A stretch of DNA of 64,000 nt, from NCBI GenBank assembly GCA_964533375.1, contig CAZHLW010000001.1, forward strand, positions 144,063 through 208,062, written 5' to 3'. The translations under genes were made by a program, and so were the position numbers. The stretch comes from an uncultured Candidatus Peribacteria bacterium (GTDB taxonomy: Bacteria; Patescibacteriota; Gracilibacteria; Peribacterales; Peribacteraceae). The notes below the pieces were generated by a model that worked only from the letters and a program-made list of their open reading frames with translations, had not been told where the DNA came from and made no database searches. Shown here in pieces: positions 1-64,000 of this stretch (position 1 is its first letter; each line of letters begins with the position of its first letter).

Positions 1-12
1 TCTGGCTTCGCG

Positions 13-1929
13 TTAGACAAGATACGTGGGCATGCTGTGGGAGTGGCTCCCGAGTAAAAACCCGATCATCGCCAGGATGCAGAGGTCTATCAGGATAATA
101 AAGAGCAGTGACTGGCGTGAGGCAATGGGCAGCAGGACTTCCAGTTTTTCGATGCGCCGGAAGAGTCTTTTTTGATGTTGTAATTCGACGACGGCGATTG
201 CAATCAGAACCAGTGCTGTCAGGAATAAGACTGCCTCGAACATGCCAAATACATGATGTGCATTATCCCTGCTCGCTGCAACATCGTCCGGATACAGAAG
301 CTCGAAGCGTGCGTTCACATCGAAAACCTGCGGTTCCTGTTCGGTGATGTCGATGGTCCACTCACCGGGAGGCGAGAGGGCGGCTTTCGGGAATGTGAAG
401 ACATCATCAGAAATCTTCAGTACCTCCGCAGCGACAGGCCCAATGTTTTTCTCGGGCAGATTCAGGAGGATGCTAAGCGTCTGATTCGCAGTGTCTCCGC
501 CCCGCTCCGTTCGTCTGACCGTTACCAAGAATTGTGAGGCATCAGTAGGATGTTCGCGCAGGGTGACGACGGCGTTATTTGTCGTCATCGTCGTGGTATA
601 GACATTGGGTCTTGGAAGCGGGGGCGTGGTAATAATCAGCATGCTCGAAAAAAGAAGGACAGCGAGGCCAGTGAGCGTTTCGCTCAGGAGCACTGCCGGG
701 TGCATGACGGCCTCTTCTTTGTGCCCGTCTGTGGCTGTACCCTCCGCCATCTGCAACAGCGCGCGGTGGGTGATGTGCTGCTGGTAGAGGCGGAGGGTGA
801 GGAGGAGCAGGCCGAAACTTCCAAGTGCGATAGCATGCCCGCCCCAGTGCGTGGTGAAAAGATTCAGCGGATCTTTCAGGTGCAACCACACAATGTACAT
901 ACCCGTCGTGCCGCCGATTGCGAGCGAGAGCATGAGGAGCTGTGAGAGTCTGAAGAGCGAGTGCACAGTGCGTGGAGCCGCCAGACAGAAGACGATGAGT
1001 CCGCCAATCCACAGGTCTTTGAAGAGAAGGTGCACGGCATTGATGCCAATCGAGAACGTCGGCAGAAATTCCGAGGCCGCAGCGTGGCTGATGCGGGCGC
1101 GGAGGATCACGATGGCAATCATCAGAGCCCAGAGAATCCACTCGGTTTCGGTTATCTTCTTTGACCGGAGCATCGAAGGTAGTGCCCACAAAAGGAGTAG
1201 GCAGGCGGCAATGCCGAGAATCATTCTGTGCACGGTAAAGCGGCCCACAACGGTCAGCAGGAATGTCTGCAGTGCGGTTACTAGATCCGTTCCGCGGTCA
1301 GCTGCGAGGTTCATGCTATTGATGACAAGAAAGCCGAGGCAGCCTGCTATCAGCAAGATCATTGCTCCGACAATGAGTATCCTGAGACGCTTAAGATCGA
1401 GGTGAAGGTTAGGGTTGAGGGGGCGCCAGACGGTCACTATCAACGACAAGAGGCCGATCACTACTGCGCTGCCGAGCAACTCCAGCCAGATCATGATGGC
1501 CAGTGGCCAGCCGGAGCGGTGTTGCACGGCCAGGTCTTCGCTGTTGATGACCGTTGCAGCCGTTTCCGTGCCGACCGAAAACAGGAAGCCGCCTTTGGTG
1601 AAGTGACCGTCGTCCTGGGACACGACCTGCCAGGAGACGGTGTAGGTACCAGACGAACTGGCATTGATCGCCGTTTTGAAGAGGCGGGGATCGGTGGCAT
1701 CTACAACGGACTTGCCATCATCAACCAGACTTCCGTCCGGGGCATACACGCGGATGCTGCTGGCTGTGGCATCAATGCGCTCGCTGAAACGGATCTGCAC
1801 CATCGAGGGTATCACAGCATTGATAGACGACACTGCCGGATCAGTTGAGAGCGGTGATGCATGTGCACTTACTTGCTGCACGATGCAGAGCATCAGCAAA
1901 CAGAGGCCGGTGCGGAACATGAAACGCAT
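13..1929 (-). CDS. Fused CopC-CopD copper-handling membrane protein (YcnJ-like)
   Basis: ORF 13..2037. I moved the start to MRFMFRTGLCLLMLCIVQQVSAHA (signal peptide) at 1929. An N-terminal CopC-type beta domain (TYTVSWQVVSQDDGHFTKGGFLFSV) is followed by about 10 hydrophobic helices, as in CopD. The upstream gene stops 1 nt away. Confidence 0.8.
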   Translation of the reverse strand: MRFMFRTGLCLLMLCIVQQVSAHASPLSTDPAVSSINAVIPSMVQIRFSERIDATASSIRVYAPDGSLVDDGKSVVDATDPRLFKTAINASSSGTYTVSWQVVSQDDGHFTKGGFLFSVGTETAATVINSEDLAVQHRSGWPLAIMIWLELLGSAVVIGLLSLIVTVWRPLNPNLHLDLKRLRILIVGAMILLIAGCLGFLVINSMNLAADRGTDLVTALQTFLLTVVGRFTVHRMILGIAACLLLLWALPSMLRSKKITETEWILWALMIAIVILRARISHAAASEFLPTFSIGINAVHLLFKDLWIGGLIVFCLAAPRTVHSLFRLSQLLMLSLAIGGTTGMYIVWLHLKDPLNLFTTHWGGHAIALGSFGLLLLTLRLYQQHITHRALLQMAEGTATDGHKEEAVMHPAVLLSETLTGLAVLLFSSMLIITTPPLPRPNVYTTTMTTNNAVVTLREHPTDASQFLVTVRRTERGGDTANQTLSILLNLPEKNIGPVAAEVLKISDDVFTFPKAALSPPGEWTIDITEQEPQVFDVNARFELLYPDDVAASRDNAHHVFGMFEAVLFLTALVLIAIAVVELQHQKRLFRRIEKLEVLLPIASRQSLLFIILIDLCILAMIGFLLGSHSHSMPTYLV

Positions 1930-1930
1930 G

Positions 1931-2611
1931 TTACTGCTTGCGAATAGCCTGGAGGGCCTGGGTACCAGTCGCCATACCAATGATGCCAAACACCATCCCC
2001 ATGATGCCGAAGCTGAGGCTGCCATCGAAGTCATCAACCTCGTCTGTCAGTTCTGCGGCAGACATGGTTTCTGAGGGGAAGGAGACATCGCTGCGGGAGC
2101 CGGGGCAACCAAACGCGCCGCTCTTTTGGGTCTGTGTGACGCCGTTGGAAATCTGCTGGGCGGCGGTGTCTTCCGGAGCGGTCTCCGTTTCTGCAGGCTT
2201 GCAGGTGAAAGGCACATCGAAGGCAACACCGTTGATGGTTCCAAAGACACGGTATGTATAGCTGGTCTGCACCGTCGGGTAGAAGACGGCGTTGTAGGAA
2301 CCGGCCTCACCCCAGAGCGGGCGGAGATCGAATGTCTTTTTCTGCTTACCGGCGCTCACTTCCACTTTCAGTGTGCTCTCGAGCCCGGTCACAGGCGTTC
2401 CTTCTGCGTCACCTGTTACGCCGGTCATGTCTGCCACCATCATCTCCACGCCGCTTTTGTCATCCACACGCACTGGTTCATTCATCGATCCGATTACGAT
2501 GGAATATGTTTTCTCGCCGATGGTAAATGTGCGGTGCTCGTGGGCGAAGGTTGTGAGTGGGAGGAGAGTGAGAGTCGCTGCTGTTGCAATGCTGAGGAGG
2601 GACGGACGCAT
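1931..2611 (-). CDS. Secreted, C-terminally membrane-anchored protein, possibly a YcnI-like copper-binding protein
   Basis: ORF 1931..2857, with the start at MRPSLLSIATAATLTLLPLTTFA|HEH (2611). The mature N-terminus would begin with His, there is a C-terminal TM anchor (FGIMGMVFGIIGMATG), and the gene sits directly upstream of the CopC-CopD fusion as ycnI does with ycnJ. The family assignment is tentative. Confidence 0.55.
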   Translation of the reverse strand: MRPSLLSIATAATLTLLPLTTFAHEHRTFTIGEKTYSIVIGSMNEPVRVDDKSGVEMMVADMTGVTGDAEGTPVTGLESTLKVEVSAGKQKKTFDLRPLWGEAGSYNAVFYPTVQTSYTYRVFGTINGVAFDVPFTCKPAETETAPEDTAAQQISNGVTQTQKSGAFGCPGSRSDVSFPSETMSAAELTDEVDDFDGSLSFGIMGMVFGIIGMATGTQALQAIRKQ

Positions 2612-2731
2612 TGTGGGTGAGGGGAAAGAATAGGGTGAGTGTACTCCTGAAATGCCAAAATTCCCCCGGATTTTTCTCTCTTTGGCTCTTAAAAAATGAT
2701 AAAATGAGTTCCTAGTTTTTTCCCCATTTGT

Positions 2732-3226
2732 ATGAAGAAAATAACGTCTCTCTCGGTTGCAGCTCTGGTGCTTCTGAGTGCCTGCGCCCCTGCTGCCAAT
2801 GTCGGCTTGTCGGATTCGTCCGCTCTGTCTTCCATGGATCATTCCAGCATGGACCACTCCGATTCATCGCATGATATGAGCGCCGGTGCTCCCACTGCCG
2901 AAGAAGAGGCAGCCAGCTCCGCAGCAGCATCGGCAGCTGTGTCTGCAGGTGCCCGCGTCATTACCATGTCTGTCACAGACTTCGTGTTCTCGCCAAACAC
3001 CATCACCGTGAACAAGGGTGAAAAGGTGGTCGTTCGTTTGACTGCAGTGAGCGGTACGCACGGCTTTGGATCGTCCGAACTCGGACTCAATGTCCGCATT
3101 GAACCGGGTGAAACCAAGGATATTGTTATCCCCACAGACAAGGCAGGAATCTTCGCGTTCAAGTGCAGCGTTCCGTGCGGATCGGGACATCGCGATATGA
3201 CAGGCACCATCATTGTCGAAGAGTAA
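2732..3226 (+). CDS. Cupredoxin-domain lipoprotein with Met/His-rich linker
   Basis: Lipobox (VLLSAC), a Met/His-rich stretch (SSMDHSSMDHSDSSHDMS), and a C-terminal cupredoxin-like domain with Cys/His/Met ligand-like spacing (FKCSVPCGSGHRDMTG). Confidence 0.75.
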   Translation: MKKITSLSVAALVLLSACAPAANVGLSDSSALSSMDHSSMDHSDSSHDMSAGAPTAEEEAASSAAASAAVSAGARVITMSVTDFVFSPNTITVNKGEKVVVRLTAVSGTHGFGSSELGLNVRIEPGETKDIVIPTDKAGIFAFKCSVPCGSGHRDMTGTIIVEE

Positions 3227-3240
3227 TCATCGCACCTACA

Positions 3241-3275
3241 AAAAAACGGACGCCATCATCGACGTCCGTTTTTTA
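3241..3275. terminator. Bidirectional rho-independent terminator
   Basis: A-tract, 7-bp stem ACGGACG/CGTCCGT, then a T-tract, lying between convergent genes (stops at 3226 and 3283). Confidence 0.75.
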
Positions 3276-3282
3276 AAATCGC

Positions 3283-3663
3283 TTACAGTCCGAGCATCAT
3301 TGCATCCACGCTGATGGTGCCTGCACCAAGAGTCAGGAGTGCCAGCAAGCCGCCAAGGAGTGCGAGGTCGAATTCCCATCCCATTTTGTTCATCGCCGTA
3401 AAAGGAACATGCCACTCCTGTGTTTTCTTGTAGATAGCACCGACCATGATGATTCCCAGGCCCAGGCTCGCAAGCTGCGTCAGGAAACCAAAGAGGAGAG
3501 CCAGTCCGCCGAGCGTTTCACAAATGCCAATGAAGCCCATGAAGGACTTGAGGTCTCCGAGCTTCTTGGAACCGTGGACAATGAAAACAATGGCGATTAC
3601 CAGGCGCAGAGCCAGCACGCCCCAGTTGCCGTACGACAGGAAGAACATATCGAATGCTTGCAT
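3283..3663 (-). CDS. DoxX family membrane protein
   Basis: Four hydrophobic helices with a DoxX-like sequence (RLVIAIVFIVHGSKKL...ETLGGLALLFGFLTQLASLGLGIIMVGAI). Start chosen at MQAFDMFF (3663). Confidence 0.7.
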   Translation of the reverse strand: MQAFDMFFLSYGNWGVLALRLVIAIVFIVHGSKKLGDLKSFMGFIGICETLGGLALLFGFLTQLASLGLGIIMVGAIYKKTQEWHVPFTAMNKMGWEFDLALLGGLLALLTLGAGTISVDAMMLGL

Positions 3664-3723
3664 AAAAAGGGAGGGAGGAAAGTACAACGACCAAGTCTAT
3701 CATACCTTTTGCCCTGTCCTCAA

Positions 3724-5004
3724 TTACGGCAAGACAACCGGCTTTTCCGGGCTCACAATCTTCACATCAATACTGCCGTCCGTCTGGATATCCACTTTGA
3801 TGGGCAATCCTGCTGATGACGACACATGAATGTCCACACCTGCGGATGATTCGTTTTGGATCGTCAGTGATGATGCGCTGCTCTTTTTGATGGACGAGCT
3901 GCCGGTGCCGGAAGCTTTCGAACTGGAGGATGTTGCGTTTTTGTTCATAAAGGATGTCATCTGCAATGCATTGATGGAGTGGTCCTGCGCGATGCTGATT
4001 TTTGCGTTGCCGCCATCAATCTTCAGGTGTGACACCGTGTCTGCATCCTGCTTCATGGCGCGGTCCTGCTTTTCCGCCTTTTTTCCAAACATGAGATCGA
4101 CTGCCACAATGGTGCGGGACGAGACAGAGGATGATTCCACACTGCTGGATGCGTCTGCCATCATCATAGCTGCCGGTGTGCTGCTGGCATCCATCACAAT
4201 CTCTTCGCTGATTTTGGAGTCGAGGGCAATGGTCGCGTCCGCTGCCTGCTCCACATACTGGCGCATGGCAACCACAGCGTTGTTGTTTTTCAGGGCAATG
4301 ATCTGCTTGCGCAATGCTGCCTCGGTTTTCTCGCCGACCTTCTTTGCACGGTCGCGGTTACCGGCCTTTGCCATTACTTCGATTTTGCTGTGGGCGGCGG
4401 CAATATGCGTGTTGAACGCAACGGCCAGGCTTGCGCTTTTTTCTTCAGTCAGTCTGCCTTTCTCCGCCAGCTTGGTAGCTTCTTTCACACGGCGTTCCGC
4501 ACGGATAGCTTCCCACTCGGCTTTCGCTTCCGCGTTCACTGCGAGTGCTGCGTGGACGGTTTCATTCACATGGATTTTGACCGGATAGAGTGCATCACCC
4601 GGAAGAGCGTATTCCGCTGCGTAGGACAAACTTCCTGTGCCAAGGACCAACATCAGAACTGATGCGACAACAGGGCTGAAGCGAAGAGAGAACAACTCAA
4701 AAAAACCAGAGCGCTTTTCGTGCTGTCTGAGAGCTGCTGCCATATCCACCGGATGGTCTTTCATGAAGGCAAAGAGGGCTTTTCCGGCACGGTCGGATTC
4801 CCCAATAGTGAGGCGGATGGCTTGGGCTTTCTGTGCGAGGGCGGGATCGAAGTCGGTCATATGCTCAGTAGGACACGACTCTTTTGTGTCTCTTACAGGA
4901 TTCTCTGCCATTTTCTGCGTTATTCGATTCAGGCACGCAGAACGCTCCGCTTCGCTTAAGCACATCTTTTTGGCCTTATCAAAAAATGCGTCTATCTCAT
5001 CCAT
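3724..5004 (-). CDS. Single-pass membrane protein downstream of the ECF sigma (putative anti-sigma factor, DUF5667-like ectodomain)
   Basis: Overlaps the sigma gene stop by 8 nt. It has an N-terminal cytoplasmic helix region, one TM segment (VVASVLMLVLGTGSL), then AEYALPGDALYPVKIHVNE and a helical/Ser-rich ectodomain. Confidence 0.5.
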   Translation of the reverse strand: MDEIDAFFDKAKKMCLSEAERSACLNRITQKMAENPVRDTKESCPTEHMTDFDPALAQKAQAIRLTIGESDRAGKALFAFMKDHPVDMAAALRQHEKRSGFFELFSLRFSPVVASVLMLVLGTGSLSYAAEYALPGDALYPVKIHVNETVHAALAVNAEAKAEWEAIRAERRVKEATKLAEKGRLTEEKSASLAVAFNTHIAAAHSKIEVMAKAGNRDRAKKVGEKTEAALRKQIIALKNNNAVVAMRQYVEQAADATIALDSKISEEIVMDASSTPAAMMMADASSSVESSSVSSRTIVAVDLMFGKKAEKQDRAMKQDADTVSHLKIDGGNAKISIAQDHSINALQMTSFMNKNATSSSSKASGTGSSSIKKSSASSLTIQNESSAGVDIHVSSSAGLPIKVDIQTDGSIDVKIVSPEKPVVLP

Positions 5005-5542
5005 GGGGGATTAAGGTACGCAAATGCTTCACGCCTCTGGTAATACGCACCGAGACGGTATTGGGGGATTCTTCCAGGATTTCGGCAATTTCCGCCGGAG
5101 ACAGGCCCTGGATATACCGCATGCTCACAGCCGTTCTGTAGGGTTCCTCAATTTGCTTCAATACGTCCATTACCTGGTCTTCGGCAATCATATCGCGCTT
5201 CAGACGTTCGTCTTCGGACGGAGGATCGAACCCCTCTTCCTGCAGTGCATCCAGCGAGGCTTCGCTTTTCTTCCGCTTATAGTTAAAGCAAAGGTTACTG
5301 GCGACGCGGTAGAGAAAGGCGCGGACGTTGTCTAAATCGTGCCCCTCGGCAATATAGACCCAGGTTTTCATGAACGCCTCCTGCATGATTTCGAGCGCAA
5401 TTTCGCGGTTAAACACAATAAAATGGCAATGACGAAAGATTTCATCCTTGTACTCGTCAAAGGCTTTGGCGAAGTCTTCTTCTGCGTTGTGGGATGCCCG
5501 GATAATCATAATGAGGTGGAAGGCTGAGAAGGGATCATACAC
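4997..5542 (-). CDS. ECF-type RNA polymerase sigma-70 family factor
   Basis: Region 2 (IFRHCHFIVFNREIALEIMQEAFMKTW) and a region 4 HTH (MRYIQGLSPAEIAEILEESPNTVSVRITRG). The 5542 start is GTG; an ATG at 5509 is an alternative. Confidence 0.85.
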   Translation of the reverse strand: MYDPFSAFHLIMIIRASHNAEEDFAKAFDEYKDEIFRHCHFIVFNREIALEIMQEAFMKTWVYIAEGHDLDNVRAFLYRVASNLCFNYKRKKSEASLDALQEEGFDPPSEDERLKRDMIAEDQVMDVLKQIEEPYRTAVSMRYIQGLSPAEIAEILEESPNTVSVRITRGVKHLRTLIPHG

Positions 5543-5623
5543 TATTTTTCAGACGATTTTTATGTGATTTTCCGGCTTTCTTCTGCGATTTTCCGCTTGT
5601 CCTATGGTATACTGCCCGCTCTC

Positions 5624-7069
5624 ATGAATTCGTCATCAGATTCATCAACGTCTTTGCCGTTCCATGTGCTGGAGCGCGTCGTCACGCTTGCGCTCGTGGG
5701 GTTTGCCATCCTGCTTGTCATCATCACGCTGATTGTGACCATCGCCCCGCTGCGGGTGGCTGCCACTCGCGGGGTTCTTTCCATTGCCGGAGCCGCGCCG
5801 CCCCGGGACAGCCACGGATTTACAAACGTTCTGTTGCTTGGAGTGGGTGACAAAAACCACGACGGCGCAGACCTGACAGATACCATGATGATTGCGAGTA
5901 TCGATCCGCTCACACGCAGCGCCGTGCTCCTGAGCATCCCGCGCGATCTGTACCTGACCGGCAACAAAACGATTCCCGACGGGCGCATCAATACGCTCTA
6001 TTTTTATGAGAAGCAGGCACTCAAGCTGAAAGATAAAACGCGCAGCGCTGCGGATCTCTCCAAAATGGCGCTTCACGAAGTGGGGGATGAGATGGGGCGG
6101 AAGCTGGGCATCGATATCCATGGTGTGGTGAAAGTCGACTTTACTGCCTTCACTGAAGTAGTTGATGCGCTGGGGGGAGTCGATGTCATCGTCGAGAAAA
6201 AGATTACGGACTACACGTATCCGATTGCCGAAAATCAGACCGGCCTTTTTGAGCTCGATGCCGGGCCGCAGCATCTGGATGGAGAAACCGCCCTCCGCTT
6301 TGCCCGCACCCGTCACGGCAGCACGGACTTCGAACGTTCCGCACGCCAGCAGCAATTGCTCGGGGCCCTCAGCCAGAAAGCAAAATCGATGGGCCGTTTC
6401 GAGCAGATCAGCTTTGCATCATCACTGCTGAAAACATTGTCCAGGCACATGGAGACCACTTTTACGACAGCAGAATTACTTGGTCTGACACAGATTGGTA
6501 CCACTCTCTCGCTCGATAATCTCATTACCATGCAGGTGAACTACAACGCCGGTGGAGATTATATCGAGGCAAAAGCAGGAGGCTTTGTGTACGCGGCCGA
6601 CCCGGCACTCTACGAAGGAGCCAGCGTTCTGCTCCCCACCTCTCTCCCGACGGACCAGACCGGCTGGGGACAGATTGCGGCCTTTGCGGGATTACTCGTG
6701 TACCAGCGCTCCCTCTATCTGACTGATGCTGAAGTGCAGGTGGTGAATGTCTCTGCCAATGCGCTTATGGCAAGCCGCCTGGAAAACGAACTGCGCCGCT
6801 ACGGCTTTACGGTAGGGGAGGCGCCGAAGGCCCCGAAGACCACCACTAAAGAAAAGCCTGCCGATCTGCCTGCGTCTTTCATTATCTTCAGCAATACCGA
6901 TGGTAAGCAGTTGGCCGGCTTCTTCGGCGGACTCCTGAAGATGGATGTGTCCCAGGATACGTCTGCAGACAAAACCGGCACAGGCAGCATTGTGCGGATT
7001 GTGCTTGGGAAAGATTTCAAATATCAGCCGATCCAGACGCTGGTGGGAACGGGAGCTGCTTTACGGTGA
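5624..7069 (+). CDS. LytR-CpsA-Psr (LCP) family cell-envelope phosphotransferase
   Basis: N-terminal TM anchor, then the LCP core (NVLLLGVGDKNHDGADLTDTMMIASIDPLTRSAVLLSIPRDLY ... ALRFARTRHGSTDFERSARQQ). ATG at 5624 is preferred over the GTG at 5564. Confidence 0.85.
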   Translation: MNSSSDSSTSLPFHVLERVVTLALVGFAILLVIITLIVTIAPLRVAATRGVLSIAGAAPPRDSHGFTNVLLLGVGDKNHDGADLTDTMMIASIDPLTRSAVLLSIPRDLYLTGNKTIPDGRINTLYFYEKQALKLKDKTRSAADLSKMALHEVGDEMGRKLGIDIHGVVKVDFTAFTEVVDALGGVDVIVEKKITDYTYPIAENQTGLFELDAGPQHLDGETALRFARTRHGSTDFERSARQQQLLGALSQKAKSMGRFEQISFASSLLKTLSRHMETTFTTAELLGLTQIGTTLSLDNLITMQVNYNAGGDYIEAKAGGFVYAADPALYEGASVLLPTSLPTDQTGWGQIAAFAGLLVYQRSLYLTDAEVQVVNVSANALMASRLENELRRYGFTVGEAPKAPKTTTKEKPADLPASFIIFSNTDGKQLAGFFGGLLKMDVSQDTSADKTGTGSIVRIVLGKDFKYQPIQTLVGTGAALR

Positions 7070-7152
7070 GGGTTTGAAAGTTGAAAGGTAGAAGGTATAA
7101 GGTTTGTTTGAGAGTTTTCTTTTAAACTTTCTACTTTCAAACTTTTCAACCC
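7070..7152. repeat. Imperfect long palindrome built from heptamer repeats
   Basis: The left arm is TTGAAAG TTGAAAG GTAGAAG GTATAAG (7074-7101). The right arm, CTTTTAAACTTTCTACTTTCAAACTTTTCAACCC (7119-7152), is its imperfect complement. It fills the LCP-uppP spacer. Confidence 0.8.
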
Positions 7153-7157
7153 GTCAC

Positions 7158-7928
7158 ATGACTGCACTCCACGCACTTCTCCTCGGAATTGTCGAAGGGT
7201 TCTCGGAATTTTTGCCGGTCAGCTCGACGGCGCATCTCATCCTCACATCAGCATTACTCAAACTGGAACAGACGGAGTTTCTGAAAACTTTTGAAGTGGT
7301 CATCCAGCTCGGAGCGATTCTGTCCGTGGTTGTTGTCTACTGGCGGTCACTCCTTGTGCAGAAAGACGTGATGCTCCGGATTGCCATTGCTTTCATTCCC
7401 ACGGCTATTATCGGTTTCCTGCTGGAACGCATTATCCGCAATGTCCTGTTTGAAAATATCCCCACCATTCTGTGGTCACTTTTTATCGGAGGAATCATCC
7501 TCATCGCGTTTGAGAAGTTTCATACACCATCACCCAAAGATATCGCCGATATGAAAGACATGAGCTACAGGCAGGCCTTCCTGATCGGTCTCTGTCAGGC
7601 ACTTGCAGTCGTTCCCGGTGTCTCGCGCAGCGGTGCGACGATTGTTGGAGGAGTCTTACTAGGAGTGAGCCGCAAAGCCATCGTCGATTTCTCGTTTGTG
7701 CTCGCAGTGCCTACCATGCTCGCAGCGACGGTTTTGTCGATGGTGAAGCACAGTGATGAGATGTCGTTTGATCAGTCGGGATTACTGGCGATTGGGTTTG
7801 TGACATCTTTCATTATTGCGCTGATAAGCATCAAGTGGTTACTGGGGTACGTGAAGAAGCACAGCTTTGCGGCGTTTGGTGTGTACCGGATTGCAATCGC
7901 TGTGCTGTTTTTTGCGTTACTCTTCTAG
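7158..7928 (+). CDS. uppP: Undecaprenyl-diphosphate phosphatase
   Basis: MTALHALLLGIVEGFSEFLPVSSTAHL..., PGVSRSGATIVGG, and about 8 TM helices. ATG at 7158. Confidence 0.9.
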   Translation: MTALHALLLGIVEGFSEFLPVSSTAHLILTSALLKLEQTEFLKTFEVVIQLGAILSVVVVYWRSLLVQKDVMLRIAIAFIPTAIIGFLLERIIRNVLFENIPTILWSLFIGGIILIAFEKFHTPSPKDIADMKDMSYRQAFLIGLCQALAVVPGVSRSGATIVGGVLLGVSRKAIVDFSFVLAVPTMLAATVLSMVKHSDEMSFDQSGLLAIGFVTSFIIALISIKWLLGYVKKHSFAAFGVYRIAIAVLFFALLF

Positions 7929-9197
7929 GAGATTAGACGGTGTCTTCTGGGGTAGTACCTCTGGTACGACAGCACTGAGAGCATCACGTACTTGCTCTGT
8001 ATCAATGGTAAAGGTGGCGTTGTTCAACGCGTCTTCCTGTAGCGGATCGACAAAAACGGTTTCAATCGCACTATGGACAGCATCAATATCAAGAGCCGTT
8101 TTCCCGCTTTGTACTGTCGCCGCGTGCTGATAGTTATCCAAGTGCTGCAGCAGACGGGCAAAGGCACCGATGAGTGCTTGTGGTGTTGTTTGAATGAAAT
8201 CGGTTTCAGATTCCTCTCCTGCCTGCCTGAAAATGCTTCCAACTCTCTTCTCCAGATCTTTGGGATCGATGAATGAGTGATTGTGAAGACCGGCATCCGT
8301 TCCATCGCGAATATCAGCCGCGATTCTTGCCAGCGATGCAACAGAGGCGGCAATTTCCCGCTTCACATTTCTTGCAGTTTTGATGTTCAGAATATCGTCA
8401 CTATGGTCCCTGCGGCCATCCATATCGGCAGCCAGGGTGGCAATGGCCGTCAGTTCTTCTTGTAACGTTTTCAATTCTGCTGCTTGTTTTTCTGCCATCG
8501 TACGGCGCAATTGGTTATAAGTTTTTAGGAAATCGTTGCAGGTGGAAAGTGCCCTGAAAGCGCCTGCCATCAGTGTATCCTTTCGGCCTTCCAAAGCAGT
8601 GCGCAGGCCATCATCTAAGTCAGCCCATGCCACTACTTTTTCCTGCATCAGTCCCGACGTCTCATTAATTGCCCATCCGATTGTGACTCTTGCCGGATTC
8701 GGGTTATGCAGCGCATCGGCAATGGTTTCCACCAGTTGCTTTGCAACAAGACCGAGGTCATCTCCTGCGTCATACAGGGAATCTGCTTCCAACTTCTTTT
8801 CAAACAACGCAAGCCGAAAGCGAATACCTTCAAATGAACTGAAGAGAGGATCTTCTGGTGAAAGCACCAGTTGTTTTTGAGCTTCTCCTACGGAGACCAA
8901 AGCGTCTCTCTGGAGTTGCCGGATTCCCTCTACATCCACTTTTGTTTTTTCTCCGTTTTCCAGTTCCAGCTCCACGCTGACGTTGGTTGACAGCGTGTCG
9001 AGTGAGGAAAGGTCTTGTATATGCTTCAGGACAGCATCTTTCTTTAGTTTTAACGCAAATGCCTGCATGCCTTTTGCACGCACCACAGCCTTTCCGATAC
9101 CCAGCTGCTCCATTTGTGAGGCAAGGGCTTCGAGAGAGGACTCATCTATACCTTCTGGAAGATGCCTATCTCCACTCCGAGTGTCTGTTTGTTTCAT
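7917..9197 (-). CDS. Hypothetical protein (426 aa, acidic, predicted helical)
   Basis: Long ORF with coding-like composition and no motif I recognise. Its 3' end overlaps the uppP 3' end convergently by 12 nt. Confidence 0.6.
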   Translation of the reverse strand: MKQTDTRSGDRHLPEGIDESSLEALASQMEQLGIGKAVVRAKGMQAFALKLKKDAVLKHIQDLSSLDTLSTNVSVELELENGEKTKVDVEGIRQLQRDALVSVGEAQKQLVLSPEDPLFSSFEGIRFRLALFEKKLEADSLYDAGDDLGLVAKQLVETIADALHNPNPARVTIGWAINETSGLMQEKVVAWADLDDGLRTALEGRKDTLMAGAFRALSTCNDFLKTYNQLRRTMAEKQAAELKTLQEELTAIATLAADMDGRRDHSDDILNIKTARNVKREIAASVASLARIAADIRDGTDAGLHNHSFIDPKDLEKRVGSIFRQAGEESETDFIQTTPQALIGAFARLLQHLDNYQHAATVQSGKTALDIDAVHSAIETVFVDPLQEDALNNATFTIDTEQVRDALSAVVPEVLPQKTPSNLLEE

Positions 9198-9242
9198 ATA
9201 ACTATTATACTATATTTTGCTATTTTAAGCAATATCCTTGTT

Positions 9243-9989
9243 TTACACCTGTATACGGGAGAATAGCCAGCTTCCGATCGCCAAAAAAACTGCAGAAACG
9301 ACTACAAGGACGGTCAAATCCAATCCATAGCTAAATTGCAGCGTTCCGCTCAGTGCCCCGCGCAGCCCATCCACACCGTAGCTCAAGGGGTTGAGGTGCG
9401 TGACGACAGCAATCGGACCGGGGAGATTTTTGAGCGGGAACATCGCGCCGCTCAGGAAGAAGAGGGGCATCACGAGGAAGTTCATGATGAGCGGGAAGGC
9501 CTGCATATCTTCCAACATGCTGGCAATACCGGTACCAAGGGCTGTGAAGAGAAGGGCAATCAGAGCCATAAAAACAAAGGCTGTCGGCAGTGCGCTCCAG
9601 CTTTCCGGGCGGAACCCTGCTATCAGTGTGATCGCAAAAATGATCAATCCCTGAATGATGGCGACCGTTGCGCCACCAAGTGTGCGTCCGAGCATGATGT
9701 GCCAGCGGGGAACCGGAGCGACGAGCGTTTCCTTCAGGAACCCAAACTGTCTGTCCCAGATAATTTCGATCCCACCGAAGACCGCCATAAACATCACGCT
9801 CATCGAGATCACTCCCGGTGCAATGAACTGCACATAACTTCCTTGTCCTGCCTGTTCAAAGACGGGACCCAGGCCGTAGCCGAGCGCCAGCAGGAAGAGG
9901 ATCGGTTGTCCGAGGGACCCGAGAATGCGGGACTTCGAGCGGACGTAACGCTTGAGTTGGCGGAGCCAGAGGATGTAGATGGTACCCAT
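9243..9989 (-). CDS. ABC-2 type exporter permease
   Basis: Six hydrophobic helices, and an N-terminus MGTIYILWLRQLKRYVRSKSR typical of ABC-2 permeases. Sits downstream of the ATPase gene. Start at 9989. Confidence 0.8.
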   Translation of the reverse strand: MGTIYILWLRQLKRYVRSKSRILGSLGQPILFLLALGYGLGPVFEQAGQGSYVQFIAPGVISMSVMFMAVFGGIEIIWDRQFGFLKETLVAPVPRWHIMLGRTLGGATVAIIQGLIIFAITLIAGFRPESWSALPTAFVFMALIALLFTALGTGIASMLEDMQAFPLIMNFLVMPLFFLSGAMFPLKNLPGPIAVVTHLNPLSYGVDGLRGALSGTLQFSYGLDLTVLVVVSAVFLAIGSWLFSRIQV

Positions 9990-9990
9990 G

Positions 9991-10026
9991 GGATGTAAGG
10001 TCGAGGATAAGGTTAAGGTTGAGGGG
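9991..10026. repeat. Copy of the ~30-nt hexamer-periodic purine-rich element
   Basis: GGATGT AAGGTC GAGGAT AAGGTT AAGGTT GAGGGG, in the spacer between the ABC ATPase and permease genes. Confidence 0.8.
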
Positions 10027-10050
10027 CTTGCCCTGAGCGGAGCTGAAGGG

Positions 10051-10848
10051 TTAATGACGGCCCCAGGCTTTGCGCATTTCGCGCATGTTCTCAGCGTTGC
10101 TCGAACTTTCCTCACGAATGGCGTTGCCGGTTAATTTTAGGAATGCTTCTTCAAGAGTCGCGGTCGATGTCAGCTTTAATAGTTCTTCCGATGTTCCCAT
10201 TGCGATGATTTTTCCGTGATCGATAATCGCGATGCGCGTGGCTACTTTGGCTGCTTCTTCCATGTAGTGTGTGGTCAAAAACACCGTAATTCCTTCTTCC
10301 CTGTTGAGTTTCCCAACATAGTCCCACAGGTGATTTCTGGTCTGGGGATCGAGTCCGATGGTTGGCTCATCCAGGAATAAGACTTTTGGGTGGTGCAGCA
10401 GACTGCGCGCAATTTCCAGACGGCGCTTCATGCCGCCGGAGAAGGTTTTCACCAGACTGTCTTTGCGGTCCCACATATCCACAAATGTCATCAACTCCTG
10501 AATGCGCTGTGCGCGGATGTTTCGGGGTGTGCTGTACAGCGCTGCGTGGAGTTCCATATTTTCTTTCGCTGTGAGCTCACCATCTAAACTCGGGTCCTGG
10601 AACACAATGCCAAAGGCCTTGCGGGCTTCACTCTGATGATGCACCGGATCGAATCCGTCAATCATCACCGCGCCTTCCGTGGGGCGGAGGAGTGTTGTGA
10701 GCATTTTAATAGTCGTGGTTTTCCCGGCGCCGTTGGGGCCCAGGAACGCAAAGATTTCGCCCTTTTCGATACTAAAGTCGACGCTGTCCACGGCGGTAAC
10801 ATCCTTGAACTTCTTTGTGACGTTTTTGGCTTCAATAATTGGAGGCAT
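10051..10848 (-). CDS. ABC transporter ATP-binding protein (DrrA/ABC-2 type)
   Basis: Walker A GPNGAGKTTT, signature FSGGMKRRLE, Walker B VLFLDEPT. Confidence 0.9.
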   Translation of the reverse strand: MPPIIEAKNVTKKFKDVTAVDSVDFSIEKGEIFAFLGPNGAGKTTTIKMLTTLLRPTEGAVMIDGFDPVHHQSEARKAFGIVFQDPSLDGELTAKENMELHAALYSTPRNIRAQRIQELMTFVDMWDRKDSLVKTFSGGMKRRLEIARSLLHHPKVLFLDEPTIGLDPQTRNHLWDYVGKLNREEGITVFLTTHYMEEAAKVATRIAIIDHGKIIAMGTSEELLKLTSTATLEEAFLKLTGNAIREESSSNAENMREMRKAWGRH

Positions 10849-10943
10849 AATGATTCAGTGTAGCACGGAACAAGACCCTGCCCACAAAAAAGTGGAGATT
10901 TTGGGGGCTCGAGAAGTCCTAGCTCTTCCCCTCATTCTCCGCC

Positions 10944-10949
10944 TATAAT
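10944..10949 (+). promoter_or_regulatory. Candidate -10 box (TATAAT) placed for a leaderless proS transcript
   Basis: A perfect TATAAT ends 6 nt before the proS ATG (10956). I see no Shine-Dalgarno sequence and only a weak -35. Confidence 0.3.
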
Positions 10950-10955
10950 CCGTCC

Positions 10956-12677
10956 ATGCGCCTCTCCCAGCTTTTCACGAAAACATCGAAAGATTCCCAA
11001 TCGGATGCATCCAGCAAGAATGCCGATCTGCTGACACGCGCCGGATTTATTGATAAGACGATGGCCGGAACGTACGCATTCCTGCCGCTCGGGCTGCGGG
11101 TGCTTGCGAAAATTGAGGCAATTTTGCGTGAAGAAATGAATAAGATCGGACAGGAAGTGTTCCTGCCGTCCCTTGCCCCGACTGAGTTGTGGGAAAAGAC
11201 AGGGCGTCTCGATACAGTCAGTGTGCTTTTTCAGGCGACACCTGCAAACGATGCGTCCAAGAAAACCAACGACTCCCGTTATGTGCTGAACTCCACACAT
11301 GAGGAAATCATCACGCCTATCCTCCAGCGCTTTTGCACCAGTTACAAAGATTTCCCCCGCGCCGTGTACCAGATCCAGACTAAGTTCCGGAATGAAGCGC
11401 GTCCGAAATCAGGACTCCTGCGCGGCCGCGAATTCCGCATGAAGGATCTGTACAGCTTCCATACATCGGAAGAGGACATGATGCGATATTTCGATACGCA
11501 GGCCACCCCTGCCTACAAAGCATTCTTCGACCGCGTGGGTCTTGGCGACAAAACAGTGATCGCCCTGGCATCCGGGGGGGATTTCAGCAAGCATCCTTCC
11601 AAAGAATTCCAGACTATCTGCGAAAACGGTGAAGATCATTTGTTCCGTGTTCCCGGTACCGAGGAGATCTACAACCGCGAAATCTGTCCGGCTCTTGCAT
11701 CTGCCTGGGGCGATCCAAATGAAGCCGAAAAACCACGCGAAGATGTGGTCGGCAAAGGGATGATCGGTGTGGAAGAGCTCTGCAAATTTTTGGGTATCGA
11801 AGTGGAACGCACTACCAAGACATTACTTTTTGAAACGGAAACCGGAGCGGTGATCGCTGCGGCTGTGCGCGGGGAATACGATGTGAACGAAGAGAAGCTC
11901 CGAAAGATTCTCGGCTGCACAAGCCTCAAGCTCGCATCTGCCGATACCGTCCGCAAGGTTACGAAGGCCGAAGTCGGGTATGCCGGTCCGCTCAATCTGC
12001 CGAAGGATGTTCGTGTGATTTGGGACGACTCCACCCGCGGCCGCAAGAATTTTGAATGTGGTGCGAACAAGACGAACGAACACAGCATCAACGTAAACTT
12101 CGGACGCGATCTCCCGGTGCCTGAAGAATTCCACGATATCAAAGTCGCGCGGGAAGGGGATCTGGTACCCGGAACAGAGACGCCCTACGAGGTTTTCCGT
12201 GCCTGCGAAGTCGGCAATATTTTCACGCTCTTCACCAAATTCTCCAGCGCCTTCGATTTCACATTCCAGGACAAAGACGGCAAACAGAAGCCGGTGTACA
12301 TGGGTTGCTATGGCATCGGTTCCAGTCGTGTGATGGGGGTGATTGCAGAAGTGAGTAACGATGAACACGGTCTCGTCTGGCCAGAGGCCATCGCTCCTGC
12401 CGACGTGCACATTATTCCCGTCGCCAAGTCCGAAGACGATGAAGCATTCAAAGTTGCCGCTGAGCTTGTTGCCCGCTTTGAAAAAGAAGGGAAGGAGGTT
12501 CTGTTTGATGACCGCACAGATGCATCCGTTGGATTCAAGCTGGCTGATGCTGATTTGATTGGTATACCCGTGCGTATTCTCGTCTCGCCAAAAACTCTCG
12601 CAGAAGGTTGTGCAGAAGTAACTATCCGCAGAGCCGGCGAAATGGCCCTGGTGAAGCTGTCTGATATCAAACTCTGA
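10956..12677 (+). CDS. proS: Prolyl-tRNA synthetase (bacterial type with editing insertion)
   Basis: MRLSQLFTKTSK..ADLLTRAGFIDKTMAGTYAFLPLG, class II motifs (FRNEARPKSGLLRGREFRMKD; GCYGIGSSRV), and a C-terminal anticodon-binding domain. Confidence 0.92.
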   Translation: MRLSQLFTKTSKDSQSDASSKNADLLTRAGFIDKTMAGTYAFLPLGLRVLAKIEAILREEMNKIGQEVFLPSLAPTELWEKTGRLDTVSVLFQATPANDASKKTNDSRYVLNSTHEEIITPILQRFCTSYKDFPRAVYQIQTKFRNEARPKSGLLRGREFRMKDLYSFHTSEEDMMRYFDTQATPAYKAFFDRVGLGDKTVIALASGGDFSKHPSKEFQTICENGEDHLFRVPGTEEIYNREICPALASAWGDPNEAEKPREDVVGKGMIGVEELCKFLGIEVERTTKTLLFETETGAVIAAAVRGEYDVNEEKLRKILGCTSLKLASADTVRKVTKAEVGYAGPLNLPKDVRVIWDDSTRGRKNFECGANKTNEHSINVNFGRDLPVPEEFHDIKVAREGDLVPGTETPYEVFRACEVGNIFTLFTKFSSAFDFTFQDKDGKQKPVYMGCYGIGSSRVMGVIAEVSNDEHGLVWPEAIAPADVHIIPVAKSEDDEAFKVAAELVARFEKEGKEVLFDDRTDASVGFKLADADLIGIPVRILVSPKTLAEGCAEVTIRRAGEMALVKLSDIKL

Positions 12678-13088
12678 TCAGCTGACCCAAATCCCGATCT
12701 GCGTGACAATCGCGCCGAAGAGAATTCCTGCCATTACCTGCCGGAACGAGTGTCCCACGCGCTCGGAGAACTTGGTCCAATTCTGCAGTCTGTTCAGCAT
12801 TTCCGCCTGAAGTCCCACTTCGCGGCGAACGCTCATGGCGTCGTACCAGACCACGCAGGCAAACACGAAACTGATGGCGAACGGCACGGAGTCGTAGCCG
12901 GTTTTGTGTCCCACAACCATCAGAAGAGATGTGACAAATGCGGAGTGGCTGCTTGGCATACCGCCGGAACGAAGAATGCCCGAACGCCAGTCACCCGTGC
13001 GGATGTATTCAATAGTCACCTTCAGCAGATCCGACAAAATCATGACGATCAGCGGCGTGAGGAAGATGTACTGTCTAAGGATATGCAT
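12678..13088 (-). CDS. Divergent PAP2 family (DUF212-like) membrane protein
   Basis: GGMPSSHSAFVTSL motif and 4 TM helices. Confidence 0.8.
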   Translation of the reverse strand: MHILRQYIFLTPLIVMILSDLLKVTIEYIRTGDWRSGILRSGGMPSSHSAFVTSLLMVVGHKTGYDSVPFAISFVFACVVWYDAMSVRREVGLQAEMLNRLQNWTKFSERVGHSFRQVMAGILFGAIVTQIGIWVS

Positions 13089-13090
13089 CT

Positions 13091-13123
13091 TAAGGTCGAG
13101 GAGAAGGTGAAGGGGTAAGGACC
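13091..13123. repeat. Copy of the ~30-nt hexamer-periodic purine-rich element
   Basis: TAAGGTC GAGGAG AAGGTG AAGGGG TAAGGACC, between two minus-strand genes. Confidence 0.8.
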
Positions 13124-13144
13124 ACGAATAATGGTATCACGTCC

Positions 13145-13789
13145 TCAATAATTATTGCGTGTGATTTCAATTACCTGTCCGCGGTCGGCAGTGTGTTTGC
13201 TGGTTTTCCCCTTCAGCATCAGTTCAAACATGGCAGCAGTCTCGTCTGTATTCATTGCGATGCTGACATCTTTTCCAAACGCGCCGACTTTCATGGTGAC
13301 CGTGTCACCAGCTCGCTTGAAGTCCAGGATATCGAGTTCGACATCGCCACCGAGCGCGCCGCCGTTTGCGGAAACCAGGTACTTTTGGGCGTCCAGGTAG
13401 ATGCAGTCTGTGCGGACCATCAGCGCATGCTTTTTGCCACCGAGGGTAAAGATCACTTCTGTCTGGCCGACAAGGTTTTTGTTCTCGGGGAAGGATGAGA
13501 GGAGATCGGACACGGGCGAAGATGCCTTCGTTTCCGGCTCTTCTTCGACTTCGATCTCAGGTTCAACCGCAGGCTCAGGCTCAGCCACCATAACAGGCTT
13601 CGGAAGCGGGCGGGAGCGGATGGCTTTTGGCTTGGGCTTCACGCTTTCAACAGGCTTCGTGTCTGGAACATCAGCCCCCTCGGTGCCATCGGTCACGTCG
13701 CTCTTCTTCACCTTCGGCTTCATCCAGCGTGTCAGCTGCACAGCGAGCGACTTGAGGGGGCGGCCGAAGGGGGAGGAAGGGGGAGTCAC
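13145..13789 (-). CDS. Hypothetical protein (orphan operon gene 6): Pro/Glu/Lys-rich N-terminus and beta-rich C-terminal domain
   Basis: ORF whose start overlaps the stop of the 1081-aa gene by 4 nt. No recognisable domain. Confidence 0.65.
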   Translation of the reverse strand: MTPPSSPFGRPLKSLAVQLTRWMKPKVKKSDVTDGTEGADVPDTKPVESVKPKPKAIRSRPLPKPVMVAEPEPAVEPEIEVEEEPETKASSPVSDLLSSFPENKNLVGQTEVIFTLGGKKHALMVRTDCIYLDAQKYLVSANGGALGGDVELDILDFKRAGDTVTMKVGAFGKDVSIAMNTDETAAMFELMLKGKTSKHTADRGQVIEITRNNY

Positions 13790-16700
13790 GCTGCTGTCCG
13801 AAGAAGTTCCATGATGCCGCCTTCAGTCAGGCGGCCAACTGTTGATCCTATATCCGTATAGAGTGTTTTTTCTGCTGCATGGTTTTGTTCTACATCTTTT
13901 GCCATGTCATTCGGTGATTTAGAGAGTACATCTTTCATGCTCAGAACGACCTGATCCATTTCCTTGTAGGTGATGCTCTTTATCTGCTTCACATGCTGAA
14001 TGGTGTTTGTCAGGATTGTCTTGAGCGACTGTGCGTAATTTCCTCTGGCGGCAGCCCGCTCATTCTCCACGCCAAACCAGGATCCTGAATACGTGGCATC
14101 CAACACACTCTTTTCACAAATAGCCAGATCATCATGAATCATCTGCAGGACAAAGAGCGGCATATTTTCTGCAAATTCATTCGGATTGGCACTTGCCTCT
14201 ACCAGCGAATTTCGTGTCGCTTTATATGCAGTCGATTCTTGCGTTGCGATGAGTTGATCTTGTTTTCCCCAATAGCGCTCATTGTTCCATGCTACAAATG
14301 ATAAGGATTTGCCTTCGTAGCGCTCTTTGCACTGTAACTGTGCATACGTCGTTGCTCTCTTTAAAATCTGGGCATCGATGGTATGGAATTGATTGTTTGT
14401 TTTGTAGGCAATGTACTGCTCCGCATCGTTCACAAAATCGTTGATCCGCTGCTTCTGCATGTTTTTCAGATGTTGCTCAACATGCACTTTACCCATTTTT
14501 TCGAGTGCGATCGCCGTATCATCATCGACATCAAGGATAGTTGGTTTTTGCACTGTTGTATCCGCAATTTGTGCAAAGTATGCACGATATCCCTGCACGC
14601 GGGTGAACGTTTCTGCGCTCTGGAAATCAGTCTGCCGGAAGCCGATATCAAGGATGGCCGTCAGCAGTTTGGTGTCTTCCAGGCCTTTCGATTCATCGAT
14701 GTATTTTAGAATATGTCCCGGAGTGCTTTGCACCAGATCTTTCTCCGATTGTGCATAACGCAGTTCCAGCCGTTTCAATTCCTCTACTTCATGTGATGCA
14801 ATGGCTGATCCTATTGCCACGCCCACACCGATGGGCCCTAAGTACGCAGCAACGGGGAGGGCGCCAATCATGAGCGGGCCGCCAGCCACTAACGAGTACA
14901 CACCAAGTCCGCCCATGGAGATTCCGATGGCCGACTGAATACCGCCATCAATTGTGTAGATGAAGTTGGAGTTTTCGTACACTCTCTTGAGTGCCGGGTT
15001 ATTGGTATTCCGGATTTTTTCGTTGTTATCAAGAATGGCGAAGTAGGCAAGCAGCGGTCCTACCGCATCTGCGACCACGCCCACTGCACACCACTTCATA
15101 TTCTTCAGACAATTTTGTGCTTTTTGTGCAGCAGTGATTAAATGTCCAAGCTCGTCGGTTGATCCAATGGCGCCACGGAGCAGCTTTTGGCCCGATTTGC
15201 TTTTGAGCACATCAAGCGCATCGTCGCCGACTGCTTCCAGCTGGATGTGCATGCGGATTTTTGCCTGTCTGCCTGCTTCACCCGCTTCTTCAAATGCCTT
15301 TGTCATTTCCGGAGTATTCAGTAGCTCATCTATTTTCTTTATCTTCGCACTTTCCGCGGCAGTATCTACTGCATTTGCAGGAACAGGTTTCGGTTGAGCG
15401 CCCGCACTATGAGACGACGTACTGGCGGTGTGCGGGGCGTTGGCGGTCTTTGTGAATCCTTTCCAGATTTCATCCATTTTCTCGGTAAAGCCCTCTATAC
15501 CCATATGACATACATCTTTCAATTCCCGAATAACTGCAGGAGTACTGTCATCAATCGGCAGCTTTTTCAGTGCCAGGCGGATGGAATCCGCCATGGTTTC
15601 TTGTGCACGTACAACACTTGTCACTTCTGCATCCGAGAACATGCGCAGTGTTTTCTTATCAAACATTTGCATAATTTCCATGTCGCGCTGCAGTACTTTC
15701 CACTGCTGTACAGCTGCAAGCATTCCGTCATTCGTTGCCAACCCTCCTTTGAATGCCAATTCACCACTATTGGCAATACCCCATACAACCTGTCCTGGTA
15801 CCGATTGTTTGATGTAGCGTAAGTGCAGAGCTTCGCGCCCCTGGGGAGTGACAGTCCTGCTTGCAATGGATAGGGCATCATTCAAGGGCGCCAATGGACC
15901 GCTGGCAATTTTAAGAGCGGTAAATATCAAATCTTTTTTCGTAAGAGGGATCAGGGTTCTTGCCTGTCCGCGCATCAGGAGGTTGAATGTTTTCTGCCCG
16001 ACAAAATATGCAGCGCCGCTTGCGCCGTAGAGCATAAACAAGTCTTCGTCGCGTTTGCCTGTTCGCATCCAGTTCAGAATTTTTCCGGTTACTGTTGCAG
16101 GCAGTGCAATGGCCTGTGTTCCGATGTGCAGGAGAAATGCGCCATTTTCATACGCCAGCGCACCGCCATTGGAGAGAGCATACTGCAGCGCCTCTCCCAC
16201 GCTTTCCTGACTTGCGACCTTTGTCAGAAATTCCACATTTTTGCCGCCGACACTCATCGCCTTGTCTCCCGTGTCGAGGAATTGATTGCCTGCACCAGCT
16301 GCAACATCTGTAACAGCGGAGGCTGCTTCTACAGGAAGGCGAGGCAGAAGATTGTCCGGTAATCCCAGGGGATTCTTCAGTTTCTTATTGAGCATGTCCA
16401 GGCCGACCAATGCTGCTGCACCAATACCGAGTCCAATAAGCAGTTTCTTCAAAAATCCACCTTCCGCCTGAGTTCCGGCTGCGAGACCGCTTGCTACCGC
16501 GTTTTTACTGCGGAACCACGCACTGATCAGACTGCCAATAATGACCGTTGCTCCCACAGTAATTCCGGCACCTACAAGCGCTTTCTTTCTGGTGGACCAT
16601 TCTTTTGTCCATGAAGTGGGGAGCAGAGTATCCGTTACACCTACTGAAAAATTGGTAATCATTCCGCCTATCGTCTGAGGTGTCTCTTCTTTTTTTTCTG

Positions 16701-17031
16701 TCGCAATCTGATTCATCAGCGCCTGCTTCTGCACATCGGTCTGCTTTTCCACATTCAGACGTGCACCAAGGAGGAGCATGTTTAACTGCGCTTTTGTCTG
16801 CGTGCGTTTTTCCAGGGAACTGAGAGATCCTTCCACTTTCGCAAGCACCTCCTTTCCTTTCTCTCCCTGCAGCTTCTTTGCAAGCTCATCAAGCTGCAAT
16901 TCTGTCGGATTTGCAGACACGACACTCATCACTTCCTGTTCCAGCGTCATCTTCTCCGGTGTCTCATGCAGCAAACGGTTCTCACCGGTTGTGAAGGAAG
17001 GGGAGCGGTGTTTGTGGGACAGTGTGTACAT
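13786..17031 (-). CDS. Hypothetical 1081-aa membrane protein with two Gly-zipper-like hydrophobic clusters (orphan operon gene 5)
   Basis: An uninterrupted 3.2-kb ORF. Its hydrophobic clusters are KKALVGAGITVGATVIIGSLISAWF / LLIGLGIGAAALVGLDML and WCAVGVVADAVGPLLAYFAIL ... GGIQSAIGISMGGLGVYSLVAGGPLMIGALPVAAYLGPIGVGVAIGSAIA. The remainder looks helical. Confidence 0.75.
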   Translation of the reverse strand: MYTLSHKHRSPSFTTGENRLLHETPEKMTLEQEVMSVVSANPTELQLDELAKKLQGEKGKEVLAKVEGSLSSLEKRTQTKAQLNMLLLGARLNVEKQTDVQKQALMNQIATEKKEETPQTIGGMITNFSVGVTDTLLPTSWTKEWSTRKKALVGAGITVGATVIIGSLISAWFRSKNAVASGLAAGTQAEGGFLKKLLIGLGIGAAALVGLDMLNKKLKNPLGLPDNLLPRLPVEAASAVTDVAAGAGNQFLDTGDKAMSVGGKNVEFLTKVASQESVGEALQYALSNGGALAYENGAFLLHIGTQAIALPATVTGKILNWMRTGKRDEDLFMLYGASGAAYFVGQKTFNLLMRGQARTLIPLTKKDLIFTALKIASGPLAPLNDALSIASRTVTPQGREALHLRYIKQSVPGQVVWGIANSGELAFKGGLATNDGMLAAVQQWKVLQRDMEIMQMFDKKTLRMFSDAEVTSVVRAQETMADSIRLALKKLPIDDSTPAVIRELKDVCHMGIEGFTEKMDEIWKGFTKTANAPHTASTSSHSAGAQPKPVPANAVDTAAESAKIKKIDELLNTPEMTKAFEEAGEAGRQAKIRMHIQLEAVGDDALDVLKSKSGQKLLRGAIGSTDELGHLITAAQKAQNCLKNMKWCAVGVVADAVGPLLAYFAILDNNEKIRNTNNPALKRVYENSNFIYTIDGGIQSAIGISMGGLGVYSLVAGGPLMIGALPVAAYLGPIGVGVAIGSAIASHEVEELKRLELRYAQSEKDLVQSTPGHILKYIDESKGLEDTKLLTAILDIGFRQTDFQSAETFTRVQGYRAYFAQIADTTVQKPTILDVDDDTAIALEKMGKVHVEQHLKNMQKQRINDFVNDAEQYIAYKTNNQFHTIDAQILKRATTYAQLQCKERYEGKSLSFVAWNNERYWGKQDQLIATQESTAYKATRNSLVEASANPNEFAENMPLFVLQMIHDDLAICEKSVLDATYSGSWFGVENERAAARGNYAQSLKTILTNTIQHVKQIKSITYKEMDQVVLSMKDVLSKSPNDMAKDVEQNHAAEKTLYTDIGSTVGRLTEGGIMELLRTAA

Positions 17032-17053
17032 GAACGATGGAGGAAAAACAGAC

Positions 17054-17524
17054 TCAGGCGCTTTGCTTGAGCGATGGTTCGAATACTTTTGTCAGTGCTG
17101 TAACTGTTGTGTTTACTGCTCTGATGCCGCCGACTGTTATGCCGCCGAGAGCACCAAACAGTGCCTCGCTTGCACCAAGTGCCGCCTGTGGGACTCGTTT
17201 TGCAACGGAATAGATCGTGCTGCCGGTTACATCAAGCACGCGATTCAATCCCTGATTAAATCTGCTCTGTTCGTAGGTAATCTGCTTATACACATCGATC
17301 TGCTTCTGACACTTTTCAATATCCATCTGTTCATTTTCCGTCAGCCCGATAAAGAATGCGCGGCGTGCCTCTTCGGCTGCCTGTATGGCAGCTGGATCTT
17401 TTATTTTCTTTGCGTTCTGTACGGCATCCTCATGATCCAAAAATGCCTGCACGTGCGGAGCGAGTCCCGCTTTCATCTCGGCTATTTCCTGTTCCGGTGA
17501 CTGTGGGGTGGTGTTGGTGTCCAT
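17054..17524 (-). CDS. Hypothetical protein (orphan operon gene 4)
   Basis: Start chosen at MDTNTTPQSPEQE (17524), 13 nt after the upstream stop. Helical, with a Gly/Ala-rich C-terminal segment (AALGASEALFGALGGITVGGIRAV). Confidence 0.6.
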   Translation of the reverse strand: MDTNTTPQSPEQEIAEMKAGLAPHVQAFLDHEDAVQNAKKIKDPAAIQAAEEARRAFFIGLTENEQMDIEKCQKQIDVYKQITYEQSRFNQGLNRVLDVTGSTIYSVAKRVPQAALGASEALFGALGGITVGGIRAVNTTVTALTKVFEPSLKQSA

Positions 17525-17537
17525 GGGAGAAAAAAAG

Positions 17538-18686
17538 TTAGACAGCAGGCTTGAATTCCACGCCGTATGCTTCAATGGTATAGGGTGTTTTTCTCTCTAT
17601 TTGCTTTAATAGATCCTCCAATTCCTGATTGGTTTTAAAGATGTGTGACACAGTGATAGCTGCTCCTGTGAGAGGGTTTTTTGTGTTCGTATCAACAGTC
17701 ATCTGCAACTGGCCATTCTCGATCTTGAGTTCAGTTACAGGCAGTACATCATTTTTCTTCTTATAAGAGAGCTGCCATGGACTTCCGCTAATATCTACCT
17801 TGCCGTTTACGATTTTGGCATTCACTGTTTTTCCGTCGCGGGTTGCACTGACCGCATTCACGCCTTCTGCTTTTAGAGTGACGGGCAGGGAAGGTCCTTC
17901 CGCGGCCTTGTCTTTTCCCGCTTCTGCTTTCACATCTTTAAAAACATGCTCCGTGACGTACTTGTCGAGCTCGGACAGCTCAAATGTTTTTCTGTTTTCT
18001 GTTTTCTGAAGATGGTCTGCAAACTTGAGTGCGGCCGTATCAAAAAAACCTTTTACGGTATATTTTGAGTGAATTCCCTGGATTTCTTTTGCCATCTCAA
18101 TCATATGATTGATGGGCAGAGTATCCAGCTCGGGCCTGTCCGGATGGAAAACCGGGTCGATTCCCTTTTTACGGAGAGATCCGAAGAGCATTGTTCGGTC
18201 CATCCCCAGGAAAGACTCTAAAACAGCAATATTTGCATCCCCGCCAAGGAACGGAATTTTCTGCAGCGCTTCCATGATCGGAGCCAAATGGTACGCCAGG
18301 AAATTGCCGTAGTGCTCGATCATTGTTCCGATATTCGACAGGAAATCTTTCGGTGCCTCAGCTGCTTCCGGTTGATTGGGTTTCAGGTCTGATTCATCAA
18401 TCTTCTTTTCAATATCAGGCAGTTTTTCAAAATCTTCTGCGATTCCCTGCTTTTCGGCTTCGCTCAATTCCTTTCCTTCTTTTGCTTTCTCTTCCATTTT
18501 CTTAATTTCTTCCAGGCGTGCTTTTGCATTTGCATCATTTCCTGCATTGATTTTCTTTTCGAGAGATCTCTTTAAATTTCGCAACTTTCCTCTTGCATCA
18601 AGTTGCTGCTGTTTCTCAGCAGATTGATTGCCCGAATTCGGGATATTCGGGGCACTATTCGGAGAATTTGCAGTGGTTCCGCCCAT
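17538..18686 (-). CDS. Hypothetical protein (orphan operon gene 3): Lys/Glu-rich coiled-coil-like N-terminus and beta-rich C-terminus
   Basis: 382-aa ORF with no recognisable domain. Confidence 0.65.
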   Translation of the reverse strand: MGGTTANSPNSAPNIPNSGNQSAEKQQQLDARGKLRNLKRSLEKKINAGNDANAKARLEEIKKMEEKAKEGKELSEAEKQGIAEDFEKLPDIEKKIDESDLKPNQPEAAEAPKDFLSNIGTMIEHYGNFLAYHLAPIMEALQKIPFLGGDANIAVLESFLGMDRTMLFGSLRKKGIDPVFHPDRPELDTLPINHMIEMAKEIQGIHSKYTVKGFFDTAALKFADHLQKTENRKTFELSELDKYVTEHVFKDVKAEAGKDKAAEGPSLPVTLKAEGVNAVSATRDGKTVNAKIVNGKVDISGSPWQLSYKKKNDVLPVTELKIENGQLQMTVDTNTKNPLTGAAITVSHIFKTNQELEDLLKQIERKTPYTIEAYGVEFKPAV

Positions 18687-18784
18687 AAAGAAGTTGGTAT
18701 AGGTTTCTAGAAATTATAGCAGAAATCACTCAAAATCGCAATTCTATTGGCATTTCGGGTGGTATGAACGCTTTTGAGTCGGTC

Positions 18785-19450
18785 TTAGGCTGCTATGCGG
18801 TTTGCAACTTTGTCCATCAATTGGTCAGAAGCACGCTGGAAAGCAGTTTCCATATCTTTTTTCAGAGTATCTGCCCTGCGTGTTTTCACACTGCGATCAA
18901 ATCCTCTGACCCAAGGTGCAAACAGGGAGGTGATGATGGATTTTCCCGGACGGGTTGTTTTGTCTATCGTTCCCATGTCTGGTAGCAGATCGTGCACGTC
19001 GATACCGCTGTCCTGGAGCAATTTGTAGAATGCATCCAAATCGCTCATCAGCTGGTCGAAATATGCTCCTTCCTGCCTTGCAATCAGATGCGATCCTATG
19101 CCCGCAGGGATCGTTCCGATTGCCGTGAAGTTCAGAAGCGAAAGCATCTGCTGAATATTGGTATCCGTACGCAGTGCTGCAAATGTTTTCCGCATACGGG
19201 CGGCAAGGGAACGGAGTTGTTCGAGTGCGATGTCGCGCGGGAGTTTCACGTCTGCAGGCAGTGCGACAATTGTGTTTATTTGCCGATTTTCCACTGCCAG
19301 TCCTGCCTCTGCACGGCCTTCTTCGGCTGCCAGTTGTTCCGCTGATACATCGATTCCCGCTTTGTGCAGTGCATGGACAGCCGTGTTGACGGATGAACCG
19401 GATTGCTGCTCAGGATTTTCGGCGGTATCGGGGTTATGCATGTGCGTCAT
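18785..19450 (-). CDS. Hypothetical protein (orphan operon gene 2)
   Basis: ORF 18785..19546. Start placed at MTHMHNPDTAEN (19450), but the true start is uncertain. Confidence 0.55.
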   Translation of the reverse strand: MTHMHNPDTAENPEQQSGSSVNTAVHALHKAGIDVSAEQLAAEEGRAEAGLAVENRQINTIVALPADVKLPRDIALEQLRSLAARMRKTFAALRTDTNIQQMLSLLNFTAIGTIPAGIGSHLIARQEGAYFDQLMSDLDAFYKLLQDSGIDVHDLLPDMGTIDKTTRPGKSIITSLFAPWVRGFDRSVKTRRADTLKKDMETAFQRASDQLMDKVANRIAA

Positions 19451-19618
19451 GGTTGTGAGAAAGGAAGGAGTGAAGACGGTCGATCTCAGCGCGTTCCTCG
19501 GAACGCTTTTCTGTTTCCGCACGCATGGCATCTGTCTTCTCTGCAAACGATTGCAAATGCAGCAGGGCGGAGGCTTTTTGGAGCAGTGTGTCGATGGTCA
19601 TGGGAAAAGAGGAAGAGG

Positions 19619-20287
19619 TTAGATGGTCAGGTTGTCCGGGTTGGGTGGGAATTCTACGTCTCTCGGCAGATCCAGGAGCGGCTCTGCTTCTTTCTGCCTC
19701 TGGCCTACCACTTCGTTCCTGCTTTCTTCCGCTTTCCGGATGAGCGTACGCACGGTCTCGGACTGTTCGCTTTCCGGGACAATGGCGTCCATTGAAAATT
19801 CAATATCCATGAATAGTTCACGTTCCATTGCAGCGCCACCGTTGTTCCCTGTCATGCCTTTTACGTAGCGGGGGAGATCTTTTCTCAGCAGTGCGGCACG
19901 ATACTGTTCGACCAGTTCTCCGAGTGTCAGCGAGCGGTCTGACTGCACTTCTGTCACGTGAATTTTCTGTGCAAGCCGCGGAGACGTCCGTTCGATCATT
20001 CTGCGCAATCCTTCGCGTGTCTCATCCAAAAATCGGTTTTCTCCCGCATCTTTGAGCGATGTTTCCAGTACATCAAAGTGCAGGCGTATATCGTTCAATC
20101 CAGTCTGTATTTCAGTGCGCGCCTCCGGCGGAAGGAATTTTCCGTCTGCTTTAAAAAGCTCTGCAACAAGAAGTTCCTGCTGTGCGAGAGGATCTTCCAG
20201 TGTGACTTTTGATTCTTCACCCAACTGGTCCAATTGCTCCCGTGTGGAAGACTGAATGCTTTCTTTGGAAGAGCGTGGTGTTTCCAT
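19619..20287 (-). CDS. Hypothetical protein (orphan operon gene 1)
   Basis: 222-aa acidic, helical ORF. It is the first gene of the minus-strand block and is divergent from hpf. Confidence 0.6.
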   Translation of the reverse strand: METPRSSKESIQSSTREQLDQLGEESKVTLEDPLAQQELLVAELFKADGKFLPPEARTEIQTGLNDIRLHFDVLETSLKDAGENRFLDETREGLRRMIERTSPRLAQKIHVTEVQSDRSLTLGELVEQYRAALLRKDLPRYVKGMTGNNGGAAMERELFMDIEFSMDAIVPESEQSETVRTLIRKAEESRNEVVGQRQKEAEPLLDLPRDVEFPPNPDNLTI

Positions 20288-20409
20288 GGTGTGATGTTTG
20301 TATGAGTAAACTTAATGATATTATACTCTAAATAAAATAATTTCGCAATATATCCGCTTTCTCTTCCGGTTTGTGCTAGGATGGTTTTTGTTCTTTCCCC
20401 CCTGTACCT

Positions 20410-20772
20410 ATGCATATCGAACACTTCGAAAAAGGGCTTACGTATACGGATAAGGAATTGCTGGCTGTTGCCCGCAAGATCGGCAAAATGGCCACGTATT
20501 GCGGCCGGTTGAAAGATGAATCATCAATTATCCGCGTGGAAGCGGAGCGGCGGGACACGAAAAAGGAGAAAGACGCCATCAAAGTAATGATCACGGTTGA
20601 GTTGCCCAAAAAGCAGTTCCGCGCCGAGTCACGCAAAGCGGCTGTAGTGGAAGCGTTTGACCGTGCGATTGAAAAAATTGAACCCCAGCTTATCCGCTAC
20701 AAGGAAATGCGCAGTCTGAAAGGACGTGTGCGCAAGGCACGGACTGAGCGGAATCGTTCCCTCGCCGCCTAA
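20410..20772 (+). CDS. hpf: Ribosome hibernation promoting factor / RaiA family (short form)
   Basis: MHIEHFEKGLTYTDKELLAVARKIGKMATYC...IKVMITVELPKKQFRAESRKAAVVEAFDRAIEKIEPQLIRYKE matches the sigma-54 modulation / S30AE fold pattern. Confidence 0.75.
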   Translation: MHIEHFEKGLTYTDKELLAVARKIGKMATYCGRLKDESSIIRVEAERRDTKKEKDAIKVMITVELPKKQFRAESRKAAVVEAFDRAIEKIEPQLIRYKEMRSLKGRVRKARTERNRSLAA

Positions 20773-20773
20773 C

Positions 20774-22285
20774 ATGATCTACACCTTCCCTCGTGTCAGT
20801 CTCGCTTTGTTCTTCTGTCTTTTTTTTCTGAACACCGCGCAGGCGCAGCCTGCGGATACAGCGCTTTCTGCAGTTATTACCGGTCCGGATGATGTGGCGG
20901 TCGGCCGCACCATTGTGCTGGATGCAACAGTGAACCGGAGTTCGGGAAGTATCCTGTCGTACCAGTGGTTCGTGGGAACGAAGACCCAGCCCATCAGCGA
21001 GACGGTGGAAGCTGTGTACACGCCGGAGACGGCGGGTAGTCTGGAGTTCCGCCTGGTGGTGACTGCGGAAGGTACAGCGGGAGAGGAGCAGACCTCGGAG
21101 ATTACCCATGTGGTGAACGTGTACAACCGCAAAATTGTACTGATTGCATCGACGGCGGTGCCGCCGGAAAAGCTGGTGCTGCATCAGAATATCGCATCCG
21201 ATGCAGGAGTGTTTTTGCGCATCCTCCGGCCAAATCCCTCCACATCTCCCCTGGGTGATGAAGAAGCGCTCAGCATGCTGCTGTCCGAACGTGCCGATGC
21301 CATTGCCGGCGCCGATGCCATTGTGCTCTGGACCGAAGGAATTGCCGGACTGCAGTCGCTGCTCCGTGCGATTTCGGGAAATGCTGAACTGATTGCGGGG
21401 ATGAATAACCAGACGATTGTGCTGGTCACAGACGGCAGTCTGCAGGCGCTGTCTCGCATTGCACGCGGCCAGTATTCCGTGCTCAAGCCGCAGCAGATTG
21501 TGCTCACCAGAAAAGAGGCGATCGATCCGCTTCTGACCGCTGCGAACAGTGAACAGTTCCTGCAGGAACTTCAGACGCGCGATATGGAATACGCTACCAT
21601 CAATGCATCGACTGCGGGACTGCGTCCGTGGAATATCCTGTCGTCACTGGTGAACACCATGCTGACCAAAGGAGTCCCGAGCCAGACGGTGATTCTGCTT
21701 CTGGTGCTGCCCTTCATCGCGCTCATTCTTGCGTTCCTGAAGCAGGTGGTCGGCATCACGACTTTCGGCTTGTACACGCCATCTATCATTACTCTTAGCT
21801 TTCTAGCTTTGGGATGGAAATTGGGCGTATTTTTTCTGCTCTTCATCCTCTTTACCGGTTATGCCACGCGCACGCTCATGAAGCGCTGGCGGCTGCTGTA
21901 CATTCCGAAAGTTGCGGTCATCCTGACAGTCGTCAGCTTCACACTTCTTATTCTGATGGGAGTGAGTGCGGCGTACGGGATTACATTCTCGCGCGAAACA
22001 ATTTTCATTCTCCTCATCATGAGCACGCTGTCGGAAAGTTTCCTGGCGCTTAAGACGGAGGAAGGATGGAAGTCCGCCATCATCGGTGTGTTGGAAACAA
22101 TTGCCGCGTCTCTCATCTGCGTCTTTATTGTGCAGTGGGATGTGTTCCAGTCAGTTATTCTCGCATATCCGGAAATCGTGCTTTTGACCGTGGTGCTGGA
22201 TGTTATGCTGGGACGGTGGACGGGACTCAGGTTGATGGAATATATCCGCTTTAGAGAAGTGTTTAAGCACCTTCAAGAGGAATAA
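20774..22285 (+). CDS. Secreted Ig-like domain + middle domain + 7TM module (7TM of the inactive-transglutaminase-associated type)
   Basis: The ATG at 20774 is 1 nt after the hpf stop. Signal peptide MIYTFPRVSLALFFCLFFLNTAQA. C-terminal 7TM block VVGITTFGLYTPSIITLSF...RWRLLYIPKVAVILTVV...LGRWTGLRLMEYIRF, which I recall as the signature of the 7TM partner of RimK-like ATP-grasp ligases. Confidence 0.7.
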   Translation: MIYTFPRVSLALFFCLFFLNTAQAQPADTALSAVITGPDDVAVGRTIVLDATVNRSSGSILSYQWFVGTKTQPISETVEAVYTPETAGSLEFRLVVTAEGTAGEEQTSEITHVVNVYNRKIVLIASTAVPPEKLVLHQNIASDAGVFLRILRPNPSTSPLGDEEALSMLLSERADAIAGADAIVLWTEGIAGLQSLLRAISGNAELIAGMNNQTIVLVTDGSLQALSRIARGQYSVLKPQQIVLTRKEAIDPLLTAANSEQFLQELQTRDMEYATINASTAGLRPWNILSSLVNTMLTKGVPSQTVILLLVLPFIALILAFLKQVVGITTFGLYTPSIITLSFLALGWKLGVFFLLFILFTGYATRTLMKRWRLLYIPKVAVILTVVSFTLLILMGVSAAYGITFSRETIFILLIMSTLSESFLALKTEEGWKSAIIGVLETIAASLICVFIVQWDVFQSVILAYPEIVLLTVVLDVMLGRWTGLRLMEYIRFREVFKHLQEE

Positions 22286-22346
22286 GGTCAAGGAAAAGGT
22301 TAAGAGTAAGGGAAGGTTCCTTAACCCTAACCTCAACCCAGACCTC
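22284..22346. repeat. Hexamer-periodic palindromic element
   Basis: AAGGTC AAGGAA AAGGTT AAGAGT AAGGGA AGGTTCC followed by TTAACC CTAACC TCAACC CAGACC. It starts inside the TAA stop codon of the 7TM gene. Confidence 0.85.
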
Positions 22347-22356
22347 TCTCGTACAC

Positions 22357-24762
22357 ATGTTCCCTTTTACTTCCAACAAAGGCATCCTCGGACTCAACGC
22401 CCGTAATCTTTTGTACATCAAGCCATATAATCCGCGCAAAGCGGTGGCATTGGCAGATGACAAACTGAAGACCAAAGCATTCCTCGCGGCACGCGGTGTG
22501 CCGGTCGCAAAAATTTATGCGCGCATTGAAAACCGCGATCAGCTCCGCACATTCGATTTCAAAAGTCTACCCGAAGAATGTGTCCTGAAACCCAACTACG
22601 GATTCGGCGGGGAAGGCATCATGATTCTCCGTGGCCGGAATAAACAGGGGCAGTTTCTGGAGCAGGGGAAAAGGCCCATCACAGAAGAAAAAATGCGCGA
22701 GCATATTGAAGATATCCTGGATGGAAAATTCTCCGTGAACGGCCGCGAAGACACGGCGTTCTTCGAAAAAATCCTGGTGGCAGATTCCTGTTTTGCACCG
22801 TTTCATCCTGCTGGATTGCCGGATTTACGCATTGTCGTGTTCAACCTTGTTCCCGTGATGGCAATGCTCCGCATTCCGACGGTTGAGAGCGGCGGCAAAG
22901 CAAACGTGCATCAGGGGGGAATCGGCATCGGCATCGATCTTGCCAAAGGGACGACAACGTACGCCACACAGTACAACAAGATCATTCACCAGTTGCCGCA
23001 CGGCGGCAGCCCCTCCGGTATTGCAATTCCCGGCTGGGAGGAAATTCTTCTCATTGCGTCGCGCATCCAGTACAACACGAACATCGGCTATCTGGCGGTC
23101 GACCTCACCATCGATGCGGATATGGGCCCCGCTCTTCTGGAAGTGAACGCGCGCGCGGGACTGATGGTGCAGGTGGCGAATCTTGCGCCGCTGCGGGCCC
23201 GGCTTGAACGCGTGAGCGGTATTGATGTCACCACACCGGAAAAAGGGGTACGCCTGGCGCAGGATCTGTTCGGGCAGAAGCGCAAAGCACATGCGGAGGG
23301 GGAAGAGGAACGGCCGGTTCTCGGAACACACGAATCGCTTTCTGTTGCGGGAATCGGGGCGACTATTGATGTACCTGCATTACTGTCCGCAGAAGAAGAG
23401 CGCACGATTTTTTCCCCGAGCCTGATTGCCGAACTCCAGAGCATTAGCGGGGCGACAAAGCTGGAAACGGACGAAGAGGGATATCGCGTAAAGTTCGCCC
23501 TCGGCGGACGGAAAATCCAGACGATTGCGAGAGCGGGGGAGGTGCCGCAGCATGTCCGTGCGGTTGTGGGGCGCCGCGATCTGTCGGGATTTTTGATCGA
23601 TCCCGTGAAGACCCCGTCGGTCGTTATGGCCTCGGGAGTGAAGGAAGATCTGCGTGCCATCGATAAGCTGCTTGCGGGGATTGATCACGACCTGCTGCTT
23701 CTCAAATACGTGAAACCCGACAACCTGTTTGAGGAACGCGCCCGCGCCATCGACGATCTGCGCTACAACCCCGTGTTCCAGTATCAGCCGGTCGATGTGA
23801 ATATGGAGGAAATTGAGGAGCGGCTGCTCGGACTTTCCCCGGATGATTCTCCGTTCGGGCTGCTGATGCGGAAAAAATGCAGAGAGCTTTTGCAGCGTAT
23901 TACCGTGCTGCGTTCGCGTGGCAATGCCAGAGCCTTTACCGATGCCTGCAGCGCAATGTACGGCCAGCCGACGTCGGTCCTCCTTTCTGCTGCGTCATCA
24001 GTCCTTCGCAGCCAGCAGGCGTGTGATGTCACACGGCCGGACTCACTCCTGACTGCAGAGCAGATGGAGCCGCTGCTTGAAAAAGTGCTGACTGCGTACG
24101 GTCTGCATGACTGGCATGTCGAGATCCGCGACAGCGTGGTGGCGCGCATTACAGTCGGCAGCAATTCCGTCTACCTCCGCCGCGATGCACTCTTCTCCAA
24201 AGACGATGTGCAGGGTCTCATCGCTCACGAAATTGAAACACATGTTCTCACATCTGAAAACGGCAGTCATCAGCCTTACGAACTCTTCCGCCGCGGCTTT
24301 GCCAACTACATGGACACGCAGGAAGGACTCGCGGTGTATAACCAGAATCGCTTCCTCTCGCCGCATCACGAAAAACGCTATGGTCCGGCACGCAATATTC
24401 TGGGCACAGCCTACGCCCTCGAGCATTCCTTTGCCGATACCCGCCGCTACCTGCACGAAGAGCTCGGCTTCGATGCAGATAAAGCGCTTACCAAAGCCAT
24501 CGACATGAAGCGCGGTCTTGTCCATACATCAGAACCGGGAGGCTTCACCCGCGGTATCGTCTACTTCCGCGGACTGCGCGCCATCGAGCATTTCATTGCC
24601 GAAGGGGGAGATCTGCGTCGCCTCTACATCGGCAAAATCGCACTGGAAGATCTGGACATGCTCAAAGACGTCGCCGGCATTAAAGATCCACTCATTCTGC
24701 CGGAGTTTTTGCGTGAAGAACCTGTTACTCCTGTGAAGAAAAAGCGTACCAAGAAAAACTAG
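22357..24762 (+). CDS. Fusion protein: alpha-L-glutamate-ligase-like ATP-grasp (N-terminal) + DUF1704/QEGLA-motif HExxH carboxypeptidase-like domain (C-terminal)
   Basis: N-terminus: GILGLNARNLLYIKPYNPRKAVALADDKLKTK ... LKPNYGFGGEGI ... LEVNARAGL. C-terminus: LIAHEIETHVL (HExxH) and MDTQEGLAVYNQ (QEGLA motif). Confidence 0.8.
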   Translation: MFPFTSNKGILGLNARNLLYIKPYNPRKAVALADDKLKTKAFLAARGVPVAKIYARIENRDQLRTFDFKSLPEECVLKPNYGFGGEGIMILRGRNKQGQFLEQGKRPITEEKMREHIEDILDGKFSVNGREDTAFFEKILVADSCFAPFHPAGLPDLRIVVFNLVPVMAMLRIPTVESGGKANVHQGGIGIGIDLAKGTTTYATQYNKIIHQLPHGGSPSGIAIPGWEEILLIASRIQYNTNIGYLAVDLTIDADMGPALLEVNARAGLMVQVANLAPLRARLERVSGIDVTTPEKGVRLAQDLFGQKRKAHAEGEEERPVLGTHESLSVAGIGATIDVPALLSAEEERTIFSPSLIAELQSISGATKLETDEEGYRVKFALGGRKIQTIARAGEVPQHVRAVVGRRDLSGFLIDPVKTPSVVMASGVKEDLRAIDKLLAGIDHDLLLLKYVKPDNLFEERARAIDDLRYNPVFQYQPVDVNMEEIEERLLGLSPDDSPFGLLMRKKCRELLQRITVLRSRGNARAFTDACSAMYGQPTSVLLSAASSVLRSQQACDVTRPDSLLTAEQMEPLLEKVLTAYGLHDWHVEIRDSVVARITVGSNSVYLRRDALFSKDDVQGLIAHEIETHVLTSENGSHQPYELFRRGFANYMDTQEGLAVYNQNRFLSPHHEKRYGPARNILGTAYALEHSFADTRRYLHEELGFDADKALTKAIDMKRGLVHTSEPGGFTRGIVYFRGLRAIEHFIAEGGDLRRLYIGKIALEDLDMLKDVAGIKDPLILPEFLREEPVTPVKKKRTKKN

Positions 24763-24793
24763 TGTCATTTCGAGCGTAGTTGAGAAAGACACG
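24763..24793. repeat. REP-like hairpin (GTGTCATTTC / GAAAGACAC stem, GAGCGTAGTTGAG loop)
   Basis: A 10-bp stem with one mismatch, between convergent stops at 24762 and 24796. It probably also acts as a terminator. Confidence 0.6.
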
Positions 24794-24795
24794 TC

Positions 24796-25458
24796 TTACT
24801 CTTTCTTCTCGCCTTCAGCCGGTGCAGCGCCTTCTGCAGCCGGTGCAGCAGCACCTTCAGCGGCAGCAGCTTCACCTTCAACAGGTGCCGGTGCTTCTTC
24901 CTTCTCTTCGCGTGGTTCCTGGGCGATCACAATCACAGAATCGGCTTCTGTCAGAAGCGTGACGCCTGTCGGCATGATCAGGTCGGCAGCGGTCAGTGTG
25001 CCTCCCATGTCGGCCAGTTTGCTCAAGTCCAAAGCCAGGTCGTGCGGCAGATTTGCAGGCAGAGCCTTCACCATCACCGTGTGGAGAGCGGTCACGAGGA
25101 TCGCGCCGTCTTTCACAGCCGGAGATTCATTTTCCATGCGGACGTGTACTTCCGCCTCCACTTCTTTCTTCATGTCCACCGCGTAAAAGTCGACGTGGAT
25201 CATGCGGTCGGAGACCGGATCCAGATCGATATCGTGAAAGAGAGCCGGAATCATTTTTCCATCAACATCCAATTCAACAACGGTGCTTTCACCGGCCTTC
25301 ATGTGGGCTTTCTTCAGCGCAATCTCCTCAATGTGTACGAGGGTGTTCTCTACCTTGTTTCCGTAGATGACCGCCGGAACCTGTCCGCTTCTGCGGAGGT
25401 CTTTCATATTGAGATCCTTGGCACGAGCCGATGCTTTCAGGGCGACAGAGTTGGTCAT
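24796..25458 (-). CDS. rplY: 50S ribosomal protein L25 / general stress protein Ctc
   Basis: LRRSGQVPAVIYGNKVENTLVHIEE...HDIDLDPVSDRMIHVDFYAV, with an Ala/Glu/Pro-rich C-terminal tail. Confidence 0.9.
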   Translation of the reverse strand: MTNSVALKASARAKDLNMKDLRRSGQVPAVIYGNKVENTLVHIEEIALKKAHMKAGESTVVELDVDGKMIPALFHDIDLDPVSDRMIHVDFYAVDMKKEVEAEVHVRMENESPAVKDGAILVTALHTVMVKALPANLPHDLALDLSKLADMGGTLTAADLIMPTGVTLLTEADSVIVIAQEPREEKEEAPAPVEGEAAAAEGAAAPAAEGAAPAEGEKKE

Positions 25459-25550
25459 AGGAAAACGGGGAAGAAACCCTTCAACGGGGCGCTAGGATAA
25501 GGCAGGGGCTGTCTGAATGCAAGCTTTGATTCGGAAGCAGGCCATAGAAT

Positions 25551-26285
25551 TCACCGCCATTTCCAGAAGTACTTTATGGCACTTATTGCGTGAATACGGC
25601 CTGTTTTCTTCAGTAAAACCTTCATTGCATTTCCTTCACTCAGGCGTTTCTTCCTGTCTCCGGCTACAGCTTCCGGCACGTAGCGGACCCGGAAACCTGC
25701 ATTCCAGCACCGGCGGCAGAGGTCCATATCCTCAAAAAAGAGGAAAAAGCGCGGGTCGAAGCCGCCGATTTTCTGCAAAAGATCATTTCTGATCAGCATA
25801 CAGGCTCCAACAACCCAATCGACATCGCGGGCGGTATTCGGGTCAAAGCGGCGCTGAAGGTAAAAATCCATGCGGTCGCTGAAGATAGTCGACAGGAATG
25901 TGCGTTTGATGATGGTATCAAACAGCCGCGGAAAGCTGCGGGCGGAGTCGCGCACTGTGCCGTCCTCATGTACCAGTTTCGGGGCCGCAATTCCGATAGC
26001 AGGATTCTTTTCCATCACGTTCATCATCACTTCCACAGCATCGGGCTGGAGCTCGTTGTCGGGGTTGATAATAAGAATGTAGGTGCTGTCCGCTTGCCGT
26101 AGTCCTACGGCATTCCCTCTCCCGTAGCCGATATTCTCCGCCGTTTCCAAAACCCGGACACGGGGAAGATCGCTCAGGCGGTTACGGATGGTTCCGATGG
26201 AATCATCATCAGAGTGGTTATCAATCACCAGGATTTCCATTCTGTCTGCGATTGTCTGGGCGGAAAGTGCACGCACACAGGCCAC
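25551..26285 (-). CDS. Family 2 glycosyltransferase (N-terminus unresolved)
   Basis: ILVIDNHSDDDS, ENIGYGRGNAVG, LIINPDNE and FFEDMDLCRR are GT2 motifs. The first canonical start (GTG at 26285) lies downstream of the expected first beta strand, which is encoded in frame upstream (AIVLNYKTPKNT). Confidence 0.8.
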   Translation of the reverse strand: MACVRALSAQTIADRMEILVIDNHSDDDSIGTIRNRLSDLPRVRVLETAENIGYGRGNAVGLRQADSTYILIINPDNELQPDAVEVMMNVMEKNPAIGIAAPKLVHEDGTVRDSARSFPRLFDTIIKRTFLSTIFSDRMDFYLQRRFDPNTARDVDWVVGACMLIRNDLLQKIGGFDPRFFLFFEDMDLCRRCWNAGFRVRYVPEAVAGDRKKRLSEGNAMKVLLKKTGRIHAISAIKYFWKWR

Positions 26286-26325
26286 CGTGTTTTTCGGCGT
26301 TTTGTAGTTCAGGACAATGGCTGTT

Positions 26326-26360
26326 ATGAGGGGTGAGGAATGAGGGATGAGGTTGGGGGA
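26326..26360. repeat. Heptamer array ATGAGGG GTGAGGA ATGAGGG ATGAGGT TGGGGGA
   Basis: Five tandem 7-mers in the GT2 / uvrC divergent spacer. Confidence 0.75.
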
Positions 26361-26389
26361 ATATTTCTATGATAGTCTATACTTTTCCT

Positions 26390-28726
26390 ATGTCCGATAC
26401 TCTGACAAATCTCCGCAAGCGTGTCGCCAGAGCGTCCACCATGTCCGGTGTGTACCGTTGGCTGGATAGCGACGGAACGATTATTTACGTCGGCAAGGCA
26501 AAGAACCTGCGGAACCGTCTGAAGAGTTATGTGCAGACGAATGCCATGAAAGATCAGGGGCCGTGGAAGCAATCGATGATCCAGCAGCTTGCCGATTTCG
26601 ATGTGACCGTCACGAACTCCGAACTTGAGGCGCTCATTTTAGAGACGAATCTCATCAAGCAGCATCGCCCCCGGTACAACGTGCTCATGAAGGACGACAA
26701 GAACTACGTGTACGTCCGCATCACGCTCAACGACCCCTACCCGTCGGTCGACGTGACCCGGCAATTACTGAAAGACGGCGCAAAATATTTCGGACCGTTC
26801 CTGAGTCCGTTTGAGGTGCGTCACACGCTCAACATGCTCCACGATTTTTTCCGGTGGAGAGGATGCGTTCCCGCAGTCGATGCGCTCAATCGTGCGTCGG
26901 GGGACCGGGAGGCGGTGTTCAATACCGGGAAATTAAAACCTTGTCTCGATTCGCAGATCGGCCAGTGTAACGGGCTCTGTGCCGGCATTGTGTCGAAGGA
27001 AGAATACCGGCGCCGTATCGACGAAGTCGTTCGCTTCTTCAAAGGTGACTACGATCCGGTCATTGCCCGTGGTCGCGAACTCATGACCGTCTACGCAACG
27101 CAGAAAAAATTCGAGCGCGCCGCAGAAGTGCGTGACACGCTGCAGATGGTGGAGCATATGAAGGAGCGACAACTCGTCTCAGACACATCCGGTGATGACG
27201 TCGATGTTGTTGGTGTCGCATTGCTCTCAGGAAAAGCCCATGTGGAAGTCATGCAGAAACGCATGGGAAAACTGATCGGTGAACATCACCTGTCGCTCAT
27301 GGGCAAAGCGGAATCGGTGGGCGATGTGCTCGAACAATTCCTGCCGCAGTACTACCAGGATGTTGTCGATCTTCCGGAGAGTGTTCTCATTGGCGAGACC
27401 TTCGAAGGAGTCGATGCACTCGAAGAATTCCTCACGCAGAAGCGCGGCAAAAAAGTGAAGATCCGCATTCCCGAACGCGGGACAAAATCACAATTACTGC
27501 AACTCGCGGAAACCAACGCCCACGAAAAAGCGAAGCAGGCGGAAGCAAGCTGGGAAGCGGAGCAGCGTAACCTCGATACCGCTATCAGTGAACTCGTTTC
27601 GTACCTTGGGCTGGAGAAAGATCCTGTCCGTATTGAGGGCTATGACATCTCGCATAGTGGCGGCACAGAGACAGTCGGCAGCATGGTTGTCTTTGTGAAC
27701 GGCAAGCCAAAAAACGATCAGTACCGATCGTTCACAATCCATACATTAGCAAGCGGCGTGATCGACGATTATCGCTCGCTGAAAGAAGTGCTGACTCGTC
27801 GCTTACGTCACATCGCGGGTGGATGGAAAATGGAAGAAGGCGAGTGGGAGAAGAGTGGGATCACAGTCTCGAGGGCGAAGAAGATCGAAGCGCCTCTTAT
27901 CGAGGACAAGGTATCGGTTATGGGTTATCAGTTATCGGGAGATGTAGTCGAAGAAGGAGCTGAGAAGAAAGTTTTTCCTTATGCGGATTTCATCGTCGCC
28001 CGACACGAGAGTGAACTTGTGGGATTTGTGAGATTGCATGAGCACGAGAGTAAAACAGTTGAATTATCAGCTCTCTGGATCGACGAACAATTCCAGCACA
28101 CCAAGCTTGGACAGTTCCTTATCCGCGCGATTCTCCGGACGGTAAAGAAGGGGAAAGTCTACGTGTGCATCGACCCATCGCTCGAACAGGACTACGCTTC
28201 GCTCGGGTTCCGGCATGTGCTCAAAAATCCCAAGGGTCTGGAAGAGTGTGGCGAGAAAATGGTGATGGTCTACGATTCTGCATCACAGAAAACAGACAGC
28301 TCGCTTGGCACACCGCCAGACTTGCTCGTGATCGACGGCGGCAAGGGCCAGCTCAGTACCGTGCACGAAGTCCTCAAACAATTTGACATCACCATTCCTG
28401 TCATCGGCTTGGCAAAGAGGGAAGAGGAAGTCTTTGTCCCCGGTAAATCCGACCCCATCATTTTCCCGCAGGACAGTCAGGCAAAATTCATGCTGATGCG
28501 CCTGCGTGATGAGGCTCACAGATTCGCAAACAATCACCGCAAGAAACGCATCTCCAAACACACATTCGAATCACAGCTCGATCGCGTGCCCGGGCTTGGC
28601 GAAGAGGGGAAGCGGAAGCTGCTCCTGAAGTTTGGTGATGTCGATACCATCCGCAAACAGAATGATGAGGCGCTTTTGGAAGTCATCACCGAAGAACAGA
28701 TTGCGGGGCTGCGGCAGATTTTGTAA
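26390..28726 (+). CDS. uvrC: Excinuclease ABC subunit C with ~168-aa internal insertion
   Basis: GIY-YIG (GVYRWLDSDGTIIYVGKAKNLRNRLKSY), UVR domain, endonuclease domain (IEGYDISHSGG...), PDLLVIDGGKGQL and a C-terminal (HhH)2. ATG at 26390 (MSDTLTNLRK) is preferred over 26369. Confidence 0.9.
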   Translation: MSDTLTNLRKRVARASTMSGVYRWLDSDGTIIYVGKAKNLRNRLKSYVQTNAMKDQGPWKQSMIQQLADFDVTVTNSELEALILETNLIKQHRPRYNVLMKDDKNYVYVRITLNDPYPSVDVTRQLLKDGAKYFGPFLSPFEVRHTLNMLHDFFRWRGCVPAVDALNRASGDREAVFNTGKLKPCLDSQIGQCNGLCAGIVSKEEYRRRIDEVVRFFKGDYDPVIARGRELMTVYATQKKFERAAEVRDTLQMVEHMKERQLVSDTSGDDVDVVGVALLSGKAHVEVMQKRMGKLIGEHHLSLMGKAESVGDVLEQFLPQYYQDVVDLPESVLIGETFEGVDALEEFLTQKRGKKVKIRIPERGTKSQLLQLAETNAHEKAKQAEASWEAEQRNLDTAISELVSYLGLEKDPVRIEGYDISHSGGTETVGSMVVFVNGKPKNDQYRSFTIHTLASGVIDDYRSLKEVLTRRLRHIAGGWKMEEGEWEKSGITVSRAKKIEAPLIEDKVSVMGYQLSGDVVEEGAEKKVFPYADFIVARHESELVGFVRLHEHESKTVELSALWIDEQFQHTKLGQFLIRAILRTVKKGKVYVCIDPSLEQDYASLGFRHVLKNPKGLEECGEKMVMVYDSASQKTDSSLGTPPDLLVIDGGKGQLSTVHEVLKQFDITIPVIGLAKREEEVFVPGKSDPIIFPQDSQAKFMLMRLRDEAHRFANNHRKKRISKHTFESQLDRVPGLGEEGKRKLLLKFGDVDTIRKQNDEALLEVITEEQIAGLRQIL

Positions 28727-28788
28727 TTGCTCTTGTAAACAGAGAGGGAGAGGATTTTAATGAGGCCTTTAGTATTCTCCATCAATAT

Positions 28789-29790
28789 ATGAGCGCAGCT
28801 TCTAAGGTCGGACTCATTATGGGATCGCAATCAGATTACCCTGGCAATCTCGATGAATTATTAGATACGAATCCTTCACTGGAAGTTTTATGGAAAGAGA
28901 TGAAGATGGCCAAAGCAGAATATGAACTTGCACTTTGGGGTGTGCCTGTAGATACCCATGTTGTCTCTGCTCATCGCACTCCAGCTGAAATGGAAGAATA
29001 CGCACGAACTGCAGAAGAGAAAGGCACGGAAGTGATTATTGCAGGAGCGGGTGGCTCAGCGCATCTTGCAGGTATGGTTGCCGCCCATACCGCACTGCCC
29101 GTTCTCGCGTCACCAATGCCAACGAAAAAATATGCAGGGGTAGATTCCATTTTATCCATGGGAGCTATGCCAACCGGTATTCCGAATGGAATGGTGCCGG
29201 TGAATCAGGCGAATCTGGCGGCCGACTTTGCTGTCCGCGCCCTTGCATTGCGTGATGCCTCGCTTCGCAGCAGGCTTCGAGATCTGGCGACACCTGCAGA
29301 CAATCCGTCCGTTGGTATTCTGACAGCTACGCCAAAAGAGGTGCATGTTCTTGCTGCAGTCGAAAAATTAAAAGAGTACAAAATAGCTTATACTCTCTAT
29401 GGAAACGTCAACGCTGCACGTGAAGAAATGTGCGATCTTTTCATTGCAGATGACCGACAGATTCTTTTGGATCTGGAACGGCTCGGTAAGCCCACTATTT
29501 CCATTCCGACACTCTCCAATGGACAAGATGCATTGGCGTCTTTGCAGGATCTCCTAGCTTTCCAGACTGAGCATCAATTGTCATTCGCTAATGTGAGTAT
29601 GGGAGATGGTGAAAATGCCGCGCTCTTTGCATTGGAAGTTCTTGGCATCAAGTACCGTGAACTGAGGGATGCATTGAGACAGCAACGTGGAGGCATGCGG
29701 CAAAATGTACTCACGACTCATGAATCTCAGGTGCAGAATTCAGCTGCTGGTGTTCGTGCCTATGTGCAACAGCAGAAAACTCATGAATGA
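28789..29790 (+). CDS. PurE-like (AIR carboxylase/N5-CAIR mutase fold) protein with a second, degenerate PurE-like repeat
   Basis: First half: VGLIMGSQSD...VVSAHRTPAEMEEYARTAEEKGTEVIIAGAGGSAHLAGMVAAHTALPVLASP. Second half: VGILTATPKE...PTISIPTLSNGQDALASLQ...GDGENAALFALEVLGI, which follows the same pattern without the SAHR/GAGG motifs. Confidence 0.7.
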   Translation: MSAASKVGLIMGSQSDYPGNLDELLDTNPSLEVLWKEMKMAKAEYELALWGVPVDTHVVSAHRTPAEMEEYARTAEEKGTEVIIAGAGGSAHLAGMVAAHTALPVLASPMPTKKYAGVDSILSMGAMPTGIPNGMVPVNQANLAADFAVRALALRDASLRSRLRDLATPADNPSVGILTATPKEVHVLAAVEKLKEYKIAYTLYGNVNAAREEMCDLFIADDRQILLDLERLGKPTISIPTLSNGQDALASLQDLLAFQTEHQLSFANVSMGDGENAALFALEVLGIKYRELRDALRQQRGGMRQNVLTTHESQVQNSAAGVRAYVQQQKTHE

Positions 29791-29851
29791 TTTCCTCGCA
29801 TTCATTTCATCATCGTTGTAGAATTGAAGACATTCATTCCCCTTTGATTCT

Positions 29852-30232
29852 ATGAAAAAACTTTCCCTTCTCCTCGGCACGCTCGGCGGCGCTATGGCGG
29901 GGTACGTGTTCAGCAACACCAAGCTCCGCGAAGAACTCTCCGGTGCAAAAGATGCTGAGGAAGCCGGACGCATTTTGGCCAAGCACCTGCAGACCGATGG
30001 TAAGAAAATCGGTCACGAAGTGAAGAACTTTGTCGAGAGCGATGTGGTGCAGAAGAATATGAAGAAGGCGCAGACGTATGTCACCAAGAACGCCAAGAAA
30101 CTGCAGAACGATCTGCAGGGGATGGTCGGTATGAAACCCTCCTCCGCTAAAGCTACGGCGGGTAAAAAGGCAGCTTCCGCCAAGAAAAAGACCGCAAAAA
30201 AGGCTGCAAAATCAGCAAAGAAGGCAAAATAA
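29852..30232 (+). CDS. YtxH-like small membrane-anchored protein with Lys/Ala-rich tail
   Basis: MKKLSLLLGTLGGAMAGYVFS, then a helical region and KKAASAKKKTAKKAAKSAKKAK. Confidence 0.55.
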   Translation: MKKLSLLLGTLGGAMAGYVFSNTKLREELSGAKDAEEAGRILAKHLQTDGKKIGHEVKNFVESDVVQKNMKKAQTYVTKNAKKLQNDLQGMVGMKPSSAKATAGKKAASAKKKTAKKAAKSAKKAK

Positions 30233-30327
30233 GATCGATTTTCCGTGATGGCTGCCGGTTCCCCTTGTCTAGCAGGGCCGGCGCCTTCATGATGTGTCAG
30301 ATTTTTTGAGCCATTCCCCACTTTTCC

Positions 30328-32412
30328 ATGGCGATGCTTCTCTCTGTGTCTTTGTCTCACTCCCTCGCAATTGTTGCGCTGTCCGGCGTTGTTGCGCTCA
30401 TTTTTGCCGCTCTCTTCCGATGGATTATCGGTCGTGAAAGCGACGGAACGGATGTCATGCAAAAGATTGCGGGCAAGATCCGCGTTGGTGCGATGGCGTT
30501 CCTGACAAAGGAATACTCCGTCATCATCCCGTTCATGCTGGTTGTGGGCGTGTTGCTCTATTTGTTCCTTGATGTCCGCATTGCAGCGGACGGGGAGCAC
30601 AACTGGGGTGCTCCTTATACTGCTCTTAGCTTTATTGCAGGTAGCATCTGTTCCGGTCTTTCCGGACTGATTGGTATGCGCACCGCCACCATGGCAAACG
30701 TCCGCACGGCTCAGGCTGCGCGCACAAGCATGACCAAGGCTCTGCGCATTGCGTTCATGAGCGGTGCGACCATGGGACTTGCCGTTGTGGGACTCGGACT
30801 CATCGGCTTTACGGCAGTGCTCTACTACCTGCTCCAGTACGTCAGCATGACGGCTGCATTGCAGTCCCTCACAGGATTTAGCTTCGGTGCATCCTGTGTG
30901 GCGCTCTTTGCCCGCGTGGGTGGTGGTATCTACACAAAGGCTGCAGACGTTGGTGCGGACTTGGTCGGAAAAGTGGAGGCAGGAATTCCGGAAGACGATC
31001 CACGTAACCCGGCTGTGATTGCCGATAACGTGGGTGACAACGTCGGAGACGTTGCCGGAATGGGAGCCGACCTTTTCGAAAGTTACATCGGTGCCATCCT
31101 TGCAACCATGCTCGTCGGACTGCACGTCACGTGGGGCATTGAATACATTGAGCGTGCGCTTCTGTATCCGCTCTTGGTCTCTGCCATCGGTGTGGTCGCT
31201 ACCATCATCGCAACGTACTTCGTTCGCACAAAGAAGGCAGACGGCGTACAGAATGCCCTCAAGAGAGGCATGATCATCGCATCCGTCCTTATGCTCATTG
31301 GCACCTGGTTCTTCACGAAAGCGTGGCTGCCGGTTGGCATCGCAAACGGTGTGTTCTTTGCAGTCACCGCCGGACTCATTGCAGGTGTGCTTGTGGGTGT
31401 CATCACGGAATACTACACATCCCACAGTTACCGCCCTGTCCGCGCACTCGCAGATTCTTCCAAGACCGGTCCGGGTACTGTTCTTATTGAAGGACTCGCT
31501 CTCGGTTACCTCTCCACCGCACTTCCCCTCATCGTGATTGTTCTCGCGATGGGTATTGCTTACGTTCAGGCCGGTCTCTACGGCATCGGTGCCGGGGCAG
31601 TCGGAATGCTGTCGACCCTTGGTATGACTCTCGCAATCGACGCGTTCGGTCCTGTTGCAGATAACGCAGGTGGCATTGCAGAAATGTCCAAACTTCCGCA
31701 CGAAGTCCGCGAGCGCACAGATGCTCTCGATGCTGCAGGAAACACCACCGCTGCCATTGGAAAGGGCTTTGCCATCGCCGTTGCAGGCTTCATGTGTCTC
31801 GCACTCTTCGGGGCATTCAAGGAAGAGTCCGGACTCGAAGCTATCGACGTCAGCAACGCATTCACCCTCATCGGTCTTCTCATCGGAGGTATGCTCCCGT
31901 TCCTCTTCAGCTCCATGACCATGCGCGCAGTGTCTCGCGCTGCCATCGCAATGATTGAAGAAGTCCGCCGTCAGTTCCGCGAAATCAAAGGTCTGATGGA
32001 AGGCACCGCAGAAGGCGACACCGCTCGCTGTGTCTCTATCGCAACCGGTTCCGCTATCCGCCAGATGGTGCTGCCGGGTGTGCTCGCAATTGTCTCTCCG
32101 GTGTTTGTAGGTCTGCTCCTCGGCCGCGAGGCATTGGGAGGTCTGCTGGCCGGTGCACTCGTAAGCTCCATGATGCTTGGTATGTCCATGGCGAACTCCG
32201 GTGGCGCATGGGACAACGCGAAGAAGTACATCGAATCCGGTAACCTCGGTGGCAAGGGATCCGATTCCCACAAGGCTGCTGTCGTGGGTGATACCGTCGG
32301 TGATCCCTTCAAGGATACATCCGGACCCGCTCTGAACATTCTCGTGAAGCTGATGTCCATCGTCTCTGTTCTCACCGCCAGTTTGTATGGTGTGAGCGGT
32401 TGGTGGAACTGA
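30328..32412 (+). CDS. hppA: Membrane-bound ion-translocating pyrophosphatase (K+-dependent type by the GNTTAA motif)
   Basis: GGIYTKAADVGADLVGKVEAGIPEDDPRNPAVIADNVGDNVGDVAGMGADLFESY; DAAGNTTAAIGKGFAI; GDTVGDPFKDTSGPALNILVKLM. Confidence 0.93.
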   Translation: MAMLLSVSLSHSLAIVALSGVVALIFAALFRWIIGRESDGTDVMQKIAGKIRVGAMAFLTKEYSVIIPFMLVVGVLLYLFLDVRIAADGEHNWGAPYTALSFIAGSICSGLSGLIGMRTATMANVRTAQAARTSMTKALRIAFMSGATMGLAVVGLGLIGFTAVLYYLLQYVSMTAALQSLTGFSFGASCVALFARVGGGIYTKAADVGADLVGKVEAGIPEDDPRNPAVIADNVGDNVGDVAGMGADLFESYIGAILATMLVGLHVTWGIEYIERALLYPLLVSAIGVVATIIATYFVRTKKADGVQNALKRGMIIASVLMLIGTWFFTKAWLPVGIANGVFFAVTAGLIAGVLVGVITEYYTSHSYRPVRALADSSKTGPGTVLIEGLALGYLSTALPLIVIVLAMGIAYVQAGLYGIGAGAVGMLSTLGMTLAIDAFGPVADNAGGIAEMSKLPHEVRERTDALDAAGNTTAAIGKGFAIAVAGFMCLALFGAFKEESGLEAIDVSNAFTLIGLLIGGMLPFLFSSMTMRAVSRAAIAMIEEVRRQFREIKGLMEGTAEGDTARCVSIATGSAIRQMVLPGVLAIVSPVFVGLLLGREALGGLLAGALVSSMMLGMSMANSGGAWDNAKKYIESGNLGGKGSDSHKAAVVGDTVGDPFKDTSGPALNILVKLMSIVSVLTASLYGVSGWWN

Positions 32413-32418
32413 ACGTGT

Positions 32419-32441
32419 CACACTGAGCTCGTCGAAGTGTG
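32419..32441. repeat. REP-like hairpin CACAC-TGAGCTCGTCGAA-GTGTG
   Basis: A 5-bp stem with the family's conserved 13-nt loop, 7 nt after the hppA stop. Confidence 0.7.
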
Positions 32442-32458
32442 CCTATCATGAAAATCTA

Positions 32459-32486
32459 AACAACCTCCGGAAGGGGGTTGTTTTTG
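32459..32486 (+). terminator. Rho-independent terminator after hppA
   Basis: Stem CAACCTCC / GGGGGTTG with a GGAA loop, followed by TTTTT. Confidence 0.7.
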
Positions 32487-32570
32487 TATTAAATTGTTGT
32501 AATTTATACAAGTCCAAAACGTTGTTTTTTCACATGTCCGTTTCAACCCCGTTTCAGTAAGGAGATCGAA

Positions 32571-33212
32571 TTGGTTACTTTTCCGCGTGTACTGGCTACA
32601 ACCAGCGAAGACAAAATTACAGAATGGAACAGGATTGTCAGGGCGCTGCACCCCGACATCGAAATCAGCCCCATAGCTCGGAAGGAAACACTCATGGAGC
32701 TGCAGGGGGATCCGGTTTCGATTGCTGTTACCAAAGCGATCGATGCATACTACCGAATTGGATCCCCGGTGCTCGTTGAGGATGTCGCTTTCATCCCTGC
32801 AGCTTTCAATGGTTTTCCCAGTGCCTACTATGCCCCCTGTGTGGGGAAGGGCATCGAAAACCATCGATTCCTGCGCATGTTCCTGGCGAGCGATAGTCGC
32901 GATGTTGTAGCGCTGACTCAGATCAGCTTCTATGATCCTGCGACCAACCAGGTGTACATCTCCAGTGGAGAGCTGGCGGGGACCATTCCGATGACTGCCC
33001 GTGGGAAGAATGGATTCGGGTTCGACGAGATCATTGTGCCAAAGGTGCATCCTTCGCCAGAGGTGAAGAATATGACTCTGGCAGAAATGACCAACGAGCA
33101 GAAGGATGCTGTTTCCATGCGACGGCTTGCTATTCAGAACTTGCTGGATGGCAAGTGGTCTGTGCAGCAGGCCAGCCAATCTCTGCTGGCGCGGTATATG
33201 ATCCTCGCCTAG
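32571..33212 (+). CDS. rdgB: Non-canonical purine NTP pyrophosphatase (HAM1/RdgB/ITPase family)
   Basis: LATTSEDKITEW..., VLVEDVAF and GFGFDEIIVP...MTLAEMTNEQKDAVSMRRLA fit the family. TTG start at 32571. Confidence 0.75.
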   Translation: MVTFPRVLATTSEDKITEWNRIVRALHPDIEISPIARKETLMELQGDPVSIAVTKAIDAYYRIGSPVLVEDVAFIPAAFNGFPSAYYAPCVGKGIENHRFLRMFLASDSRDVVALTQISFYDPATNQVYISSGELAGTIPMTARGKNGFGFDEIIVPKVHPSPEVKNMTLAEMTNEQKDAVSMRRLAIQNLLDGKWSVQQASQSLLARYMILA

Positions 33213-33351
33213 GCCATCGGTAATGGGTGGATTTGTGTTTCTACGTATTGGACGGCTGGCTTCTCGTAAGGGAGGCTGGCTGTTTTAAGTTATTTATTTT
33301 AACTTGTAGCCAGAATACAGGTTGTTGACGAAACATAAATAATGGATCAAA

Positions 33352-35208
33352 ATGTACAACCCTATGAAATTCAAAGGTTCTCTAGATGCGGCTCGGCGTG
33401 CGGATGTTACAGATGCAACATATGTTCCAGAAGAGCGACGTAAAATTGCATTAGAGCAAGCATTGCCTGGTGATTTGGGCCATGAGTTAAAATCTTTAAG
33501 AGAATCATTTCAGTCGATATTGGCTAGAAAAAAGGAAGCTTCATTACGGGACTCTGTGGCGCCTGCAGATTTAACGCGATCTCTCATTGCAGCACGCGAT
33601 GTGTATTTTCATAAAGTGCTTAGTTACAGAGATCAATACCCAGAATTCTTTTCGCCTATCTCTCGTAAAAATATCAGCGTAGATGTCCCACCCCCTCCTG
33701 CCGATAAACATGCTGCCGGACATACCATTCCTGTTGCATCCTCTTCATTAACATCTATTTTTCCAGGAAATTATCCTCATTATCAAAATTTCTTAGGAAG
33801 ACATAATGCTCTCTATCATGGGCCTGAGACGCTCTCAGCAGCTGGTGGCATGTTTATTGAGCCTCCAAGATTAAAAAGGCCTATAAAAGATGGTCTCTTG
33901 GAATTTCAGCAGAGACAACATGCTATTTGGCGTGAAGCACCATGGGTGAATCGTCAAAATACACGCGCAGACGTATTAAGATTATTGTCTCATTATGATG
34001 CGGACTTCACAGCTTTTGTTGTTGAGCCAAGAGGGAAAAATAAATTCAATTTTATTGGTGTGGTGGATCGTGACAGATTGATTCGTGAAGCCAGTACAGC
34101 AGAAGTAAAAGATTTCATGATGACCGATATTGATATAGAGGGCATTCGGGATATTGAGCCATTGGCCGCTGCACATAAATTAAAAAAGAAGCCATATCTT
34201 ATTCATATTGATGAGGATAATAGGCCCAAAATTCTCACTCGTCAGATGGCTGGCTGGCTTACACGACATAATCCGTTCAGACATGTTCCATTATCCAAAG
34301 ATTCAAAAGAAAAACCCAATAATAGAGGCCTTGGATATGTATCTTATATTGGTGTGAATGATAAAGATGCCGCACTAAAAGAGATCGAGAGATTATATAA
34401 AAAAGGACAAAGGCGTTTTATGATCGAAACGGCACATATGCATCGTACGGATACTGTGTACCATGTATTGGCAGAAGCAAGACAGCGGTGGCCTGATATT
34501 TTTATTGCAACAGGTACGGTAAGTACTGCCGAAGGCGTTGTTGAATTATCAACGTTTGCAGATGCGATCAAATGCGGCATTGCATTTGGTGATATATGTG
34601 ACACGAACGAGGTCGCTATCCAGCCTGCTGAATTGGAAATGCAGCTGGAGTGTGGGGCTGCAGCAGAAGGAGTTGTTAGTTTAATTATTGATAATCTTGG
34701 AACACGCAAACCATTCTTAATCAAATTAGGAACACAGGAATGCATTGCAGTACAAGGTGGTGGCAGCATTGCAACACGCCGTGATTCAGCAAACCCTATT
34801 GGCTTAGATGCGAATGGGAATCCCTGCAAACGTGTAGACGGTGAAGCCGGTCTTGCTGCGCTCAAACGAGGGCAGGAGGCGGCGGAGCCTACCATTGATC
34901 AACACATTGACGGATGGTTGGGTTATCATCTGGAAGGGCGCACAGGTGTTTGGAAAAGGGTACGAACGCCAGATACGTATATCGGCTTTTTGAATGAATT
35001 AGTCTCCGCTCCGAAATCAACAGAAAGTTATACAGGTCACGATAATCTGGCATCTTTCCAGGGTACTAGCCCAGGAGAAGGCGCGGAGTTACAAATTGTC
35101 AGAGGTCAAAACAGGCAGAAAAGTGATACAGAATTATATGTACCCATCCGTCCCGAAGAGGTCGATATCTTTGATGACATAAAAACCTATCAGGAAAAAT
35201 TCATCTGA
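33352..35208 (+). CDS. Divergent IMPDH/GMP-reductase-like protein with CBS pair and novel N-terminal region
   Basis: CBS-like pair (FNFIGVVDRDRLIREASTAEVKDFMM ... KKPYLIHIDEDNRPKILTRQMAGWL). The barrel half aligns by eye to the neighbouring GuaB (IETAHMHRTD.. / VDSGHGHSQY..; IATGTVSTAEG / MAGNVATYDG; GIAFGDICDTN / GVGPGSICTTR; HLEGRTGV / VAEGVEGL). Confidence 0.6.
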   Translation: MYNPMKFKGSLDAARRADVTDATYVPEERRKIALEQALPGDLGHELKSLRESFQSILARKKEASLRDSVAPADLTRSLIAARDVYFHKVLSYRDQYPEFFSPISRKNISVDVPPPPADKHAAGHTIPVASSSLTSIFPGNYPHYQNFLGRHNALYHGPETLSAAGGMFIEPPRLKRPIKDGLLEFQQRQHAIWREAPWVNRQNTRADVLRLLSHYDADFTAFVVEPRGKNKFNFIGVVDRDRLIREASTAEVKDFMMTDIDIEGIRDIEPLAAAHKLKKKPYLIHIDEDNRPKILTRQMAGWLTRHNPFRHVPLSKDSKEKPNNRGLGYVSYIGVNDKDAALKEIERLYKKGQRRFMIETAHMHRTDTVYHVLAEARQRWPDIFIATGTVSTAEGVVELSTFADAIKCGIAFGDICDTNEVAIQPAELEMQLECGAAAEGVVSLIIDNLGTRKPFLIKLGTQECIAVQGGGSIATRRDSANPIGLDANGNPCKRVDGEAGLAALKRGQEAAEPTIDQHIDGWLGYHLEGRTGVWKRVRTPDTYIGFLNELVSAPKSTESYTGHDNLASFQGTSPGEGAELQIVRGQNRQKSDTELYVPIRPEEVDIFDDIKTYQEKFI

Positions 35209-35259
35209 GGTATCTAATTTCCATTTGCCAAACCCCCCTCAATGGGCTAATAATAGCTC

Positions 35260-36279
35260 ATGGTTACGCAAAGCAGACCCACACAGGAGCTAGCGGAGTT
35301 GCATTTCCATCTCGGACAATCGGTCGAGCCTCACGTGTTGTGGGCTATTGCGCATGAACAGGGAATTAAGCTGCCTAGTAAGGATTACTGGGAGTTTTAC
35401 GATTTGGTCACGCTCAACAAGGATTCGGTTACCTGGGACGATTACCATAAACTTTTCCACCTGACAGAACTGGTCCAGAGTTCACCGGTTGCGATGGAGC
35501 GGACGCTCTACGAAGTCATTTCCGGTGCATATCGTGTAAACAACATCACCCTGCAGGAGCCGGGCTTTAACCCGCTCTACAGAAACCGCGAAGGCGAGCG
35601 CGATCTGGACATGATCATCCTCGCGGCACTGCGCGGTATGGAACGTGCGCTCACGGAATTCCCGCAGATCCGCGCCGGTCTTATCCTCATGCTCGACCGC
35701 CGCCTGCCGAAAGACGTCAACGCCATCATCGTGAAGAAAGCTATCAAGTACCGCAGCCGCGGTATTGTCGGTATCGATATTGCCGGCCCACTGCCGAAGG
35801 ATGTGAAATTTGATTACGCCGATTACGCCGATTTGTACGCTGAGGCCCGTGCCAACGGTCTCAAGACTACTGTGCATACAGGAGAAGACGGCACCGCCGA
35901 AGAAATGAACCATGTGATCGACTCCCTCCCGCTCGACCGTCTCAACCACGGTTTCCGCGCCTACACCGATCCAAAACTGATGGAGAAAGTTCGCAAGAAA
36001 GACCTCACGATGTGTTTGTGTCCCACCTCCAACCTCAGCGTCGGATTTATCAAAGACGGTGCACACCTGAAAGAAGTGCTGCGCACCCTCTGGAACAACG
36101 GCGTGAAGTTCTGTGTGAACACCGATAACCCGTCCATGCTTCGCACGAACCTCAAGAAGGAAATCGGGCTGCTGCGGGAAAACGACATCTTCAACGAAGA
36201 CGAAATCAACCAGATCATCCGCTGGGCGTTTGAATGTACGTTCATTCCGACGGAACCCGGTCGTAATTTGTATCTTTGA
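35260..36279 (+). CDS. add: Adenosine/adenine deaminase family metallohydrolase (divergent motifs)
   Basis: ELHFHLGQS, VHTGEDG, and CVNTDNPSM where canonical enzymes have NTDDP. Confidence 0.75.
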   Translation: MVTQSRPTQELAELHFHLGQSVEPHVLWAIAHEQGIKLPSKDYWEFYDLVTLNKDSVTWDDYHKLFHLTELVQSSPVAMERTLYEVISGAYRVNNITLQEPGFNPLYRNREGERDLDMIILAALRGMERALTEFPQIRAGLILMLDRRLPKDVNAIIVKKAIKYRSRGIVGIDIAGPLPKDVKFDYADYADLYAEARANGLKTTVHTGEDGTAEEMNHVIDSLPLDRLNHGFRAYTDPKLMEKVRKKDLTMCLCPTSNLSVGFIKDGAHLKEVLRTLWNNGVKFCVNTDNPSMLRTNLKKEIGLLRENDIFNEDEINQIIRWAFECTFIPTEPGRNLYL

Positions 36280-36291
36280 TCTTTCTAGTGT

Positions 36292-36353
36292 CATGGTGAG
36301 CTCGTCGAACCATGCACGTCTCTTCTCTTCCACCCTTCGACGGGCTCAGGGTG
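36292..36353. repeat. Two REP-like hairpins in opposite orientation
   Basis: CATGG-TGAGCTCGTCGAA-CCATG (36292-36314) and CACCC-TTCGACGGGCTCA-GGGTG (36331-36353). The second loop is the reverse complement of the first with one substitution. Confidence 0.75.
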
Positions 36354-36366
36354 ACACTTTCCCATT

Positions 36367-37530
36367 ATGGCAAAAAAATCTTCCTCATCGGCATCATCAA
36401 AAATCATCATGGATGGTCTGACGTTTGATGATCTCCTGCTCCTCCCGAACTACACCACGTTCCCTCGCGAGAAAGCAGAACTCACGACCAGGCTGCATCC
36501 GTCGATCACCTTAAAATTGCCGATCATCTCTTCGCCAATGGACACAGTCACGGAAACCGATATGGCGATTGCGATGGCGCAGAATGGGGGACTGGGCATC
36601 ATTCATCGTAACCTGCAGGTTGCTGCCCAGAAGGCGATGGTCGAAGCGGTAAAGAAGGTCAAGGTTAAGGTTGAGGAGAAGGGAACGGCGAGCTTGGATA
36701 AGCAGGGACGATACTTGGTAGGCGCGGCCATTGGTGCCGGTGCCGATATGGAAGAGCGTGTGAAGGCGTTGGTCAGCGCAGGTGTCGACGTCATCGTTGT
36801 CGATAGCGGCCATGGTCACAGCCAGTACATCATGGATTGTGTGACCTTCATCAAGAAAAACTACAAAGGCAAAGTCGTCGTCATGGCGGGCAACGTTGCG
36901 ACCTACGACGGAGCCAAAGCGATGATGAAAGCAGGCGCCGATATTCTTCGCGTGGGCGTCGGTCCCGGCAGTATCTGCACGACGCGTGTGGTGACCGGTA
37001 TGGGTGTTCCGCAAGTCACAGCCCTCATGGAAGTTGCTCGCGCTGTGAAAGGATCGAAGGTGACGTTTGTCGCAGACGGCGGAATCCGCCAGATGGGGGA
37101 CATGGCCAAGGCGCTCGCCACAGGTGCTGCAGCCGTCATGCTCGGTTCCATGCTTGCTGGTTACGAACAGTCTCCGGGCGAGAAGCGGAAGTGGGAAGGC
37201 AGTTGGTACAAGCAGTACCGCGGCATGGGATCGATTGGTGCTATGCAGAAAGGGGGAGCGGAACGCTACGGACAGAACATGAAAACGGAAGCCAAGAAGC
37301 TGGTGGCAGAAGGAGTCGAAGGCCTCGTCCCCTTTAAAGGCGACGCCGATGATTTCCTCTACCAGGCCGCAGGCGCACTGCGCTCTGCGTTTTATTATCT
37401 CGGCAGCAAAAACATCAGCGAGTTCCACAAGAAGGCGAAGTTCGTGAAGATTACGCAGGCGAGTCTGCAGGAGAGTCATCCGCATAGTTTGAGTGCGATT
37501 ACGGATATGGGCGGGTCGTATAGGCGTTAA
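36367..37530 (+). CDS. guaB: IMP dehydrogenase, short form lacking the CBS (Bateman) subdomain
   Basis: GLTFDDLLLLPNYT, SSPMDTVTE, VVDSGHGHS, GVGPGSICTTRVVTGMGVPQ, ADGGIRQMGD, GSMLAG. The CBS position is occupied by KKVKVKVEEKGTASLDKQGRYLV. Confidence 0.92.
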   Translation: MAKKSSSSASSKIIMDGLTFDDLLLLPNYTTFPREKAELTTRLHPSITLKLPIISSPMDTVTETDMAIAMAQNGGLGIIHRNLQVAAQKAMVEAVKKVKVKVEEKGTASLDKQGRYLVGAAIGAGADMEERVKALVSAGVDVIVVDSGHGHSQYIMDCVTFIKKNYKGKVVVMAGNVATYDGAKAMMKAGADILRVGVGPGSICTTRVVTGMGVPQVTALMEVARAVKGSKVTFVADGGIRQMGDMAKALATGAAAVMLGSMLAGYEQSPGEKRKWEGSWYKQYRGMGSIGAMQKGGAERYGQNMKTEAKKLVAEGVEGLVPFKGDADDFLYQAAGALRSAFYYLGSKNISEFHKKAKFVKITQASLQESHPHSLSAITDMGGSYRR

Positions 37531-37642
37531 AATGCTTATTTAGGGCAATGAGTTGTATTTGCATGTTTTTATAATAGTTTTATAATAATAAATAGGTGAG
37601 TTATTTCGATTCACTTTCCTTCACACTCGTCGGCAAAGGACA

Positions 37643-37987
37643 ATGTCCATGTTACGAAAGCGTATTATAACTGCGATCTGTTTGTTGGATGTAGCCTTTA
37701 TGGTCGTGATCGGTGTACTCGACGCTACTGGCTATATTGGACGCCCCCTGGCTATCAATATATTTGGGTGGCAGGGCGTCCTCAGTTTGCTTGGTGCGTA
37801 TGCCCTGATCTCTTTCAAGGCAATCGATCAAGGTGGCATTTATCAGATCTTGAATCTGATTGGTGCTGGTGGTCTCGCTTTGACCGCCTCGCAAACTAAA
37901 AACTACCAGTCTCTGGTGGTACAGGTGTTCTGGATGCTGATTGGGGTCACCGCCCTTGCTAGACGGCAAACCGATCCCGAGGGTTAA
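37643..37987 (+). CDS. Small 3-4 TM membrane protein, function unknown
   Basis: Hydrophobic helices, preceded by an AT-rich promoter-like region and followed by a terminator. Confidence 0.55.
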   Translation: MSMLRKRIITAICLLDVAFMVVIGVLDATGYIGRPLAINIFGWQGVLSLLGAYALISFKAIDQGGIYQILNLIGAGGLALTASQTKNYQSLVVQVFWMLIGVTALARRQTDPEG

Positions 37988-38015
37988 TCCCAGACATGTG
38001 TCGTCGACTGAAGGT

Positions 38016-38040
38016 GCCCGGGTAATGCCGGGCTTTTTTT
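38016..38040 (+). terminator. Rho-independent terminator
   Basis: Stem GCCCGG / CCGGGC with a 6-nt loop and a T7 run. The T run overlaps the stop codon of the convergent ppnN-like gene. Confidence 0.75.
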
Positions 38041-39436
38041 ATTGTGGCCCGCTTGTATGCAGGGTGTAGCAAGGTTCATATTTCTCTGCCCGCATTCTTT
38101 TCTGGGCAATGAAAACAGTTAACAATTTATCCAGTGCTTCAAGAATATCCGGATCACCCTGTATTTGATATTTTCCATGCTCCTGAATTTCTTTCATTCC
38201 TTGCGCCGTCACGCTTCCGTGAACGATTGCTTTACAAAGTTTACGCAGTTCAGCTGCCAATTGTGAAAGAGGTTGATCCCGATGTATCTGCAATGCTGCG
38301 ACACTTTCGTGTGTCGGAATAAAGGGGGTCTGGAATTCTTCAGGAATATACAGACTACGATTCCATTCGTCGGAATCATCGGTGTCATCGCGTGCCAAGT
38401 CAACGTACTGCATTTCCTTTTTCATCCATTCTGCCACTTGTTGCGGTGAGTCGATGATCGTTTGGTATTGAGTAGCCATTTTTGGACCAAGCACTGTTTT
38501 AATGAATTCGTCGATTGCAGCGACATATTGCAATGATTCCTTATTCCCCGTGAGAGCAATCGGCAAATACTGATTCTTGTTTTGCTCGTTTGTTTTTACT
38601 CCCAACTGAAGAAGTAGTTCTTCCAATGTGCCCACCCCTCCCGGAAGGAAAACAATTCCATGCATGCGGCGCGTGAACGCTTCCAGTCTTTTTTCAATGT
38701 CCGGCAGAATGACAAGATCAGTCACGTACACATTTGGTGGTTCTGCTGCAATAATTTCCGGTGCGGTAAATCCCATCTGTCTGGAGCCATTGATCTTCTG
38801 CTGATGGAATCCTTTATGAACACCTTTCAGCGTGCCGCGCATGGTGCCCGGCCCCCCTCCGGAGATTCCTTCAAATCCACGCAGGCCGAACTCTTCTCCC
38901 ACTCTTTTGCTGTAACGATAATCTGCAGGTCCAATCGTATGTCCGCCTTGGAACACTACTTGATAAAAACGTCTGAATTTTCTTTGTTGCCTGGATGCGT
39001 CACCATTTAGTAAACCCGCGTCCTCAATCATTCTTTCAACTAATGCACTTCTTCCTTTTCCATCAGTCGCATGTGAGAAATTCAATGCCTGATATGCCAT
39101 ATCCCGAATAGCTGCTGCCAGATGCCCTTTGCGAAGTGCAGTAATGTCGCCATCGATAAATGCATTTGCAGGACTATTTTCTATACCAAGACTGACACTC
39201 TGTTTGGATTTTTTAAGGTTAATGCCAAAGTCGGGATAGTCGTGGACAAGGTTATGTGTGTGATTCATGCTGTCATCCGCTCCTAAAATACCCAGGCAAC
39301 AGGTAGCAAGTTTTCCTCGAACAATTTCTGCCAAATCACCAGTCTCAGCTGTTAACGCTTCAATAACAGGAGAGGGGAGGTGGCTAAGTGGCGGCCCCTC
39401 GAAGGTGATCGTTGCTTTGTCGATCTTCCCCGGCAT
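38039..39436 (-). CDS. ppnN: LOG-family nucleotide 5'-monophosphate nucleosidase (PpnN/YgdH-like)
   Basis: About 465 aa with GGGPGTMRGTLKG and PGGVGTLEELL LOG motifs flanked by N- and C-terminal extensions, as in E. coli PpnN. Confidence 0.75.
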   Translation of the reverse strand: MPGKIDKATITFEGPPLSHLPSPVIEALTAETGDLAEIVRGKLATCCLGILGADDSMNHTHNLVHDYPDFGINLKKSKQSVSLGIENSPANAFIDGDITALRKGHLAAAIRDMAYQALNFSHATDGKGRSALVERMIEDAGLLNGDASRQQRKFRRFYQVVFQGGHTIGPADYRYSKRVGEEFGLRGFEGISGGGPGTMRGTLKGVHKGFHQQKINGSRQMGFTAPEIIAAEPPNVYVTDLVILPDIEKRLEAFTRRMHGIVFLPGGVGTLEELLLQLGVKTNEQNKNQYLPIALTGNKESLQYVAAIDEFIKTVLGPKMATQYQTIIDSPQQVAEWMKKEMQYVDLARDDTDDSDEWNRSLYIPEEFQTPFIPTHESVAALQIHRDQPLSQLAAELRKLCKAIVHGSVTAQGMKEIQEHGKYQIQGDPDILEALDKLLTVFIAQKRMRAEKYEPCYTLHTSGPQ

Positions 39437-39554
39437 ACGTTTATAACTATAGAATTATATTTAAAAAAGTAAAGTATCTGTTTTCTCTTCCCTCATCGTG
39501 CGGATTCGTTATAATGCTCTCGGGCTTCTCCCCGTAATCCGCCCAGTTTCTCCT

Positions 39555-41204
39555 ATGATTCCACCTAAGAAAGAATCAACGGAAACCACACATACACGCT
39601 TTATTATCGTCACCGGAGGAGTCTGCAGCTCACTGGGAAAGGGAATCGCCGCCGCTTCGATCGGCGCTATTTTAAAGACATGCGGACTGAAGGTCTTTGT
39701 GCAGAAACTTGATCCGTATCTGAACGTGGATCCGGGAACCATGAGTCCGTTCCAGCATGGCGAAGTGTTTGTCACAGATGATGGCGCCGAGACGGATCTG
39801 GACCTTGGACACTATGAGCGTTTCATTGATGAACCAATGAGTAAGTTGAGCACTGTCACAACCGGAAAGATCTATACCGATGTCCTCGCGCGCGAGCGTA
39901 AAGGAGATTTCCTCGGGGGAACTATTCAGGTGGTGCCGCATATTACGGATGCCATCAAAGGTGTTATTACCAATGCAGCCAGCAAGACGAATGCGGACAT
40001 CATGATGGTGGAAATTGGCGGAACGGTGGGAGACATTGAAGGAGAGCCGTTCCTGGAAGCCATCCGCCAGCTTCGAAATGACCTTGGACCGCAGAGACTT
40101 TTCCATGTGCACCTCACATTGCTCCCATATCTGAAAGGATCAAAAGAACTGAAGACCAAGCCGACGCAGCTTTCTGTGCGTGAACTCCGTCGCATCGGCC
40201 TGCAGCCGGATATGATCCTCACGCGTGCGGATTATAAAATCGCTGATGATCTCCTGGATAAAATCAGCACGTTCTGCGGAGTGGAGCGTGAAGCGGTTAT
40301 CCCGGCTCCCACCCTGCATTCCATTTACGATGTGCCGCTCGGACTCAACCAGTATCACATCGCGCAGATTATCGGCAAGAAGCTCGCACTCGGGGAACTG
40401 CATCCGGATATGACGGAGTGGGAAGAGGGAAAGAAGCGCCACGAGGCAGTCAGCAAAGAGGTGAAGATTGCATTGGTCGGAAAATACACGAACCTGGAAG
40501 ATGCTTACCTGAGTGTGATAGAAGCCATTAAAGCCGCAGGTGTGTTTGAAAGTGCGAAGGTCGAATTCCTGTGGGTTGATAGCGAAAAGCTCGATGCAAA
40601 CGATGAAGAAACATGGAACATGCTCCGTTCTGCAGATGGCATCGTGGTACCCGGAGGCTTCGGAAAGCGCGGCATCGAAGGAAAAATCAAAGCGGCAAAA
40701 TATGCACGAACGGAAAAGGTGCCGTATCTGGGACTCTGTCTCGGATCACAAATCCTCGCGATTGAATTTGCGCGCGATGTGCTGGGGGACAAAGTGCTCA
40801 CCAGTGAAGAATTCGACGAAGAAGATGCGCTCACTCCGGACAAGTACGTGGTGCACTTCCTGCCGGGTCAGCACAAGGGAAAGGAAAAGGGCGGCACGCT
40901 GCGTCTGGGTGCGTACGACTGTAAACTGCTTCCGGGTTCAAAGGCGCATGCGCTCTACGGCACAGACATGATTTCCGAGCGCCACAGACACCGCTACGAA
41001 TTCAATCAGACATTCCATAAGGATCTGGAAAAGAACGGACTGATTTTCTCCGGAAGTAATCCGGATACGGGACTGATGGAAATTGTGGAACTCAAGAATC
41101 ATCCGTTCATGATGGGAAGTCAGTTTCATCCGGAGTTCAAGAGCCGCCCGCACCGCCCGCACCCGCTGTTTGCCGGGTTTATGAAAGCAGTTGTTTCAAA
41201 GTAA
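39555..41204 (+). CDS. pyrG: CTP synthase
   Basis: RFIIVTGGVCSSLGKGI, DPYLNVDPGTMSPFQHGEVFVTDDGAETDLDLGHYERF, GLCLGSQ, HRHRYEFN. ATG at 39555. Confidence 0.94.
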   Translation: MIPPKKESTETTHTRFIIVTGGVCSSLGKGIAAASIGAILKTCGLKVFVQKLDPYLNVDPGTMSPFQHGEVFVTDDGAETDLDLGHYERFIDEPMSKLSTVTTGKIYTDVLARERKGDFLGGTIQVVPHITDAIKGVITNAASKTNADIMMVEIGGTVGDIEGEPFLEAIRQLRNDLGPQRLFHVHLTLLPYLKGSKELKTKPTQLSVRELRRIGLQPDMILTRADYKIADDLLDKISTFCGVEREAVIPAPTLHSIYDVPLGLNQYHIAQIIGKKLALGELHPDMTEWEEGKKRHEAVSKEVKIALVGKYTNLEDAYLSVIEAIKAAGVFESAKVEFLWVDSEKLDANDEETWNMLRSADGIVVPGGFGKRGIEGKIKAAKYARTEKVPYLGLCLGSQILAIEFARDVLGDKVLTSEEFDEEDALTPDKYVVHFLPGQHKGKEKGGTLRLGAYDCKLLPGSKAHALYGTDMISERHRHRYEFNQTFHKDLEKNGLIFSGSNPDTGLMEIVELKNHPFMMGSQFHPEFKSRPHRPHPLFAGFMKAVVSK

Positions 41205-41225
41205 ACGGGACTCTACGATAACCGT

Positions 41226-41957
41226 ATGCTTCTGGAAGTTTCCAAGGTTTCGTTTGCCATTCAGGATCACACGATTCTGCAGGATGTTTCTTTGAATGTG
41301 AAAGAAGGGGAGATTGTCGGACTAATCGGCCCCAATGGCTCGGGGAAGACCACGCTCTTCAACGTACTCTCCGGGTTTCTGATGCCGACCAATGGCACGA
41401 TCATCTACCGCAATCATGACATTACCCGCCTGCCTGCCGCCAAGCGCGCTGCAATCGGTATCGGGCGTGTGTTCCAGAACTTCGGCATTTTCCGCGATAT
41501 GACCCTCGAAGAGAATGTACTGGTGGCGCTGGAAGCGTTGCCGCGGGCGCAGCAGAAGGCACTTGGGAATCTGCGTCAGGTTGCGAAGGAGACGCTTACA
41601 ATGGTCGGGCTGGAATCCGGAGCACACCGTAAAGCGGGATCGCTCAGCGGCGGACAGATGCGGTTGCTGGAAATTGCGCGCACACTCAAAAGCGGCAAAG
41701 AGTTTTTTCTGCTGGATGAACCGACGGCTGGCGTCTCGCCCAAAATGACACAGCAGGTGGCCGATCTGATACGGGCGCTCAAGAACGAGGGAAAGACGGT
41801 TATCATCATCGAACACGATCTGCCGTTCATTTCCCGCATCTGCGACCGCGTGATTGTGATGGACGTCGGGCAGGTCGTTATCGACGGCAAGCCCGATCAG
41901 GTCCAGCGCTCGAAGGAACTGAAGGAACTCTACTTCGGAGCAGATCCTACGACGTAA
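41226..41957 (+). CDS. Branched-chain amino acid type ABC transporter ATP-binding protein
   Basis: GPNGSGKTT, LSGGQMRLLEIAR, LLDEPTAGV. Confidence 0.85.
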   Translation: MLLEVSKVSFAIQDHTILQDVSLNVKEGEIVGLIGPNGSGKTTLFNVLSGFLMPTNGTIIYRNHDITRLPAAKRAAIGIGRVFQNFGIFRDMTLEENVLVALEALPRAQQKALGNLRQVAKETLTMVGLESGAHRKAGSLSGGQMRLLEIARTLKSGKEFFLLDEPTAGVSPKMTQQVADLIRALKNEGKTVIIIEHDLPFISRICDRVIVMDVGQVVIDGKPDQVQRSKELKELYFGADPTT

Positions 41958-42027
41958 GGTCCAGGAGAAGGTTAAGGGGTAAGGGGTTTTTAAAAGAGTC
42001 CTTAACCTTAACCTCAATCTTGACCTC
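41955..42027. repeat. Hexamer-periodic palindromic element
   Basis: TAAGGTC CAGGAG AAGGTT AAGGGG TAAGGGG, a T5A4 loop, then CCTTAACC TTAACC TCAATC TTGACC TC. It starts inside the TAA stop of the ATPase gene. Confidence 0.85.
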
Positions 42028-42129
42028 AAATTGGTGACGAAAGAAAGTCGTCAGGCGAGGCAAAATACCATTGTCTAAGCTTGTTTTCAGACGATACAAT
42101 GATCTCCAATTTGTTACCCCATCTTTCCC

Positions 42130-43239
42130 ATGAAACGCGTAGCTCTTCTCGGCGCAGTGTCAGCTCTCCTGCTGGCTGCCTGTCAGCCGGGTTCCTCCGA
42201 TACCATCAAGATCGGATACATCGGTCCATTGACCGGTGATGCCGCAGCGCTCGGTGTCGATATCCTTGGCGGTGTCCGTATGGCCGTTGCCGATATCAAT
42301 ACTGCCGGCGGTATCAATGGAAAAACAGTCGAACTCATTGCCGAAGACGGCAAGTGCGCCAGCTCCGATGCGACATCTGCCGCACAGAAGCTTGTGAACA
42401 TCGACAAGGTTGTCGCCGTCCTCGGTGGACAGTGCAGCGGTGAAACGCTCGCAGCTGCTCCCGTTGCCGATCCTGCCAAAATTGTCATGATCTCGGGTAT
42501 TTCCAGTAATCCGACCGTCACAGACGCCGGTGACTACGTCTTCCGTGTGTATCCGAGTGATGCCCTCAAGACGAAGGCGATGGCTGCGTATTTCAAGCAG
42601 AAAGGCTACACGAAGGTCGGACTGGTGACCGAGAACAACGACTTCGCAACCGGTTTCCGTGCATCGCTCCTGAAAGATGTGCCGACAGGAACTATTGTGT
42701 TTGATGAAACGGTCGATCAGGGTGAGAAAGATTTCCGCACCCTCTTCACACGTTTGAAGGACACGGATATGGATGCAATGGTGATGAACGCCGGATCGAA
42801 CGCCGTGATGGGACAGATGATGAAACAGTTCCGTGAGGCCGGATTCGAGCAGCCGATTGTCAGCCATGACGTTGCCGATACGACCGATGTTCTGACAACG
42901 GTTGGCAGTGCCGGCAGAAACATTTTCGTTATCAACGTGCCGAACGCAGGAGAGGGAACATCCTTTGAAGAGGATTTCATCACTCAATTCGGAACACCGA
43001 AGGCAGGTATTACGTACGCAGCGTACGGTGCTGATTCTGCCGTGGTGCTGTTCAATGCTCTCAAGCAGGCAGACAGCGGAGAGGCTCTGCAGAAGGCTGT
43101 TGCCGCTACGAAGAACTTCAAGGGACTGGTCGGTACCATCGGCTTTGATGCCAATGGAGACGTGGTCGGTATCCCATACGCTCTCAAGCAGTATCAGTCA
43201 GGTGCTATCGTCAAAGTCAGCGACATTGCGGTAGACTAA
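42130..43239 (+). CDS. Liv-type ABC transporter substrate-binding lipoprotein
   Basis: Lipobox LLLAAC and a type I periplasmic binding fold pattern (IKIGYIGPLTGDAAALG...). Confidence 0.85.
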   Translation: MKRVALLGAVSALLLAACQPGSSDTIKIGYIGPLTGDAAALGVDILGGVRMAVADINTAGGINGKTVELIAEDGKCASSDATSAAQKLVNIDKVVAVLGGQCSGETLAAAPVADPAKIVMISGISSNPTVTDAGDYVFRVYPSDALKTKAMAAYFKQKGYTKVGLVTENNDFATGFRASLLKDVPTGTIVFDETVDQGEKDFRTLFTRLKDTDMDAMVMNAGSNAVMGQMMKQFREAGFEQPIVSHDVADTTDVLTTVGSAGRNIFVINVPNAGEGTSFEEDFITQFGTPKAGITYAAYGADSAVVLFNALKQADSGEALQKAVAATKNFKGLVGTIGFDANGDVVGIPYALKQYQSGAIVKVSDIAVD

Positions 43240-43243
43240 ACAG

Positions 43244-44119
43244 GTGCAACTTTTTGTGAATGCTCTCATCGCCGGCTCCCTGATGGCTCTTGTAGCCGGG
43301 GGGCTGGCGTTGGTGTATGGCGTGATGGGCGTGTTCAATCTGGCGCTGGGACAGACGGTGCTCTTCGGGGGATACGTTACGTGGTGGCTGCATACGATGG
43401 GGCTGCCGCTTTTCCCCAGTATCTGTGGGGGGCTTTTGGCCGGCGCAGCGCTCTCCTTTGTTCTGTACTACACCTGTATCAGCCCCTTTGCGGCCCGTCA
43501 CCGCTTTTTGCCACTAGTCACAACCATTGCCGCCAGCATGGTGCTGGATGGCTTGTTGCAGATGGCGTTCACAGAAACACCGCGCAGCATCTTCCCCGGA
43601 GAGAAACAGATGATGGTCCTCGGTGGTGCCCGTATCAGTCCGGAGCAGATGGTGTTGATTGTCACCACAATTCTTTTGCTTGGACTCTTTGCCTGGGTTT
43701 TTCATGCCACTGCGTTCGGTCGGCGTATCCGTGCAGTCACCCAGCATCATCATGCCGCGCTCTCTCTTGGGATTCGTGCTCCGCTTCTGAGAATGTGGGT
43801 GTTTATCGGGAGCGGGATTCTTGCGGCTGCAGGCGGTATTTTTCTGGGTATCGATCAATCGCTCACGCCTGTGATTGGTTTTGGTATTACCATCAAAGCG
43901 TATGCCGCGGTTATTGCGGGAGGGAAGGGGAATATCTGGGGAGCGATCCTGTGCGCGTACGCTATCGCGCTCTTCGAACAGTTACTGGTCGGCGTCCACT
44001 GGTTCGGGCTGTTCTATGTACCGGCCGGGTATCAGGAAACAGTCGCACTGATGGTCATTATTCTCCTGCTCCTCATTAAACCCGAGGGACTCTTCGGATT
44101 CATTCGCCGCTCCGCCTGA
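43244..44119 (+). CDS. Branched-chain amino acid ABC permease (LivH-like)
   Basis: GTG start. 8-TM permease with the LVYGVMGVFNLALG motif. Confidence 0.85.
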   Translation: MQLFVNALIAGSLMALVAGGLALVYGVMGVFNLALGQTVLFGGYVTWWLHTMGLPLFPSICGGLLAGAALSFVLYYTCISPFAARHRFLPLVTTIAASMVLDGLLQMAFTETPRSIFPGEKQMMVLGGARISPEQMVLIVTTILLLGLFAWVFHATAFGRRIRAVTQHHHAALSLGIRAPLLRMWVFIGSGILAAAGGIFLGIDQSLTPVIGFGITIKAYAAVIAGGKGNIWGAILCAYAIALFEQLLVGVHWFGLFYVPAGYQETVALMVIILLLLIKPEGLFGFIRRSA

Positions 44120-44120
44120 T

Positions 44121-44975
44121 ATGGCTTTCTTTCTCTATATCCTGACGATTACGGCCACATCCGTTCCGAATATCCTCGGATACAATCTGGTATTCGGAAA
44201 AGGAAAAATGTTCCACTTCGGACCGATGGCCGGTTCGCTTGTTGCGGCGTATGTCACCTTTGTGGTGCAGGGCATGACCCAGAGTTACGGTATCGGGTTA
44301 CTGGCCGGTCTGGCAGCCACACTGCTTCTGTGTACATTTCTGGCGTGGGCAGCGCAGCGTATGGAGGAAGACGGATTTGGCGTGCTCACGATTGCCCTGC
44401 ATCTGTCGCTTCTGGCAGTGGTGCTGAACTGGCGCGATGTCACACGTGGTGCGCTGGGCATTCCCAAAATTCCGCGCATGCCGTTTCTGGAAACGAATCT
44501 TTCCTTCACAGTGGCAGCGGTCACCATCGCTCTGCTGTGGGTGCTGTTTTTGTGGCTTCTGGATCGCGGACCATTTGGTCGTGCGCTGAAGGCACTGGGG
44601 GAATATCCGCTTCCCGCACAGTCGATCGGCATCCGGAAGTTCCGCGTACAACTCATCGCATTTCTCATCAGTGGTGTCGGTGCCCTTCTGACCAATGTCC
44701 TCTTTACCCAGTACATTGCCATACTGCATCCGAGTGATTTCAGCTTCCATTACTTTATTTTCGTCATCATGGTGGTGGTCGCCGGTGGACCCGGCAATGT
44801 GCTCGGGGTGTTTGGAGCCATCATCCTTTTTACACTGATCCGCGAAGGCATCCGGTTCCTGCCTATTGCCCCGTCTTTCATCGGGCCGGTGCGATTGATT
44901 GTCTTTGGATTGATTCTGTACGCGGCAGTGTGGCTGCGGCGCGATACACTGTTTCCCGCAAAACGGTCGGTGTAA
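44121..44975 (+). CDS. Branched-chain amino acid ABC permease (LivM-like)
   Basis: Begins 1 nt after the LivH-like stop. GYNLVFGKGKMFHFG, and a polytopic topology. Confidence 0.85.
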   Translation: MAFFLYILTITATSVPNILGYNLVFGKGKMFHFGPMAGSLVAAYVTFVVQGMTQSYGIGLLAGLAATLLLCTFLAWAAQRMEEDGFGVLTIALHLSLLAVVLNWRDVTRGALGIPKIPRMPFLETNLSFTVAAVTIALLWVLFLWLLDRGPFGRALKALGEYPLPAQSIGIRKFRVQLIAFLISGVGALLTNVLFTQYIAILHPSDFSFHYFIFVIMVVVAGGPGNVLGVFGAIILFTLIREGIRFLPIAPSFIGPVRLIVFGLILYAAVWLRRDTLFPAKRSV

Positions 44976-44979
44976 CCCC

Positions 44980-45007
44980 TAGAAGCTGAAAGCTAAAAGC
45001 TATAAGC
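44980..45007. repeat. Heptamer array TAGAAGC TGAAAGC TAAAAGC TATAAGC
   Basis: Four exact-period 7-mers with a constant T..AAGC frame and a variable dinucleotide. They fill the livM-pyrD spacer. Confidence 0.85.
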
Positions 45008-45015
45008 TAACGTCA

Positions 45016-45957
45016 ATGAACCTCTCCCAAACCATCCTCGGTGTCGACTTCTCAAACCCGACCGTCCTTGCGTCGGGGATTATGGGAATCACATCGTCCA
45101 GCTGGAAGTACTGTGCGGAGAACGGGGCCGGAGGCATCACCACAAAGTCCCTTTGGCTTCACGAACACAAAGGTCACAAGAATCCCACCATCATCTCCAC
45201 GGATTACTGGACGCTGAATGCTGTCGGCGTACCCGATGCCGGGCCGGAAAAGGCGACGGAAGAGATTGGTGCGTATAACAAAGACAAGCCCGTGCCGCTC
45301 ATCGGCAATATCATTGCAGAATCCGTCGAGAATTATGCCAAGACTGCGGAAGCGATTCTTCCCTTGGGAGTCGATTTTCTGGAGGTAAACATCAGCTGCC
45401 CTAATATTGAAGATGAATTCGGTCGTCCGTTTGCGTGTTCGGCTGCCGATGCATCGAGCGTCACAAAAGCAGTGAAGAAGGTTTCCAGGAAGACGCCGGT
45501 CTTCATCAAATTGTCTCCCAACGTCGAGAACATTGGTGCGATTGCTCTGGCCTGTGCAGAGGCCGGTGCTGATGGATTTACCGTCATCAACACCGTCGGT
45601 CCGGGTATGGCCATCGACCTCCGCAGCCGCATGCCGATTCTGGCAAACAGGACAGGAGGCATGTCGGGGCGTGCTATCAAGCCAATCGCTGTTCGTTGTA
45701 CGGCGGATGTGTACGCTGCAACCGAGGGCAAATTGCCGATCATCGGAACAGGCGGCGTGTACACCGGAGAAGATGCACTCGAACTGATGCTGGCCGGTGC
45801 CTCGCTGATTGGCGTTGGTACGGCGCTTGGTGAACGCGGGATTGATGTCTTCCAGAAGATCTGCGACGAAATGCAGCTCTGGTGCACGAATGAAGGAGTG
45901 TGGGAAATTGCCGATATGGTCGGTGGTATGCACAAGCAACTTTCTTCCCGTTCGTAA
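45016..45957 (+). CDS. pyrD: Dihydroorotate dehydrogenase, class 1B catalytic subunit
   Basis: FSNPTVLASG, ITTKS, NISCPN, LSPN, NTVGPGM, GGMSGRAIKPIA, GTGGV. Confidence 0.9.
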   Translation: MNLSQTILGVDFSNPTVLASGIMGITSSSWKYCAENGAGGITTKSLWLHEHKGHKNPTIISTDYWTLNAVGVPDAGPEKATEEIGAYNKDKPVPLIGNIIAESVENYAKTAEAILPLGVDFLEVNISCPNIEDEFGRPFACSAADASSVTKAVKKVSRKTPVFIKLSPNVENIGAIALACAEAGADGFTVINTVGPGMAIDLRSRMPILANRTGGMSGRAIKPIAVRCTADVYAATEGKLPIIGTGGVYTGEDALELMLAGASLIGVGTALGERGIDVFQKICDEMQLWCTNEGVWEIADMVGGMHKQLSSRS

Positions 45958-45960
45958 TCC

Positions 45961-46821
45961 ATGGCTATCCAGCTTCAATCACAGTTACCGCGAACCTATC
46001 GCATCAAAGACATCAAGCAGGAAACAGAGATGGTGCGGACCTATACGTTCGATGGATCGCTCGGGGCAAAGCCGGGACAGTTTGTGATGGTGTGGCTGCC
46101 CGGAGTCGACGAAAACCCGATGAGCGTTGCGTACGATGACGGTGCAGAAACGAAGATCACGTTCTTTGCCGTCGGTGATATGTCGGAGGAGCTGGCAAAA
46201 TGTCAGGTAGGGGATTTGGTGGGTCTGCGCGGGCCGTTTGGGACGTCGTATGAGTGGAAGCCCGGACAGCACATTGTGCTCGTTGCAGGAGGCTACGGCG
46301 CTGCTCCCATGTACTTCATTGCAGCAAGTACCGTTGGTCACGGTTGTACGCTCGAAGTCATTGTCGGTGCCCGTGGCAAAGAGCATCTCCTGTACCTCGA
46401 CGAGTTCGAAAAGCTTCCGCATGTTTCCCTGCACATCGCTACCAATGACGGATCGGTTGGCTTTAAGGGATTCAACACCGAAGTGCTCGAAAAGTTGCTC
46501 GCAAGCTGCCCGATTCCAAAGAAAGGTGCAAAGAAGAAAGGGGAGGACTGCGATCCTGTCGACCAGGTCTTTGCCTGTGGTCCGGAAATGATGCTCAAGC
46601 GCGTGTCGGAAATCGCAGCGGCGCACAATGTCCCGGCGCAGCTCTCGATGGAACGTTACATGAAGTGCGGCTTCGGGCTCTGTGGAAACTGCGTGATCGA
46701 TCCACTGGGGATTCGGATGTGTACGGAGGGGCCTGTCGTCAAAAATGAAGTTCTACTCAAGCTGGAAGAGTTCGGGAAATATCACCGGGATGATTTGGGC
46801 AAGAAACATGATTTTGCTTAA
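45961..46821 (+). CDS. pyrK: Dihydroorotate dehydrogenase electron-transfer subunit
   Basis: FAD/NAD-binding pattern (GQFVMVWLPGVDENPMS, LVAGGYGAAPM) and a C-terminal 2Fe-2S motif (CGFGLCGNC). Confidence 0.88.
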   Translation: MAIQLQSQLPRTYRIKDIKQETEMVRTYTFDGSLGAKPGQFVMVWLPGVDENPMSVAYDDGAETKITFFAVGDMSEELAKCQVGDLVGLRGPFGTSYEWKPGQHIVLVAGGYGAAPMYFIAASTVGHGCTLEVIVGARGKEHLLYLDEFEKLPHVSLHIATNDGSVGFKGFNTEVLEKLLASCPIPKKGAKKKGEDCDPVDQVFACGPEMMLKRVSEIAAAHNVPAQLSMERYMKCGFGLCGNCVIDPLGIRMCTEGPVVKNEVLLKLEEFGKYHRDDLGKKHDFA

Positions 46822-46827
46822 CTCTAT

Positions 46828-46899
46828 CAGTAGGCAATAGGCTGTAGGCGGTAGGATTCCTGGAGACGGTTTTCTTATAGCCTAACGCCTATTGCCTAA
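46828..46899. repeat. Heptamer-array hairpin after pyrK
   Basis: CAGTAGG CAATAGG CTGTAGG CGGTAGG ... CCTAACG CCTATTG CCTAA. A perfect 12-bp pairing (TAGGCAATAGGC 46831-46842 with GCCTATTGCCTA 46887-46898). Confidence 0.85.
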
Positions 46900-47048
46900 T
46901 TATCACTCGTCAAGTCAGAGTGATAGACATCAAGGAAGATTTGAGTATACTGAGCATGTTATTTCTTTCTCCCATCTTATGACATTGAAGATTGGAGGTG
47001 ACGGCTGCAGCGATGGCTGCTCTTGCTAAGCTCACCTAAAGAAAGAAG

Positions 47049-47073
47049 CACCTCTGAAAGGGGGTGTTTTTTT
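47049..47073. terminator. Hairpin with flanking T/A runs (terminator for the minus-strand gene at 47076)
   Basis: Stem CACCTC / GGGGTG (one G-U pair) and T7 on the plus strand. On the minus strand it is followed by a T-rich tract. Confidence 0.5.
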
Positions 47074-47075
47074 CG

Positions 47076-47414
47076 TTAACGTGAAATTTTCATCTCAATC
47101 CAGAACCACTGTGGAGAGTGCAGGGTCTTCCGTGGTACAACTCGGATTGGCACCGTTCGCTCATCGTGGGCCATCAAAAGAGCGTGGAGACAGAACCCAA
47201 GGAGAATCAGGAGCAGGCCGACAATCAGTTCGCTGGCGGCAGAGACTTTCTCTGTTACCTCCATAATCGCTTCCGCCGGAGCGGCTGCGTGGACCATCAG
47301 CTGGGCGCCACCGCCAGTCAGATCTGCTTTTACAAACGACAGACTTTTGCCAATAGTCAGGGCGCTTCCTGTTACAAGTGCCACTGCGGCACAAAGGCGA
47401 TAGATGATGTGCAT
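47076..47414 (-). CDS. Hypothetical small membrane protein
   Basis: Signal-like N-terminus MHIIYRLCAAVALVTGSALTIG and one further TM segment (LIVGLLLILLGFCLHALLM). Confidence 0.45.
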   Translation of the reverse strand: MHIIYRLCAAVALVTGSALTIGKSLSFVKADLTGGGAQLMVHAAAPAEAIMEVTEKVSAASELIVGLLLILLGFCLHALLMAHDERTVPIRVVPRKTLHSPQWFWIEMKISR

Positions 47415-47422
47415 ATGGATAT

Positions 47423-47450
47423 TTGACAGAAACAATAAATATTATATATT
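47423..47450 (+). promoter_or_regulatory. Candidate sigma-70-type promoter upstream of tRNA-Glu
   Basis: TTGACA (47423-47428), a 16-nt spacer, then TATATT (47445-47450), about 77 nt upstream of the tRNA. Confidence 0.4.
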
Positions 47451-47527
47451 AATTTACTGGAAAAGACAACCTCGCTTTCGTATACTGCGCAGGCTCCCAC
47501 AAAGAAGAGCGGTTCTTTTCCCATCAC

Positions 47528-47602
47528 GGCCCCATCGTCTAACGGCTAGGACACAGGATTTTCATTCCTGCAATCGGAGTTCGATTCTCCGTGGGGCTGC
47601 CA
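47528..47602 (+). tRNA. tRNA-Glu (anticodon UUC), CCA encoded
   Basis: Folds as a cloverleaf by hand: acceptor GGCCCCA/TGGGGCT (G1-U72), anticodon stem CAGGA/TCCTG with loop TTTTCAT, T-arm CGGAG-TTCGATT-CTCCG, discriminator G + CCA. Confidence 0.88.
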
Positions 47603-49189
47603 TAGTGAAAAATCAACTTCGGAAAGGCTATGTTCTGGCTTAGGAATCACGAAGGATCGAAGTTCGATCCGCTCTGATTTCTGCTTCATCGCTTCCAAGC
47701 CTTCCTGGATCTTCAAGAACGGGAATCTGGCTTCACACTGCACTATTCCGTCTTTCATCGTCCAGTTCGAGCCAATAGCCATGAGGATAACCTTCTGTGT
47801 ATCCACGCTGCCTTTGTCGAAGCATTTCAAGGCGTTGCAAGAGAACTCAAATGTTTTGATAGTCCTATCAATCGCAGTGTCAGCATTCAGCTCGTTATCA
47901 TCGAGGAGCCTTTTGGCATGGTCTCTCTCTTTGGTCAGCGAGTTCTTTTGCACTTTGAATTCATCCTCGCTGATTACTGAGCGGTCTATGTTATCGACAG
48001 CCACATAGAGCTTCACAAGGTTTTGAATCGCCGCCATTGCATTGTCGTACTTGCGACGAAACTCTACCAATTGTTTCTTCTGCCCCTTTTTGTCCATCTC
48101 ATGCACCCGTTCCATCTTATCTTTCAGCCAAACTAACAACCTTTCGGAGATGGTAATCGCTTCGATGTACCTTCTAAGCTGAGGTGTCAGTTCGTCTTTA
48201 TTCAGCTGCACCGTCTGGGAACAAGGACCCTTCTTCTTTGTGCAGCGGTAGTAGAGATGCATTCGTACATTCCCGTTCTTGAGCTTCTTACGCTGTACGT
48301 CACAGGTGATCATCGAGCCGCATTCAGCACAGTGGATGAGACCCGTAAATGGAGAATTGTGCTTTCGATTATTCGGTCTTCCGTCCCTCCCAAGAATCAT
48401 CTGAGCTTTCTCGTATTCTGCATATGTGATCATTGCGGGGTGTGTCCCTTTATAAAACTCCTTCTTCCACCAGAAGAAGCCCGCACAAAATGGTGACGAA
48501 AAGATCTTATAAAGGCATCCAAGAGTCACAGGGCGCTCTGGGTACTTATCTGTGGCGCGGAGTGTCATTCCCCAATCATCACGCGCTATACGGTGTATCT
48601 GAGGGACCGAGTATGCGCCCGTGAGCAGAAGCCTCCAGGCTTTCTCCATGTTTTCATATCGAAGCTCATCACTCCCGATGTAGCACCTACCACGTTCACC
48701 TGCATTCACATTGCTGTAACCGAGGGATGCTTTTCCAGGGAACTGCCCGATCTTGCATTTCGTGGTCATGCCTCTTGTGACATCTACTCCCAATTTTTCC
48801 GATTGGTATTTAGATTGGGAGAGGGCAAAACTGAGCATCATTTTGCCCTCTGGCGAGTTGCTGAAAAAATAGGAGCCAAACTGCAAATCCTTCAGTACTT
48901 TTCGATCAAGTGCGTAGATCACTTCTGCTGCATCAATTGGATTACGACTTAAGCGGTCAGGATGCCAAACGATTATCCCATCAGCTTCACCCGCCTCTAT
49001 GCGCGTTAGCATGTCCTTGAACTTGGGGCGGTTGTAGGGCTTGAAGGCACTGCCGTCTTCCGTAATTTCCTCAACGATCTCTAGGTGCTGGAACTTCAAC
49101 AGAAGCTCTTGGCGCTGCGATTGGATCGAAAGCGCCTGTTTCTCTTCGTCGGTGCTTCTGCGGGCATACAGGAAGTATTTATAGGCCAT
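47546..49189 (-). CDS. Large serine recombinase (integrase)
   Basis: YARRSTDEEKQALSIQSQ catalytic Ser region, IIVWHPDRLSRN, recombinase domain, Zn-ribbon (CAECGSMITC...YYRCTKKKGPC) and a coiled-coil C-terminus. ATG at 49189. The last 19 codons lie antisense within the tRNA-Glu gene. Confidence 0.88.
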   Translation of the reverse strand: MAYKYFLYARRSTDEEKQALSIQSQRQELLLKFQHLEIVEEITEDGSAFKPYNRPKFKDMLTRIEAGEADGIIVWHPDRLSRNPIDAAEVIYALDRKVLKDLQFGSYFFSNSPEGKMMLSFALSQSKYQSEKLGVDVTRGMTTKCKIGQFPGKASLGYSNVNAGERGRCYIGSDELRYENMEKAWRLLLTGAYSVPQIHRIARDDWGMTLRATDKYPERPVTLGCLYKIFSSPFCAGFFWWKKEFYKGTHPAMITYAEYEKAQMILGRDGRPNNRKHNSPFTGLIHCAECGSMITCDVQRKKLKNGNVRMHLYYRCTKKKGPCSQTVQLNKDELTPQLRRYIEAITISERLLVWLKDKMERVHEMDKKGQKKQLVEFRRKYDNAMAAIQNLVKLYVAVDNIDRSVISEDEFKVQKNSLTKERDHAKRLLDDNELNADTAIDRTIKTFEFSCNALKCFDKGSVDTQKVILMAIGSNWTMKDGIVQCEARFPFLKIQEGLEAMKQKSERIELRSFVIPKPEHSLSEVDFSLWQPHGESNSDCRNENPVS

Positions 49190-49251
49190 AGGTTTGGGTG
49201 GATTGAGGGATGCCCATAAGTGTGGGCAGTATATAATTAGTTGGCTTAAAA

Positions 49252-49557
49252 TCAACTATCGTTCACGATGAAACAGAAGGTCCTTTGCGCTGGGTGTTCT
49301 GCCATATAGTCCCTAAAAAATTGAACCATTGGCAGCTGTTCTTTAGATCCAAACCACGGCTCACCCTCCAGCACATCCTCTAAGGAAGGAAGCTCTTCTT
49401 GCCCGATGATATAAACGCCACGTTCATGGCGTTCGAGGTTTAGAAAAGCTTCACCGATGCCGCTCTTTTCAAGAACTGAAATCGCGCAGTGAGGAATATG
49501 TAGGATCGATGATCCTATGGGATTACCCCAATTAACATTTGCAGGAAAGATTTTCAT
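49252..49557 (-). CDS. Small protein, paralog 1 of a 4-member tandem family
   Basis: MKIFPANVNWGN...EKSGIGEAFL...PWF...FFRDYMAEHPAQRTFCFIV. Start at 49557. Confidence 0.6.
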   Translation of the reverse strand: MKIFPANVNWGNPIGSSILHIPHCAISVLEKSGIGEAFLNLERHERGVYIIGQEELPSLEDVLEGEPWFGSKEQLPMVQFFRDYMAEHPAQRTFCFIVNDS

Positions 49558-49888
49558 GGGAGTTGGGGGTATCGGAAGTAAAAGCTGTAAAACAGAAGAA
49601 TTCTTGGTTGGGGTGACTCTCCATGTACCCCGTGATGGCTCGAAGAAGCAGTTGGTCATCAGTCGTGCCTTTCCATTCCTCGTCTTCTCCTCCGAGGATT
49701 GCGTGCATCGTTGCTAGGTCCGTTTGGTCATCAACCGTCAGGAAGCACATGAAATTGCATCTGGGCGATTCATAGACAGTTCCAATTCCACTCGCTTCGA
49801 GCCTTTTCAGTGCATCGAAAGTAAGGTGAGGAAGCGGGATGTTCCTGGCGCAACAATTCCAGTTGGGTTGAGCAGGTATAAGGTCCAT
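49532..49888 (-). CDS. Small protein, paralog 2
   Basis: MDLIPAQPNWNC...EASGIGTVYE...EEW...ITGYMESHPNQEFFCFTAF. Overlaps paralog 1 by 26 nt. Confidence 0.6.
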   Translation of the reverse strand: MDLIPAQPNWNCCARNIPLPHLTFDALKRLEASGIGTVYESPRCNFMCFLTVDDQTDLATMHAILGGEDEEWKGTTDDQLLLRAITGYMESHPNQEFFCFTAFTSDTPNSHENLSCKC

Positions 49889-49915
49889 AAAAAAAGAAGG
49901 GAAGAAAATAAGGGT

Positions 49916-50242
49916 TCAGAATTCGTCCGAAGCCAGGAAGCAGTAGTGACCGTCTGGGGTAGGATTTTTCTCGATGTATTCAAGAATGGTCCTCGCAAGT
50001 TTTTTTACCGCTGGAAGATGTTCTTTTGAGACATCGAACCAATGATCACTCTCAAGAGTTTTTAGTAGACCATCTAGGTAATGGCTATCGACGTAGAAAA
50101 ATCCCATGTTGTGGTCGCAAGGATTTAGGTAAACCTCACCACAGGCGTTTTGCGCCAGCTTTATAAGCAGACAGTGAGAATTTTCATCCTCGTACAACGT
50201 AGGGGTGAGGTCCCATTCAAGTTTGGCAGTGCGAAGGTTCAT
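49916..50242 (-). CDS. Small protein, paralog 3
   Basis: ...QNACGEVYLNP...HWFDVSKEHLPAVKKLARTILEYIEKNPTPDGHYCFLA. Confidence 0.6.
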   Translation of the reverse strand: MNLRTAKLEWDLTPTLYEDENSHCLLIKLAQNACGEVYLNPCDHNMGFFYVDSHYLDGLLKTLESDHWFDVSKEHLPAVKKLARTILEYIEKNPTPDGHYCFLASDEF

Positions 50243-50260
50243 AGGGGGTGGGGGAAAGAA

Positions 50261-50554
50261 TTAAGCGAAGAGCATGAACAGGTATTCCTCCTTCGGATGC
50301 GCCGAGGCGTATTCAATAATTTTCTCGATAGCGTTTTGCAAAGCGGGTTCTTCTTTCCAGTTTTTAAGCTCCTCAATTTCATACTTATCGAGCATGAGGA
50401 ATGCGATGGCGGGGTCCTCCTGTCCAATGTCATAGGTTCGGATAAACACCGAGCCAATGCCGCCTTGCGGAAGTCGGTCCATCAGCAGGACAGCATTTTC
50501 ATCCTCGTGCAGAGGATGTTTGTTACCTGATTCGAACGAAGCATGAATTTCCAT
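50261..50554 (-). CDS. Small protein, paralog 4
   Basis: ...PQGGIGSVFIRT...NWKEEPALQNAIEKIIEYASAHPKEEYLFMLFA. Confidence 0.6.
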   Translation of the reverse strand: MEIHASFESGNKHPLHEDENAVLLMDRLPQGGIGSVFIRTYDIGQEDPAIAFLMLDKYEIEELKNWKEEPALQNAIEKIIEYASAHPKEEYLFMLFA

Positions 50555-50604
50555 GTGAGTAGTTGGGAGAAAATGAAGCAGAGTTACACACCGTCAGATA
50601 TGCT

Positions 50605-52557
50605 TTATTCGGTGTTGGAATTAAGCGGTTCTGACCCTGTGTTCCATTTGAAGTGAGAGCGGCATTCTTCCGAGCTGAACCACATGAAGTCTTCCTGGAA
50701 TTGGATACCCTTTTCCGTGGTCAAATCGTCAGGGTCCCATTCCTCACAAATTCCGAGAATTTTCATGGTCTGCATTTCGTGGAGTGCCGTTGGCTTTGAA
50801 ACCTTCAAGACCTTCTCTACCTGTCCTGTAGTAATCTTCCCGCCACGATCAATAAGTGCGTGCAACAGCTCTGCTCGATGCCCAGGGGCAGAATCACAGG
50901 CGAGCAGTACCACGCAGGGCATGTCCTCATCCGTAATGTGTTCCCTCCCAAGAGCAACAGCGTGGCCTCTGGCGAGGTTATAGAGCAGCTGGTTGAGTCG
51001 GTCAGGTTTCTCAATGACGGGAGAGTGGTACACCAATTCTTCGCCCGTATCGTTGCGCTCTCTATCGGTGTTCAATGTCCCACGGAGCTTTGCCAGGAGG
51101 CTCGCACATCGTGCGATGATCATGAGATGGCTTGCCTGATCTTTGGATTTATCCCATGCGATGCCGTCACGGTGCTTTGCCCAGAGTGTTCGCAGCAGGT
51201 CGCCCGTTACTTTACGGCACACCATTTCTTTCTCCTTACAGGCATTGCCCTGCAATTGGCGCACAAGTTCCTCATTCGTCTTTGTCTTCATGTGCAGACC
51301 CAAGAAGAACAGGCGCGGTCCCTGGTTTCCCATGACCTTCCAAACGCGCCGTGGGATTGGCGTTGAGGCTGCAAGAAGCATGAAAAGATAGTCGCCTGTG
51401 CGGGTCCTTTGCCCGTGGACTCCTCCATCCGTTGCAAGCCCCTCCCCATCGAGTACGCGGGTAAGAATTCCCACGTTTGAGATAAGATCCTCCTCTCGCG
51501 CAGAAAACACCGTAGCGAGGTCGCGGATGCAGAACATGCGGTACTTCAGCCGAGGAAGCAGGTCCACCTTCTCCAGGTCTTCGCGCTTCACGTTTGCGGC
51601 ATTCGATACGAAGGATGCGGGACTAAATTTATCCGATGGATACATGAGTTCGGGAAGCCCAGACTCGGCAAAAAAGTTGATCGTGATTGTCTTCCCCGCC
51701 GCTGGCACGTCGATGAGAACGAGAGCGAAGGGATTGGTGATGTCCTTGATAAGCAGCTGTGCAACGGTGCTTAGGGCAATCTCGGAAGCAACAACGAGTT
51801 CCTGAAAATTCTCTCGAATGACATTCCTCCATTCGTTGATTTCCACAGGCTGCTTTGGAGCAGTTAGAAGTGCTACCCGTGGTCGGGTGTCGTTTACATC
51901 TTTATTTTTGTCACCCGCCTGTGGCACTTTTTTGGCGAGAGATAATAGCTCGATTTTGAAGTCTTTCGACTCTTTTTTGCAGTAGCGAGCAAAGTCCGTG
52001 ATGTCACCTCCATCGCCAAGTACTTCGGGTAATTCAATTCTGAAAAGCTCAATATCAGATCTCTTTTTTTCGAAAAGTCGTACTGTCTTATCTGCTCCCT
52101 TCTTGCCAGCTTCATCGAGGTCAAAACAAACAGTGACTTTAATTCCTTTTGGGAAGAGCTTGAGCCATTCTTCTTTGAAAGTTCCAGCGCCTCCCGTGGA
52201 GCAAATTGCTTCTATTCCATTACCGATAAGCACGAGTGCATCTGGTTCGCCTTCACAGAGAATAATGTCCGTTGCATCGCCCAAGTAAGGGAGTGGATAC
52301 AGTGTGGCGGGACTACCCTTGGGTTGTACCAGATATTTGGGCTGAGTCTCTTTGCCGTTTGTCGGCCTCTTCAGTTTATAAAAAAGCGTTTTGCCCTCTG
52401 CATCAAGGATGGGGATCACAACCCATTTGTTCTGCGCGTGGATAGTCCATGCGATGCCCTGGCTCTCCAGGATGTCCTTGGACACGCATCGTTCCTCAAG
52501 CCAGTACTTGAGTTCGCCAGAGGGCAACGGCTGCAACTTGAGGGGTTTCTGGGTCAT
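50605..52557 (-). CDS. Toprim-domain primase fused to a P-loop (deviant Walker A) helicase-like domain
   Basis: Toprim: IILCEGEPDALVL ... CFDLDEAGKKGA ... GGDITDF. P-loop-like: LIDVPAAGKTIT. The start at 52557 forms an ATGA overlap with the upstream ORF's stop. Confidence 0.75.
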   Translation of the reverse strand: MTQKPLKLQPLPSGELKYWLEERCVSKDILESQGIAWTIHAQNKWVVIPILDAEGKTLFYKLKRPTNGKETQPKYLVQPKGSPATLYPLPYLGDATDIILCEGEPDALVLIGNGIEAICSTGGAGTFKEEWLKLFPKGIKVTVCFDLDEAGKKGADKTVRLFEKKRSDIELFRIELPEVLGDGGDITDFARYCKKESKDFKIELLSLAKKVPQAGDKNKDVNDTRPRVALLTAPKQPVEINEWRNVIRENFQELVVASEIALSTVAQLLIKDITNPFALVLIDVPAAGKTITINFFAESGLPELMYPSDKFSPASFVSNAANVKREDLEKVDLLPRLKYRMFCIRDLATVFSAREEDLISNVGILTRVLDGEGLATDGGVHGQRTRTGDYLFMLLAASTPIPRRVWKVMGNQGPRLFFLGLHMKTKTNEELVRQLQGNACKEKEMVCRKVTGDLLRTLWAKHRDGIAWDKSKDQASHLMIIARCASLLAKLRGTLNTDRERNDTGEELVYHSPVIEKPDRLNQLLYNLARGHAVALGREHITDEDMPCVVLLACDSAPGHRAELLHALIDRGGKITTGQVEKVLKVSKPTALHEMQTMKILGICEEWDPDDLTTEKGIQFQEDFMWFSSEECRSHFKWNTGSEPLNSNTE

Positions 52558-52973
52558 AGGAAGCAGGTGGAAAGAAATTCGGCTGCCTCCTTCAAAGAGC
52601 ATTCGTGGATATGCATCACAAGATCGAGAGTGGAGCCTTGTGACACTCCACCCTTTTCTTTGCCTGAAAACCTCTTCCATGTATTCGTCTTTTCAAACAA
52701 TGTAAGAGACGTTATTTCACCTTCATCGCGCATTGCATACGTACCAGCCCCTGTCTTTATTGCTTCAACGCCGAGTTGATGTGCAACTTCAAGGATTGGG
52801 ATTTGCCGTAGAGCGTCGAAGTCTTTATGCATAGAGATAAGGTGAGTGGAGAGGCGAGAATGAAGAGTGAGCTTTGCGTTCCATACGGATGCGAGTTTGA
52901 TAAGGCTTGAGATAAACCGATTTTCTGCGGTTAAATCTTGAGTTGTGGCTGATGTAAAAGTAGGATTCATCAT
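52554..52973 (-). CDS. Primase N-terminal module: CHC2 zinc-finger-like domain without the Cys/His ligands
   Basis: IPILEVAHQLGVEAIKTGAGTYAMRDEGEITSLTLFEKTNTWKRFSGKEKGGVSQGSTLDLVMHI follows the zf-CHC2 pattern, but the metal ligand positions are A/M/D/R/F. Confidence 0.55.
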   Translation of the reverse strand: MMNPTFTSATTQDLTAENRFISSLIKLASVWNAKLTLHSRLSTHLISMHKDFDALRQIPILEVAHQLGVEAIKTGAGTYAMRDEGEITSLTLFEKTNTWKRFSGKEKGGVSQGSTLDLVMHIHECSLKEAAEFLSTCFL

Positions 52974-53046
52974 AGAAATAAGGGAAAAGAGCTAGTCTTC
53001 TTGCAAGGAGGGCGGCTATTTTCCTGTTATGGAGGTCGGAGGATTG

Positions 53047-53190
53047 TCATGGTTGTGGCTGGGAAAGAAGATAAGCAAAATGAACCAGTGACTCTGCTTC
53101 GCGCTTAGCCTGTTCGGGTGTCAGTTCGACTCCATAATCCTCACGGATTATTTGTGCGAACTCGGCCAAATCTGACTCCGTAAGGGTCAT
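53047..53190 (-). CDS. 47-aa hypothetical protein (below the ORF-track cutoff)
   Basis: MTLTESDLAEFAQIIREDYGVELTPEQAKREAESLVHFAYLLSQPQP. Its ATG overlaps the stop of the DUF5659 gene (ATGA). Confidence 0.45.
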   Translation of the reverse strand: MTLTESDLAEFAQIIREDYGVELTPEQAKREAESLVHFAYLLSQPQP

Positions 53191-53426
53191 GAGTGAAAGT
53201 CGTAAAGAATATGTTTTGCTCGTTTAAGTGATGTCAGCAGTGACTGTGCAGGACACAGCAAAGAATCGGTCCAGTAGGCGCGAAGGATCTTTTGAAGATC
53301 GTCACTGTCCTCAAATACGAAGATCACTTTGCCGCTAGGATCGGAACGATCTAACGTGCGTAGTTTGCACTGCTTATGCAGTAAAACTGCAATAGTGGGG
53401 AGGTCGTGTGTTCTGTAATCCTGCAT
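53187..53426 (-). CDS. DUF5659-like small protein
   Basis: MQDYRTHDLPTIAVLLHKQCKLRTLDRSDPSGKVIFVFEDSDDLQKILRAYWTDSL matches my recollection of the DUF5659 pattern common in phage and CPR elements. Confidence 0.6.
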   Translation of the reverse strand: MQDYRTHDLPTIAVLLHKQCKLRTLDRSDPSGKVIFVFEDSDDLQKILRAYWTDSLLCPAQSLLTSLKRAKHILYDFHS

Positions 53427-53461
53427 GATGTCGCCACCATGCATCCCTCAAATTTTGAGGG

Positions 53462-55210
53462 CTAATCTAAGTCTTTGAGGGACAAAGTTGTTTCATCCAC
53501 CTCAAACCATACCGTAACTTCTTTTCGTTTTAAGCCTGCCACTTGTGCGAGTTTCCTCTGCAAGTTTTCAATAGCTTTGTTGAAGTCAAACCCTCTCACT
53601 TCATCCTCTCGTTCCAGTACTTCTGCTAAATACTTTTTGATTGAATCTTTTTGGAGTACTTCACCTTTCTTTTCGAGCAAAAGCTTCCACAGATATTGAA
53701 TCGCAGAATCTTGATTGAACCTTGTTGATAAGTTTTTATCACTCTCATTCCAAATAACTTTGAGATCAAAATCTGTCACAAGATTCAAATACCGAATCAC
53801 ATTACTTTTAGGTATTTGAAACTCTTCAGCATCCTCTAATACATTAGGAAGTTGCCTTCTTGGTGTAGATTTTTGCACTAACTTCATTCCTGGAAACATC
53901 TCGTGATGAGGTCTTATTATATAACGCAATAAGGTAATCATTGGGTTTATTGGTTTATGAGGGATCGCCTCTTCATCCATTGGAATAATCTCGGAGGGGT
54001 ATTCCATTTCCACACTTATTTGTTTTTCTTTATTTAGCGCAAATAAAATTCCATGAAGTTCCGTTTTAGAGAGATTCGGTACGCCACTGAGAAATACGCT
54101 GGGTTCGATATATGTCGTTAAATCTTCCTCAGCGCTGAGATCCAACTGATCTACGGCAATCTTGAGGATTGCAGCCTTCTTGTCGCTTATCGATAAATAC
54201 CCATTAGGGGTATTTTCAAGGGGAGCAGGTATTAACTGATTATATTGTTTTAGTGGTCGTATTCGGATTTGCAGAAGTTCAGAACCGTCTACTCTCCGCA
54301 TTCCTCCCGCCATTAATTCACCGTCTTCATCTAATGCCAAGATTGTTTCTGCTGGCTTCATTCCTTCTGGGAATAGAGGGTGGATGAAGTCTTTATCAGA
54401 AAGCCAAAAACCTCGTTTGAAATGCTCCTGTTTTTTGCTCAATATGCCGTACATGGCCTCTTTTTGCTGCGCCCAGTTCAATACATTTTCCTCCCATTTA
54501 ATGTCATGCCATCGAAAAGACTGAAGGTAATCATGCAGTTCCTTTTTCGCCAATTTATGCACTCCAACTGCCTGTGTGAAAAACTCGACAATCACAGGCG
54601 ATGAACTAATAAAATCCGTGCTCTTGCTGGTCCATTGGTCTTTATGAGGGTTGTCCTCCAGGTTCAGGCGATGCTCACGAGTGATCACTTCTTGGCGCGC
54701 CAAAGCCAAGTGAAACGCGAGGTCAAATGCCTGATGCATTGGAACTATGACCGATCTCTCTGCCTTTACCTCTTCCCACAGCGCCACAGGTTTTTTCTTC
54801 ACATATTCTTTCTCTCCGAGTGATTCTCCAACGCTTACCATTGAATGAAAAGACCCAAAAGCATTCGTTCGCTCATACTCATAAATCTCTACGGGGCTAA
54901 CTGCAATCTCCACTTCCATCAAAGCGGTCTCAACCTTATGAAACATTCTAAGGATGTCTATCATTGGTGGTAGCTTCAAATCGTTGTACTTCACAAACTG
55001 CGCCCGCCCCCACAGAAGGTCGTTCAGGTGATCCTGCATTGCCCCTGAGAATTTGCGCTGACTTTCATCTAATTCAGTCCGTGGAACACTTTTTGCCCCT
55101 TCTGTGTAAAACGCTAATTGATACAGCGCAATTAGCGTGTTCGGATTGATCGGTGGTGAAGGTTCATCGTAGATGTCATCTGCGTAAACCTCATCTTTAT
55201 CAATACTCAT
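53462..55210 (-). CDS. 582-aa hypothetical protein with OmpR/PhoB-like winged-helix C-terminus
   Basis: First gene of the element's minus-strand block. The C-terminal 90 aa (AIQYLWKLLLEKKGEVLQKDSIKKYL...FNKAIENLQRKLAQVAGLKRKEVTVWFEVDETTLSL) resembles a trans_reg_C wHTH. The rest is unrecognised. Confidence 0.65.
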   Translation of the reverse strand: MSIDKDEVYADDIYDEPSPPINPNTLIALYQLAFYTEGAKSVPRTELDESQRKFSGAMQDHLNDLLWGRAQFVKYNDLKLPPMIDILRMFHKVETALMEVEIAVSPVEIYEYERTNAFGSFHSMVSVGESLGEKEYVKKKPVALWEEVKAERSVIVPMHQAFDLAFHLALARQEVITREHRLNLEDNPHKDQWTSKSTDFISSSPVIVEFFTQAVGVHKLAKKELHDYLQSFRWHDIKWEENVLNWAQQKEAMYGILSKKQEHFKRGFWLSDKDFIHPLFPEGMKPAETILALDEDGELMAGGMRRVDGSELLQIRIRPLKQYNQLIPAPLENTPNGYLSISDKKAAILKIAVDQLDLSAEEDLTTYIEPSVFLSGVPNLSKTELHGILFALNKEKQISVEMEYPSEIIPMDEEAIPHKPINPMITLLRYIIRPHHEMFPGMKLVQKSTPRRQLPNVLEDAEEFQIPKSNVIRYLNLVTDFDLKVIWNESDKNLSTRFNQDSAIQYLWKLLLEKKGEVLQKDSIKKYLAEVLEREDEVRGFDFNKAIENLQRKLAQVAGLKRKEVTVWFEVDETTLSLKDLD

Positions 55211-55384
55211 ATTGAAACAATTTTAGCGTGTTTTACAGGTCTTGAAACCTGTGTTCTCGTTTATGTCACCTAATGCGCCTACTGCGTAATAAAGATCCTC
55301 TCGAAAACATACCCTCCATCGCAGACACATCATGCAGTTGCCCATCTTCAATAGCATTAAACGTTTCACGTTGCGGGATAACCA

Positions 55385-56218
55385 TCATCCTGCAGCTGTA
55401 CGTAAATCGTTTCTTGCATCCCGAATGATCGACCATGAAGCATGGAGGAACAGCGACGCAATGACAGATGCAGCAATTAGGTCAGGCCACGGCGTTCCCG
55501 TCCATGCAACAAGCCCCGCTGCGATCACGACCACAAGATTGCCAATAGCATCGTTGCGGCTGAAGAGCCACACAGCACGGACATTCGCATCGCCTGCGCG
55601 GTGGGGCATGAGCACGACTGCCGCGACAATGTTGATGACCAGTGCGATAGCACCGAGAATGCCCATCAATTCGCTTTCGGGAGTTTGCAGTACGAAGAAA
55701 CGATAGATGGTGTTGAGAAGCACACCTGCTCCTAAGAGAGCAAGGAAGATGCCTTGAATGAGTGCGGAACGCGCCCGCCATCGAAGACCCCAGCCGATGG
55801 CGAGAAGGCCGAGGAACGTGATCGACCCGTCCCCAAGGAAATCGAGGGCATCTGCCTTGAGCGCTTGGGAACCCGCAATGAACCCGCCGACCATTTCTCC
55901 AACGCCATAGCAAGCATTAAGCAGGATCACGATCCACAGTGCTCGGCGGTAGGCAGGAGTGACATGCGTGAGATCTTTTGGGAGTTCGTCATCGTCTTTT
56001 CCTTCTTGCATCCGCGCGAGGTTGTAGCCGATGCCTTTGACGGCACTCTCCACCGCAGCAAGGGCAGCAACATCGTTCATGCGGAGCGTCATCACCTGCG
56101 AAGCAATGGAGACTTTCACATCCTGCACCTCTGCCACTTTTCTAGTTGCTGCTTCGATTTTGGCAGCACAGGAGGGACAATCCATCCCTGTAACGCGATA
56201 GCGGACCTGTTGTGTCAT
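55385..56218 (-). CDS. HMA domain fused to a six-TM cation diffusion facilitator core (no cytoplasmic C-terminal domain)
   Basis: MTQQVRYRVTGMDCPSCAAKIE (HMA), then CDF TM2/TM5-like sites (ALKADALDFLGD; LFSRNDAIGN). Ends shortly after TM6. Confidence 0.75.
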   Translation of the reverse strand: MTQQVRYRVTGMDCPSCAAKIEAATRKVAEVQDVKVSIASQVMTLRMNDVAALAAVESAVKGIGYNLARMQEGKDDDELPKDLTHVTPAYRRALWIVILLNACYGVGEMVGGFIAGSQALKADALDFLGDGSITFLGLLAIGWGLRWRARSALIQGIFLALLGAGVLLNTIYRFFVLQTPESELMGILGAIALVINIVAAVVLMPHRAGDANVRAVWLFSRNDAIGNLVVVIAAGLVAWTGTPWPDLIAASVIASLFLHASWSIIRDARNDLRTAAG

Positions 56219-56220
56219 AT

Positions 56221-56538
56221 TTAGTAGTGGGTACACATATAAATCTCCTTTGAGTGCTTCTTCAGAATTTTCCTCGCATATTTAAGAATCTCGGAAACCT
56301 CTTTGGATGAGACTTCGTAGAAGACCTCTCTGCCTCGCTTCTCCTTGCGGATGAGACCGCATTCAAGGAGACAAGCAAGATGAGCCGAGGTATTGGGCTG
56401 TGAGAGTTTCGTTTCTTCGACGATCTGTGAGACGGTTTTCTCTCCGTCTGCAATGGTTTCAAGAATCATCAAACGTGAGTGGTCGCCAAGACCCTTGAAC
56501 AGTTTCGCTTCGAGTTGCAGTTCAGTGAGTTGAGGCAT
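56221..56538 (-). CDS. ArsR/SmtB family metalloregulator
   Basis: LFKGLGDHSRLMILETIADGEKTVSQIVEETKLSQPNTSAHLACLLECGLI. Confidence 0.85.
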   Translation of the reverse strand: MPQLTELQLEAKLFKGLGDHSRLMILETIADGEKTVSQIVEETKLSQPNTSAHLACLLECGLIRKEKRGREVFYEVSSKEVSEILKYARKILKKHSKEIYMCTHY

Positions 56539-56548
56539 AGATTGGACG

Positions 56549-56569
56549 TATAATTATGTATTTATACAT
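56549..56569. promoter_or_regulatory. TATAAT box plus 14-nt palindrome ATGTATTTATACAT (candidate ArsR operator)
   Basis: TATAAT at 56549-56554. A perfect 6-2-6 inverted repeat at 56556-56569, in the 45-nt divergent spacer between arsR and the PaaK-like gene. Confidence 0.4.
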
Positions 56570-56583
56570 TATCCCATCTCTGC

Positions 56584-57987
56584 ATGACTCGCAACACCGA
56601 AACACAACCTGCTAAGAAGAGAGTCGGTATTGGATTCGTGGGTTTCCTCAAGCTCGTAGGAAAGATTCGGGCACTGAAGCGGCGCGAGAAGTGGACGCGG
56701 GAGCAGATCAAGCAGTATCAGCAGCAGGAACTGCAAAAGCTGCGTGAATTCGCGTATGCCAGTTCTCCTTTCTACAAAAAATTCCATAAAGGATTGGAAG
56801 GCTGTCCGCTTACTGAGCTTCCAGTGCTCACGAAGCAGGAACTCATGCAATCATGGGATGAGATCGTCACGGATCGCTCCCTGCGGCTCAAAGATGTCGA
56901 GCAGTTCTTGGAGAACATGACCGAGTTCCAACCATACAGTTCTGGCCACTATGCCTTCGCTACGGGTGGCACTACAGGTGTCAAAGGAGTGTTCCTGTTT
57001 AACCAAGATGAATTCCTAACAATGTTCGCGCTGACAGCCCGTGCATCTGGCTGGATGGGCATTCATCTGAGTTTGCGCGAACGGCCACGCATGGCTGTTG
57101 TGCAGTCGCGCCTCCCGTGGCATCTCGCAGGAGCCGCACACTCTCTCAAAGTCCCGTTCATCCGCACGCTCGTTTTGGATTCAGTAGAGCCGATGCCGCA
57201 GCTTGTTTCTCAACTTAATGCCTTCCAGCCCCATGTGTTCGGTGGGTACGCGGGTAATGTACATCTGCTTGCCGAAGAGCAGATTGCAGGACGGTTACGT
57301 ATTGCCCCAAAAACGATCCTGACAACCGCAGAAACCCTCAAAAAAGAAGCGAGGAAGGCTATTAAGAAGGCATGGGGCATTGAGCCATTTGAAGCGTATG
57401 GGGCAACAGAGACAGCGGAAGTCGCATCCGAATGTCAGGAGCACAAAGGGCTACATATCTACGATGACATGGTTATCCTCGAAGTGGTTGATCGTGACAA
57501 TAAGCCTGTGCCAGCAGGAACCTACGGGAGCAAGTTACTTGTAACCGTTCTCTGGCGGCGTTCCATGCCACTCATCCGCTATGAAATAAGCGATCACATC
57601 AAACTTGCCTCCAAGCCTTGCCCCTGCGGTAGGCCTTTCCCTCTCATTGAAGAAGTTCAGGGGCGAGAGGAACAAGTGATTCATCTGACAGGGAAAGACG
57701 GCGGAGAAATCGCTATCGATCCAGAGTTCTTCTTTGACGAAATGGTTCTCCTGCCCATCGACGGATGGCAGATAGTACAAGAGAACAAAGATACTCTCAC
57801 TTGCTTCATCCTTCGTCCTCATTCGACATTCAATGAATCGGAATTCGTGAAGCGCATTACGGGAGAATTGGAGACGCAGGGAGCGAAGACACCGACGGTG
57901 AAAGTCGAGCGCATCGACGAGCTACGGCGCACGAAAGTAGGAAAAGTGATTACGATACAGGCATTGCCGAGGAAACCTACCTCTTAG
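56584..57987 (+). CDS. Phenylacetate-CoA ligase / F390 synthetase-like adenylate-forming enzyme
   Basis: FATGGTTGVKG, EAYGATETAEV, and a C-terminal ...RRTKVGKVITI. Confidence 0.75.
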   Translation: MTRNTETQPAKKRVGIGFVGFLKLVGKIRALKRREKWTREQIKQYQQQELQKLREFAYASSPFYKKFHKGLEGCPLTELPVLTKQELMQSWDEIVTDRSLRLKDVEQFLENMTEFQPYSSGHYAFATGGTTGVKGVFLFNQDEFLTMFALTARASGWMGIHLSLRERPRMAVVQSRLPWHLAGAAHSLKVPFIRTLVLDSVEPMPQLVSQLNAFQPHVFGGYAGNVHLLAEEQIAGRLRIAPKTILTTAETLKKEARKAIKKAWGIEPFEAYGATETAEVASECQEHKGLHIYDDMVILEVVDRDNKPVPAGTYGSKLLVTVLWRRSMPLIRYEISDHIKLASKPCPCGRPFPLIEEVQGREEQVIHLTGKDGGEIAIDPEFFFDEMVLLPIDGWQIVQENKDTLTCFILRPHSTFNESEFVKRITGELETQGAKTPTVKVERIDELRRTKVGKVITIQALPRKPTS

Positions 57988-58876
57988 CTTTGCAGAAGCG
58001 CTGCAGTGTCTGTTCAGAGTACACAGGCTGGATCGTTGCATGTTGGATACCAAATTGCTTGTGGCATATCTCCTCGACCATCGAAATGATTCGCTCGCAA
58101 TCGCACACCTCATCAATCGTGACCGTGACTTTGCAGGTCAGATGATGTTCCTTCGTATTCTGGCTCCAGACGTGAATATCTCCGACTGATGAAACACCTT
58201 TTACTGCCTTTACTTCTTTTTCAAAATCGTCGTAATTAAATCCTTCTGGTGCAGATTGTAGGAAGTATCCCATTCCCTCGACGAAAATACCCCATCCAGT
58301 TTTTATCATGAAGAAAGTGATAAGGAACGCAACGGCTACATCGACGTAAATAGTGGTGATGAACAGAGAAAGAATACCGCTTGCGACTACAGCCGCCGAA
58401 CCAACAGCATCATAGATCATGCAGGCATAGGTGCCTTTGGCATTCAAACTGCAACAGGCATCCTCTTTAAGCCAGAGAGCCGATACGAGATTTACTACAA
58501 GAGCAATGGAGCCAAAGACGATCACTAATTCACCTGCAATCTCCTGTGGCTCTAAGAGCAATCTGATAGCTTGGAAGAAAGCGATAAATGCCGTAACCAG
58601 GAGCAGGCAGCCCTTTACGAACCCCGCAAATGCATCCATGCGAGCGTAACCAAATGTCCTTCGTGCATCAGGTGCCTGCTTTGTCTTTCGTTCACTGTAG
58701 ATACTAAGAATCAGCGCCCCTGCATCATCTAAATTCATTAAGGCATCTGCTAATAAAGCACTGCTGCCCGTTATGATACTTCCGATGGTTTCTACAATGG
58801 CGAGACCGCCATTGAGCACTAATGCGCGAGTGAAGCGCTTTTCCAGTGATGCCGATGCATGAGGATGTTTTGTCAT
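57977..58876 (-). CDS. Cation diffusion facilitator family transporter (with C-terminal domain)
   Basis: SSALLADALMNLDDAG, MIYDAVGS, and a C-terminal DIHVWSQNTKEHHLTCKV region. Confidence 0.85.
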   Translation of the reverse strand: MTKHPHASASLEKRFTRALVLNGGLAIVETIGSIITGSSALLADALMNLDDAGALILSIYSERKTKQAPDARRTFGYARMDAFAGFVKGCLLLVTAFIAFFQAIRLLLEPQEIAGELVIVFGSIALVVNLVSALWLKEDACCSLNAKGTYACMIYDAVGSAAVVASGILSLFITTIYVDVAVAFLITFFMIKTGWGIFVEGMGYFLQSAPEGFNYDDFEKEVKAVKGVSSVGDIHVWSQNTKEHHLTCKVTVTIDEVCDCERIISMVEEICHKQFGIQHATIQPVYSEQTLQRFCKAKR

Positions 58877-58913
58877 TGTAGAGACAAGTTATTGAGTATA
58901 ACCCCAGGGAAAC

Positions 58914-61748
58914 TTATGGAGCGACACACGGAACAGTCGGATCAGACACACAATTCTCCTTAGGCGGTGTGCCACGCTCAGGGCAGGTCAGCGAGTATCG
59001 ACAGGCATCATCAGAAAGCTTTCTGAGTTGCTGCTTATACTCGGTATCACTCGCGCCGTATGTCAGAAGAATCTGATCCAAGTCTTGAAAGACATACACA
59101 GGATTCAGAGGCATTTCCTGTTCATTCACGAACATCCTCCAGCGTTTCTTGCCATCATTGCAGTATTCCTCGCCTGTATCGAGCGTAAAGCAATCTGCAG
59201 CCAAAAAGATCTTCAATGAAGAAAAGAAATCTCCGATGGTAATCCCTGGCTTGTGGCGGTGCATCACGTTCCCATTGCCATCATGGACGTGGGTATAGGG
59301 ATGCTTTGGATTCGTATCGGTGGACATGTACTTCTCCTGTGAGAAATCGACTCTGCTCCCATCGATGAAAACAGCGAAATCTGCATGTGTATGATTCGGG
59401 TCAGGGTTTACAGCTGGACCTGCGGAACTGATCTTTGCAAAGCCAAAGAAGAGCGCCGTAAAGCCAACGGCCATCACATACGGCGCGATGTCCGAGAGCC
59501 AGTTTCTGCGCTGTGGATGGAAACCCTTAAGGAGAAGTGAGTTTGTGACAACAGACACTGAACTGAAGGCCATAGCGAGCCCTGCAAGTTCAGGACGAAG
59601 TACGATGCCGAAGTCCATAAACAGTCGTGCTGCAATAGGAATACCGATGACGTTGTAGAACAACGCAAAGAACATATTTTGCTTGATCTTGCTCACTGTC
59701 GCTCGGCTCAGCTTAATTGCCGTCACAACATCTCTGAGATCGTTCTTCACAAGCACAATGCCACCTGTCTCCATGGCAATATCGGTGCCGCTGCCCATAG
59801 CTATCCCTAGGTTCGCTTGTGCAAGCGCAGGACTATCATTGATGCCATCACCGACCATCGCCACTCTCTTGCCCTGTTCCTGTAGCTTCTTCACTTCACT
59901 GGCTTTCTCGGCAGGGAGTACTTCAGCAAGGACATTCTTGATGCCAAGACTCACTGCAATCGCCTGAGCTGTGCGCTTGTTATCACCTGTGATCATGTAG
60001 ACCTCAATTCCCATCCTCTGAAGCTGTTCTACAGCCTCCTTGGAGGTTTCTTTGACGGTATCCGCAACGGCAATGATGCCAAGAACCTTGCTTGTATCCG
60101 CAAGCAGCATGGCGGTCTTCCCTTCATTCTCTAATTTCTGAAGTTTCGATTCGGCATCTCCAATTACAATCTTTTCCCGTTCCATGAGTTTGCGGTTTCC
60201 GAGGAAATACTTTTCTCCGTTGATCGTCCCTTCCACTCCATGTCCTGCTATTGCACAGAATCTATCTACTGCGACAAGAGAAATGGGCATCTCGGTTGCT
60301 CGCTTCACAATACTTTCAGCAAGTGGATGCTCTGAACCCTGCTCCAAGCTGGCTGCGATCTGCAGGATTTCCTTCTCTGATCCTTGAAACGCAAGAATAT
60401 CGGTCACTTCAGGTTTTCCCTTTGTGAGCGTTCCCGTCTTATCGAACACAATGACATTGATCTTGTTCGCAGCTTCCAAGGGTTCTCCTCCACGAATGAG
60501 AATGCCCTGTTCCGCACCTTTGCCCGTAGCGACCATGATGCTTGTGGGTGTCGCAAGTCCAAGGGCGCAGGGACAGGCAATAACAAGAACCGAGACGGCA
60601 GCAAGGAGTGCAAATGTGACGGAAGTGCCTGCCAAGAGCCAACCAATAAGCGTAATAATGGCTATGCCAATGACTGCGGGAACAAACCACGAAGATACCC
60701 AATCGGCAAAGTTTTGAATGGGTGCCTTGGAACCCTGTGCATCCTCCACAAAGCGAATTATGCGAGCGAGAGCAGTTTCCGAGCCAATCTTTTCGGCACG
60801 GAACTCTATACTGCCGTTTTTATTCATCGTTGCCCCAAACACACGATCACCCTCTTTTTTCTCTGTAGGGATACTTTCACCTGTGAGCATGGATTCATCG
60901 ACAGATGAGAGTCCCTTTATCACTACGCCATCCACAGGGATCTTCTCTCCTGGGCGCACAACCACTATATCGCCCACTTGGACATCCTCAATCGGTACAT
61001 CCACTGCTTGCCCGTTACGGAGCACTCGTGCAGTCTTCGCCTGAAGTCCCATGAGTTTCTGAATAGCGGAGGATGTTCTTCCTTTCGCTCGTGCCTCCAT
61101 CCATTTTCCGAGCAGGACAAACGTGATCAGTAAAGCAGCAACCTCGAAGTACAGATCATGCATTTCGCCAATCACCGTTCCATACGTCAGAACGTGATTA
61201 ACGAGGTTATAGAGGCTGAAGAGGTAAGCAGTAAGCGTTCCAATAGCGATGAGGCTGTCCATGCTAAAGCTGAACATACGAGCGCTTGACCAGAATCCTC
61301 TGAAAAAGCCTGCTCCCAGCCAGAACTGCACAGGAGTAGCAAGAATGAGTGACACAATTCCCATATACGGCATGAGTTGCCAATGCAGTGGTGACTCTGG
61401 GAAGAAGGACAGCACCATGAAGCCGAGCATCGGCAGGCTGAGAACTAGTCCGATGAGGAATTTTCTACGATAATCTGCGATTTCCTTTTCCTGACGCTTC
61501 CGATCAATATCAACACCATGATGACTATGCGGGTCATGCACTTCAGCGCCGTAGCCTGCAGCTTTTACTGCATCGATAAGCCCCTTCTCATTCACAAGCT
61601 CAGAATTGAAGCGAATACGGGCTTTATTGGCTCCATAGTTCACATTTGCTTCCTCAACGCCTGCAGTCTTTTTAAGTTTGCGGGTGATGAGTGCGCTGCA
61701 GCTGGCGCAGTGCATGCCTGTAATAGAGAGAGTGCATTGTGAAGTCAT
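58914..61748 (-). CDS. copA: Cu(I)-type P1B ATPase with extra C-terminal TM helix and ~165-aa His/Cys-rich extracytoplasmic domain
   Basis: [17 protein letters not shown] ([11 protein letters not shown]), [22 protein letters not shown]. After the last core helix come [20 protein letters not shown] and a further domain. Confidence 0.9.
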
Positions 61749-61960
61749 GCGAGAGGGTGAACTTTGTACTTCTCATCCAATCCTTCAATTTCCTGCTTCC
61801 ATTTTTCCATATCAAAACTTTCGTTATGGTCGAGGGTCACTTTCTTCGTATCAATATCAACCTCTGCGCTTTTGATAGCAGAAAATTCGCTGCTTACATC
61901 TTTGATGAGAGCTGCACAGGAAGCGCAGTGGATGCCAGGAATAGAGACACTGGTTTGCAT
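61745..61960 (-). CDS. copZ: CopZ-like HMA copper chaperone
   Basis: [21 protein letters not shown]. Its stop overlaps the copA start (ATGA). Confidence 0.8.
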
Positions 61961-61979
61961 AGGCTGGAAGGGAAAATAA

Positions 61980-62249
61980 TTAACGTTTAGAGAGGCCAAC
62001 AACTTTGATGACTTCATCAATAAATGCTTCCTTATCTGCAGGTGATGCGAGCTTCTTTGCGGCACATGTATGTAAATGGCTTTCGAGCACAGCTGCTTGG
62101 ATATGCTTCAAATGCCCCTGCATGGCGAGCGCAAGTTCAAGGATTTCCGTGCAGTAGGCATCATCCTCAACATCTTTCCGCAGTTTAACAGTCAGTCCTT
62201 CCAGCCTGTTGATCGCGGCTAATGTCTTTTTCTTGGCATCTTCTCTCAT
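61980..62249 (-). CDS. csoR: CsoR/RcnR family metal-sensing repressor
   Basis: LEGLTVKLRKDVEDDAYCTEILELALAMQGHLKHIQAAVLESHLHTC, carrying the C...H...C ligand pattern. Confidence 0.88.
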   Translation of the reverse strand: MREDAKKKTLAAINRLEGLTVKLRKDVEDDAYCTEILELALAMQGHLKHIQAAVLESHLHTCAAKKLASPADKEAFIDEVIKVVGLSKR

Positions 62250-62257
62250 ATTATGAA

Positions 62258-62297
62258 GGGGTAGGGGGTAGGGGTACTTTATCCCCGTACCCCCTTA
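62258..62297. promoter_or_regulatory. G/C-tract palindrome upstream of csoR (candidate CsoR operator, or another micro-repeat hairpin)
   Basis: GGGGTA GGGGGTA GGGGTA CTTTAT CCCCGTA CCCCCTTA, 9 nt upstream of the csoR start codon. Confidence 0.45.
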
Positions 62298-62314
62298 CTT
62301 GGCAAGACTTCATT

Positions 62315-62923
62315 TTATAGACGCATCGCAGACCCACTTGCAGCTGCCTGAATCGCTGCACCAATCGCTTCAATGGTGCTCTCCACTCGCTGTCCATTGA
62401 CGAAGAACGTAGGAGTCCCATTCACGCCAAGCTGTTCGCCTTCCTGTTGCGAGGCTTCCACGATAGCCATCTTGATATTGGACTTCCTGCATCTCTCGAA
62501 GAGATCCATATCAAGACCAAGATCTGTTGCCCACTTGGAAATCGCCGTGGGACTCAAGTCGTCCTGATTTTCGTAATCCATCTCCTCAAATTCCCAGAAC
62601 TTCCCCTGATCAGCAGCGCACTCAGCGGCTTCTGCTGCTTCTTTGGAATAGCGGTGATTCGGATAGATTGGGAAATGCTTCACCTCATAACGAATCTGTT
62701 GGCCGTACTGCTCTAGCATCGGCTTTATAACTCTTGTCTGTGCTGCACGGCATGCCTCGCACTGTAAGTCGATGAACTCTGTCACCGTTACGGCAGAATT
62801 GGCATTGCTTCTGGGATGTGGAGGACGATTGGATTCCGTGGCAATTCCTGTCGTATCGACACTGCATGCGGTGAGCAACAGAAGCGATCCGATTACCGAT
62901 GGAAGGAAATAACGTCTATGCAT
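62315..62923 (-). CDS. DsbA-like thioredoxin-fold lipoprotein
   Basis: Lipobox LLLTAC, CEAC redox motif, GTPTFFVNG. Confidence 0.8.
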   Translation of the reverse strand: MHRRYFLPSVIGSLLLLTACSVDTTGIATESNRPPHPRSNANSAVTVTEFIDLQCEACRAAQTRVIKPMLEQYGQQIRYEVKHFPIYPNHRYSKEAAEAAECAADQGKFWEFEEMDYENQDDLSPTAISKWATDLGLDMDLFERCRKSNIKMAIVEASQQEGEQLGVNGTPTFFVNGQRVESTIEAIGAAIQAAASGSAMRL

Positions 62924-62941
62924 GGAAATGGTTGGAAAAAA

Positions 62942-63718
62942 TTACGGAAGCATGGGATCGATTGCCTGTTTGAAATTGGCGAAGGGAACCGCGCCGCTAA
63001 TCTGCGCTGTCTTCCCATCGGGTCCAAGCACCCAGAAACCAGGAGTGCCGTTCACGCCTGATGCTGAGCCATCAGCCATGTCCTTCGCTACTTCATCCTT
63101 GTATTTACTACTATCGAGACATGTATTGAACGTACCCGTGTTCAATTTTAGATCAGCCGCATACTGCTTAAGCGTAGGCACAATGTCCGTTGAATTACTC
63201 CACGTTGCCTGTGTTTCGAAGATTTTGTCATGCATTTCCCAGAACTTTCCCTGATCATCTGCACACTCAGTTGCTTCGGCTGTCTTCTGTGCGTGTGGAT
63301 GGAAACTCAAAGGGAAATCCCTCACTACATACTTCACTTTGCCAGTATCGATGTACTCTTTTTTGATCTGGCCGTAGGCATCTGTGTAATGCCTGCTACA
63401 GAAGGGGCATTGGTAATCCGTGAACTCAACGAGTGTCACAGGCGCATCCTTGTCACCTAGAGTTGGATCGTCACCGACGGTAGGAGGCGTAGCGGGTGGC
63501 TGGGGAGCAGCTTCAGGAGCAGAGGGAGTAGGTACTTGCGCGACTTGTTGAGGGCTTGGATTTCCTGCTGCCAGGGTGAAACGTCCTGCATTGAAGGAAC
63601 CCAGTCCAAATCCTACAATGATACCAATAAGACCCATGGAAACCGCGAACCATGGGTTGCTTCCAGCTGCGGATGGTGCAGCGTTTTTGTGAGCGGAGTC
63701 TTGCCAATTGAGAGCCAT
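62942..63718 (-). CDS. Membrane-anchored DsbA-like thiol:disulfide oxidoreductase
   Basis: TM anchor, Pro/Ala-rich linker, FTDYQCPFCSRH, GTPGFWVLG. Confidence 0.8.
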   Translation of the reverse strand: MALNWQDSAHKNAAPSAAGSNPWFAVSMGLIGIIVGFGLGSFNAGRFTLAAGNPSPQQVAQVPTPSAPEAAPQPPATPPTVGDDPTLGDKDAPVTLVEFTDYQCPFCSRHYTDAYGQIKKEYIDTGKVKYVVRDFPLSFHPHAQKTAEATECADDQGKFWEMHDKIFETQATWSNSTDIVPTLKQYAADLKLNTGTFNTCLDSSKYKDEVAKDMADGSASGVNGTPGFWVLGPDGKTAQISGAVPFANFKQAIDPMLP

Positions 63719-63744
63719 AATGGAAAAGAAAAAGAATAAGAAGA

Positions 63745-64000
63745 TTAAATAACGTTAAATGAACCGCGTACCATGCCCATTGAGCACATGAATGCCAACT
63801 GGCCTTTCGCAGGAGGGGTAAATTCAATGATATTCTCACCGCTTCGCAGGGCTTGAGAGATATTCAGAGAAGGAATTGTCATAATGCTTGTGCAACCTGC
63901 TGCACCTGTTCCATCCACTTTCCAGCGGACAGGAACACCCGCTTTGATTGTGAGGTTCTGTGGCTCGTAGCCATTACGAGTTACTTTCATCGCAATCTCC
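63745..64000 (-). CDS. Cupredoxin-like metal-binding domain protein (partial; continues past the window end)
   Basis: KVTRNGYEPQNLTIKAGVPVRWKV...GCTS...FMCSMGMVRGSFNVI. The frame stays open upstream of the internal Met at 63990. Confidence 0.6.
   Translation of the reverse strand, partial: EIAMKVTRNGYEPQNLTIKAGVPVRWKVDGTGAAGCTSIMTIPSLNISQALRSGENIIEFTPPAKGQLAFMCSMGMVRGSFNVI

What the first reader, a model, noticed from the sequence alone, without database searches (positions are those of the whole stretch)
13145..20287. Seven-kb operon of six consecutive orphan proteins
Seen: six same-strand ORFs (222, ~221, 382, ~156, 1081 and 214 aa) with tight junctions. One junction is a 4-nt overlap at 13786-13789, and two are spacers of 13 nt and 22 nt. 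The block is bounded by a divergent hpf promoter region and by a micro-repeat element at 13091. I recognise no enzymatic, ATPase, DNA-binding or known structural motif in any of the six. Five are acidic or Lys-rich, predicted-helical proteins with low-complexity N-termini. The 382-aa and 214-aa proteins both end in beta-rich ~100-aa domains that look weakly alike (…TVDT..ITVSHIFKTNQELEDLLKQI…GVEF versus …TMKV..DVSIAMNTDETAAMFELMLKG…QVIEI). Inference: this is a dedicated multi-protein apparatus organised around the giant membrane protein. A surface, host-contact or membrane-insertion machine would fit, which matters if the organism is an episymbiont. No secretion ATPase or pilus genes are present in the window.
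Basis: partly seen in the sequence, partly recalled or inferred. Interest (0 to 1): 0.62.

Follow-up and report, generated by a model that had tools for sequence, protein, structure and literature searches.

The report
Strain-variable giant membrane-protein locus of Peribacteria
An uncultured ultra-small groundwater bacterium (Candidatus Peribacteria) carries, at a fixed chromosomal spot, genes with no known relatives built around a 1,081-residue membrane protein; related strains swap whole pieces of these genes while each version stays under selection, as conflict or recognition genes do, though their job is unknown.

Summary
The six minus-strand ORFs are real, and none matches a known family or fold. 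They are not one ancestral six-gene operon. C-D-E-F is a module conserved across one Peribacteria family, between hpf and DUF212/proS, behind a conserved promoter-like element. A-B is a strain-specific insertion with a second copy of that element, and A exists nowhere else among 5.8 billion proteins. Only E is a membrane protein, with two glycine-rich hydrophobic clusters (2 + ~3 segments). The locus is strongly polymorphic. Flanks are 84-92% identical to the nearest genome, but E's core is only 21%. Two strains 92-99% identical in DNA lose all similarity exactly at C's beta-domain and again at the start of E. The window's E body recurs (68%) in a different strain background. Within allele lineages dN/dS is 0.03-0.21, so the proteins are functional. 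In other genomes the same slot holds a protein with a true PT-TG (pre-toxin) domain, followed in three of five by an F homolog. Best reading (~0.42): a polymorphic membrane-effector or recognition locus with polymorphic-toxin-like logic. It fails the membership tests: no toxin domain, no co-varying immunity gene, no export system. Expression could not be checked.

The parts
20320..20348 (-). Promoter-like site 1 (TTGCGA-17-TATAAT) ahead of A. It keeps the hpf-proximal context that relatives have ahead of their first island gene.
19619..20287 (-). A: 222-aa acidic orphan (pI 4.8). It is a true singleton and belongs to the strain-specific insertion.
   Evidence: No homolog in 120 family genomes or in 5.8 billion proteins. 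Native coding signal.
18785..19450 (-). B: 221-aa basic orphan (ATG start; the ORF extends to a TTG at 19546). It belongs to the strain-specific insertion.
   Evidence: Only about 30%-identical homologs, in 5 of 120 family genomes and at other loci.
18713..18741 (-). Promoter-like site 2 (TTGCGA-17-TGCTATAAT, extended -10) ahead of C. This element is conserved at the head of the island in relatives.
17538..18686 (-). C: 382-aa soluble helper with a low-complexity and coiled-coil N-terminus, a helical bundle (res ~113-262) and a C-terminal beta-domain (res ~266-382, nt 17541-17891). The beta-domain is an exchangeable cassette.
   Evidence: Model. No fold neighbour. Homologs. Breakpoint at the start of the beta-domain. 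dN/dS 0.12-0.14.
17054..17524 (-). D: 156-aa small helical protein with a Gly/Ala-rich C-terminal tail. It occupies the slot that the S family (72-104 aa) holds in relatives.
   Evidence: One homolog, in G001. Positional equivalence to S. No detectable homology to S.
13786..17031 (-). E: 1081-aa giant helical membrane protein. Sub-parts: N-terminal helical module (res 1-150, nt 16582-17031); Gly-zipper hairpin (res 152-213); middle soluble region (res 214-646); second Gly-rich hydrophobic cluster (res 647-746, nt 14794-15093); confidently folded all-helical C-terminal domain (res ~750-1080, nt 13789-14784).
13145..13789 (-). F: 214-aa protein whose GTG start overlaps E's stop by 4 nt (GTGA). 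It has a conserved basic N-terminal helix, an acidic Pro-rich linker and a conserved C-terminal beta-domain (res ~101-214).
   Evidence: Alignment A4. Tight E-F spacing in relatives. dN/dS 0.20, beta-domain 0.09. F-like genes also follow PT-TG proteins.
12678..13088 (-). DUF212 (divergent PAP2-type membrane protein): the conserved same-strand gene that ends the array in most loci. It may be co-transcribed with the module, and it marks the island boundary.

Best explanation
The window holds one version of a polymorphic locus specific to one Peribacteria family. It sits at a fixed chromosomal slot between hpf and DUF212/proS.

Shown:
- The ancestral unit is C-D-E-F behind a conserved extended -10 promoter-like element. 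A-B is a later strain-specific insertion that duplicated the core of that element.
- E is a modular membrane protein. Its N-terminal helical module (about the first 150-300 residues) is inherited with the strain background and with the small upstream partner (S or D).
- E's body is exchanged between strains as a cassette. The body comprises the glycine-rich hydrophobic clusters and the large helical domains.
- The beta-domain of C is exchanged independently of E.
- Each measurable allele lineage (C, S, E, F) is under purifying selection.

Inferred:
- E is a membrane-inserting effector or recognition protein used in encounters with other cells or with phages. Candidates are the host of this probable episymbiont or competing strains.
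- C and D/S are cytoplasmic adaptors or chaperones that dock on E's N-terminal module.
- F is made in a fixed ratio with E through start/stop overlap and binds a conserved feature of the large protein. The evidence for this is that F tracks the flanks rather than the E allele, and that F also accompanies the PT-TG-type proteins that replace E in other genomes.

The locus therefore works like a polymorphic-toxin or effector locus. It is not a demonstrable member of that class.
For: - Conserved position and order in the genus and in other genera.
- The E family is confined to this bacterial family: 24 of about 41 sampled genomes, against 2 of about 260 in the rest of the class. It comprises 213 clusters among 1.84 billion representatives.
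- Window versus G005: flanks 84-92% identical, F 69%, C 56%, but E core 21%, which equals the cross-genus level.
- L048 versus L050: 92-99% nucleotide identity in the flanks and in C codons 1-262. Similarity collapses at C's beta-domain, recovers to about 90% in S, and collapses again at the start of E.
- L050's E is 68% identical to the window's E but 24% to L048's.
- G005 and L048 share E residues 1-300 at 51-74% and the rest at 15-25%. The window and L050 show the reverse pattern.
- dN/dS: E 0.03-0.08, C 0.12-0.14, S 0.15-0.21, F 0.20, flanks 0.02-0.06.
- Bona fide PT-TG proteins sit in the same slot in five genomes (33.3 bits in G003, above the 23.5-bit cut-off). An F homolog follows in three of them.
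- The promoter-like element is conserved at the head of the island.
- The island has lower GC and GC3 than its flanks.
Against: - No toxin or enzymatic domain was found in E or in any of 34 family members scanned, and E has no fold neighbour.
- Within the family, E's C-terminal half is its most conserved part. Classical polymorphic toxins show the opposite pattern.
- F does not co-vary with the E allele, so it is not a classical cognate immunity protein.
- No LXG or WXG100 (T7SS) signature exists in six genomes of the group, and no other export route is evident.
- E is not detectably homologous to the PT-TG proteins.
- No expression, localisation or interaction data exist.
Confidence: 0.42

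Rival explanations
1. A fixed structural envelope or host-attachment apparatus. E is the membrane base, and C, D and F are structural subunits of a surface or contact structure of an episymbiotic cell.
For: The module is conserved and under purifying selection. E is a large membrane anchor. Envelope-related genes lie nearby: DUF212/PAP2, BacA and LytR-Cps2A-Psr. C's only, very weak, fold hint is an S-layer protein (SbsC, E 2e-3, TM-score 0.13). Exposed structures targeted by phages or hosts also become hypervariable.
Against: C, D and F have no signal peptide or TM segment. No secretion ATPase or pilus gene lies in the locus. About 40% of family genomes lack E. In G006 the slot holds three unrelated soluble orphans. 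A fixed machine would not be expected to tolerate independent reassortment of its parts.
Confidence: 0.2
2. An anti-phage defence cassette of the abortive-infection type in a variable hotspot. Cytoplasmic sensors (C with its swappable beta-domain, D/S and F) would trigger the glycine-zipper membrane protein E to permeabilise the cell's own membrane.
For: The slot holds different cassettes in different genomes, and E is patchily present. The partners are cytoplasmic, and one has an exchangeable C-terminal domain. A membrane protein rich in glycine-zipper segments is a plausible pore former. GC is lower than in the flanks.
Against: No PADLOC match. No nuclease, NTPase or other typical defence domain. 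The family is confined to one bacterial family instead of being spread horizontally across phyla. No integrase or other mobile-element gene is nearby. The most variable part is the presumed effector, not only the presumed sensor.
Confidence: 0.15
3. A membrane-anchored cytoplasmic scaffold, cytoskeleton-like or pole-like, made of coiled-coil and low-complexity proteins. Its rapid divergence would reflect weak constraint plus ordinary recombination, not conflict.
For: Coiled-coil, acidic Pro-rich and low-complexity regions are present. All partners lack export signals. dN/dS is 2-5 times higher than in the flanks but well below 1.
Against: Sharp breakpoints and the sharing of one E body between different strain backgrounds indicate selected allele exchange, not drift. 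A PT-TG pre-toxin-domain protein fills the same slot in relatives. E's well-folded domains are confidently predicted and constrained.
Confidence: 0.1
4. A remnant of a prophage or other mobile element, with E as a tape-measure-like protein.
For: E is long, helical and has hydrophobic segments. The top hits in the viral fold library are tail and tape-measure proteins, but none is significant (E >= 0.05, TM-score <= 0.1). F has a weak hit to a phage structural family (E 0.01-0.03).
Against: The chromosomal slot is fixed across genera, between housekeeping genes. There are no phage or integrase genes. There is no tblastn hit in 50,697 phage records and no relative on IMG/VR contigs. F's weak hit is not reproduced in any other F-family member.
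Confidence: 0.02

Closest known systems
Polymorphic toxin loci carrying a PT-TG pre-toxin domain, such as LXG/WXG toxins of monoderm bacteria with small helical partner proteins upstream and an immunity gene downstream (Zhang et al. 2012, PMC3482391; bioRxiv 10.1101/2025.10.01.679605). The detail on LXG partner proteins is from my own knowledge.
   Same: Gene order matches: small helical helper(s), then a large modular protein, then a tightly coupled small downstream gene. The large protein's N-terminal module is inherited with the background and its remainder is exchanged as a cassette with sharp breakpoints. Alleles are shared across strain backgrounds. A true PT-TG protein occupies the same slot, with the same F partner, in related genomes.
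   Different: E has no PT-TG, LXG or WXG domain and no toxin domain. The family's most conserved part is the C-terminal half. F does not co-vary with the E allele. No T7SS markers were found. E is itself an integral membrane protein with about five hydrophobic segments.
Glycine-zipper membrane-active proteins and toxins, that is pore-forming or membrane-depolarising effectors with GxxxG-type helices (from my own knowledge; not fetched or compared here).
   Same: E has two clusters of Gly/Ala-rich hydrophobic helices of the glycine-zipper type. D and the S family have small Gly-rich amphipathic tails.
   Different: No sequence or fold relationship to any such family was detected. E is far larger and carries about 750 residues of folded helical domains of unknown function.
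Other giant orphan glycine-zipper/coiled-coil proteins of Peribacteria noted earlier in this scan (e1-2552662, e1-2709207, e1-2709286, e1-4394947).
   Same: Same bacterial group and the same build: giant, helical, glycine-zipper segments, small partner genes, fast evolution and exchangeable ends. A suggested PT-TG or polymorphic-toxin link also recurs.
   Different: Those notes are unchecked AI notes on other genomes, and I did not test whether their proteins belong to the E family. Here the PT-TG link was tested: it is negative for E itself and positive only for the alternative occupant of the slot.

Membership tests
Polymorphic toxin systems (Zhang et al. 2012) | N-terminal trafficking domain or signal for a known export route (signal peptide, LXG/WXG, PAAR/VgrG, TPS) | tested here: not met
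   E has no Pfam or NCBIfam hit, and none of 30 family members has one. No N-terminal hydrophobic signal. No LXG or WXG100 above cut-off in six genomes.
Polymorphic toxin systems (Zhang et al. 2012) | Pre-toxin domain (PT-TG, PT-VENN or PT-HINT) ahead of the toxin module | tested here: inconclusive
   E and 30 relatives show no PF14449 hit. hhalign places E 646-713 on the PT-TG segment, but with only 0.4% probability. The alternative occupants of the same slot do carry a true PT-TG domain.
Polymorphic toxin systems (Zhang et al. 2012) | Conserved N-terminal part with a sharply divergent, exchangeable remainder between strains | tested here: met
   G005 versus L048: E residues 1-300 are 51-74% identical and the rest 15-25%. 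L048 versus L050: nucleotide similarity collapses at the start of E. The window-type body occurs in another strain background.
Polymorphic toxin systems (Zhang et al. 2012) | Recognisable toxin domain (nuclease, deaminase, peptidase, pore former) at the C-terminus | tested here: not met
   No family hit. The confidently modelled C-terminal domain has no neighbour in the PDB or BFVD.
Polymorphic toxin systems (Zhang et al. 2012) | Downstream immunity gene that co-varies with the toxin cassette | tested here: not met
   F's identity follows the flanks (window-G005 69%) and not the E allele (window-G005 E core 21%; window-L011 E 33-45% but F 46%).
Phage tail or tape-measure module, or prophage remnant | Neighbouring phage structural or integration genes, and homologs in phage genomes | tested here: not met
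   Neighbours are housekeeping genes. No PHROG hit below E 0.03. No tblastn hit in phage records. No significant BFVD fold hit. Nothing on IMG/VR contigs.
Known anti-phage defence systems (PADLOC-DB 2.0) | Match of any component to a defence-system protein model | tested here: not met
   Zero families for all six proteins at E <= 1.
T3SS HpaP / T3S4-type domain (lead from a weak hit of C) | Reproducible match to PF09483 across the C family | tested here: not met
   Only 1 of 6 C-family members matches, at E 0.012 and 16.1 bits against a 23.8-bit cut-off.
S-layer proteins of the SbsC type (lead from the fold search of C) | Significant fold similarity, and a signal peptide for export | tested here: not met
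   Best Foldseek hit has E 2.2e-3 with TM-score 0.13. C has no N-terminal hydrophobic signal.

The most novel reading that the evidence does not exclude
The module is a CPR-specific contact-dependent membrane-effector system that needs none of the known secretion machines. In this reading E is handed from the Peribacteria cell into the membrane of the cell it attaches to. C and D/S hold its hydrophobic clusters soluble and dock on its N-terminal module. E's glycine-zipper helices open a conduit or lesion there. The exchangeable E body and the C beta-domain then set which partners or hosts a strain can exploit, or which competitors it can harm. The PT-TG proteins in the same slot of other genomes would be an alternative warhead for the same delivery logic.
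Probability: 0.12. Interest if true: 0.9.

Novelty: new variant of a known kind. Interest (0 to 1): 0.62.

Why it matters
CPR bacteria are thought to live attached to other cells, yet almost nothing is known about the proteins that mediate or contest these contacts outside a few cultured Saccharibacteria. This locus takes up about 0.5% of a 1.3-Mb genome. It has no relatives of known function and shows the population signature of a conflict or recognition system: old alleles under purifying selection, cassette exchange with sharp breakpoints, and a pre-toxin-domain protein as an alternative occupant. None of the usual export machines is present. If the reading holds, it gives a concrete, sequence-defined handle on strain-level specificity in Peribacteria. 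It also adds a new family of giant modular membrane proteins with a confidently predicted domain that has no known fold neighbour. If it does not hold, the locus is still a well-delimited example of how orphan genes turn over at one fixed chromosomal slot in a reduced genome.

Tried and rejected
- **Family libraries:** Pfam, NCBIfam, PHROGs and PADLOC scans of all six proteins gave nothing above threshold.
- **Weak leads rejected:** C against HpaP and F against phage gp105/phrog_280 were each reproduced in only 1 family member. The S family has no Pfam match.
- **Larger E relatives:** ten other long E-family members have no Pfam domain, and none of 30 family members gives a consistent hit.
- **Solved structures by sequence:** profile searches for the E, C and F families found nothing.
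- **Fold searches:** C against the PDB, and E against the PDB and BFVD, gave no significant neighbour.
- **D as a divergent S-family member:** rejected at the sequence level (hhalign probability 0.2%).
- **E core against the G003 PT-TG protein or family:** not supported.
- **C against the G003 459-aa helper:** only an acidic coiled-coil match.
- **Replacement genes in G003, G006 and G041:** no cryptic homology to A-F, S or E by jackhmmer.
- **Co-variation of C beta-domain type with E allele type:** not found; the two reassort independently.
- **LXG and WXG100 as T7SS markers:** absent.
- **Phage origin:** no phage records or viral contigs hold relatives.
- **Technical failures:** the first profile search failed for length and was rerun on the conserved core; the first genome-contig scan needed a closer alignment; a 62-sequence alignment failed.
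- **Literature:** the Peribacteria genome paper (PMC4736985) does not discuss this locus.
- **Not possible here:** With only two structure jobs, F, D, A and B were not modelled. No multimer prediction was available.


Full report
**1. Observation**

The six minus-strand ORFs are present as described.

| Gene | Window coordinates | Length | Note |
|---|---|---|---|
| A | 19619-20287 | 222 aa | |
| B | 18785-19450 | 221 aa | ATG start; the ORF runs on to a TTG at 19546 |
| C | 17538-18686 | 382 aa | |
| D | 17054-17524 | 156 aa | ATG start, supported by the G001 homolog |
| E | 13786-17031 | 1081 aa | |
| F | 13145-13789 | 214 aa | GTG start |

- The GTGA overlap of E and F, the 13-nt C-D spacer and the 22-nt D-E spacer are all correct.
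- All six ORFs score as coding in the annotated frame only.
- None reaches threshold in Pfam, NCBIfam, PHROGs or PADLOC.
- Only E has hydrophobic segments: a hairpin at about 152-213 and a second cluster at about 647-746. The other five proteins have no TM segment and none near the N-terminus that could serve as a signal peptide. This rests on a hydropathy scan only; no dedicated predictor was available.

**2. Organism and distribution**

- The genome is 1.33 Mb in 4 contigs and 99% complete. Related contigs are titled Candidatus Peribacteria.
- A profile of E's conserved core (residues 600-1078) finds 213 clusters among 1.84 billion representatives. Nearly all full-length members are 1,000-2,400 aa.
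- In a sample of the class, the E family occurs in 24 of about 41 genomes of the window's own family, and in 2 of about 260 other genomes.
- Ten other long family members have no Pfam domain. No domain recurs among 30 members.

**3. The conserved unit**

- In the same genus and in other genera the interval between hpf and DUF212/proS holds, on the DUF212 strand, four elements in order. These are a 360-410-aa protein, a small protein (72-156 aa), a giant E-family protein (1,082-2,024 aa) and, within the genus, an F homolog.
- Iterative searches define four accessory families:
  - the F family, found across the genus;
  - the C family, which reaches another genus, G016;
  - a small S family directly upstream of E in six loci;
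  - D, which has a single homolog, in G001.
- D sits in the S slot but is not detectably related to S.
- A has no homolog in 120 family genomes or in 5.8 billion proteins. B has only about 30%-identical homologs, at other loci.
- An extended -10 promoter-like element (TTGnnn-17-TGCTATAAT) is conserved about 50-60 nt before the first island gene in most relatives.
- The window has two copies of this element. The copy before A keeps the relatives' hpf-proximal context. The copy before C keeps their downstream context.
- So A-B was inserted into the ancestral promoter region, and C-D-E-F (perhaps with DUF212) is the ancestral unit.

**4. Structures**

- The C model has mean pLDDT 72.8, and 77-95 over residues 161-382. 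It shows N-terminal helices, a helical bundle and an eight-stranded beta-domain followed by a helix. It has no significant PDB neighbour; the best hit is SbsC with TM-score 0.13.
- The E model has mean pLDDT 67.6. It is all-helical apart from a small sheet at 290-344, and its C-terminal domain (about 750-1080) is very confident at pLDDT above 90. The hydrophobic clusters are poorly modelled.
- E has no PDB or viral fold neighbour.

**5. Polymorphism: the main result**

- The window and G005 are each other's closest relatives in hpf (91%), DUF212 (92%), the 7TM protein (84%), the ATP-grasp/MATCAP protein (86%), F (69%) and C (56%). Their E cores are only 21% identical, the same as across genera. 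The window's E is closer to those of more distant genomes, at 31-33%.
- Two metagenomic strains, L048 and L050, are 92-99% identical in nucleotides through the flanks and the first 262 codons of C.
  - Similarity collapses exactly at C's beta-domain, returns to about 90% in S, and collapses again at the start of E.
  - L050's E is 68% identical to the window's E and 24% to L048's. Its C N-terminus and S belong to the L048/G005 background.
- C's beta-domain comes in at least two types, and these reassort independently of the E type.
- E itself is mosaic. G005 and L048 share residues 1-300 at 51-74% and the rest at 15-25%. The window and L050 share the body at 67-88% but the first 150 residues at only 39%.
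- Within allele lineages, selection is purifying:

| Gene | dN/dS |
|---|---|
| E | 0.03-0.08 |
| C | 0.12-0.14 |
| S | 0.15-0.21 |
| F | 0.20 (beta-domain 0.09) |
| Flanking genes | 0.02-0.06 |

- D, A and B have no close relative and could not be measured.
- The island has lower GC and GC3 than its flanks.

**6. What else fills the slot**

- G003 (same genus, no E) has hpf | 459 aa | 729 aa | F homolog (46%) | DUF212. G006 has three unrelated soluble orphans in the slot.
- The 729-aa protein has E's general build and carries a bona fide PT-TG pre-toxin domain, at 33.3 bits against a cut-off of 23.5.
- Across 121 family genomes, four more PT-TG proteins exist (718-1,001 aa). All four lie beside genes that flank the island, and three are demonstrably in the hpf-DUF212/proS slot. 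Two are followed by a 169-aa F-like gene.
- PT-TG is a recognised marker of polymorphic toxins linked to several export systems. Many PT-TG 'singleton' proteins lack any known trafficking domain (bioRxiv 10.1101/2025.10.01.679605).
- The only alignment hhalign offers between the E family and the PT-TG family puts E 646-713 on the PT-TG segment. Its support is nil (probability 0.4%).
- The genomes show no LXG or WXG100 signature.

**7. Interpretation**

Shown:
- a functional, lineage-restricted module at a fixed slot;
- modular exchange of the E body and of the C beta-domain between strains;
- purifying selection within alleles;
- an alternative occupant bearing a pre-toxin domain, with F as a shared partner.

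Inferred:
- E is a membrane-inserting effector or recognition protein.
- Its N-terminal module docks the small upstream partners, because it is inherited with them.
- F binds a conserved feature and is made in a fixed ratio with E.

The logic matches polymorphic effector loci. Membership fails on four tested features: trafficking domain, toxin domain, co-varying immunity gene and export system. The family's conserved half is also the C-terminal one. I put this reading at about 0.42. The rivals are a fixed envelope or attachment apparatus (0.20), an abortive-infection-type defence cassette (0.15), a weakly constrained scaffold (0.10) and a phage remnant (0.02).

**8. Limits**

- No multimer predictions were possible, and F, D, A and B were not modelled.
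- Topology rests on hydropathy and charge counts only.
- dS is saturated for several comparisons.
- Earlier scan notes prompted the PT-TG test. They are unchecked AI notes and were used only as leads.

Noticed in passing
window 10956-12677 (+): The window's ProRS is 573 aa and has a tRNA_edit (editing) domain. The orthologs at the same position in related genomes are 418-433 aa, and the one with domain annotation (L011, 422 aa) lacks that domain. tblastn coverage of the window protein is only about 70%.
   Followed up: partly
Earlier notes describe the same hexamer-type element at other intergenic sites of this genome.
   Followed up: no
L037 (G268:C8) 4302-18623: Three giant ORFs in tandem (1,419, 1,450 and 1,694 aa), each matching the E-core profile, so this is a paralog array. 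G012 (L017) has two in tandem, G016 has two loci, and G154 (L039) has a 678-aa E-like ORF next to a 1,507-aa one.
   Followed up: partly
L017 11825-18907; L024 5400-13358; L042 6243-12298: In three other genera the E-family gene does not lie in the hpf-DUF212 slot. It lies directly upstream, on the same strand, of a ~604-611-aa gene that looks like lepA by its N-terminal sequence. That identification was made by eye and not checked with a profile.
   Followed up: no
L018 6842-7651; L037 3494-4282; L039 8169-8957: A 262-269-aa protein recurs directly downstream of the E-like gene in three genera. Its N-terminus looks like a PD-(D/E)XK/Cas4-type nuclease motif by eye. This was not verified with a profile search.
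   Followed up: no
window 19434-19601 (-): A public gene call on the identical Logan contig places a 55-aa ORF between A and B, in another frame than B's upstream extension. It is probably spurious, but it lies in the 168-nt A-B spacer.
   Followed up: no
window 13145-20287: GC3 of A-E is 0.46-0.52, against 0.59-0.71 in the flanking housekeeping genes. F (0.66) looks native. Regional GC dips to 0.485-0.493 over 14-20 kb of the window.
   Followed up: partly
L034 (G007:C5) 7840-8942: A B homolog (236 aa) lies convergent to an S-family gene (104 aa) on a contig other than the one carrying that genome's E-like gene. This hints that B-like and S-like proteins also associate elsewhere.
   Followed up: no

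What the first reader, a model, noticed from the sequence alone, without database searches (positions are those of the whole stretch)
20410..24762. hpf-7TM-[ATP-grasp ligase fused to an HExxH/QEGLA carboxypeptidase]: a possible one-polypeptide system for adding and removing a C-terminal residue
Seen in the sequence: the 801-aa protein at 22357-24762 joins two modules. The N-terminal ~290 aa are a RimK-related 'alpha-L-glutamate ligase-like' ATP-grasp (GILGLNARNLLYIKPYNPRK..DDKLKTK; LKPNYGFGGEGI; LEVNARAGL). The C-terminal ~450 aa carry HEIETH (HExxH) and the MDTQEGLAVYNQ 'QEGLA' motif of DUF1704. The gene just upstream (20774-22285) encodes a signal peptide, an Ig-like repeat region and a 7TM block ending LGRWTGLRLMEYIRF. 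That gene starts 1 nt after the hpf stop, so hpf, the 7TM gene and the fusion gene look co-transcribed. Established knowledge, as I recall it: comparative genomics has noted that this ATP-grasp clade neighbours 7TM proteins, but no substrate is known. RimK-type ligases extend protein C-termini (ribosomal protein S6). DUF1704 is the family of the eukaryotic tubulin detyrosinase MATCAP, whose counterpart TTL is also an ATP-grasp. Inference: a ligase fused to a carboxypeptidase, coupled to a membrane sensor-like 7TM protein and to a ribosome hibernation factor, could form a reversible C-terminal amino-acid tagging cycle. The target might be ribosome-associated. I do not know of a characterised example of this fusion.
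Basis: partly seen in the sequence, partly recalled or inferred. Interest (0 to 1): 0.7.

Follow-up and report, generated by a model that had tools for sequence, protein, structure and literature searches.

The report
Fused glutamate-ligase/carboxypeptidase with 7TM partner
An uncultured Peribacteria genome encodes one enzyme that joins a RimK-like amino-acid ligase, a dead retropepsin domain and a MATCAP-type carboxypeptidase, always next to a membrane protein whose conserved inner tail ends in Glu-Glu; this looks like a bacterial add-and-trim system for C-terminal glutamates, and the neighbouring ribosome hibernation gene is probably not part of it.

Summary
The three ORFs and all quoted motifs are present as described. 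Both enzymatic halves are strongly supported by Pfam, catalytic-residue conservation, an AF2 model (pLDDT 91.7) and Foldseek hits to MATCAP and RimK. The fusion is not an artefact: it recurs in hundreds of Patescibacteria (CPR) proteins down to about 28% identity.

Three things change the picture:
- **The "linker" is a third domain.** Residues ~317-430 are a RimB/RloA-type retropepsin domain that has lost its DTG catalytic motif.
- **The conserved unit is two genes.** It is the 7TM gene plus the fusion gene, found in every locus with enough upstream DNA (75/75 metagenome loci and 10 further CPR loci). hpf is upstream only in Peribacteria; other clades have RuvC, L7/L12, EarP and others.
- **The 7TM tail ends in -EE.** The cytoplasmic C-terminal tail is the best-conserved part of the 7TM protein and ends in -EE in 73/75 loci and in five distant clades. 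It is basic where the retropepsin is intact.

Best reading: a fused derivative of the Rim/Rlo glutamate-ligase plus polyglutamate-peptidase systems, with MATCAP as the eraser. The 7TM tail is the leading, untested candidate acceptor. This is a new variant of a known kind.

The parts
20410..20772 (+). Short HPF/YfiA-like gene (120 aa). It is a lineage-specific upstream neighbour, probably co-transcribed, and not a conserved component of the module.
   Evidence: PF02482 E 1.7e-7, above the Pfam cut-off. TIGR00741 scores 31.8, below its 40.9 cut-off. Upstream linkage is seen only in Peribacteria loci and is absent elsewhere.
20774..22285 (+). RloB-like 7TM_transglut-family membrane protein (503 aa). 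Layout: signal peptide, PKD-like domain, unassigned ~180-aa ectodomain, 7TM block, cytoplasmic tail.
   Evidence: PF14402 E 4e-26 (residues 301-496). PKD hits at 1e-4, below cut-off in the window but listed unmarked (precomputed E <= 1e-5) for the partner genes in L009, L010, L012, L096 and L101. No transglutaminase domain: NF052267 RloB scores 48.7 against a 900 cut-off, and only on the 7TM part. The hydropathy scan gives an N-terminal signal-like segment and a hydrophobic block at residues 299-480.
20870..21106 (+). PKD-like extracellular domain (residues 33-111).
   Evidence: PF18911, PF22352 and PF00801 at E 1e-4 to 9e-4.
21668..22213 (+). Seven-transmembrane block (residues ~299-480).
   Evidence: PF14402 match; hydrophobic segments.
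22214..22282 (+). Predicted cytoplasmic C-terminal tail, ...LGRWTGLRLMEYIRFREVFKHLQEE-COOH. It is the most conserved part of the protein. The terminal Glu-Glu is encoded at 22277-22282. Proposed acceptor or docking element for the fusion enzyme.
   Evidence: Mean column identity is 0.82 for the tail, 0.72 for the TM block and about 0.5 for the ectodomain. Of 75 orthologues, 73 end in -EE or -EEE, while position -3 varies. The -EE ending is also present in L008, L009, L011, L100 and L101.
22357..24762 (+). Three-domain cytoplasmic enzyme (801 aa): ATP-grasp ligase, pseudo-retropepsin, MATCAP-type metallocarboxypeptidase.
   Evidence: AF2 model: pLDDT 91.7, pTM 0.80, with low confidence only at residues 1-5 and 309-316 and a dip around 421-430.
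22357..23280 (+). ATPgrasp_ST / RloC-like (RimK-related) amino-acid ligase domain, residues 1-308. Predicted catalytic residues: K78 (LKPNYGFGGEGI), D249, and E262/N264 (LEVNARAGL, 23140-23148).
   Evidence: PF14397 at 199 bits; TIGR02291 at 255.7 bits. K78, D249, E262 and N264 are invariant in a 97-sequence alignment reaching 26% identity. Foldseek hits RimK 5zct, 5zk6 and 4iwx at E 6e-8 to 1.5e-7 with TM(target) 0.46-0.54, and also LysX/ArgX.
23305..23646 (+). Degenerate RimB/RloA-type retropepsin-like domain, residues ~317-430. The catalytic D-T-G-A position reads S344-A345-E346-E347 (23386-23397). The C-terminal signature VVGRRDLSGFLIDP is retained.
   Evidence: hhalign of the Peribacteria mid-domain profile against intact-DTGA domains of ATP-grasp+retropepsin proteins: probability 99.1%, E 6e-19, 109 columns. 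The intact relatives reach PF05618 above its cut-off (P0175 38.1 bits, P0197 29.7 bits). A combined profile hits the RloA-type structures 9g58, 9g59 and 2pma at E 4e-14. The domain model has pLDDT 88.4 and is beta-rich. There is no direct Pfam or PDB hit for the degenerate form alone.
23689..24726 (+). MATCAP/DUF1704 (TIGR02421 'QEGLA') metallocarboxypeptidase domain, residues ~445-790. HExxxH = H624-E625-x3-H629 (24226-24243). The third metal ligand is E656 in QEGLA (24319-24333).
   Evidence: PF08014 at 169 bits; TIGR02421 at 189 bits. H624, H629, E656 and G657 are invariant and E625 is nearly invariant. PDB sequence hit to human MATCAP 7z5g: 1e-7 with the single sequence, 5e-33 with the profile. 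Foldseek against 7z5g: E 3.7e-10, TM(target) 0.63.

Best explanation
The real unit is a two-gene, membrane-associated module found across the Patescibacteria.

**Gene 1** is a 7TM_transglut-family (RloB-like) membrane protein. It has an extracellular PKD-like domain plus an unassigned ectodomain, and a cytoplasmic C-terminal tail that ends in Glu-Glu.

**Gene 2** is a cytoplasmic three-domain enzyme:
- a RimK/RloC-like ATP-grasp amino-acid ligase;
- a catalytically dead RimB/RloA-type retropepsin domain;
- a MATCAP-type HExxxH metallocarboxypeptidase.

The module is a fused, derived form of the Rim (RimK+RimB) and Rlo (RloA+RloB+RloC) systems, which pair a glutamate ligase with a polyglutamate peptidase. 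Here the MATCAP domain has taken over the hydrolase role from the retropepsin.

**Proposed mechanism (inferred).**
1. The ATP-grasp domain adds alpha-linked glutamates to a free acidic C-terminus at the membrane.
2. The MATCAP domain removes them one at a time.
3. The dead retropepsin keeps a binding or scaffolding role for the acidic tail.
4. The most likely acceptor is the -EE tail of the 7TM partner itself. The balance of adding and trimming could then be set by what the ectodomain senses.

**Shown:** domain identities, conserved catalytic residues, the fusion, 7TM linkage, tail conservation, and the lineage-limited hpf linkage.
**Inferred:** Glu as the amino acid, the identity of the acceptor, and any signalling role. 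hpf is just the upstream gene in Peribacteria.
For: **Domains and active sites.** Pfam and NCBIfam hits; invariant residues across 97 sequences; AF2 model plus Foldseek hits to MATCAP, RimK and LysX/ArgX.

**Third domain.** hhalign gives 99.1% probability, E 6e-19, against intact-DTGA domains. The alignment includes a Legionella RloA-like protein. The combined profile hits RloA-type structures at E 4e-14.

**An evolutionary series is visible.**
- ATP-grasp + intact retropepsin, no MATCAP (L095, L097).
- The same gene followed by a separate MATCAP gene (L096).
- Triple fusions with intact DTG (P0143, P0301, P0175).
- Triple fusions with a degenerate motif, such as the window protein.
- D[TS]G is intact in 4/81 MATCAP fusions against 25/38 non-MATCAP proteins, Fisher p = 2e-12, not corrected for phylogeny.

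**7TM linkage.** A 7TM gene lies immediately upstream on the same strand in all 75 metagenome loci with enough flanking DNA, and in every one of the 10 other CPR loci examined: the seven fusion loci L008-L012, L100 and L101, and the ligase+retropepsin loci L095-L097.

**Tail.**
- It is the best-conserved region of the 7TM protein.
- 73/75 orthologues end in -EE or -EEE.
- -EE is kept in Dojkabacteria-type loci where the rest of the tail has diverged (...SNTEE...GDMEE).
- Tails are basic in five of five loci with an intact or near-intact retropepsin (four DTG, one ETG) and non-acidic in two proteobacterial RloB-like proteins.

**Precedents.**
- RimK polyglutamylates the C-terminus of RpsF, which ends ...SEE in E. 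coli. RimB trims it and stimulates poly-Glu synthesis, and an active RimB-RimK hybrid exists (PMC11957791).
- RloA cleaves polyglutamate, and rloB/rloC deletions suppress the rloA triple-mutant defects (bioRxiv 10.1101/2025.03.18.643919).
- MATCAP-family TMCP1/2 remove C-terminal Glu and shorten polyglutamate chains (PMC10499314).
Against: - There is no biochemical evidence for any member of this clade. The amino acid ligated is unknown.
- PF14397 was named for an association with sugar transfer. Some CPR loci add a GT1 and PBP1a, or 2-4 further ATP-grasp genes. That could point to a cell-envelope or peptide-metabolite product rather than a protein tail.
- In Pseudomonas the RloA peptidases are periplasmic, so in that system the product of RloB/RloC must reach the periplasm. 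That argues for export rather than tail modification there.
- The -EE tail could be a docking or pseudo-substrate element rather than the acceptor.
- The link between -EE and retropepsin decay holds at clade level but is imperfect. Four -EE loci still show a D[ST]G triplet, and L010 and L012 have MATCAP fused but no -EE.
- Both NCBIfam equivalog cut-offs are missed, so function cannot be transferred from those (themselves hypothetical) families.
- The fold comparison for the isolated mid-domain failed technically.
Confidence: 0.55

Rival explanations
1. Synthesis and turnover of a free or exported product. The ATP-grasp domain makes poly-alpha-glutamate, or another short peptide or amino-acid decoration on an envelope precursor. 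The 7TM protein exports or presents it, as inferred for RloB/RloC in Pseudomonas. The MATCAP domain degrades excess product in the cytoplasm. The -EE tail only docks or autoregulates the enzyme.
For: - Rlo genetics: rloB or rloC deletion rescues loss of the periplasmic RloA peptidases. This implies that a product dependent on RloB and RloC reaches the periplasm.
- RimK makes free poly-alpha-L-glutamate, and RimB stimulates this.
- Related CPR loci carry a GT1 and PBP1a (L095, L097) or several further ATP-grasp ligases (L010-L012).
- The Pfam name of PF14397 refers to sugar transfer.
- Classical RloB-like tails are not acidic.
Against: - It does not explain why the exact C-terminal Glu-Glu, and the stop codon right after it, are fixed across clades while position -3 and, in Dojkabacteria, the whole tail vary.
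- Placing a degrading exopeptidase in the same polypeptide as the synthetase is wasteful for a product meant for export, unless the two are tightly regulated.
- No extra ligase, glycosyltransferase or PBP gene is co-oriented with the module in the window.
Confidence: 0.25
2. The cycle acts on a ribosome-associated protein (HPF, S6, L25 or similar), and hpf, the 7TM gene and the fusion gene form one functional operon that couples membrane sensing to ribosome hibernation.
For: - In Peribacteria hpf is 1-20 nt upstream and co-oriented in most loci, roughly 41 of 58 with enough sequence.
- No + strand terminator-like site lies between the genes.
- L25 is the convergent downstream gene.
- Dojkabacteria-type loci sit right after L10-L7/L12.
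- RimK's known target is ribosomal protein S6.
Against: - hpf is absent upstream in 15/15 loci of the 42-46% identity clade and in all seven fusion loci of other CPR clades. There the upstream gene is RuvC, EarP (divergent), an Ig/fn3 surface protein (divergent), BCAT, SpoIIE and others.
- hpf is on the opposite strand in L046.
- In Peribacteria the downstream L25-GT2-uvrC genes are just as syntenic as hpf, so the conservation is likely clade-wide synteny.
- HPF C-termini are basic and variable, and L25 ends ...GEKKE.
- CPR genomes are small and rich in translation genes, so chance adjacency is likely.
Confidence: 0.07
3. A tyrosination-type cycle rather than glutamylation. The ligase adds a single non-acidic residue, such as Tyr or Phe, to the -EE end, as TTL does on alpha-tubulin -EE. 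The MATCAP domain removes it.
For: - MATCAP's founding activity is removal of Tyr from ...EEY (7z5g/7z6s; PMC10499314).
- The acceptor-like tail ends in -EE, exactly like detyrosinated alpha-tubulin.
- NCBI already names homologues 'tyrosine/phenylalanine carboxypeptidase domain-containing protein'.
- Weak or faint TTL (PF03133) matches occur in a few homologues.
Against: - The ATP-grasp domain belongs to the RimK/RloC-related clade: TIGR02291 'alpha-L-glutamate ligase-like' at 5e-76, and best fold matches to RimK and LysX/ArgX.
- The window protein has no TTL hit at E <= 0.01.
- The ancestral partner peptidase (RimB/RloA type) is polyglutamate-specific.
- The encoded tail length varies between EE and EEE (59 versus 14 loci), which looks like a poly-E register.
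Confidence: 0.08
4. Artefact: a frameshifted or mis-assembled junction of two or three separate genes.
For: An unfused arrangement, with ATP-grasp+retropepsin and a separate MATCAP gene, does exist in another clade (L096).
Against: - The window has one uninterrupted 801-codon ORF.
- An identical protein is on record in NCBI and Logan assemblies on contigs up to 971 kb.
- Hundreds of independent assemblies carry the same architecture.
- The AF2 model is confident across both domain junctions apart from short linkers.
Confidence: 0.01

Closest known systems
RloABC operon of Pseudomonas aeruginosa (secreted retropepsin RloA; inactive-transglutaminase/7TM protein RloB; ATP-grasp RloC). mBio 2025 / bioRxiv 10.1101/2025.03.18.643919.
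   Same: - The ATP-grasp is of the same clade (PF14397/TIGR02291).
- A 7TM_transglut partner is encoded directly upstream.
- A retropepsin-type module is associated with the ligase.
- A classical rloABC operon was recovered on a Legionella plasmid (L093), and its RloA-like protein aligns with the window's middle domain.
   Different: - The retropepsin is fused to the ligase, has no signal peptide (so it is cytoplasmic), and has lost its DTG motif.
- A MATCAP metallocarboxypeptidase has been added.
- The 7TM protein has a PKD-like plus unassigned ectodomain instead of the inactive transglutaminase, and an acidic -EE tail instead of a basic or neutral one.
RimK-RimB (-RimA) ribosomal protein S6 glutamylation system and the RimBK hybrid of Desulfotalea psychrophila (PMC7343187, PMC11957791).
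   Same: - A cytoplasmic ATP-grasp glutamate ligase is paired with, and in RimBK fused to, a retropepsin-type peptidase that removes the added glutamates.
- The acceptor is a protein C-terminus ending in acidic residues.
- The fold match to RimK is the best ATP-grasp match.
   Different: - The window protein is not RimK proper: PF08443 scores 18.7 against a 21 cut-off, and TIGR00768 scores 43.3 against 143.4.
- Domain order is ligase then retropepsin, the reverse of RimBK.
- The retropepsin is inactive and a MATCAP domain supplies the hydrolase.
- The module is obligatorily linked to a 7TM protein rather than to S6.
Eukaryotic tubulin tail enzymes: MATCAP/TMCP1-2 (KIAA0895L/KIAA0895) with TTL/TTLL ATP-grasp ligases.
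   Same: - The C-terminal domain is homologous to MATCAP, with the same HExxxH plus E(E/Q)GLA metal site and the same fold.
- The logic is the same: an ATP-grasp writer and a MATCAP eraser acting on an acidic C-terminal tail ending in -EE.
- TMCPs also remove glutamates.
   Different: - Writer and eraser are one polypeptide.
- The ligase is RimK/RloC-like, not TTL-family.
- The putative acceptor is a membrane-protein tail, not tubulin.
- The organism is a CPR bacterium.
Proteobacterial TIGR02421 'flavohemoglobin expression-modulating QEGLA motif protein' (DUF1704).
   Same: The same MATCAP-type domain and motif. In rhizobial plasmids the gene is also next to an ATP-grasp ligase (glutathione-synthetase type) and a glutamate-related amidohydrolase (L099).
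   Different: - Those proteins are 617-663 aa with an FGase-like or unassigned N-terminal half.
- They have no RimK-like fusion and no 7TM neighbour in the two loci inspected.
- The window domain scores below the TIGR02421 cut-off (189 against 338.65).

Membership tests
ATPgrasp_ST (PF14397) / TIGR02291 'alpha-L-glutamate ligase-like' (RloC-like) | Sequence match above the curated thresholds. | tested here: inconclusive
   PF14397 scores 199 bits against a 31.4 cut-off, so it is met. TIGR02291 scores 255.7 bits against a 314.2 hypothetical-equivalog cut-off, so it is not met. The protein is a member of the Pfam family and a divergent relative of the TIGR02291 equivalog group.
ATPgrasp_ST (PF14397) / TIGR02291 'alpha-L-glutamate ligase-like' (RloC-like) | ATP-grasp fold with the conserved phosphate-binding Lys and the D/E/N Mg-binding triad. 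| tested here: met
   K78, D249, E262 and N264 are invariant in 97 sequences. Foldseek hits RimK 5zct, 5zk6 and 4iwx at E 6e-8 to 1.5e-7. The correspondence to RimK D248/E260/N262 is from my memory of UniProt P0C0U4 and was not tested here.
ATPgrasp_ST (PF14397) / TIGR02291 'alpha-L-glutamate ligase-like' (RloC-like) | Gene adjacency to a 7TM_transglut (PF14402) gene. | tested here: met
   Adjacent in the window, in 75/75 metagenome loci with enough flank and in all 10 other CPR loci.
ATPgrasp_ST (PF14397) / TIGR02291 'alpha-L-glutamate ligase-like' (RloC-like) | ATP-dependent ligation of L-glutamate. | not testable with these tools
   No member of this clade has a published substrate. This needs an enzymatic assay.
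RimK proper (PF08443 / TIGR00768) | Sequence match above the curated thresholds. | tested here: not met
   PF08443 scores 18.7 against 21. TIGR00768 scores 43.3 against 143.4.
MATCAP / DUF1704 (PF08014; TIGR02421 QEGLA) | Sequence match above the curated thresholds. | tested here: inconclusive
   PF08014 scores 169.3 bits against 27, so it is met. TIGR02421 scores 189 against 338.65, so it is not met.
MATCAP / DUF1704 (PF08014; TIGR02421 QEGLA) | HExxxH motif plus a downstream E(E/Q)G(L)A glutamate as the third metal ligand. | tested here: met
   H624-E625-I-E-T-H629 and Q655-E656-G-L-A659. H624, H629 and E656 are invariant and E625 is nearly invariant. The motif definition comes from PMC10499314.
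MATCAP / DUF1704 (PF08014; TIGR02421 QEGLA) | MATCAP fold. | tested here: met
   Foldseek top hits are 7z5g and 7z6s, E 3.7e-10, probability 1.00, TM(target) 0.63. The profile hit to 7z5g is E 5e-33.
MATCAP / DUF1704 (PF08014; TIGR02421 QEGLA) | Metallocarboxypeptidase activity on C-terminal Tyr or Glu. | not testable with these tools
   Needs an enzymatic assay.
RimB/RloA retropepsin-like peptidase (PF05618) | Detectable homology to the family. | tested here: met
   There is no direct Pfam hit even at E <= 10 and no PDB hit with the degenerate-only profile. However, hhalign against intact relatives gives 99.1% probability and E 6e-19. Those relatives reach PF05618 above its cut-off and match the RloA-type structures 9g58, 9g59 and 2pma.
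RimB/RloA retropepsin-like peptidase (PF05618) | Catalytic Asp-Thr/Ser-Gly motif. | tested here: not met
   The aligned position reads S344-A345-E346 in the window. The motif is degenerate in 77/81 MATCAP fusions among the representatives and in 73 of the 77 metagenome fusion proteins that could be aligned. I therefore file it as a pseudo-peptidase homologue, not as an active member.
RloB / 7TM_transglut (PF14402; NF052267) | C-terminal 7TM module. | tested here: met
   PF14402 scores 92.4 bits against 25, covering profile positions 50-247 of 248.
RloB / 7TM_transglut (PF14402; NF052267) | Periplasmic inactive transglutaminase domain. | tested here: not met
   No transglutaminase hit. NF052267 matches only model positions 311-507 and scores 48.7 against 900. 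The ectodomain is PKD-like plus an unassigned region.
RloABC system | A separate, secreted (signal-peptide-bearing), catalytically active retropepsin. | tested here: not met
   The only retropepsin-like module is internal to the cytoplasmic fusion protein and is degenerate. This was checked for the genes flanking the module (about 13.8-29.8 kb), not the whole window.
HPF/YfiA as a component of the module | Linkage conserved wherever the module occurs. | tested here: not met
   Present upstream only in the Peribacteria clade. Absent in 15/15 loci of the 42-46% identity clade and in L008-L012, L095-L097, L100 and L101.
TTL/TTLL tubulin ligases (PF03133) | Sequence match to the family. | tested here: not met
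   The window protein has no PF03133 hit at E <= 0.01. Some homologues give only sub-threshold hits.

The most novel reading that the evidence does not exclude
This is a prokaryotic 'C-terminal tail code'. A single writer-reader-eraser polypeptide (RimK-like ligase, dead-retropepsin binding domain, MATCAP carboxypeptidase) reversibly lengthens and shortens a glutamate run on the -EE C-terminus of its own 7TM membrane partner. Signals sensed by the extracellular PKD-like ectodomain would be converted into a graded cytoplasmic mark. This would be the first membrane-protein substrate for a RimK-type ligase, the first assigned function for bacterial DUF1704/QEGLA proteins, and a bacterial analogue, possibly an evolutionary relative, of the MATCAP half of the tubulin tyrosination/glutamylation cycle.
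Probability: 0.3. Interest if true: 0.8.

Novelty: new variant of a known kind. Interest (0 to 1): 0.6.

Why it matters
**An open question in Rlo-type systems.** These systems (ATP-grasp plus 7TM_transglut plus peptidase) affect osmotic tolerance, antibiotic susceptibility and biofilm formation in Pseudomonas. Their substrate is unknown.

**What the CPR variant adds.**
- It puts ligase and peptidase in one chain and swaps the peptidase type. That argues the essential chemistry is adding and removing residues at a free C-terminus.
- It gives the first strong functional prediction for the bacterial DUF1704/QEGLA (MATCAP-like) family: a deglutamylase-type carboxypeptidase working against a RimK-like ligase.
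- The invariant -EE end of the 7TM partner yields a concrete, cheap experiment: synthetic tail peptide, ATP and amino acids, followed by LC-MS.
- It provides a clear example of a protease domain kept as a pseudo-enzyme after functional replacement.
- It links bacterial enzymes to the eukaryotic tubulin-tail enzymes.

**What it does not add.** It gives no evidence for a new ribosome-hibernation mechanism.

Tried and rejected
- **Frameshift or assembly artefact.** Rejected by recurrence.
- **hpf as a system component.** Rejected by the context survey.
- **Direct Pfam scan of the 151-aa 'linker'.** Nothing found even at E <= 10. A degenerate-only profile against PDB sequences gave only noise, E > 1. 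The retropepsin assignment therefore rests on profile-profile comparison and on intermediate sequences.
- **Foldseek of the isolated mid-domain model.** It failed three times and the server then stopped answering, so there is no structural confirmation of that domain beyond the beta-rich AF2 topology.
- **Metagenome scan with the 46-sequence distant alignment.** It was repeated with a closer alignment, so the 80-locus survey is biased towards 42-68% identity relatives.
- **First ORF pass.** It chose genetic code 25 wrongly for many loci, because read-through merged the 7TM and fusion ORFs. This was corrected. Only L008 needs code 25; under code 11 its 7TM gene has 14 internal stops, all recoded under code 25, and the fusion gene fails to translate to P0271 under code 11.
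- **71-nt spacer between the 7TM and fusion genes.** Its hairpin is not significant, z = -1.1. No + strand terminator-like site lies between hpf, the 7TM gene and the fusion gene, and no + strand sigma-70-like promoter was found. Co-transcription is plausible but unproven.
- **Iyer et al. 2009 (Mol Biosyst 5:1636).** This paper defined these ATP-grasp/7TM neighbourhoods, but it is not in the held library. What I say about it is from memory.
- **Literature search for 'DUF1704' together with 'ATP-grasp'.** No papers found.
- **TTL-type ligase.** Considered and set aside because there is no PF03133 hit.

Full report

Yes. The ORF listing finds the three co-oriented ORFs at the stated coordinates: hpf-like 20410-20772, 7TM gene 20774-22285 (ATG start; a longer GTG-started ORF begins at 20726) and the 801-aa ORF 22357-24762. 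The sequence reads TAA-C-ATG at the hpf/7TM junction, and a 71-nt spacer precedes the fusion gene.

Pfam results:
- hpf: PF02482, E 1.7e-7.
- 7TM protein: PF14402 7TM_transglut, E 4e-26, residues 301-496, plus weak PKD matches at 33-111.
- Fusion protein: PF14397 ATPgrasp_ST, E 1.2e-58, residues 16-287, and PF08014 MATCAP, E 1.6e-49, residues 467-773.

NCBIfam gives TIGR02291 (5e-76) and TIGR02421 'QEGLA' (1.4e-55). Both are below the curated equivalog cut-offs. The 7TM part has a weak match to 'osmotic stress tolerance membrane protein RloB'.

HEIETH is HExxxH, the MATCAP/M49-type motif, not HExxH (PMC10499314). The C-terminal '~450 aa' is not one module (section 3).

**2. Is the fusion genuine, and how widespread is it?**

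- A word-indexed search returns an identical protein on contigs up to 971 kb. It also returns more than 120 clusters of ~800 aa with the same two Pfam domains at 60-90% identity, named by their sources as Candidatus Peribacteria/Peregrinibacteria.
- Three GTDB genomes of 'uncultured Candidatus Peribacteria' carry it.
- An exhaustive phmmer search of 1.84 billion 50%-identity representatives finds 3,429 relatives at E <= 1e-3 and 621 at E <= 1e-30.
- Of the best 150 representatives, 81 carry ATP-grasp and MATCAP in one chain at 28-57% identity (some are truncated gene calls). A further 56 are ATP-grasp proteins without MATCAP, and 13 are MATCAP-only.
- A profile search with 46 distant fusions recovers them from Gracilibacteria, Dojkabacteria and unclassified Patescibacteria.

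An assembly artefact is excluded. In public databases the protein is already annotated, as 'DUF1704 domain-containing', 'tyrosine/phenylalanine carboxypeptidase domain-containing' or 'alpha-L-glutamate ligase-like protein/TIGR02421 family'. I found no paper on it.

**3. The 'linker' is a third domain, a dead retropepsin.**

Some ~430-470-aa relatives aligned to query residues 4-420, and some ~470-aa ones to 321-787. That suggested residues ~310-440 fold as a unit.

- The shorter ATP-grasp proteins carry, at exactly this position, an intact retropepsin signature, for example KAKLDTGAYRTS...IIGRRDLKSFLIDP in P0188. They hit PF05618 (RimB-like 'Zn_protease') above its cut-off: P0175 at 38.1 bits and P0197 at 29.7 bits.
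- The window segment keeps the C-terminal signature (VVGRRDLSGFLIDP). At the catalytic position it reads L-L-S-A-E-E instead of K-I-D-T-G-A.
- Profile-profile comparison of 121 Peribacteria mid-domains with 28 intact ones gives 99.1% probability, E 6e-19, over 109 columns.
- A combined profile hits the solved RloA-type structures 9g58 and 9g59 and Legionella 2pma at E 4e-14, and retroviral proteases more weakly.
- The degenerate form on its own finds nothing in Pfam or the PDB. Foldseek on the isolated domain model failed technically. The assignment is therefore by transitive homology, plus a confident beta-rich model (pLDDT 88.4).
- Among representatives, D[TS]G is intact in 4/81 MATCAP fusions and in 25/38 proteins without MATCAP. 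Fisher p = 2e-12, not phylogenetically corrected.

**4. The two enzymatic domains look active.**

- In a 97-sequence alignment reaching 26% identity, K78, D249, E262 and N264 (ATP-grasp) and H624, H629 and E656 (MATCAP metal site) are invariant, and E625 is nearly so. The same holds in the 46 distant fusions.
- 74 of 77 full-length metagenomic fusions keep both motifs.
- The AF2 model is confident: mean pLDDT 91.7, pTM 0.80. Low confidence is confined to residues 1-5 and 309-316, with a dip near 421-430. This gives three folded domains.
- Foldseek against the PDB ranks human MATCAP first (7z5g, E 3.7e-10, TM normalised to target 0.63). Next come RimK, both alone and bound to RpsF (5zct, 5zk6, 4iwx, 7qys), LysX/ArgX and cyanophycin synthetase. 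Most of these ligases add amino acids to peptide or protein carboxylates: RimK and LysX/ArgX act at protein C-termini, and cyanophycin synthetase extends a polymer.

**5. What is conserved around it?**

In Peribacteria loci sharing 60-100% identity, the order is hpf, 7TM, fusion, then convergent (DUF3048), L25 and GT2, then uvrC. This order is kept even where the genes further upstream differ.

The seven fusion loci examined in other CPR clades:

| Locus | Clade | Upstream gene | 7TM gene directly upstream? |
|---|---|---|---|
| L008 | Gracilibacteria, code 25 | EarP (divergent) | yes |
| L009 | unassigned | Ig/fn3 surface protein (divergent) | yes |
| L010, L012 | unassigned | YebC-RuvC | yes |
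| L011, L100 | Dojkabacteria-type | L10-L7/L12 | yes |
| L101 | unassigned | ORFan (divergent) | yes |

None of these has hpf upstream.

A metagenome scan returned 80 further loci at 42-68% identity. My ORF and HMM survey found:
- a 7TM gene just upstream on the same strand in all 75 loci with enough flanking DNA;
- hpf directly upstream in roughly 41 of 58 testable loci of the 50-68% clade;
- hpf in 0 of 15 loci of the 42-46% clade, where the neighbours are a divergent Ig/fn3 surface protein, BCAT, SpoIIE or RNR;
- hpf on the opposite strand in L046.

The conserved unit is therefore 7TM plus fusion. hpf is lineage-specific synteny, although within Peribacteria it is probably co-transcribed. 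No + strand terminator-like site lies between the genes, and the only sizeable intergenic region is the divergent one at 20288-20409.

**6. An evolutionary series.**

- L095 and L097: 7TM | ATP-grasp + intact retropepsin | a second RimK-like ligase | GT1 | PBP1a.
- L096: PKD-7TM | ATP-grasp + intact retropepsin | a separate 431-aa MATCAP gene | ATP-grasp.
- L012, P0143 and P0175: triple fusion with DTG intact.
- The window, L008, L009, L011, L100 and L101: triple fusion with the motif lost.
- The classical proteobacterial form, with a separate RloA-like retropepsin, an inactive-transglutaminase/7TM protein and an RloC-like ligase, was recovered on a Legionella adelaidensis plasmid.

The simplest history is that MATCAP was recruited next to a ligase-retropepsin gene and then fused to it, after which the retropepsin's catalytic motif decayed.

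**7. The 7TM tail.**

The protein has an N-terminal signal-like segment and a hydrophobic block at 299-480. With an outside N-terminus and seven helices, the C-terminus should be cytoplasmic. This topology is inferred from hydropathy and the Pfam family, not predicted with a dedicated tool.

- The last 23 residues are the best-conserved part of the protein. Mean column identity is 0.82, against 0.72 for the TM block and about 0.5 for the ectodomain.
- Of 75 orthologues, 59 end in -EE and 14 in -EEE. One ends in -QE and one in -EES. Position -3 varies among Q, A, I, L, T, H, Y and M, and translation always stops right after the glutamates.
- The five distant degenerate-retropepsin loci also end in -EE. 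This includes the Dojkabacteria-type tails, which are otherwise unrelated (...NLSNTEE...DIGDMEE).
- The five loci with an intact or near-intact retropepsin have basic ends (...KNIK...KKKGA...IIKKM...KYGKSS...ARKSH). The Legionella and Aeromonas RloB-like proteins end ...AKARS and ...PGKDK.
- The association holds at clade level and is not perfect. Four -EE loci retain a D[ST]G triplet.

A fixed free Glu-Glu carboxy-terminus matches RimK's substrate: E. coli S6 ends ...SEE (table in PMC11957791). It also matches the end that TTL and MATCAP act on in alpha-tubulin.

**8. Mechanism.**

Established elsewhere:
- RimK polyglutamylates the RpsF C-terminus and makes free poly-alpha-glutamate.
- RimB is a retropepsin that removes those glutamates and stimulates RimK. 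A natural RimB-RimK hybrid is active (PMC7343187; PMC11957791).
- RloA cleaves polyglutamate in vitro. Deleting rloB or rloC suppresses the defects of the rloA triple mutant.
- MATCAP-family TMCP1/2 remove C-terminal Tyr and Glu and shorten polyglutamate chains.

Inference for this locus: the ATP-grasp domain adds alpha-linked Glu to a free acidic C-terminus, and the MATCAP domain trims it residue by residue. An exopeptidase needs exactly such a free end. The dead retropepsin, which keeps many conserved basic residues (R349, R377, K379, K386, R407), holds the acidic chain or scaffolds the two active sites.

The leading candidate acceptor is the -EE tail of the 7TM partner; I put about 0.3-0.35 on that specific point. 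The main rival, at about 0.25, is that a free or envelope-bound product is made and exported via the 7TM protein, as the Pseudomonas genetics suggest, with the tail serving only as a dock. A ribosomal target is unlikely (about 0.07).

**9. Comparison with known systems and novelty.**

- *Works like:* RimK/RimB and RimBK, RloABC, and conceptually TTLL/MATCAP.
- *Member of:* the Pfam families ATPgrasp_ST, MATCAP and 7TM_transglut.
- *Not a member of:* the NCBI equivalogs TIGR02291, TIGR02421 and RloB; RimK proper; TTL. As a peptidase, it is also not an active PF05618 member.

The idea of a ligase and its antagonistic peptidase in one chain has a characterised precedent in RimBK. Four features are not described in anything I could find:
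- recruitment of a MATCAP-type carboxypeptidase;
- the retained pseudo-retropepsin;
- the PKD-type ectodomain in place of the transglutaminase;
- the -EE tail.

I therefore rate it a new variant of a known kind, with interest 0.6. It offers a directly testable substrate hypothesis for an enigmatic, clinically relevant system, and the first functional handle on bacterial DUF1704 proteins. The hibernation-factor angle that made the original finding attractive does not hold.

Noticed in passing
window 26369-28726 (+): The UvrC gene has a GNAT acetyltransferase domain (residues ~538-617) inserted inside the C-terminal RNase H-like endonuclease domain, so PF08459 is split into two stretches. The same UvrC+GNAT architecture is present in the Peribacteria loci L004-L006 but not in L007.
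   Followed up: partly
window 13786-20287 (- strand): A block of five consecutive minus-strand ORFs (1081, 173, 382, 253 and 222 aa) has no Pfam match. It is divergent from hpf, and a sigma-70-like promoter match at 20348-20320 points into it. A similar ORFan block with different gene sizes, including a 2024-aa protein, occupies the same position in L004-L006.
   Followed up: partly
L096 3364-9255: An unfused intermediate: PKD-7TM | ATP-grasp + intact DTGA retropepsin | a separate 431-aa MATCAP gene (HEILGH...EEGMA) | another ATP-grasp. It is a likely snapshot of the state before gene fusion.
   Followed up: partly
L010 8352-12760; L011 8494-10437; L012 8361-14376; L095/L097 6416-11045: In other CPR clades the 7TM plus ligase module is followed by two to four additional RimK/Ddl/GSH-S-type ATP-grasp genes, with DegT and DUF3541 in L012. 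In L095 and L097 it is followed by a RimK-like ligase, a GT1 glycosyltransferase and a class A PBP. This hints at a larger peptide or cell-envelope pathway in those lineages.
   Followed up: no
L098 4071-6062; L099 3412-7154: Proteobacterial QEGLA/MATCAP-like proteins are 617-663 aa. In Vibrio the N-terminal half is an N-formylglutamate-amidohydrolase (FGase) domain. In a Shinella plasmid the gene lies between a separate FGase gene and a glutathione-synthetase-type ATP-grasp. tblastn found 128 plasmid records with such genes, mostly rhizobia. This is a second, independent pairing of MATCAP with an ATP-grasp ligase and a glutamate-related enzyme.
   Followed up: partly
L009 2180-4297; L081 1091-3517; L087 1-2058; L089 1501-3360; L092 118-2232 (all - strand): In L009 and in several loci of the 42-46% identity clade, a large secreted Ig-like/fn3 repeat protein with a C-terminal TM anchor is encoded divergently just upstream of the 7TM gene. 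It recurs often enough to be a possible extracellular partner of the PKD ectodomain.
   Followed up: no
proteins P0208, P0210, P0191: Other elaborations of the ligase+retropepsin core exist. Two have a second ATP-grasp domain fused at the C-terminus (854 and 926 aa). One has a C-terminal extension that looked YdjC-like by eye only and was not scanned (688 aa).
   Followed up: no
L011 1313-6029; L100 1-4029: In two Dojkabacteria-type genomes a short (241-aa, 7TM-only) partner gene and the fusion gene sit immediately downstream of the L11-L1-L10-L7/L12 operon, with MreB convergent downstream. This is probably synteny, but it is the only other translation-gene adjacency that recurs.
   Followed up: no
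L056, L072, L076, L089 (fusion proteins, mid-domain): Four loci with -EE tails still show IDSGEERT or IDTGRSRT at the retropepsin catalytic position. Decay of the motif is therefore not complete, or has partly reverted, within the -EE clade.
   Followed up: partly
L008 (whole locus): The Gracilibacteria locus needs genetic code 25 (UGA = Gly). Under code 11 the 7TM gene has 14 internal stops, all recoded under code 25, and the fusion gene does not translate to P0271 under code 11. Any automated survey of this family must allow for both codes. Conversely, using code 25 on Peribacteria falsely merges the 7TM and fusion ORFs.
   Followed up: yes
window 22286-22356: The 71-nt spacer between the 7TM and fusion genes contains a small inverted repeat (GGTTAAG...CTTAACC). 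Its folding energy is not unusual (z = -1.1), and there is no T-run.
   Followed up: yes

Follow-up and report, generated by a model that had tools for sequence, protein, structure and literature searches.

We analyzed a 64,000-nt stretch of DNA (the window) from an uncultivated groundwater bacterium (Peribacteria, CPR). Four small genes, here called paralogs A to D, lie in the same direction on its minus strand between positions 49252 and 50554, as an earlier sequence-only reading had reported. Paralog A (49252..49557, minus strand) encodes 101 aa (pI 4.9), paralog B (49532..49888, minus strand) encodes 118 aa (pI 4.5) with 7 Cys and a C-terminal NLSCKC tail, paralog C (49916..50242, minus strand) encodes 108 aa (pI 4.9), and paralog D (50261..50554, minus strand) encodes 97 aa (pI 4.6) and contains no Cys; each belongs to the subfamily of the same letter. 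Paralog A was read from an internal ATG because every orthologue starts there (P0005/6/11/13/15/18/19). The tight spacing and the single overlap noted earlier were also found, with A and B overlapping by 26 nt and with gaps of 27 nt between B and C and 18 nt between C and D.

All genes from 55210 down to 47546 share a single transcriptional direction, and the order along this block is the gene for a 582-aa protein, a DUF5659 gene, a 139-aa ORF (orf139), a primase, D, C, B, A and a recombinase, followed on the opposite strand by tRNA-Glu. The first gene of the block (53462..55210, minus strand) has orthologues of 33–72% identity in related elements, and its 582-aa product gave no match in Pfam, PHROG, NCBIfam, PADLOC or the PDB. 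The 85-aa DUF5659 protein (53187..53444, minus strand; Pfam 2.5e-8) was found in all related elements, and a 47-aa ORF is called between it and the 139-aa ORF in related loci. orf139 (52554..52973, minus strand) matched positions 38–124 of the PADLOC RTasDnaG-like profile (E 4e-9); it resembles the N-terminal part of DnaG-like primases and precedes the primase gene in every related element. The DnaG-type Toprim primase (50605..52557, minus strand; Toprim_2 3e-9, PHROG DNA primase 1e-17, PDB DnaG 4e-4) starts at an ATGA overlap with orf139, has a long C-terminal domain and comprises 650 aa, as do its orthologues. At the other end of the array, the large serine recombinase (47546..49189, minus strand) is 547 aa long when read from the ATG used by its orthologues, which are likewise 547 aa, and it matched Pfam Resolvase (3e-20), Zn_ribbon_recom (5e-7) and the phrog_95 integrase family (7e-58). 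Its final 19 codons are antisense to tRNA-Glu(UUC) (47528..47602, plus strand; ARAGORN), which marks the integration end of the element. A promoter and terminator scan gave nothing above chance.

The extent of the element was read from comparisons with other genomes. G166, which belongs to another genus, aligned with the window without a break from 47527 to 55286 (blastn; 88% identity over 7778 nt), and the alignment with G101 ended at the same base, 55286. Synteny with the element-free congeners G003 and G005 stopped at the 3' end of the tRNA (47602/47603); the left flank was matched only in part in the other three congeners, and the right flank (55150–57000) had no counterpart in any of the five. 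Because the G166 and G101 alignments and the congener synteny stop at its ends, we regard the 7.76-kb block (47527..55286) as the conserved core of an integrative element. A search of the right element end revealed no displaced tRNA fragment or direct repeat.

In its overall plan, the element is similar to PICI-like satellites and tycheposons, which are likewise small and tRNA-associated, combine an integrase with a primase/helicase and carry an accessory module after the replication genes. The tycheposons of Prochlorococcus are reportedly small tRNA-targeting integrative replicons with a primase and an integrase and without structural genes, and in PICI-type satellites the helper-interference genes sit after the replication genes. 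The present element differs from both in its CPR host, in an integrase of the large serine recombinase type, which is antisense to the tRNA at its 3' end, and in accessory proteins that are not homologous to theirs, and no helper is known.

The four proteins had been described as sharing a common scaffold, and most of that description was reproduced: the motif (S/G)GIG.(V/A)(F/Y), which is ACGEVY in C, the mid Trp and the C-terminal Y..(H/N)P...F(C/L)F were all found, whereas the N-terminal Trp is absent from paralog D. The mutual similarity on which that description depended held up in alignment tests. Smith-Waterman z scores against 1000 shuffles were 18.3 for A-B, 18.6 for A-C, 10.7 for C-D, 7.0 for B-C, 5.5 for B-D and 2.9 for A-D, and BLASTP connected A with C (E = 2e-11), A with B (5e-10) and C with D (2e-6). 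The relationship between A and D is transitive only, via C and B. A profile built from the four proteins recovered all of them from the 1.33-Mb genome (E 1e-31 to 1e-49) and gave no further match anywhere in it. These results establish the four ORFs as true homologous paralogs.

A tree of 61 members resolved subfamilies A, B, C, D and E together with a few deep singletons. Mean identity was 56–73% within subfamilies and 17–28% between them, and orthologues inside each subfamily shared 55–97% identity. Because dS is saturated between paralogs, dN/dS is meaningless for such comparisons, and we used orthologue pairs instead. Among pairs with unsaturated dS, ω was 0.03–0.19, compared with 0.05–0.06 for the neighboring primase and 0.04–0.08 for the recombinase. 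This orthologue ω indicates that the ORFs are real genes under constraint, and together with the subfamily-wise orthologues it indicates that the duplications are ancient and that each copy has been kept by purifying selection. The earlier picture of a fast-diverging, diversifying array was thus not upheld, since the subfamilies are old and their ω values resemble those of the primase and the recombinase.

The arrays differ in composition between elements. The order D-C-B-A occurs in the window, G166 and G170; G109 carries D-E-B-x-A, and G101, G115 and G107 carry E-B-x-A, where x is an unrelated small ORF; and a distant element carries E-y-(D-like), where y is another unrelated small ORF. Two members of the same subfamily were never found in one array, and A is the final family gene ahead of the recombinase in all seven arrays that carry subfamilies A and B. 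The presence of one member per subfamily in each array, the fixed gene order among close elements and a tight or overlapping spacing that suggests co-translation are the features expected if the four proteins were obligate subunits of one hetero-oligomer. However, arrays of 1, 3 or 4 members exist (D-C-B-A, D-E-B-A, E-B-A, E with a D-like member, and single copies), with no fixed set among them, and we consider an obligate complex of this kind quite improbable.

The family proved to be narrowly distributed. A word-indexed search of 5.8 billion clusters returned 32 proteins, and an exhaustive HMM search of 1.84 billion representative proteins gave 17 matches at E ≤ 1e-3, which left ∼14 true representatives after artefacts had been removed. 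The long matches P0036, P0041 and P0045 were rejected as spurious; they are tandem-repeat proteins in which a short stretch matched repeatedly. The true matches of the exhaustive search are all ∼100 aa and include no domain fusions. Among species-representative genomes of the host family, 12 of 200 carry the family, with 1–4 copies that always form one array; it was found in none of the 5 congeners and in none of 337 genomes from 39 other families of the class.

About 20 loci had a readable context, and apart from two weak distant members they are primase-plus-integrase elements with a common layout of DUF5659, a small ORF, a Toprim primase, a small-gene slot and a large serine recombinase. 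One deviating distant member lies between a Type III restriction-modification system with Shedu and a serine recombinase of 24% identity, and another, L052, precedes a PrimPol gene, its element encoding a tyrosine integrase. The distant member L051 has no primase nearby. These loci, together with the lack of any library match, support the proposal of an unrecognized family carried on a mobile element, and the copy number ranges from 1 to 4 between elements.

The slot between the primase and the recombinase is filled in different ways. Subfamily E stands in place of C in related elements; other elements hold an unrelated family of 84–127-aa proteins or a 145-aa ORF, and two elements have a small resolvase-like gene as well. 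The family of 84–127-aa proteins was considered as a distant relative of the paralogs and rejected, the hhalign probability being 0.4%, and the unrelated small slot proteins had no library match. In G193, a same-clade recombinase (55% identical) is preceded by a 97-aa ORF of this second family only, without a member of the family studied here, and in G199 nothing lies between a helicase-like gene and a same-clade recombinase (52%). Because C is exchanged for E and unrelated small ORFs insert elsewhere, the slot behaves like a cassette site with gene turnover.

Small, diverged paralogs arranged in tandem on mobile DNA have the general form of immunity arrays, as reportedly described by Zhang et al. 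(2011/2012), and the sequence-only reading had put forward immunity proteins of a polymorphic toxin system (a SUKH/Imm-like array) as one possible identity. The likeness extends to tandem small α+β paralogs of low mutual identity. However, neither the element nor about 20 related loci contained a toxin or toxin-cassette gene. No match to the Pfam families SMI1_KNR4 and SUKH_5/6 or to an Imm family was obtained with the paralogs (E up to 10) or with 39 family members searched singly. No solved SUKH structure was among the Foldseek PDB matches of two structural models, and the subfamilies are conserved and orthologous, unlike polymorphic cassettes. Because no toxin gene is nearby, an immunity role is very unlikely.

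Gene-by-gene comparison shows a mosaic make-up of the elements. In the pair of window and G166, dS was 0.00–0.07 for B, C and D and 0.37–0.40 for A and the primase; between the window and G109, identity was 90% for D, 92% for the primase, 60% for A and 51% for the recombinase. In the comparison with G109, A tracks the recombinase and not the primase, and D tracks the primase.

The behavior of A bears on the control of excision, for which large serine integrases require a recombination directionality factor (RDF) (PMC12286644). One or several of the paralogs, and in particular A, whose gene adjoins that of the recombinase, could be an RDF that binds the recombinase and switches it from integration to excision. 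In nearly every locus a family member immediately precedes a large serine recombinase gene, and this holds also for single-copy elements whose recombinases are only 24–53% identical to that of the window. Like the RDFs phiC31 gp3, Bxb1 gp47, TP901-1 Orf7 and SPbeta SprB, the paralogs are element-encoded and in most loci adjoin a large serine recombinase gene, and RDFs act by protein-protein contact and have no common fold, so that the diversity of known RDF folds would accommodate them (PMC12286644). Each RDF, however, is encoded by a single gene, in contrast to the up to four paralogs from at least five subfamilies seen here, and one RDF would not call for four to five conserved subfamilies. 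The same-clade recombinases of G193 and G199 (52–55% identity) do without the family, the distant member L052, which precedes a PrimPol gene, belongs to a tyrosine-integrase element, and the covariation of A with the recombinase would be given equally by simple linkage. An RDF, for which the criterion is binding to the DBD2/coiled-coil of the integrase and stimulation of attL × attR recombination (PMC12286644), is in our view an unlikely identity for the paralogs.

The behavior of D bears in the same way on replication. The array directly follows the primase in the same block, with a gap of 50 nt and no terminator-like site on the strand, and the distant member of L052 adjoins a PrimPol; the paralogs could be replication accessory subunits or regulators, such as primase-helicase partners, loaders or copy-number regulators. 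Phage P4 Cnr, which acts on the alpha protein, is a model for a copy-number regulator. Nevertheless, the primase is conserved while the copy number of the family varies from 1 to 4 and the subfamily sets differ, no gene separates the helicase-like gene of G199 from its recombinase gene, and L051 has no primase in its vicinity. We judge a role in replication unlikely as well.

The profile and structure searches that had been recommended, with SUKH/Imm families included, matched no known family, housekeeping or other. Pfam at E values up to 10 gave no family for A, B or D and only DUF5845 for C (E 0.049, below the cut-off), and a Pfam scan of 39 family members singly gave no recurrent match. The four proteins had no match in PHROGs (nothing at E ≤ 0.1), NCBIfam or PADLOC, and a sequence-profile search of the PDB with the family was also negative. 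AlphaFold2 models were obtained for A (pLDDT 92.4, pTM 0.85) and, from a separate query and alignment, for D (pLDDT 92.9, pTM 0.84); the input alignments were shallow (30–39 sequences, Neff about 3.5), and the two independent queries agree. Both models have an identical order of elements, β, short β, α, β, β, α, α, β. Foldseek found no PDB structure for either model at E ≤ 1e-3 (TM 0.39 or less), and for model A the best BFVD match had an E value of 0.05 (TM 0.48 or less). The models are consistent with a fold that has no known counterpart, in the sense of no Foldseek neighbor in the PDB or BFVD.

Two further points concern this fold. Its element order recalls a ferredoxin-like β-α-β-β-α-β arrangement in which the second helix is split; the searches recovered no protein of this type, and no fold was assigned. 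The PP2C phosphatases and kinases that took the top ranks in the Foldseek PDB search (TM 0.39 or less) were treated as noise. Barstar, which we took as a lead on a presumed likeness in the order of secondary structure, was rejected: hhalign of the family profile against barstar gave a probability of 0.3%, there was no match to Pfam Barstar, and barstar was not among the Foldseek matches.

The proteins are consistently acidic. The pI was 4.2–4.9 in 12 of 14 members checked, compared with a window median of 6.45 and with 12% of the window's proteins below 5, and the net charge was –7 to –11 for the four paralogs and –2 to –13 family-wide. This acidity argues against DNA binding. Family-wide conservation is confined to Gly, Trp, Phe, Leu and Pro-type positions, and no polar or catalytic residue is invariant across subfamilies. 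Within subfamilies, by contrast, conservation reaches 90% or higher at 22–45 of 101 columns, with charged residues at many of these, and subfamily D, which has 45 such columns, is the best conserved. Such a pattern is that expected of a common scaffold with subfamily-specific surfaces. In their acidity, their lack of an invariant polar residue and their lack of a known family, the proteins look like non-enzymatic binders.

Taken together, these observations point to old paralogs that form a lineage-restricted, acidic, single-domain α/β family of ∼100 aa. The array fills an accessory slot between a replication module with a split DnaG-type primase and an integration module with the large serine recombinase. 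The proteins would act as non-enzymatic protein-binding factors, each subfamily being fitted to a conserved partner of its own; these partners may be proteins of host defence, of host machinery or of a helper element. Our tentative preference is for accessory factors of this kind that are used on host or helper proteins, in anti-defence or in takeover; an anti-defence role is possible. It builds on homology, coding constraint, restriction to elements, acidity, the absence of an invariant polar residue, subfamily motifs and slot turnover, which are demonstrated. A bolder version, in which a family with an undescribed fold, restricted to integrative elements within a single CPR lineage, has split into five or more stable subfamilies that each neutralize or commandeer a different host or helper protein, and constitutes a new class of counter-defence or takeover factors, is conceivable but doubtful. 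The probability left over beside the readings named here belongs to functions outside them.

Anti-CRISPR loci and anti-restriction cassettes of the ArdA/Ocr type offer a close parallel to the accessory factors that we favor. Their products are likewise small and acidic, do not look like DNA-binding proteins and occur only on mobile elements, and they too are encoded in a variable slot with swaps of unrelated small genes and varying copy number. The present family differs from them in having no sequence or fold match to known anti-defence proteins (PHROGs, BFVD, PDB, PADLOC) and in the strong purifying selection on its orthologues, and its net charge is milder than that of classical DNA mimics.

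Several observations speak against host- or helper-directed factors. HMM and fold comparisons revealed no likeness to a known anti-defence, immunity or regulator protein. Purifying selection is strong and the subfamilies are deep and stable, a pattern unlike the arms-race signature that anti-defence genes often show. The array lies at the integrase-proximal end of a long co-directional block and not in a recognizable early or leading region, and their tight linkage to the recombinase and the primase fits the RDF and replication alternatives equally well.

The mobile elements of CPR/Patescibacteria have barely been characterized, and the bacteria that carry them have tiny genomes and do not grow on their own. 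The analysis provides a cleanly delimited, recurrent integrative element with an accessory slot subject to small-gene turnover, and a confidently foldable family without sequence or structural relatives. If the proteins are inhibitors, or cofactors of the integrase or the primase, the corresponding toolkits would gain a new fold; genome engineering makes use of both large serine integrases and their directionality factors. Otherwise, the family still offers a compact subject for structure determination. If counter-defence or takeover is indeed the function, it would represent a new class of factors, in bacteria for which almost nothing is known of the conflicts between elements and hosts. With ∼1300 proteins, the host proteome is of a size that permits an exhaustive in silico search for partners.

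Beyond the conserved core, G166 also shares positions 58907–64000 of the window at 92% identity, with 3.5 kb of non-homologous sequence in between. Because of this second shared segment, the mobile island may be larger than the core and carry metal-resistance cargo.

Comparison of synonymous divergence between window 49252-52557 and the related element of genome G166 (locus L046) revealed a mosaic. The three tandem paralogs B, C and D differed by a dS of only 0.00-0.07, the recombinase by 0.14, and the remaining paralog A and the primase by 0.37-0.40. This mosaic pattern implies recent recombination within the paralog array.

The likeness to G166, which belongs to a different genus, was also seen at window 58907-64000, the CopA/metal-efflux region according to the sequence-only reading, where the two share 92% identity; for comparison, housekeeping flanks share 71-78% even between congeners. 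The 3.5 kb separating this block from the element core (window 55287-58906) is not common to the window and G166. The 7.7-kb core is probably only part of the mobile island, which would extend beyond the end of the window.

At the tRNA-Glu end of the element, the antisense strand of the tRNA gene encodes the C-terminus of the recombinase (…WQPHGESN…, window 47546-47602), and the recombinases of genomes G115 and G193 end with the same peptide. The recombinase gene also contains a T-arm-like hairpin 52 nt deeper into its coding sequence (GGATCGAAGTTCGATCC, window 47654-47670). Large serine recombinases are very frequent in the host GTDB family (119 of 200 genomes carry one, and some carry up to 8), and among these genomes the element type is confined to a recombinase clade at ≥52% identity.

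Subfamilies A and C of the paralog family (window 49252-50242) and members of subfamily E (P0038, P0044 and L093:7394-7705) have Cys/His at matching positions, namely HC in helix 1, C.C or C.H in the β2-β3 loop and C..C in the last strand, and these matches suggest a putative metal site in A, C and E. Subfamily D contains no Cys.

The primase-recombinase slot of related elements also houses a second family of small proteins (84-127 aa; L092:7725-7982, L093:7725-7979, L067:3301-3594, L045:9842-10174, L043:629-1012 and L092:7402-7713) with the common pattern ...(R/K)VF...hhMG(I/F)E.G.... This family had no match in the libraries, and hhalign indicated no relationship to the first family (probability 0.4%). 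In two elements, a 145-aa ORF without a family match is inserted between a subfamily B gene and a subfamily A gene (L008:8342-8779, equivalent to L042 9661-10098, and L044:2505-2993).

In L051:3376-11903, a distant family member is flanked by genes for a DNA methylase, a Shedu SduA-like protein and a Type III restriction enzyme, and by the gene of a serine recombinase that is 537 aa long; this element thus has defence genes among its cargo. The far-side flank of the G170 element carries a diversity-generating retroelement (bAvd and RVT_1) and a DUF3800 gene (L005:577-1984).
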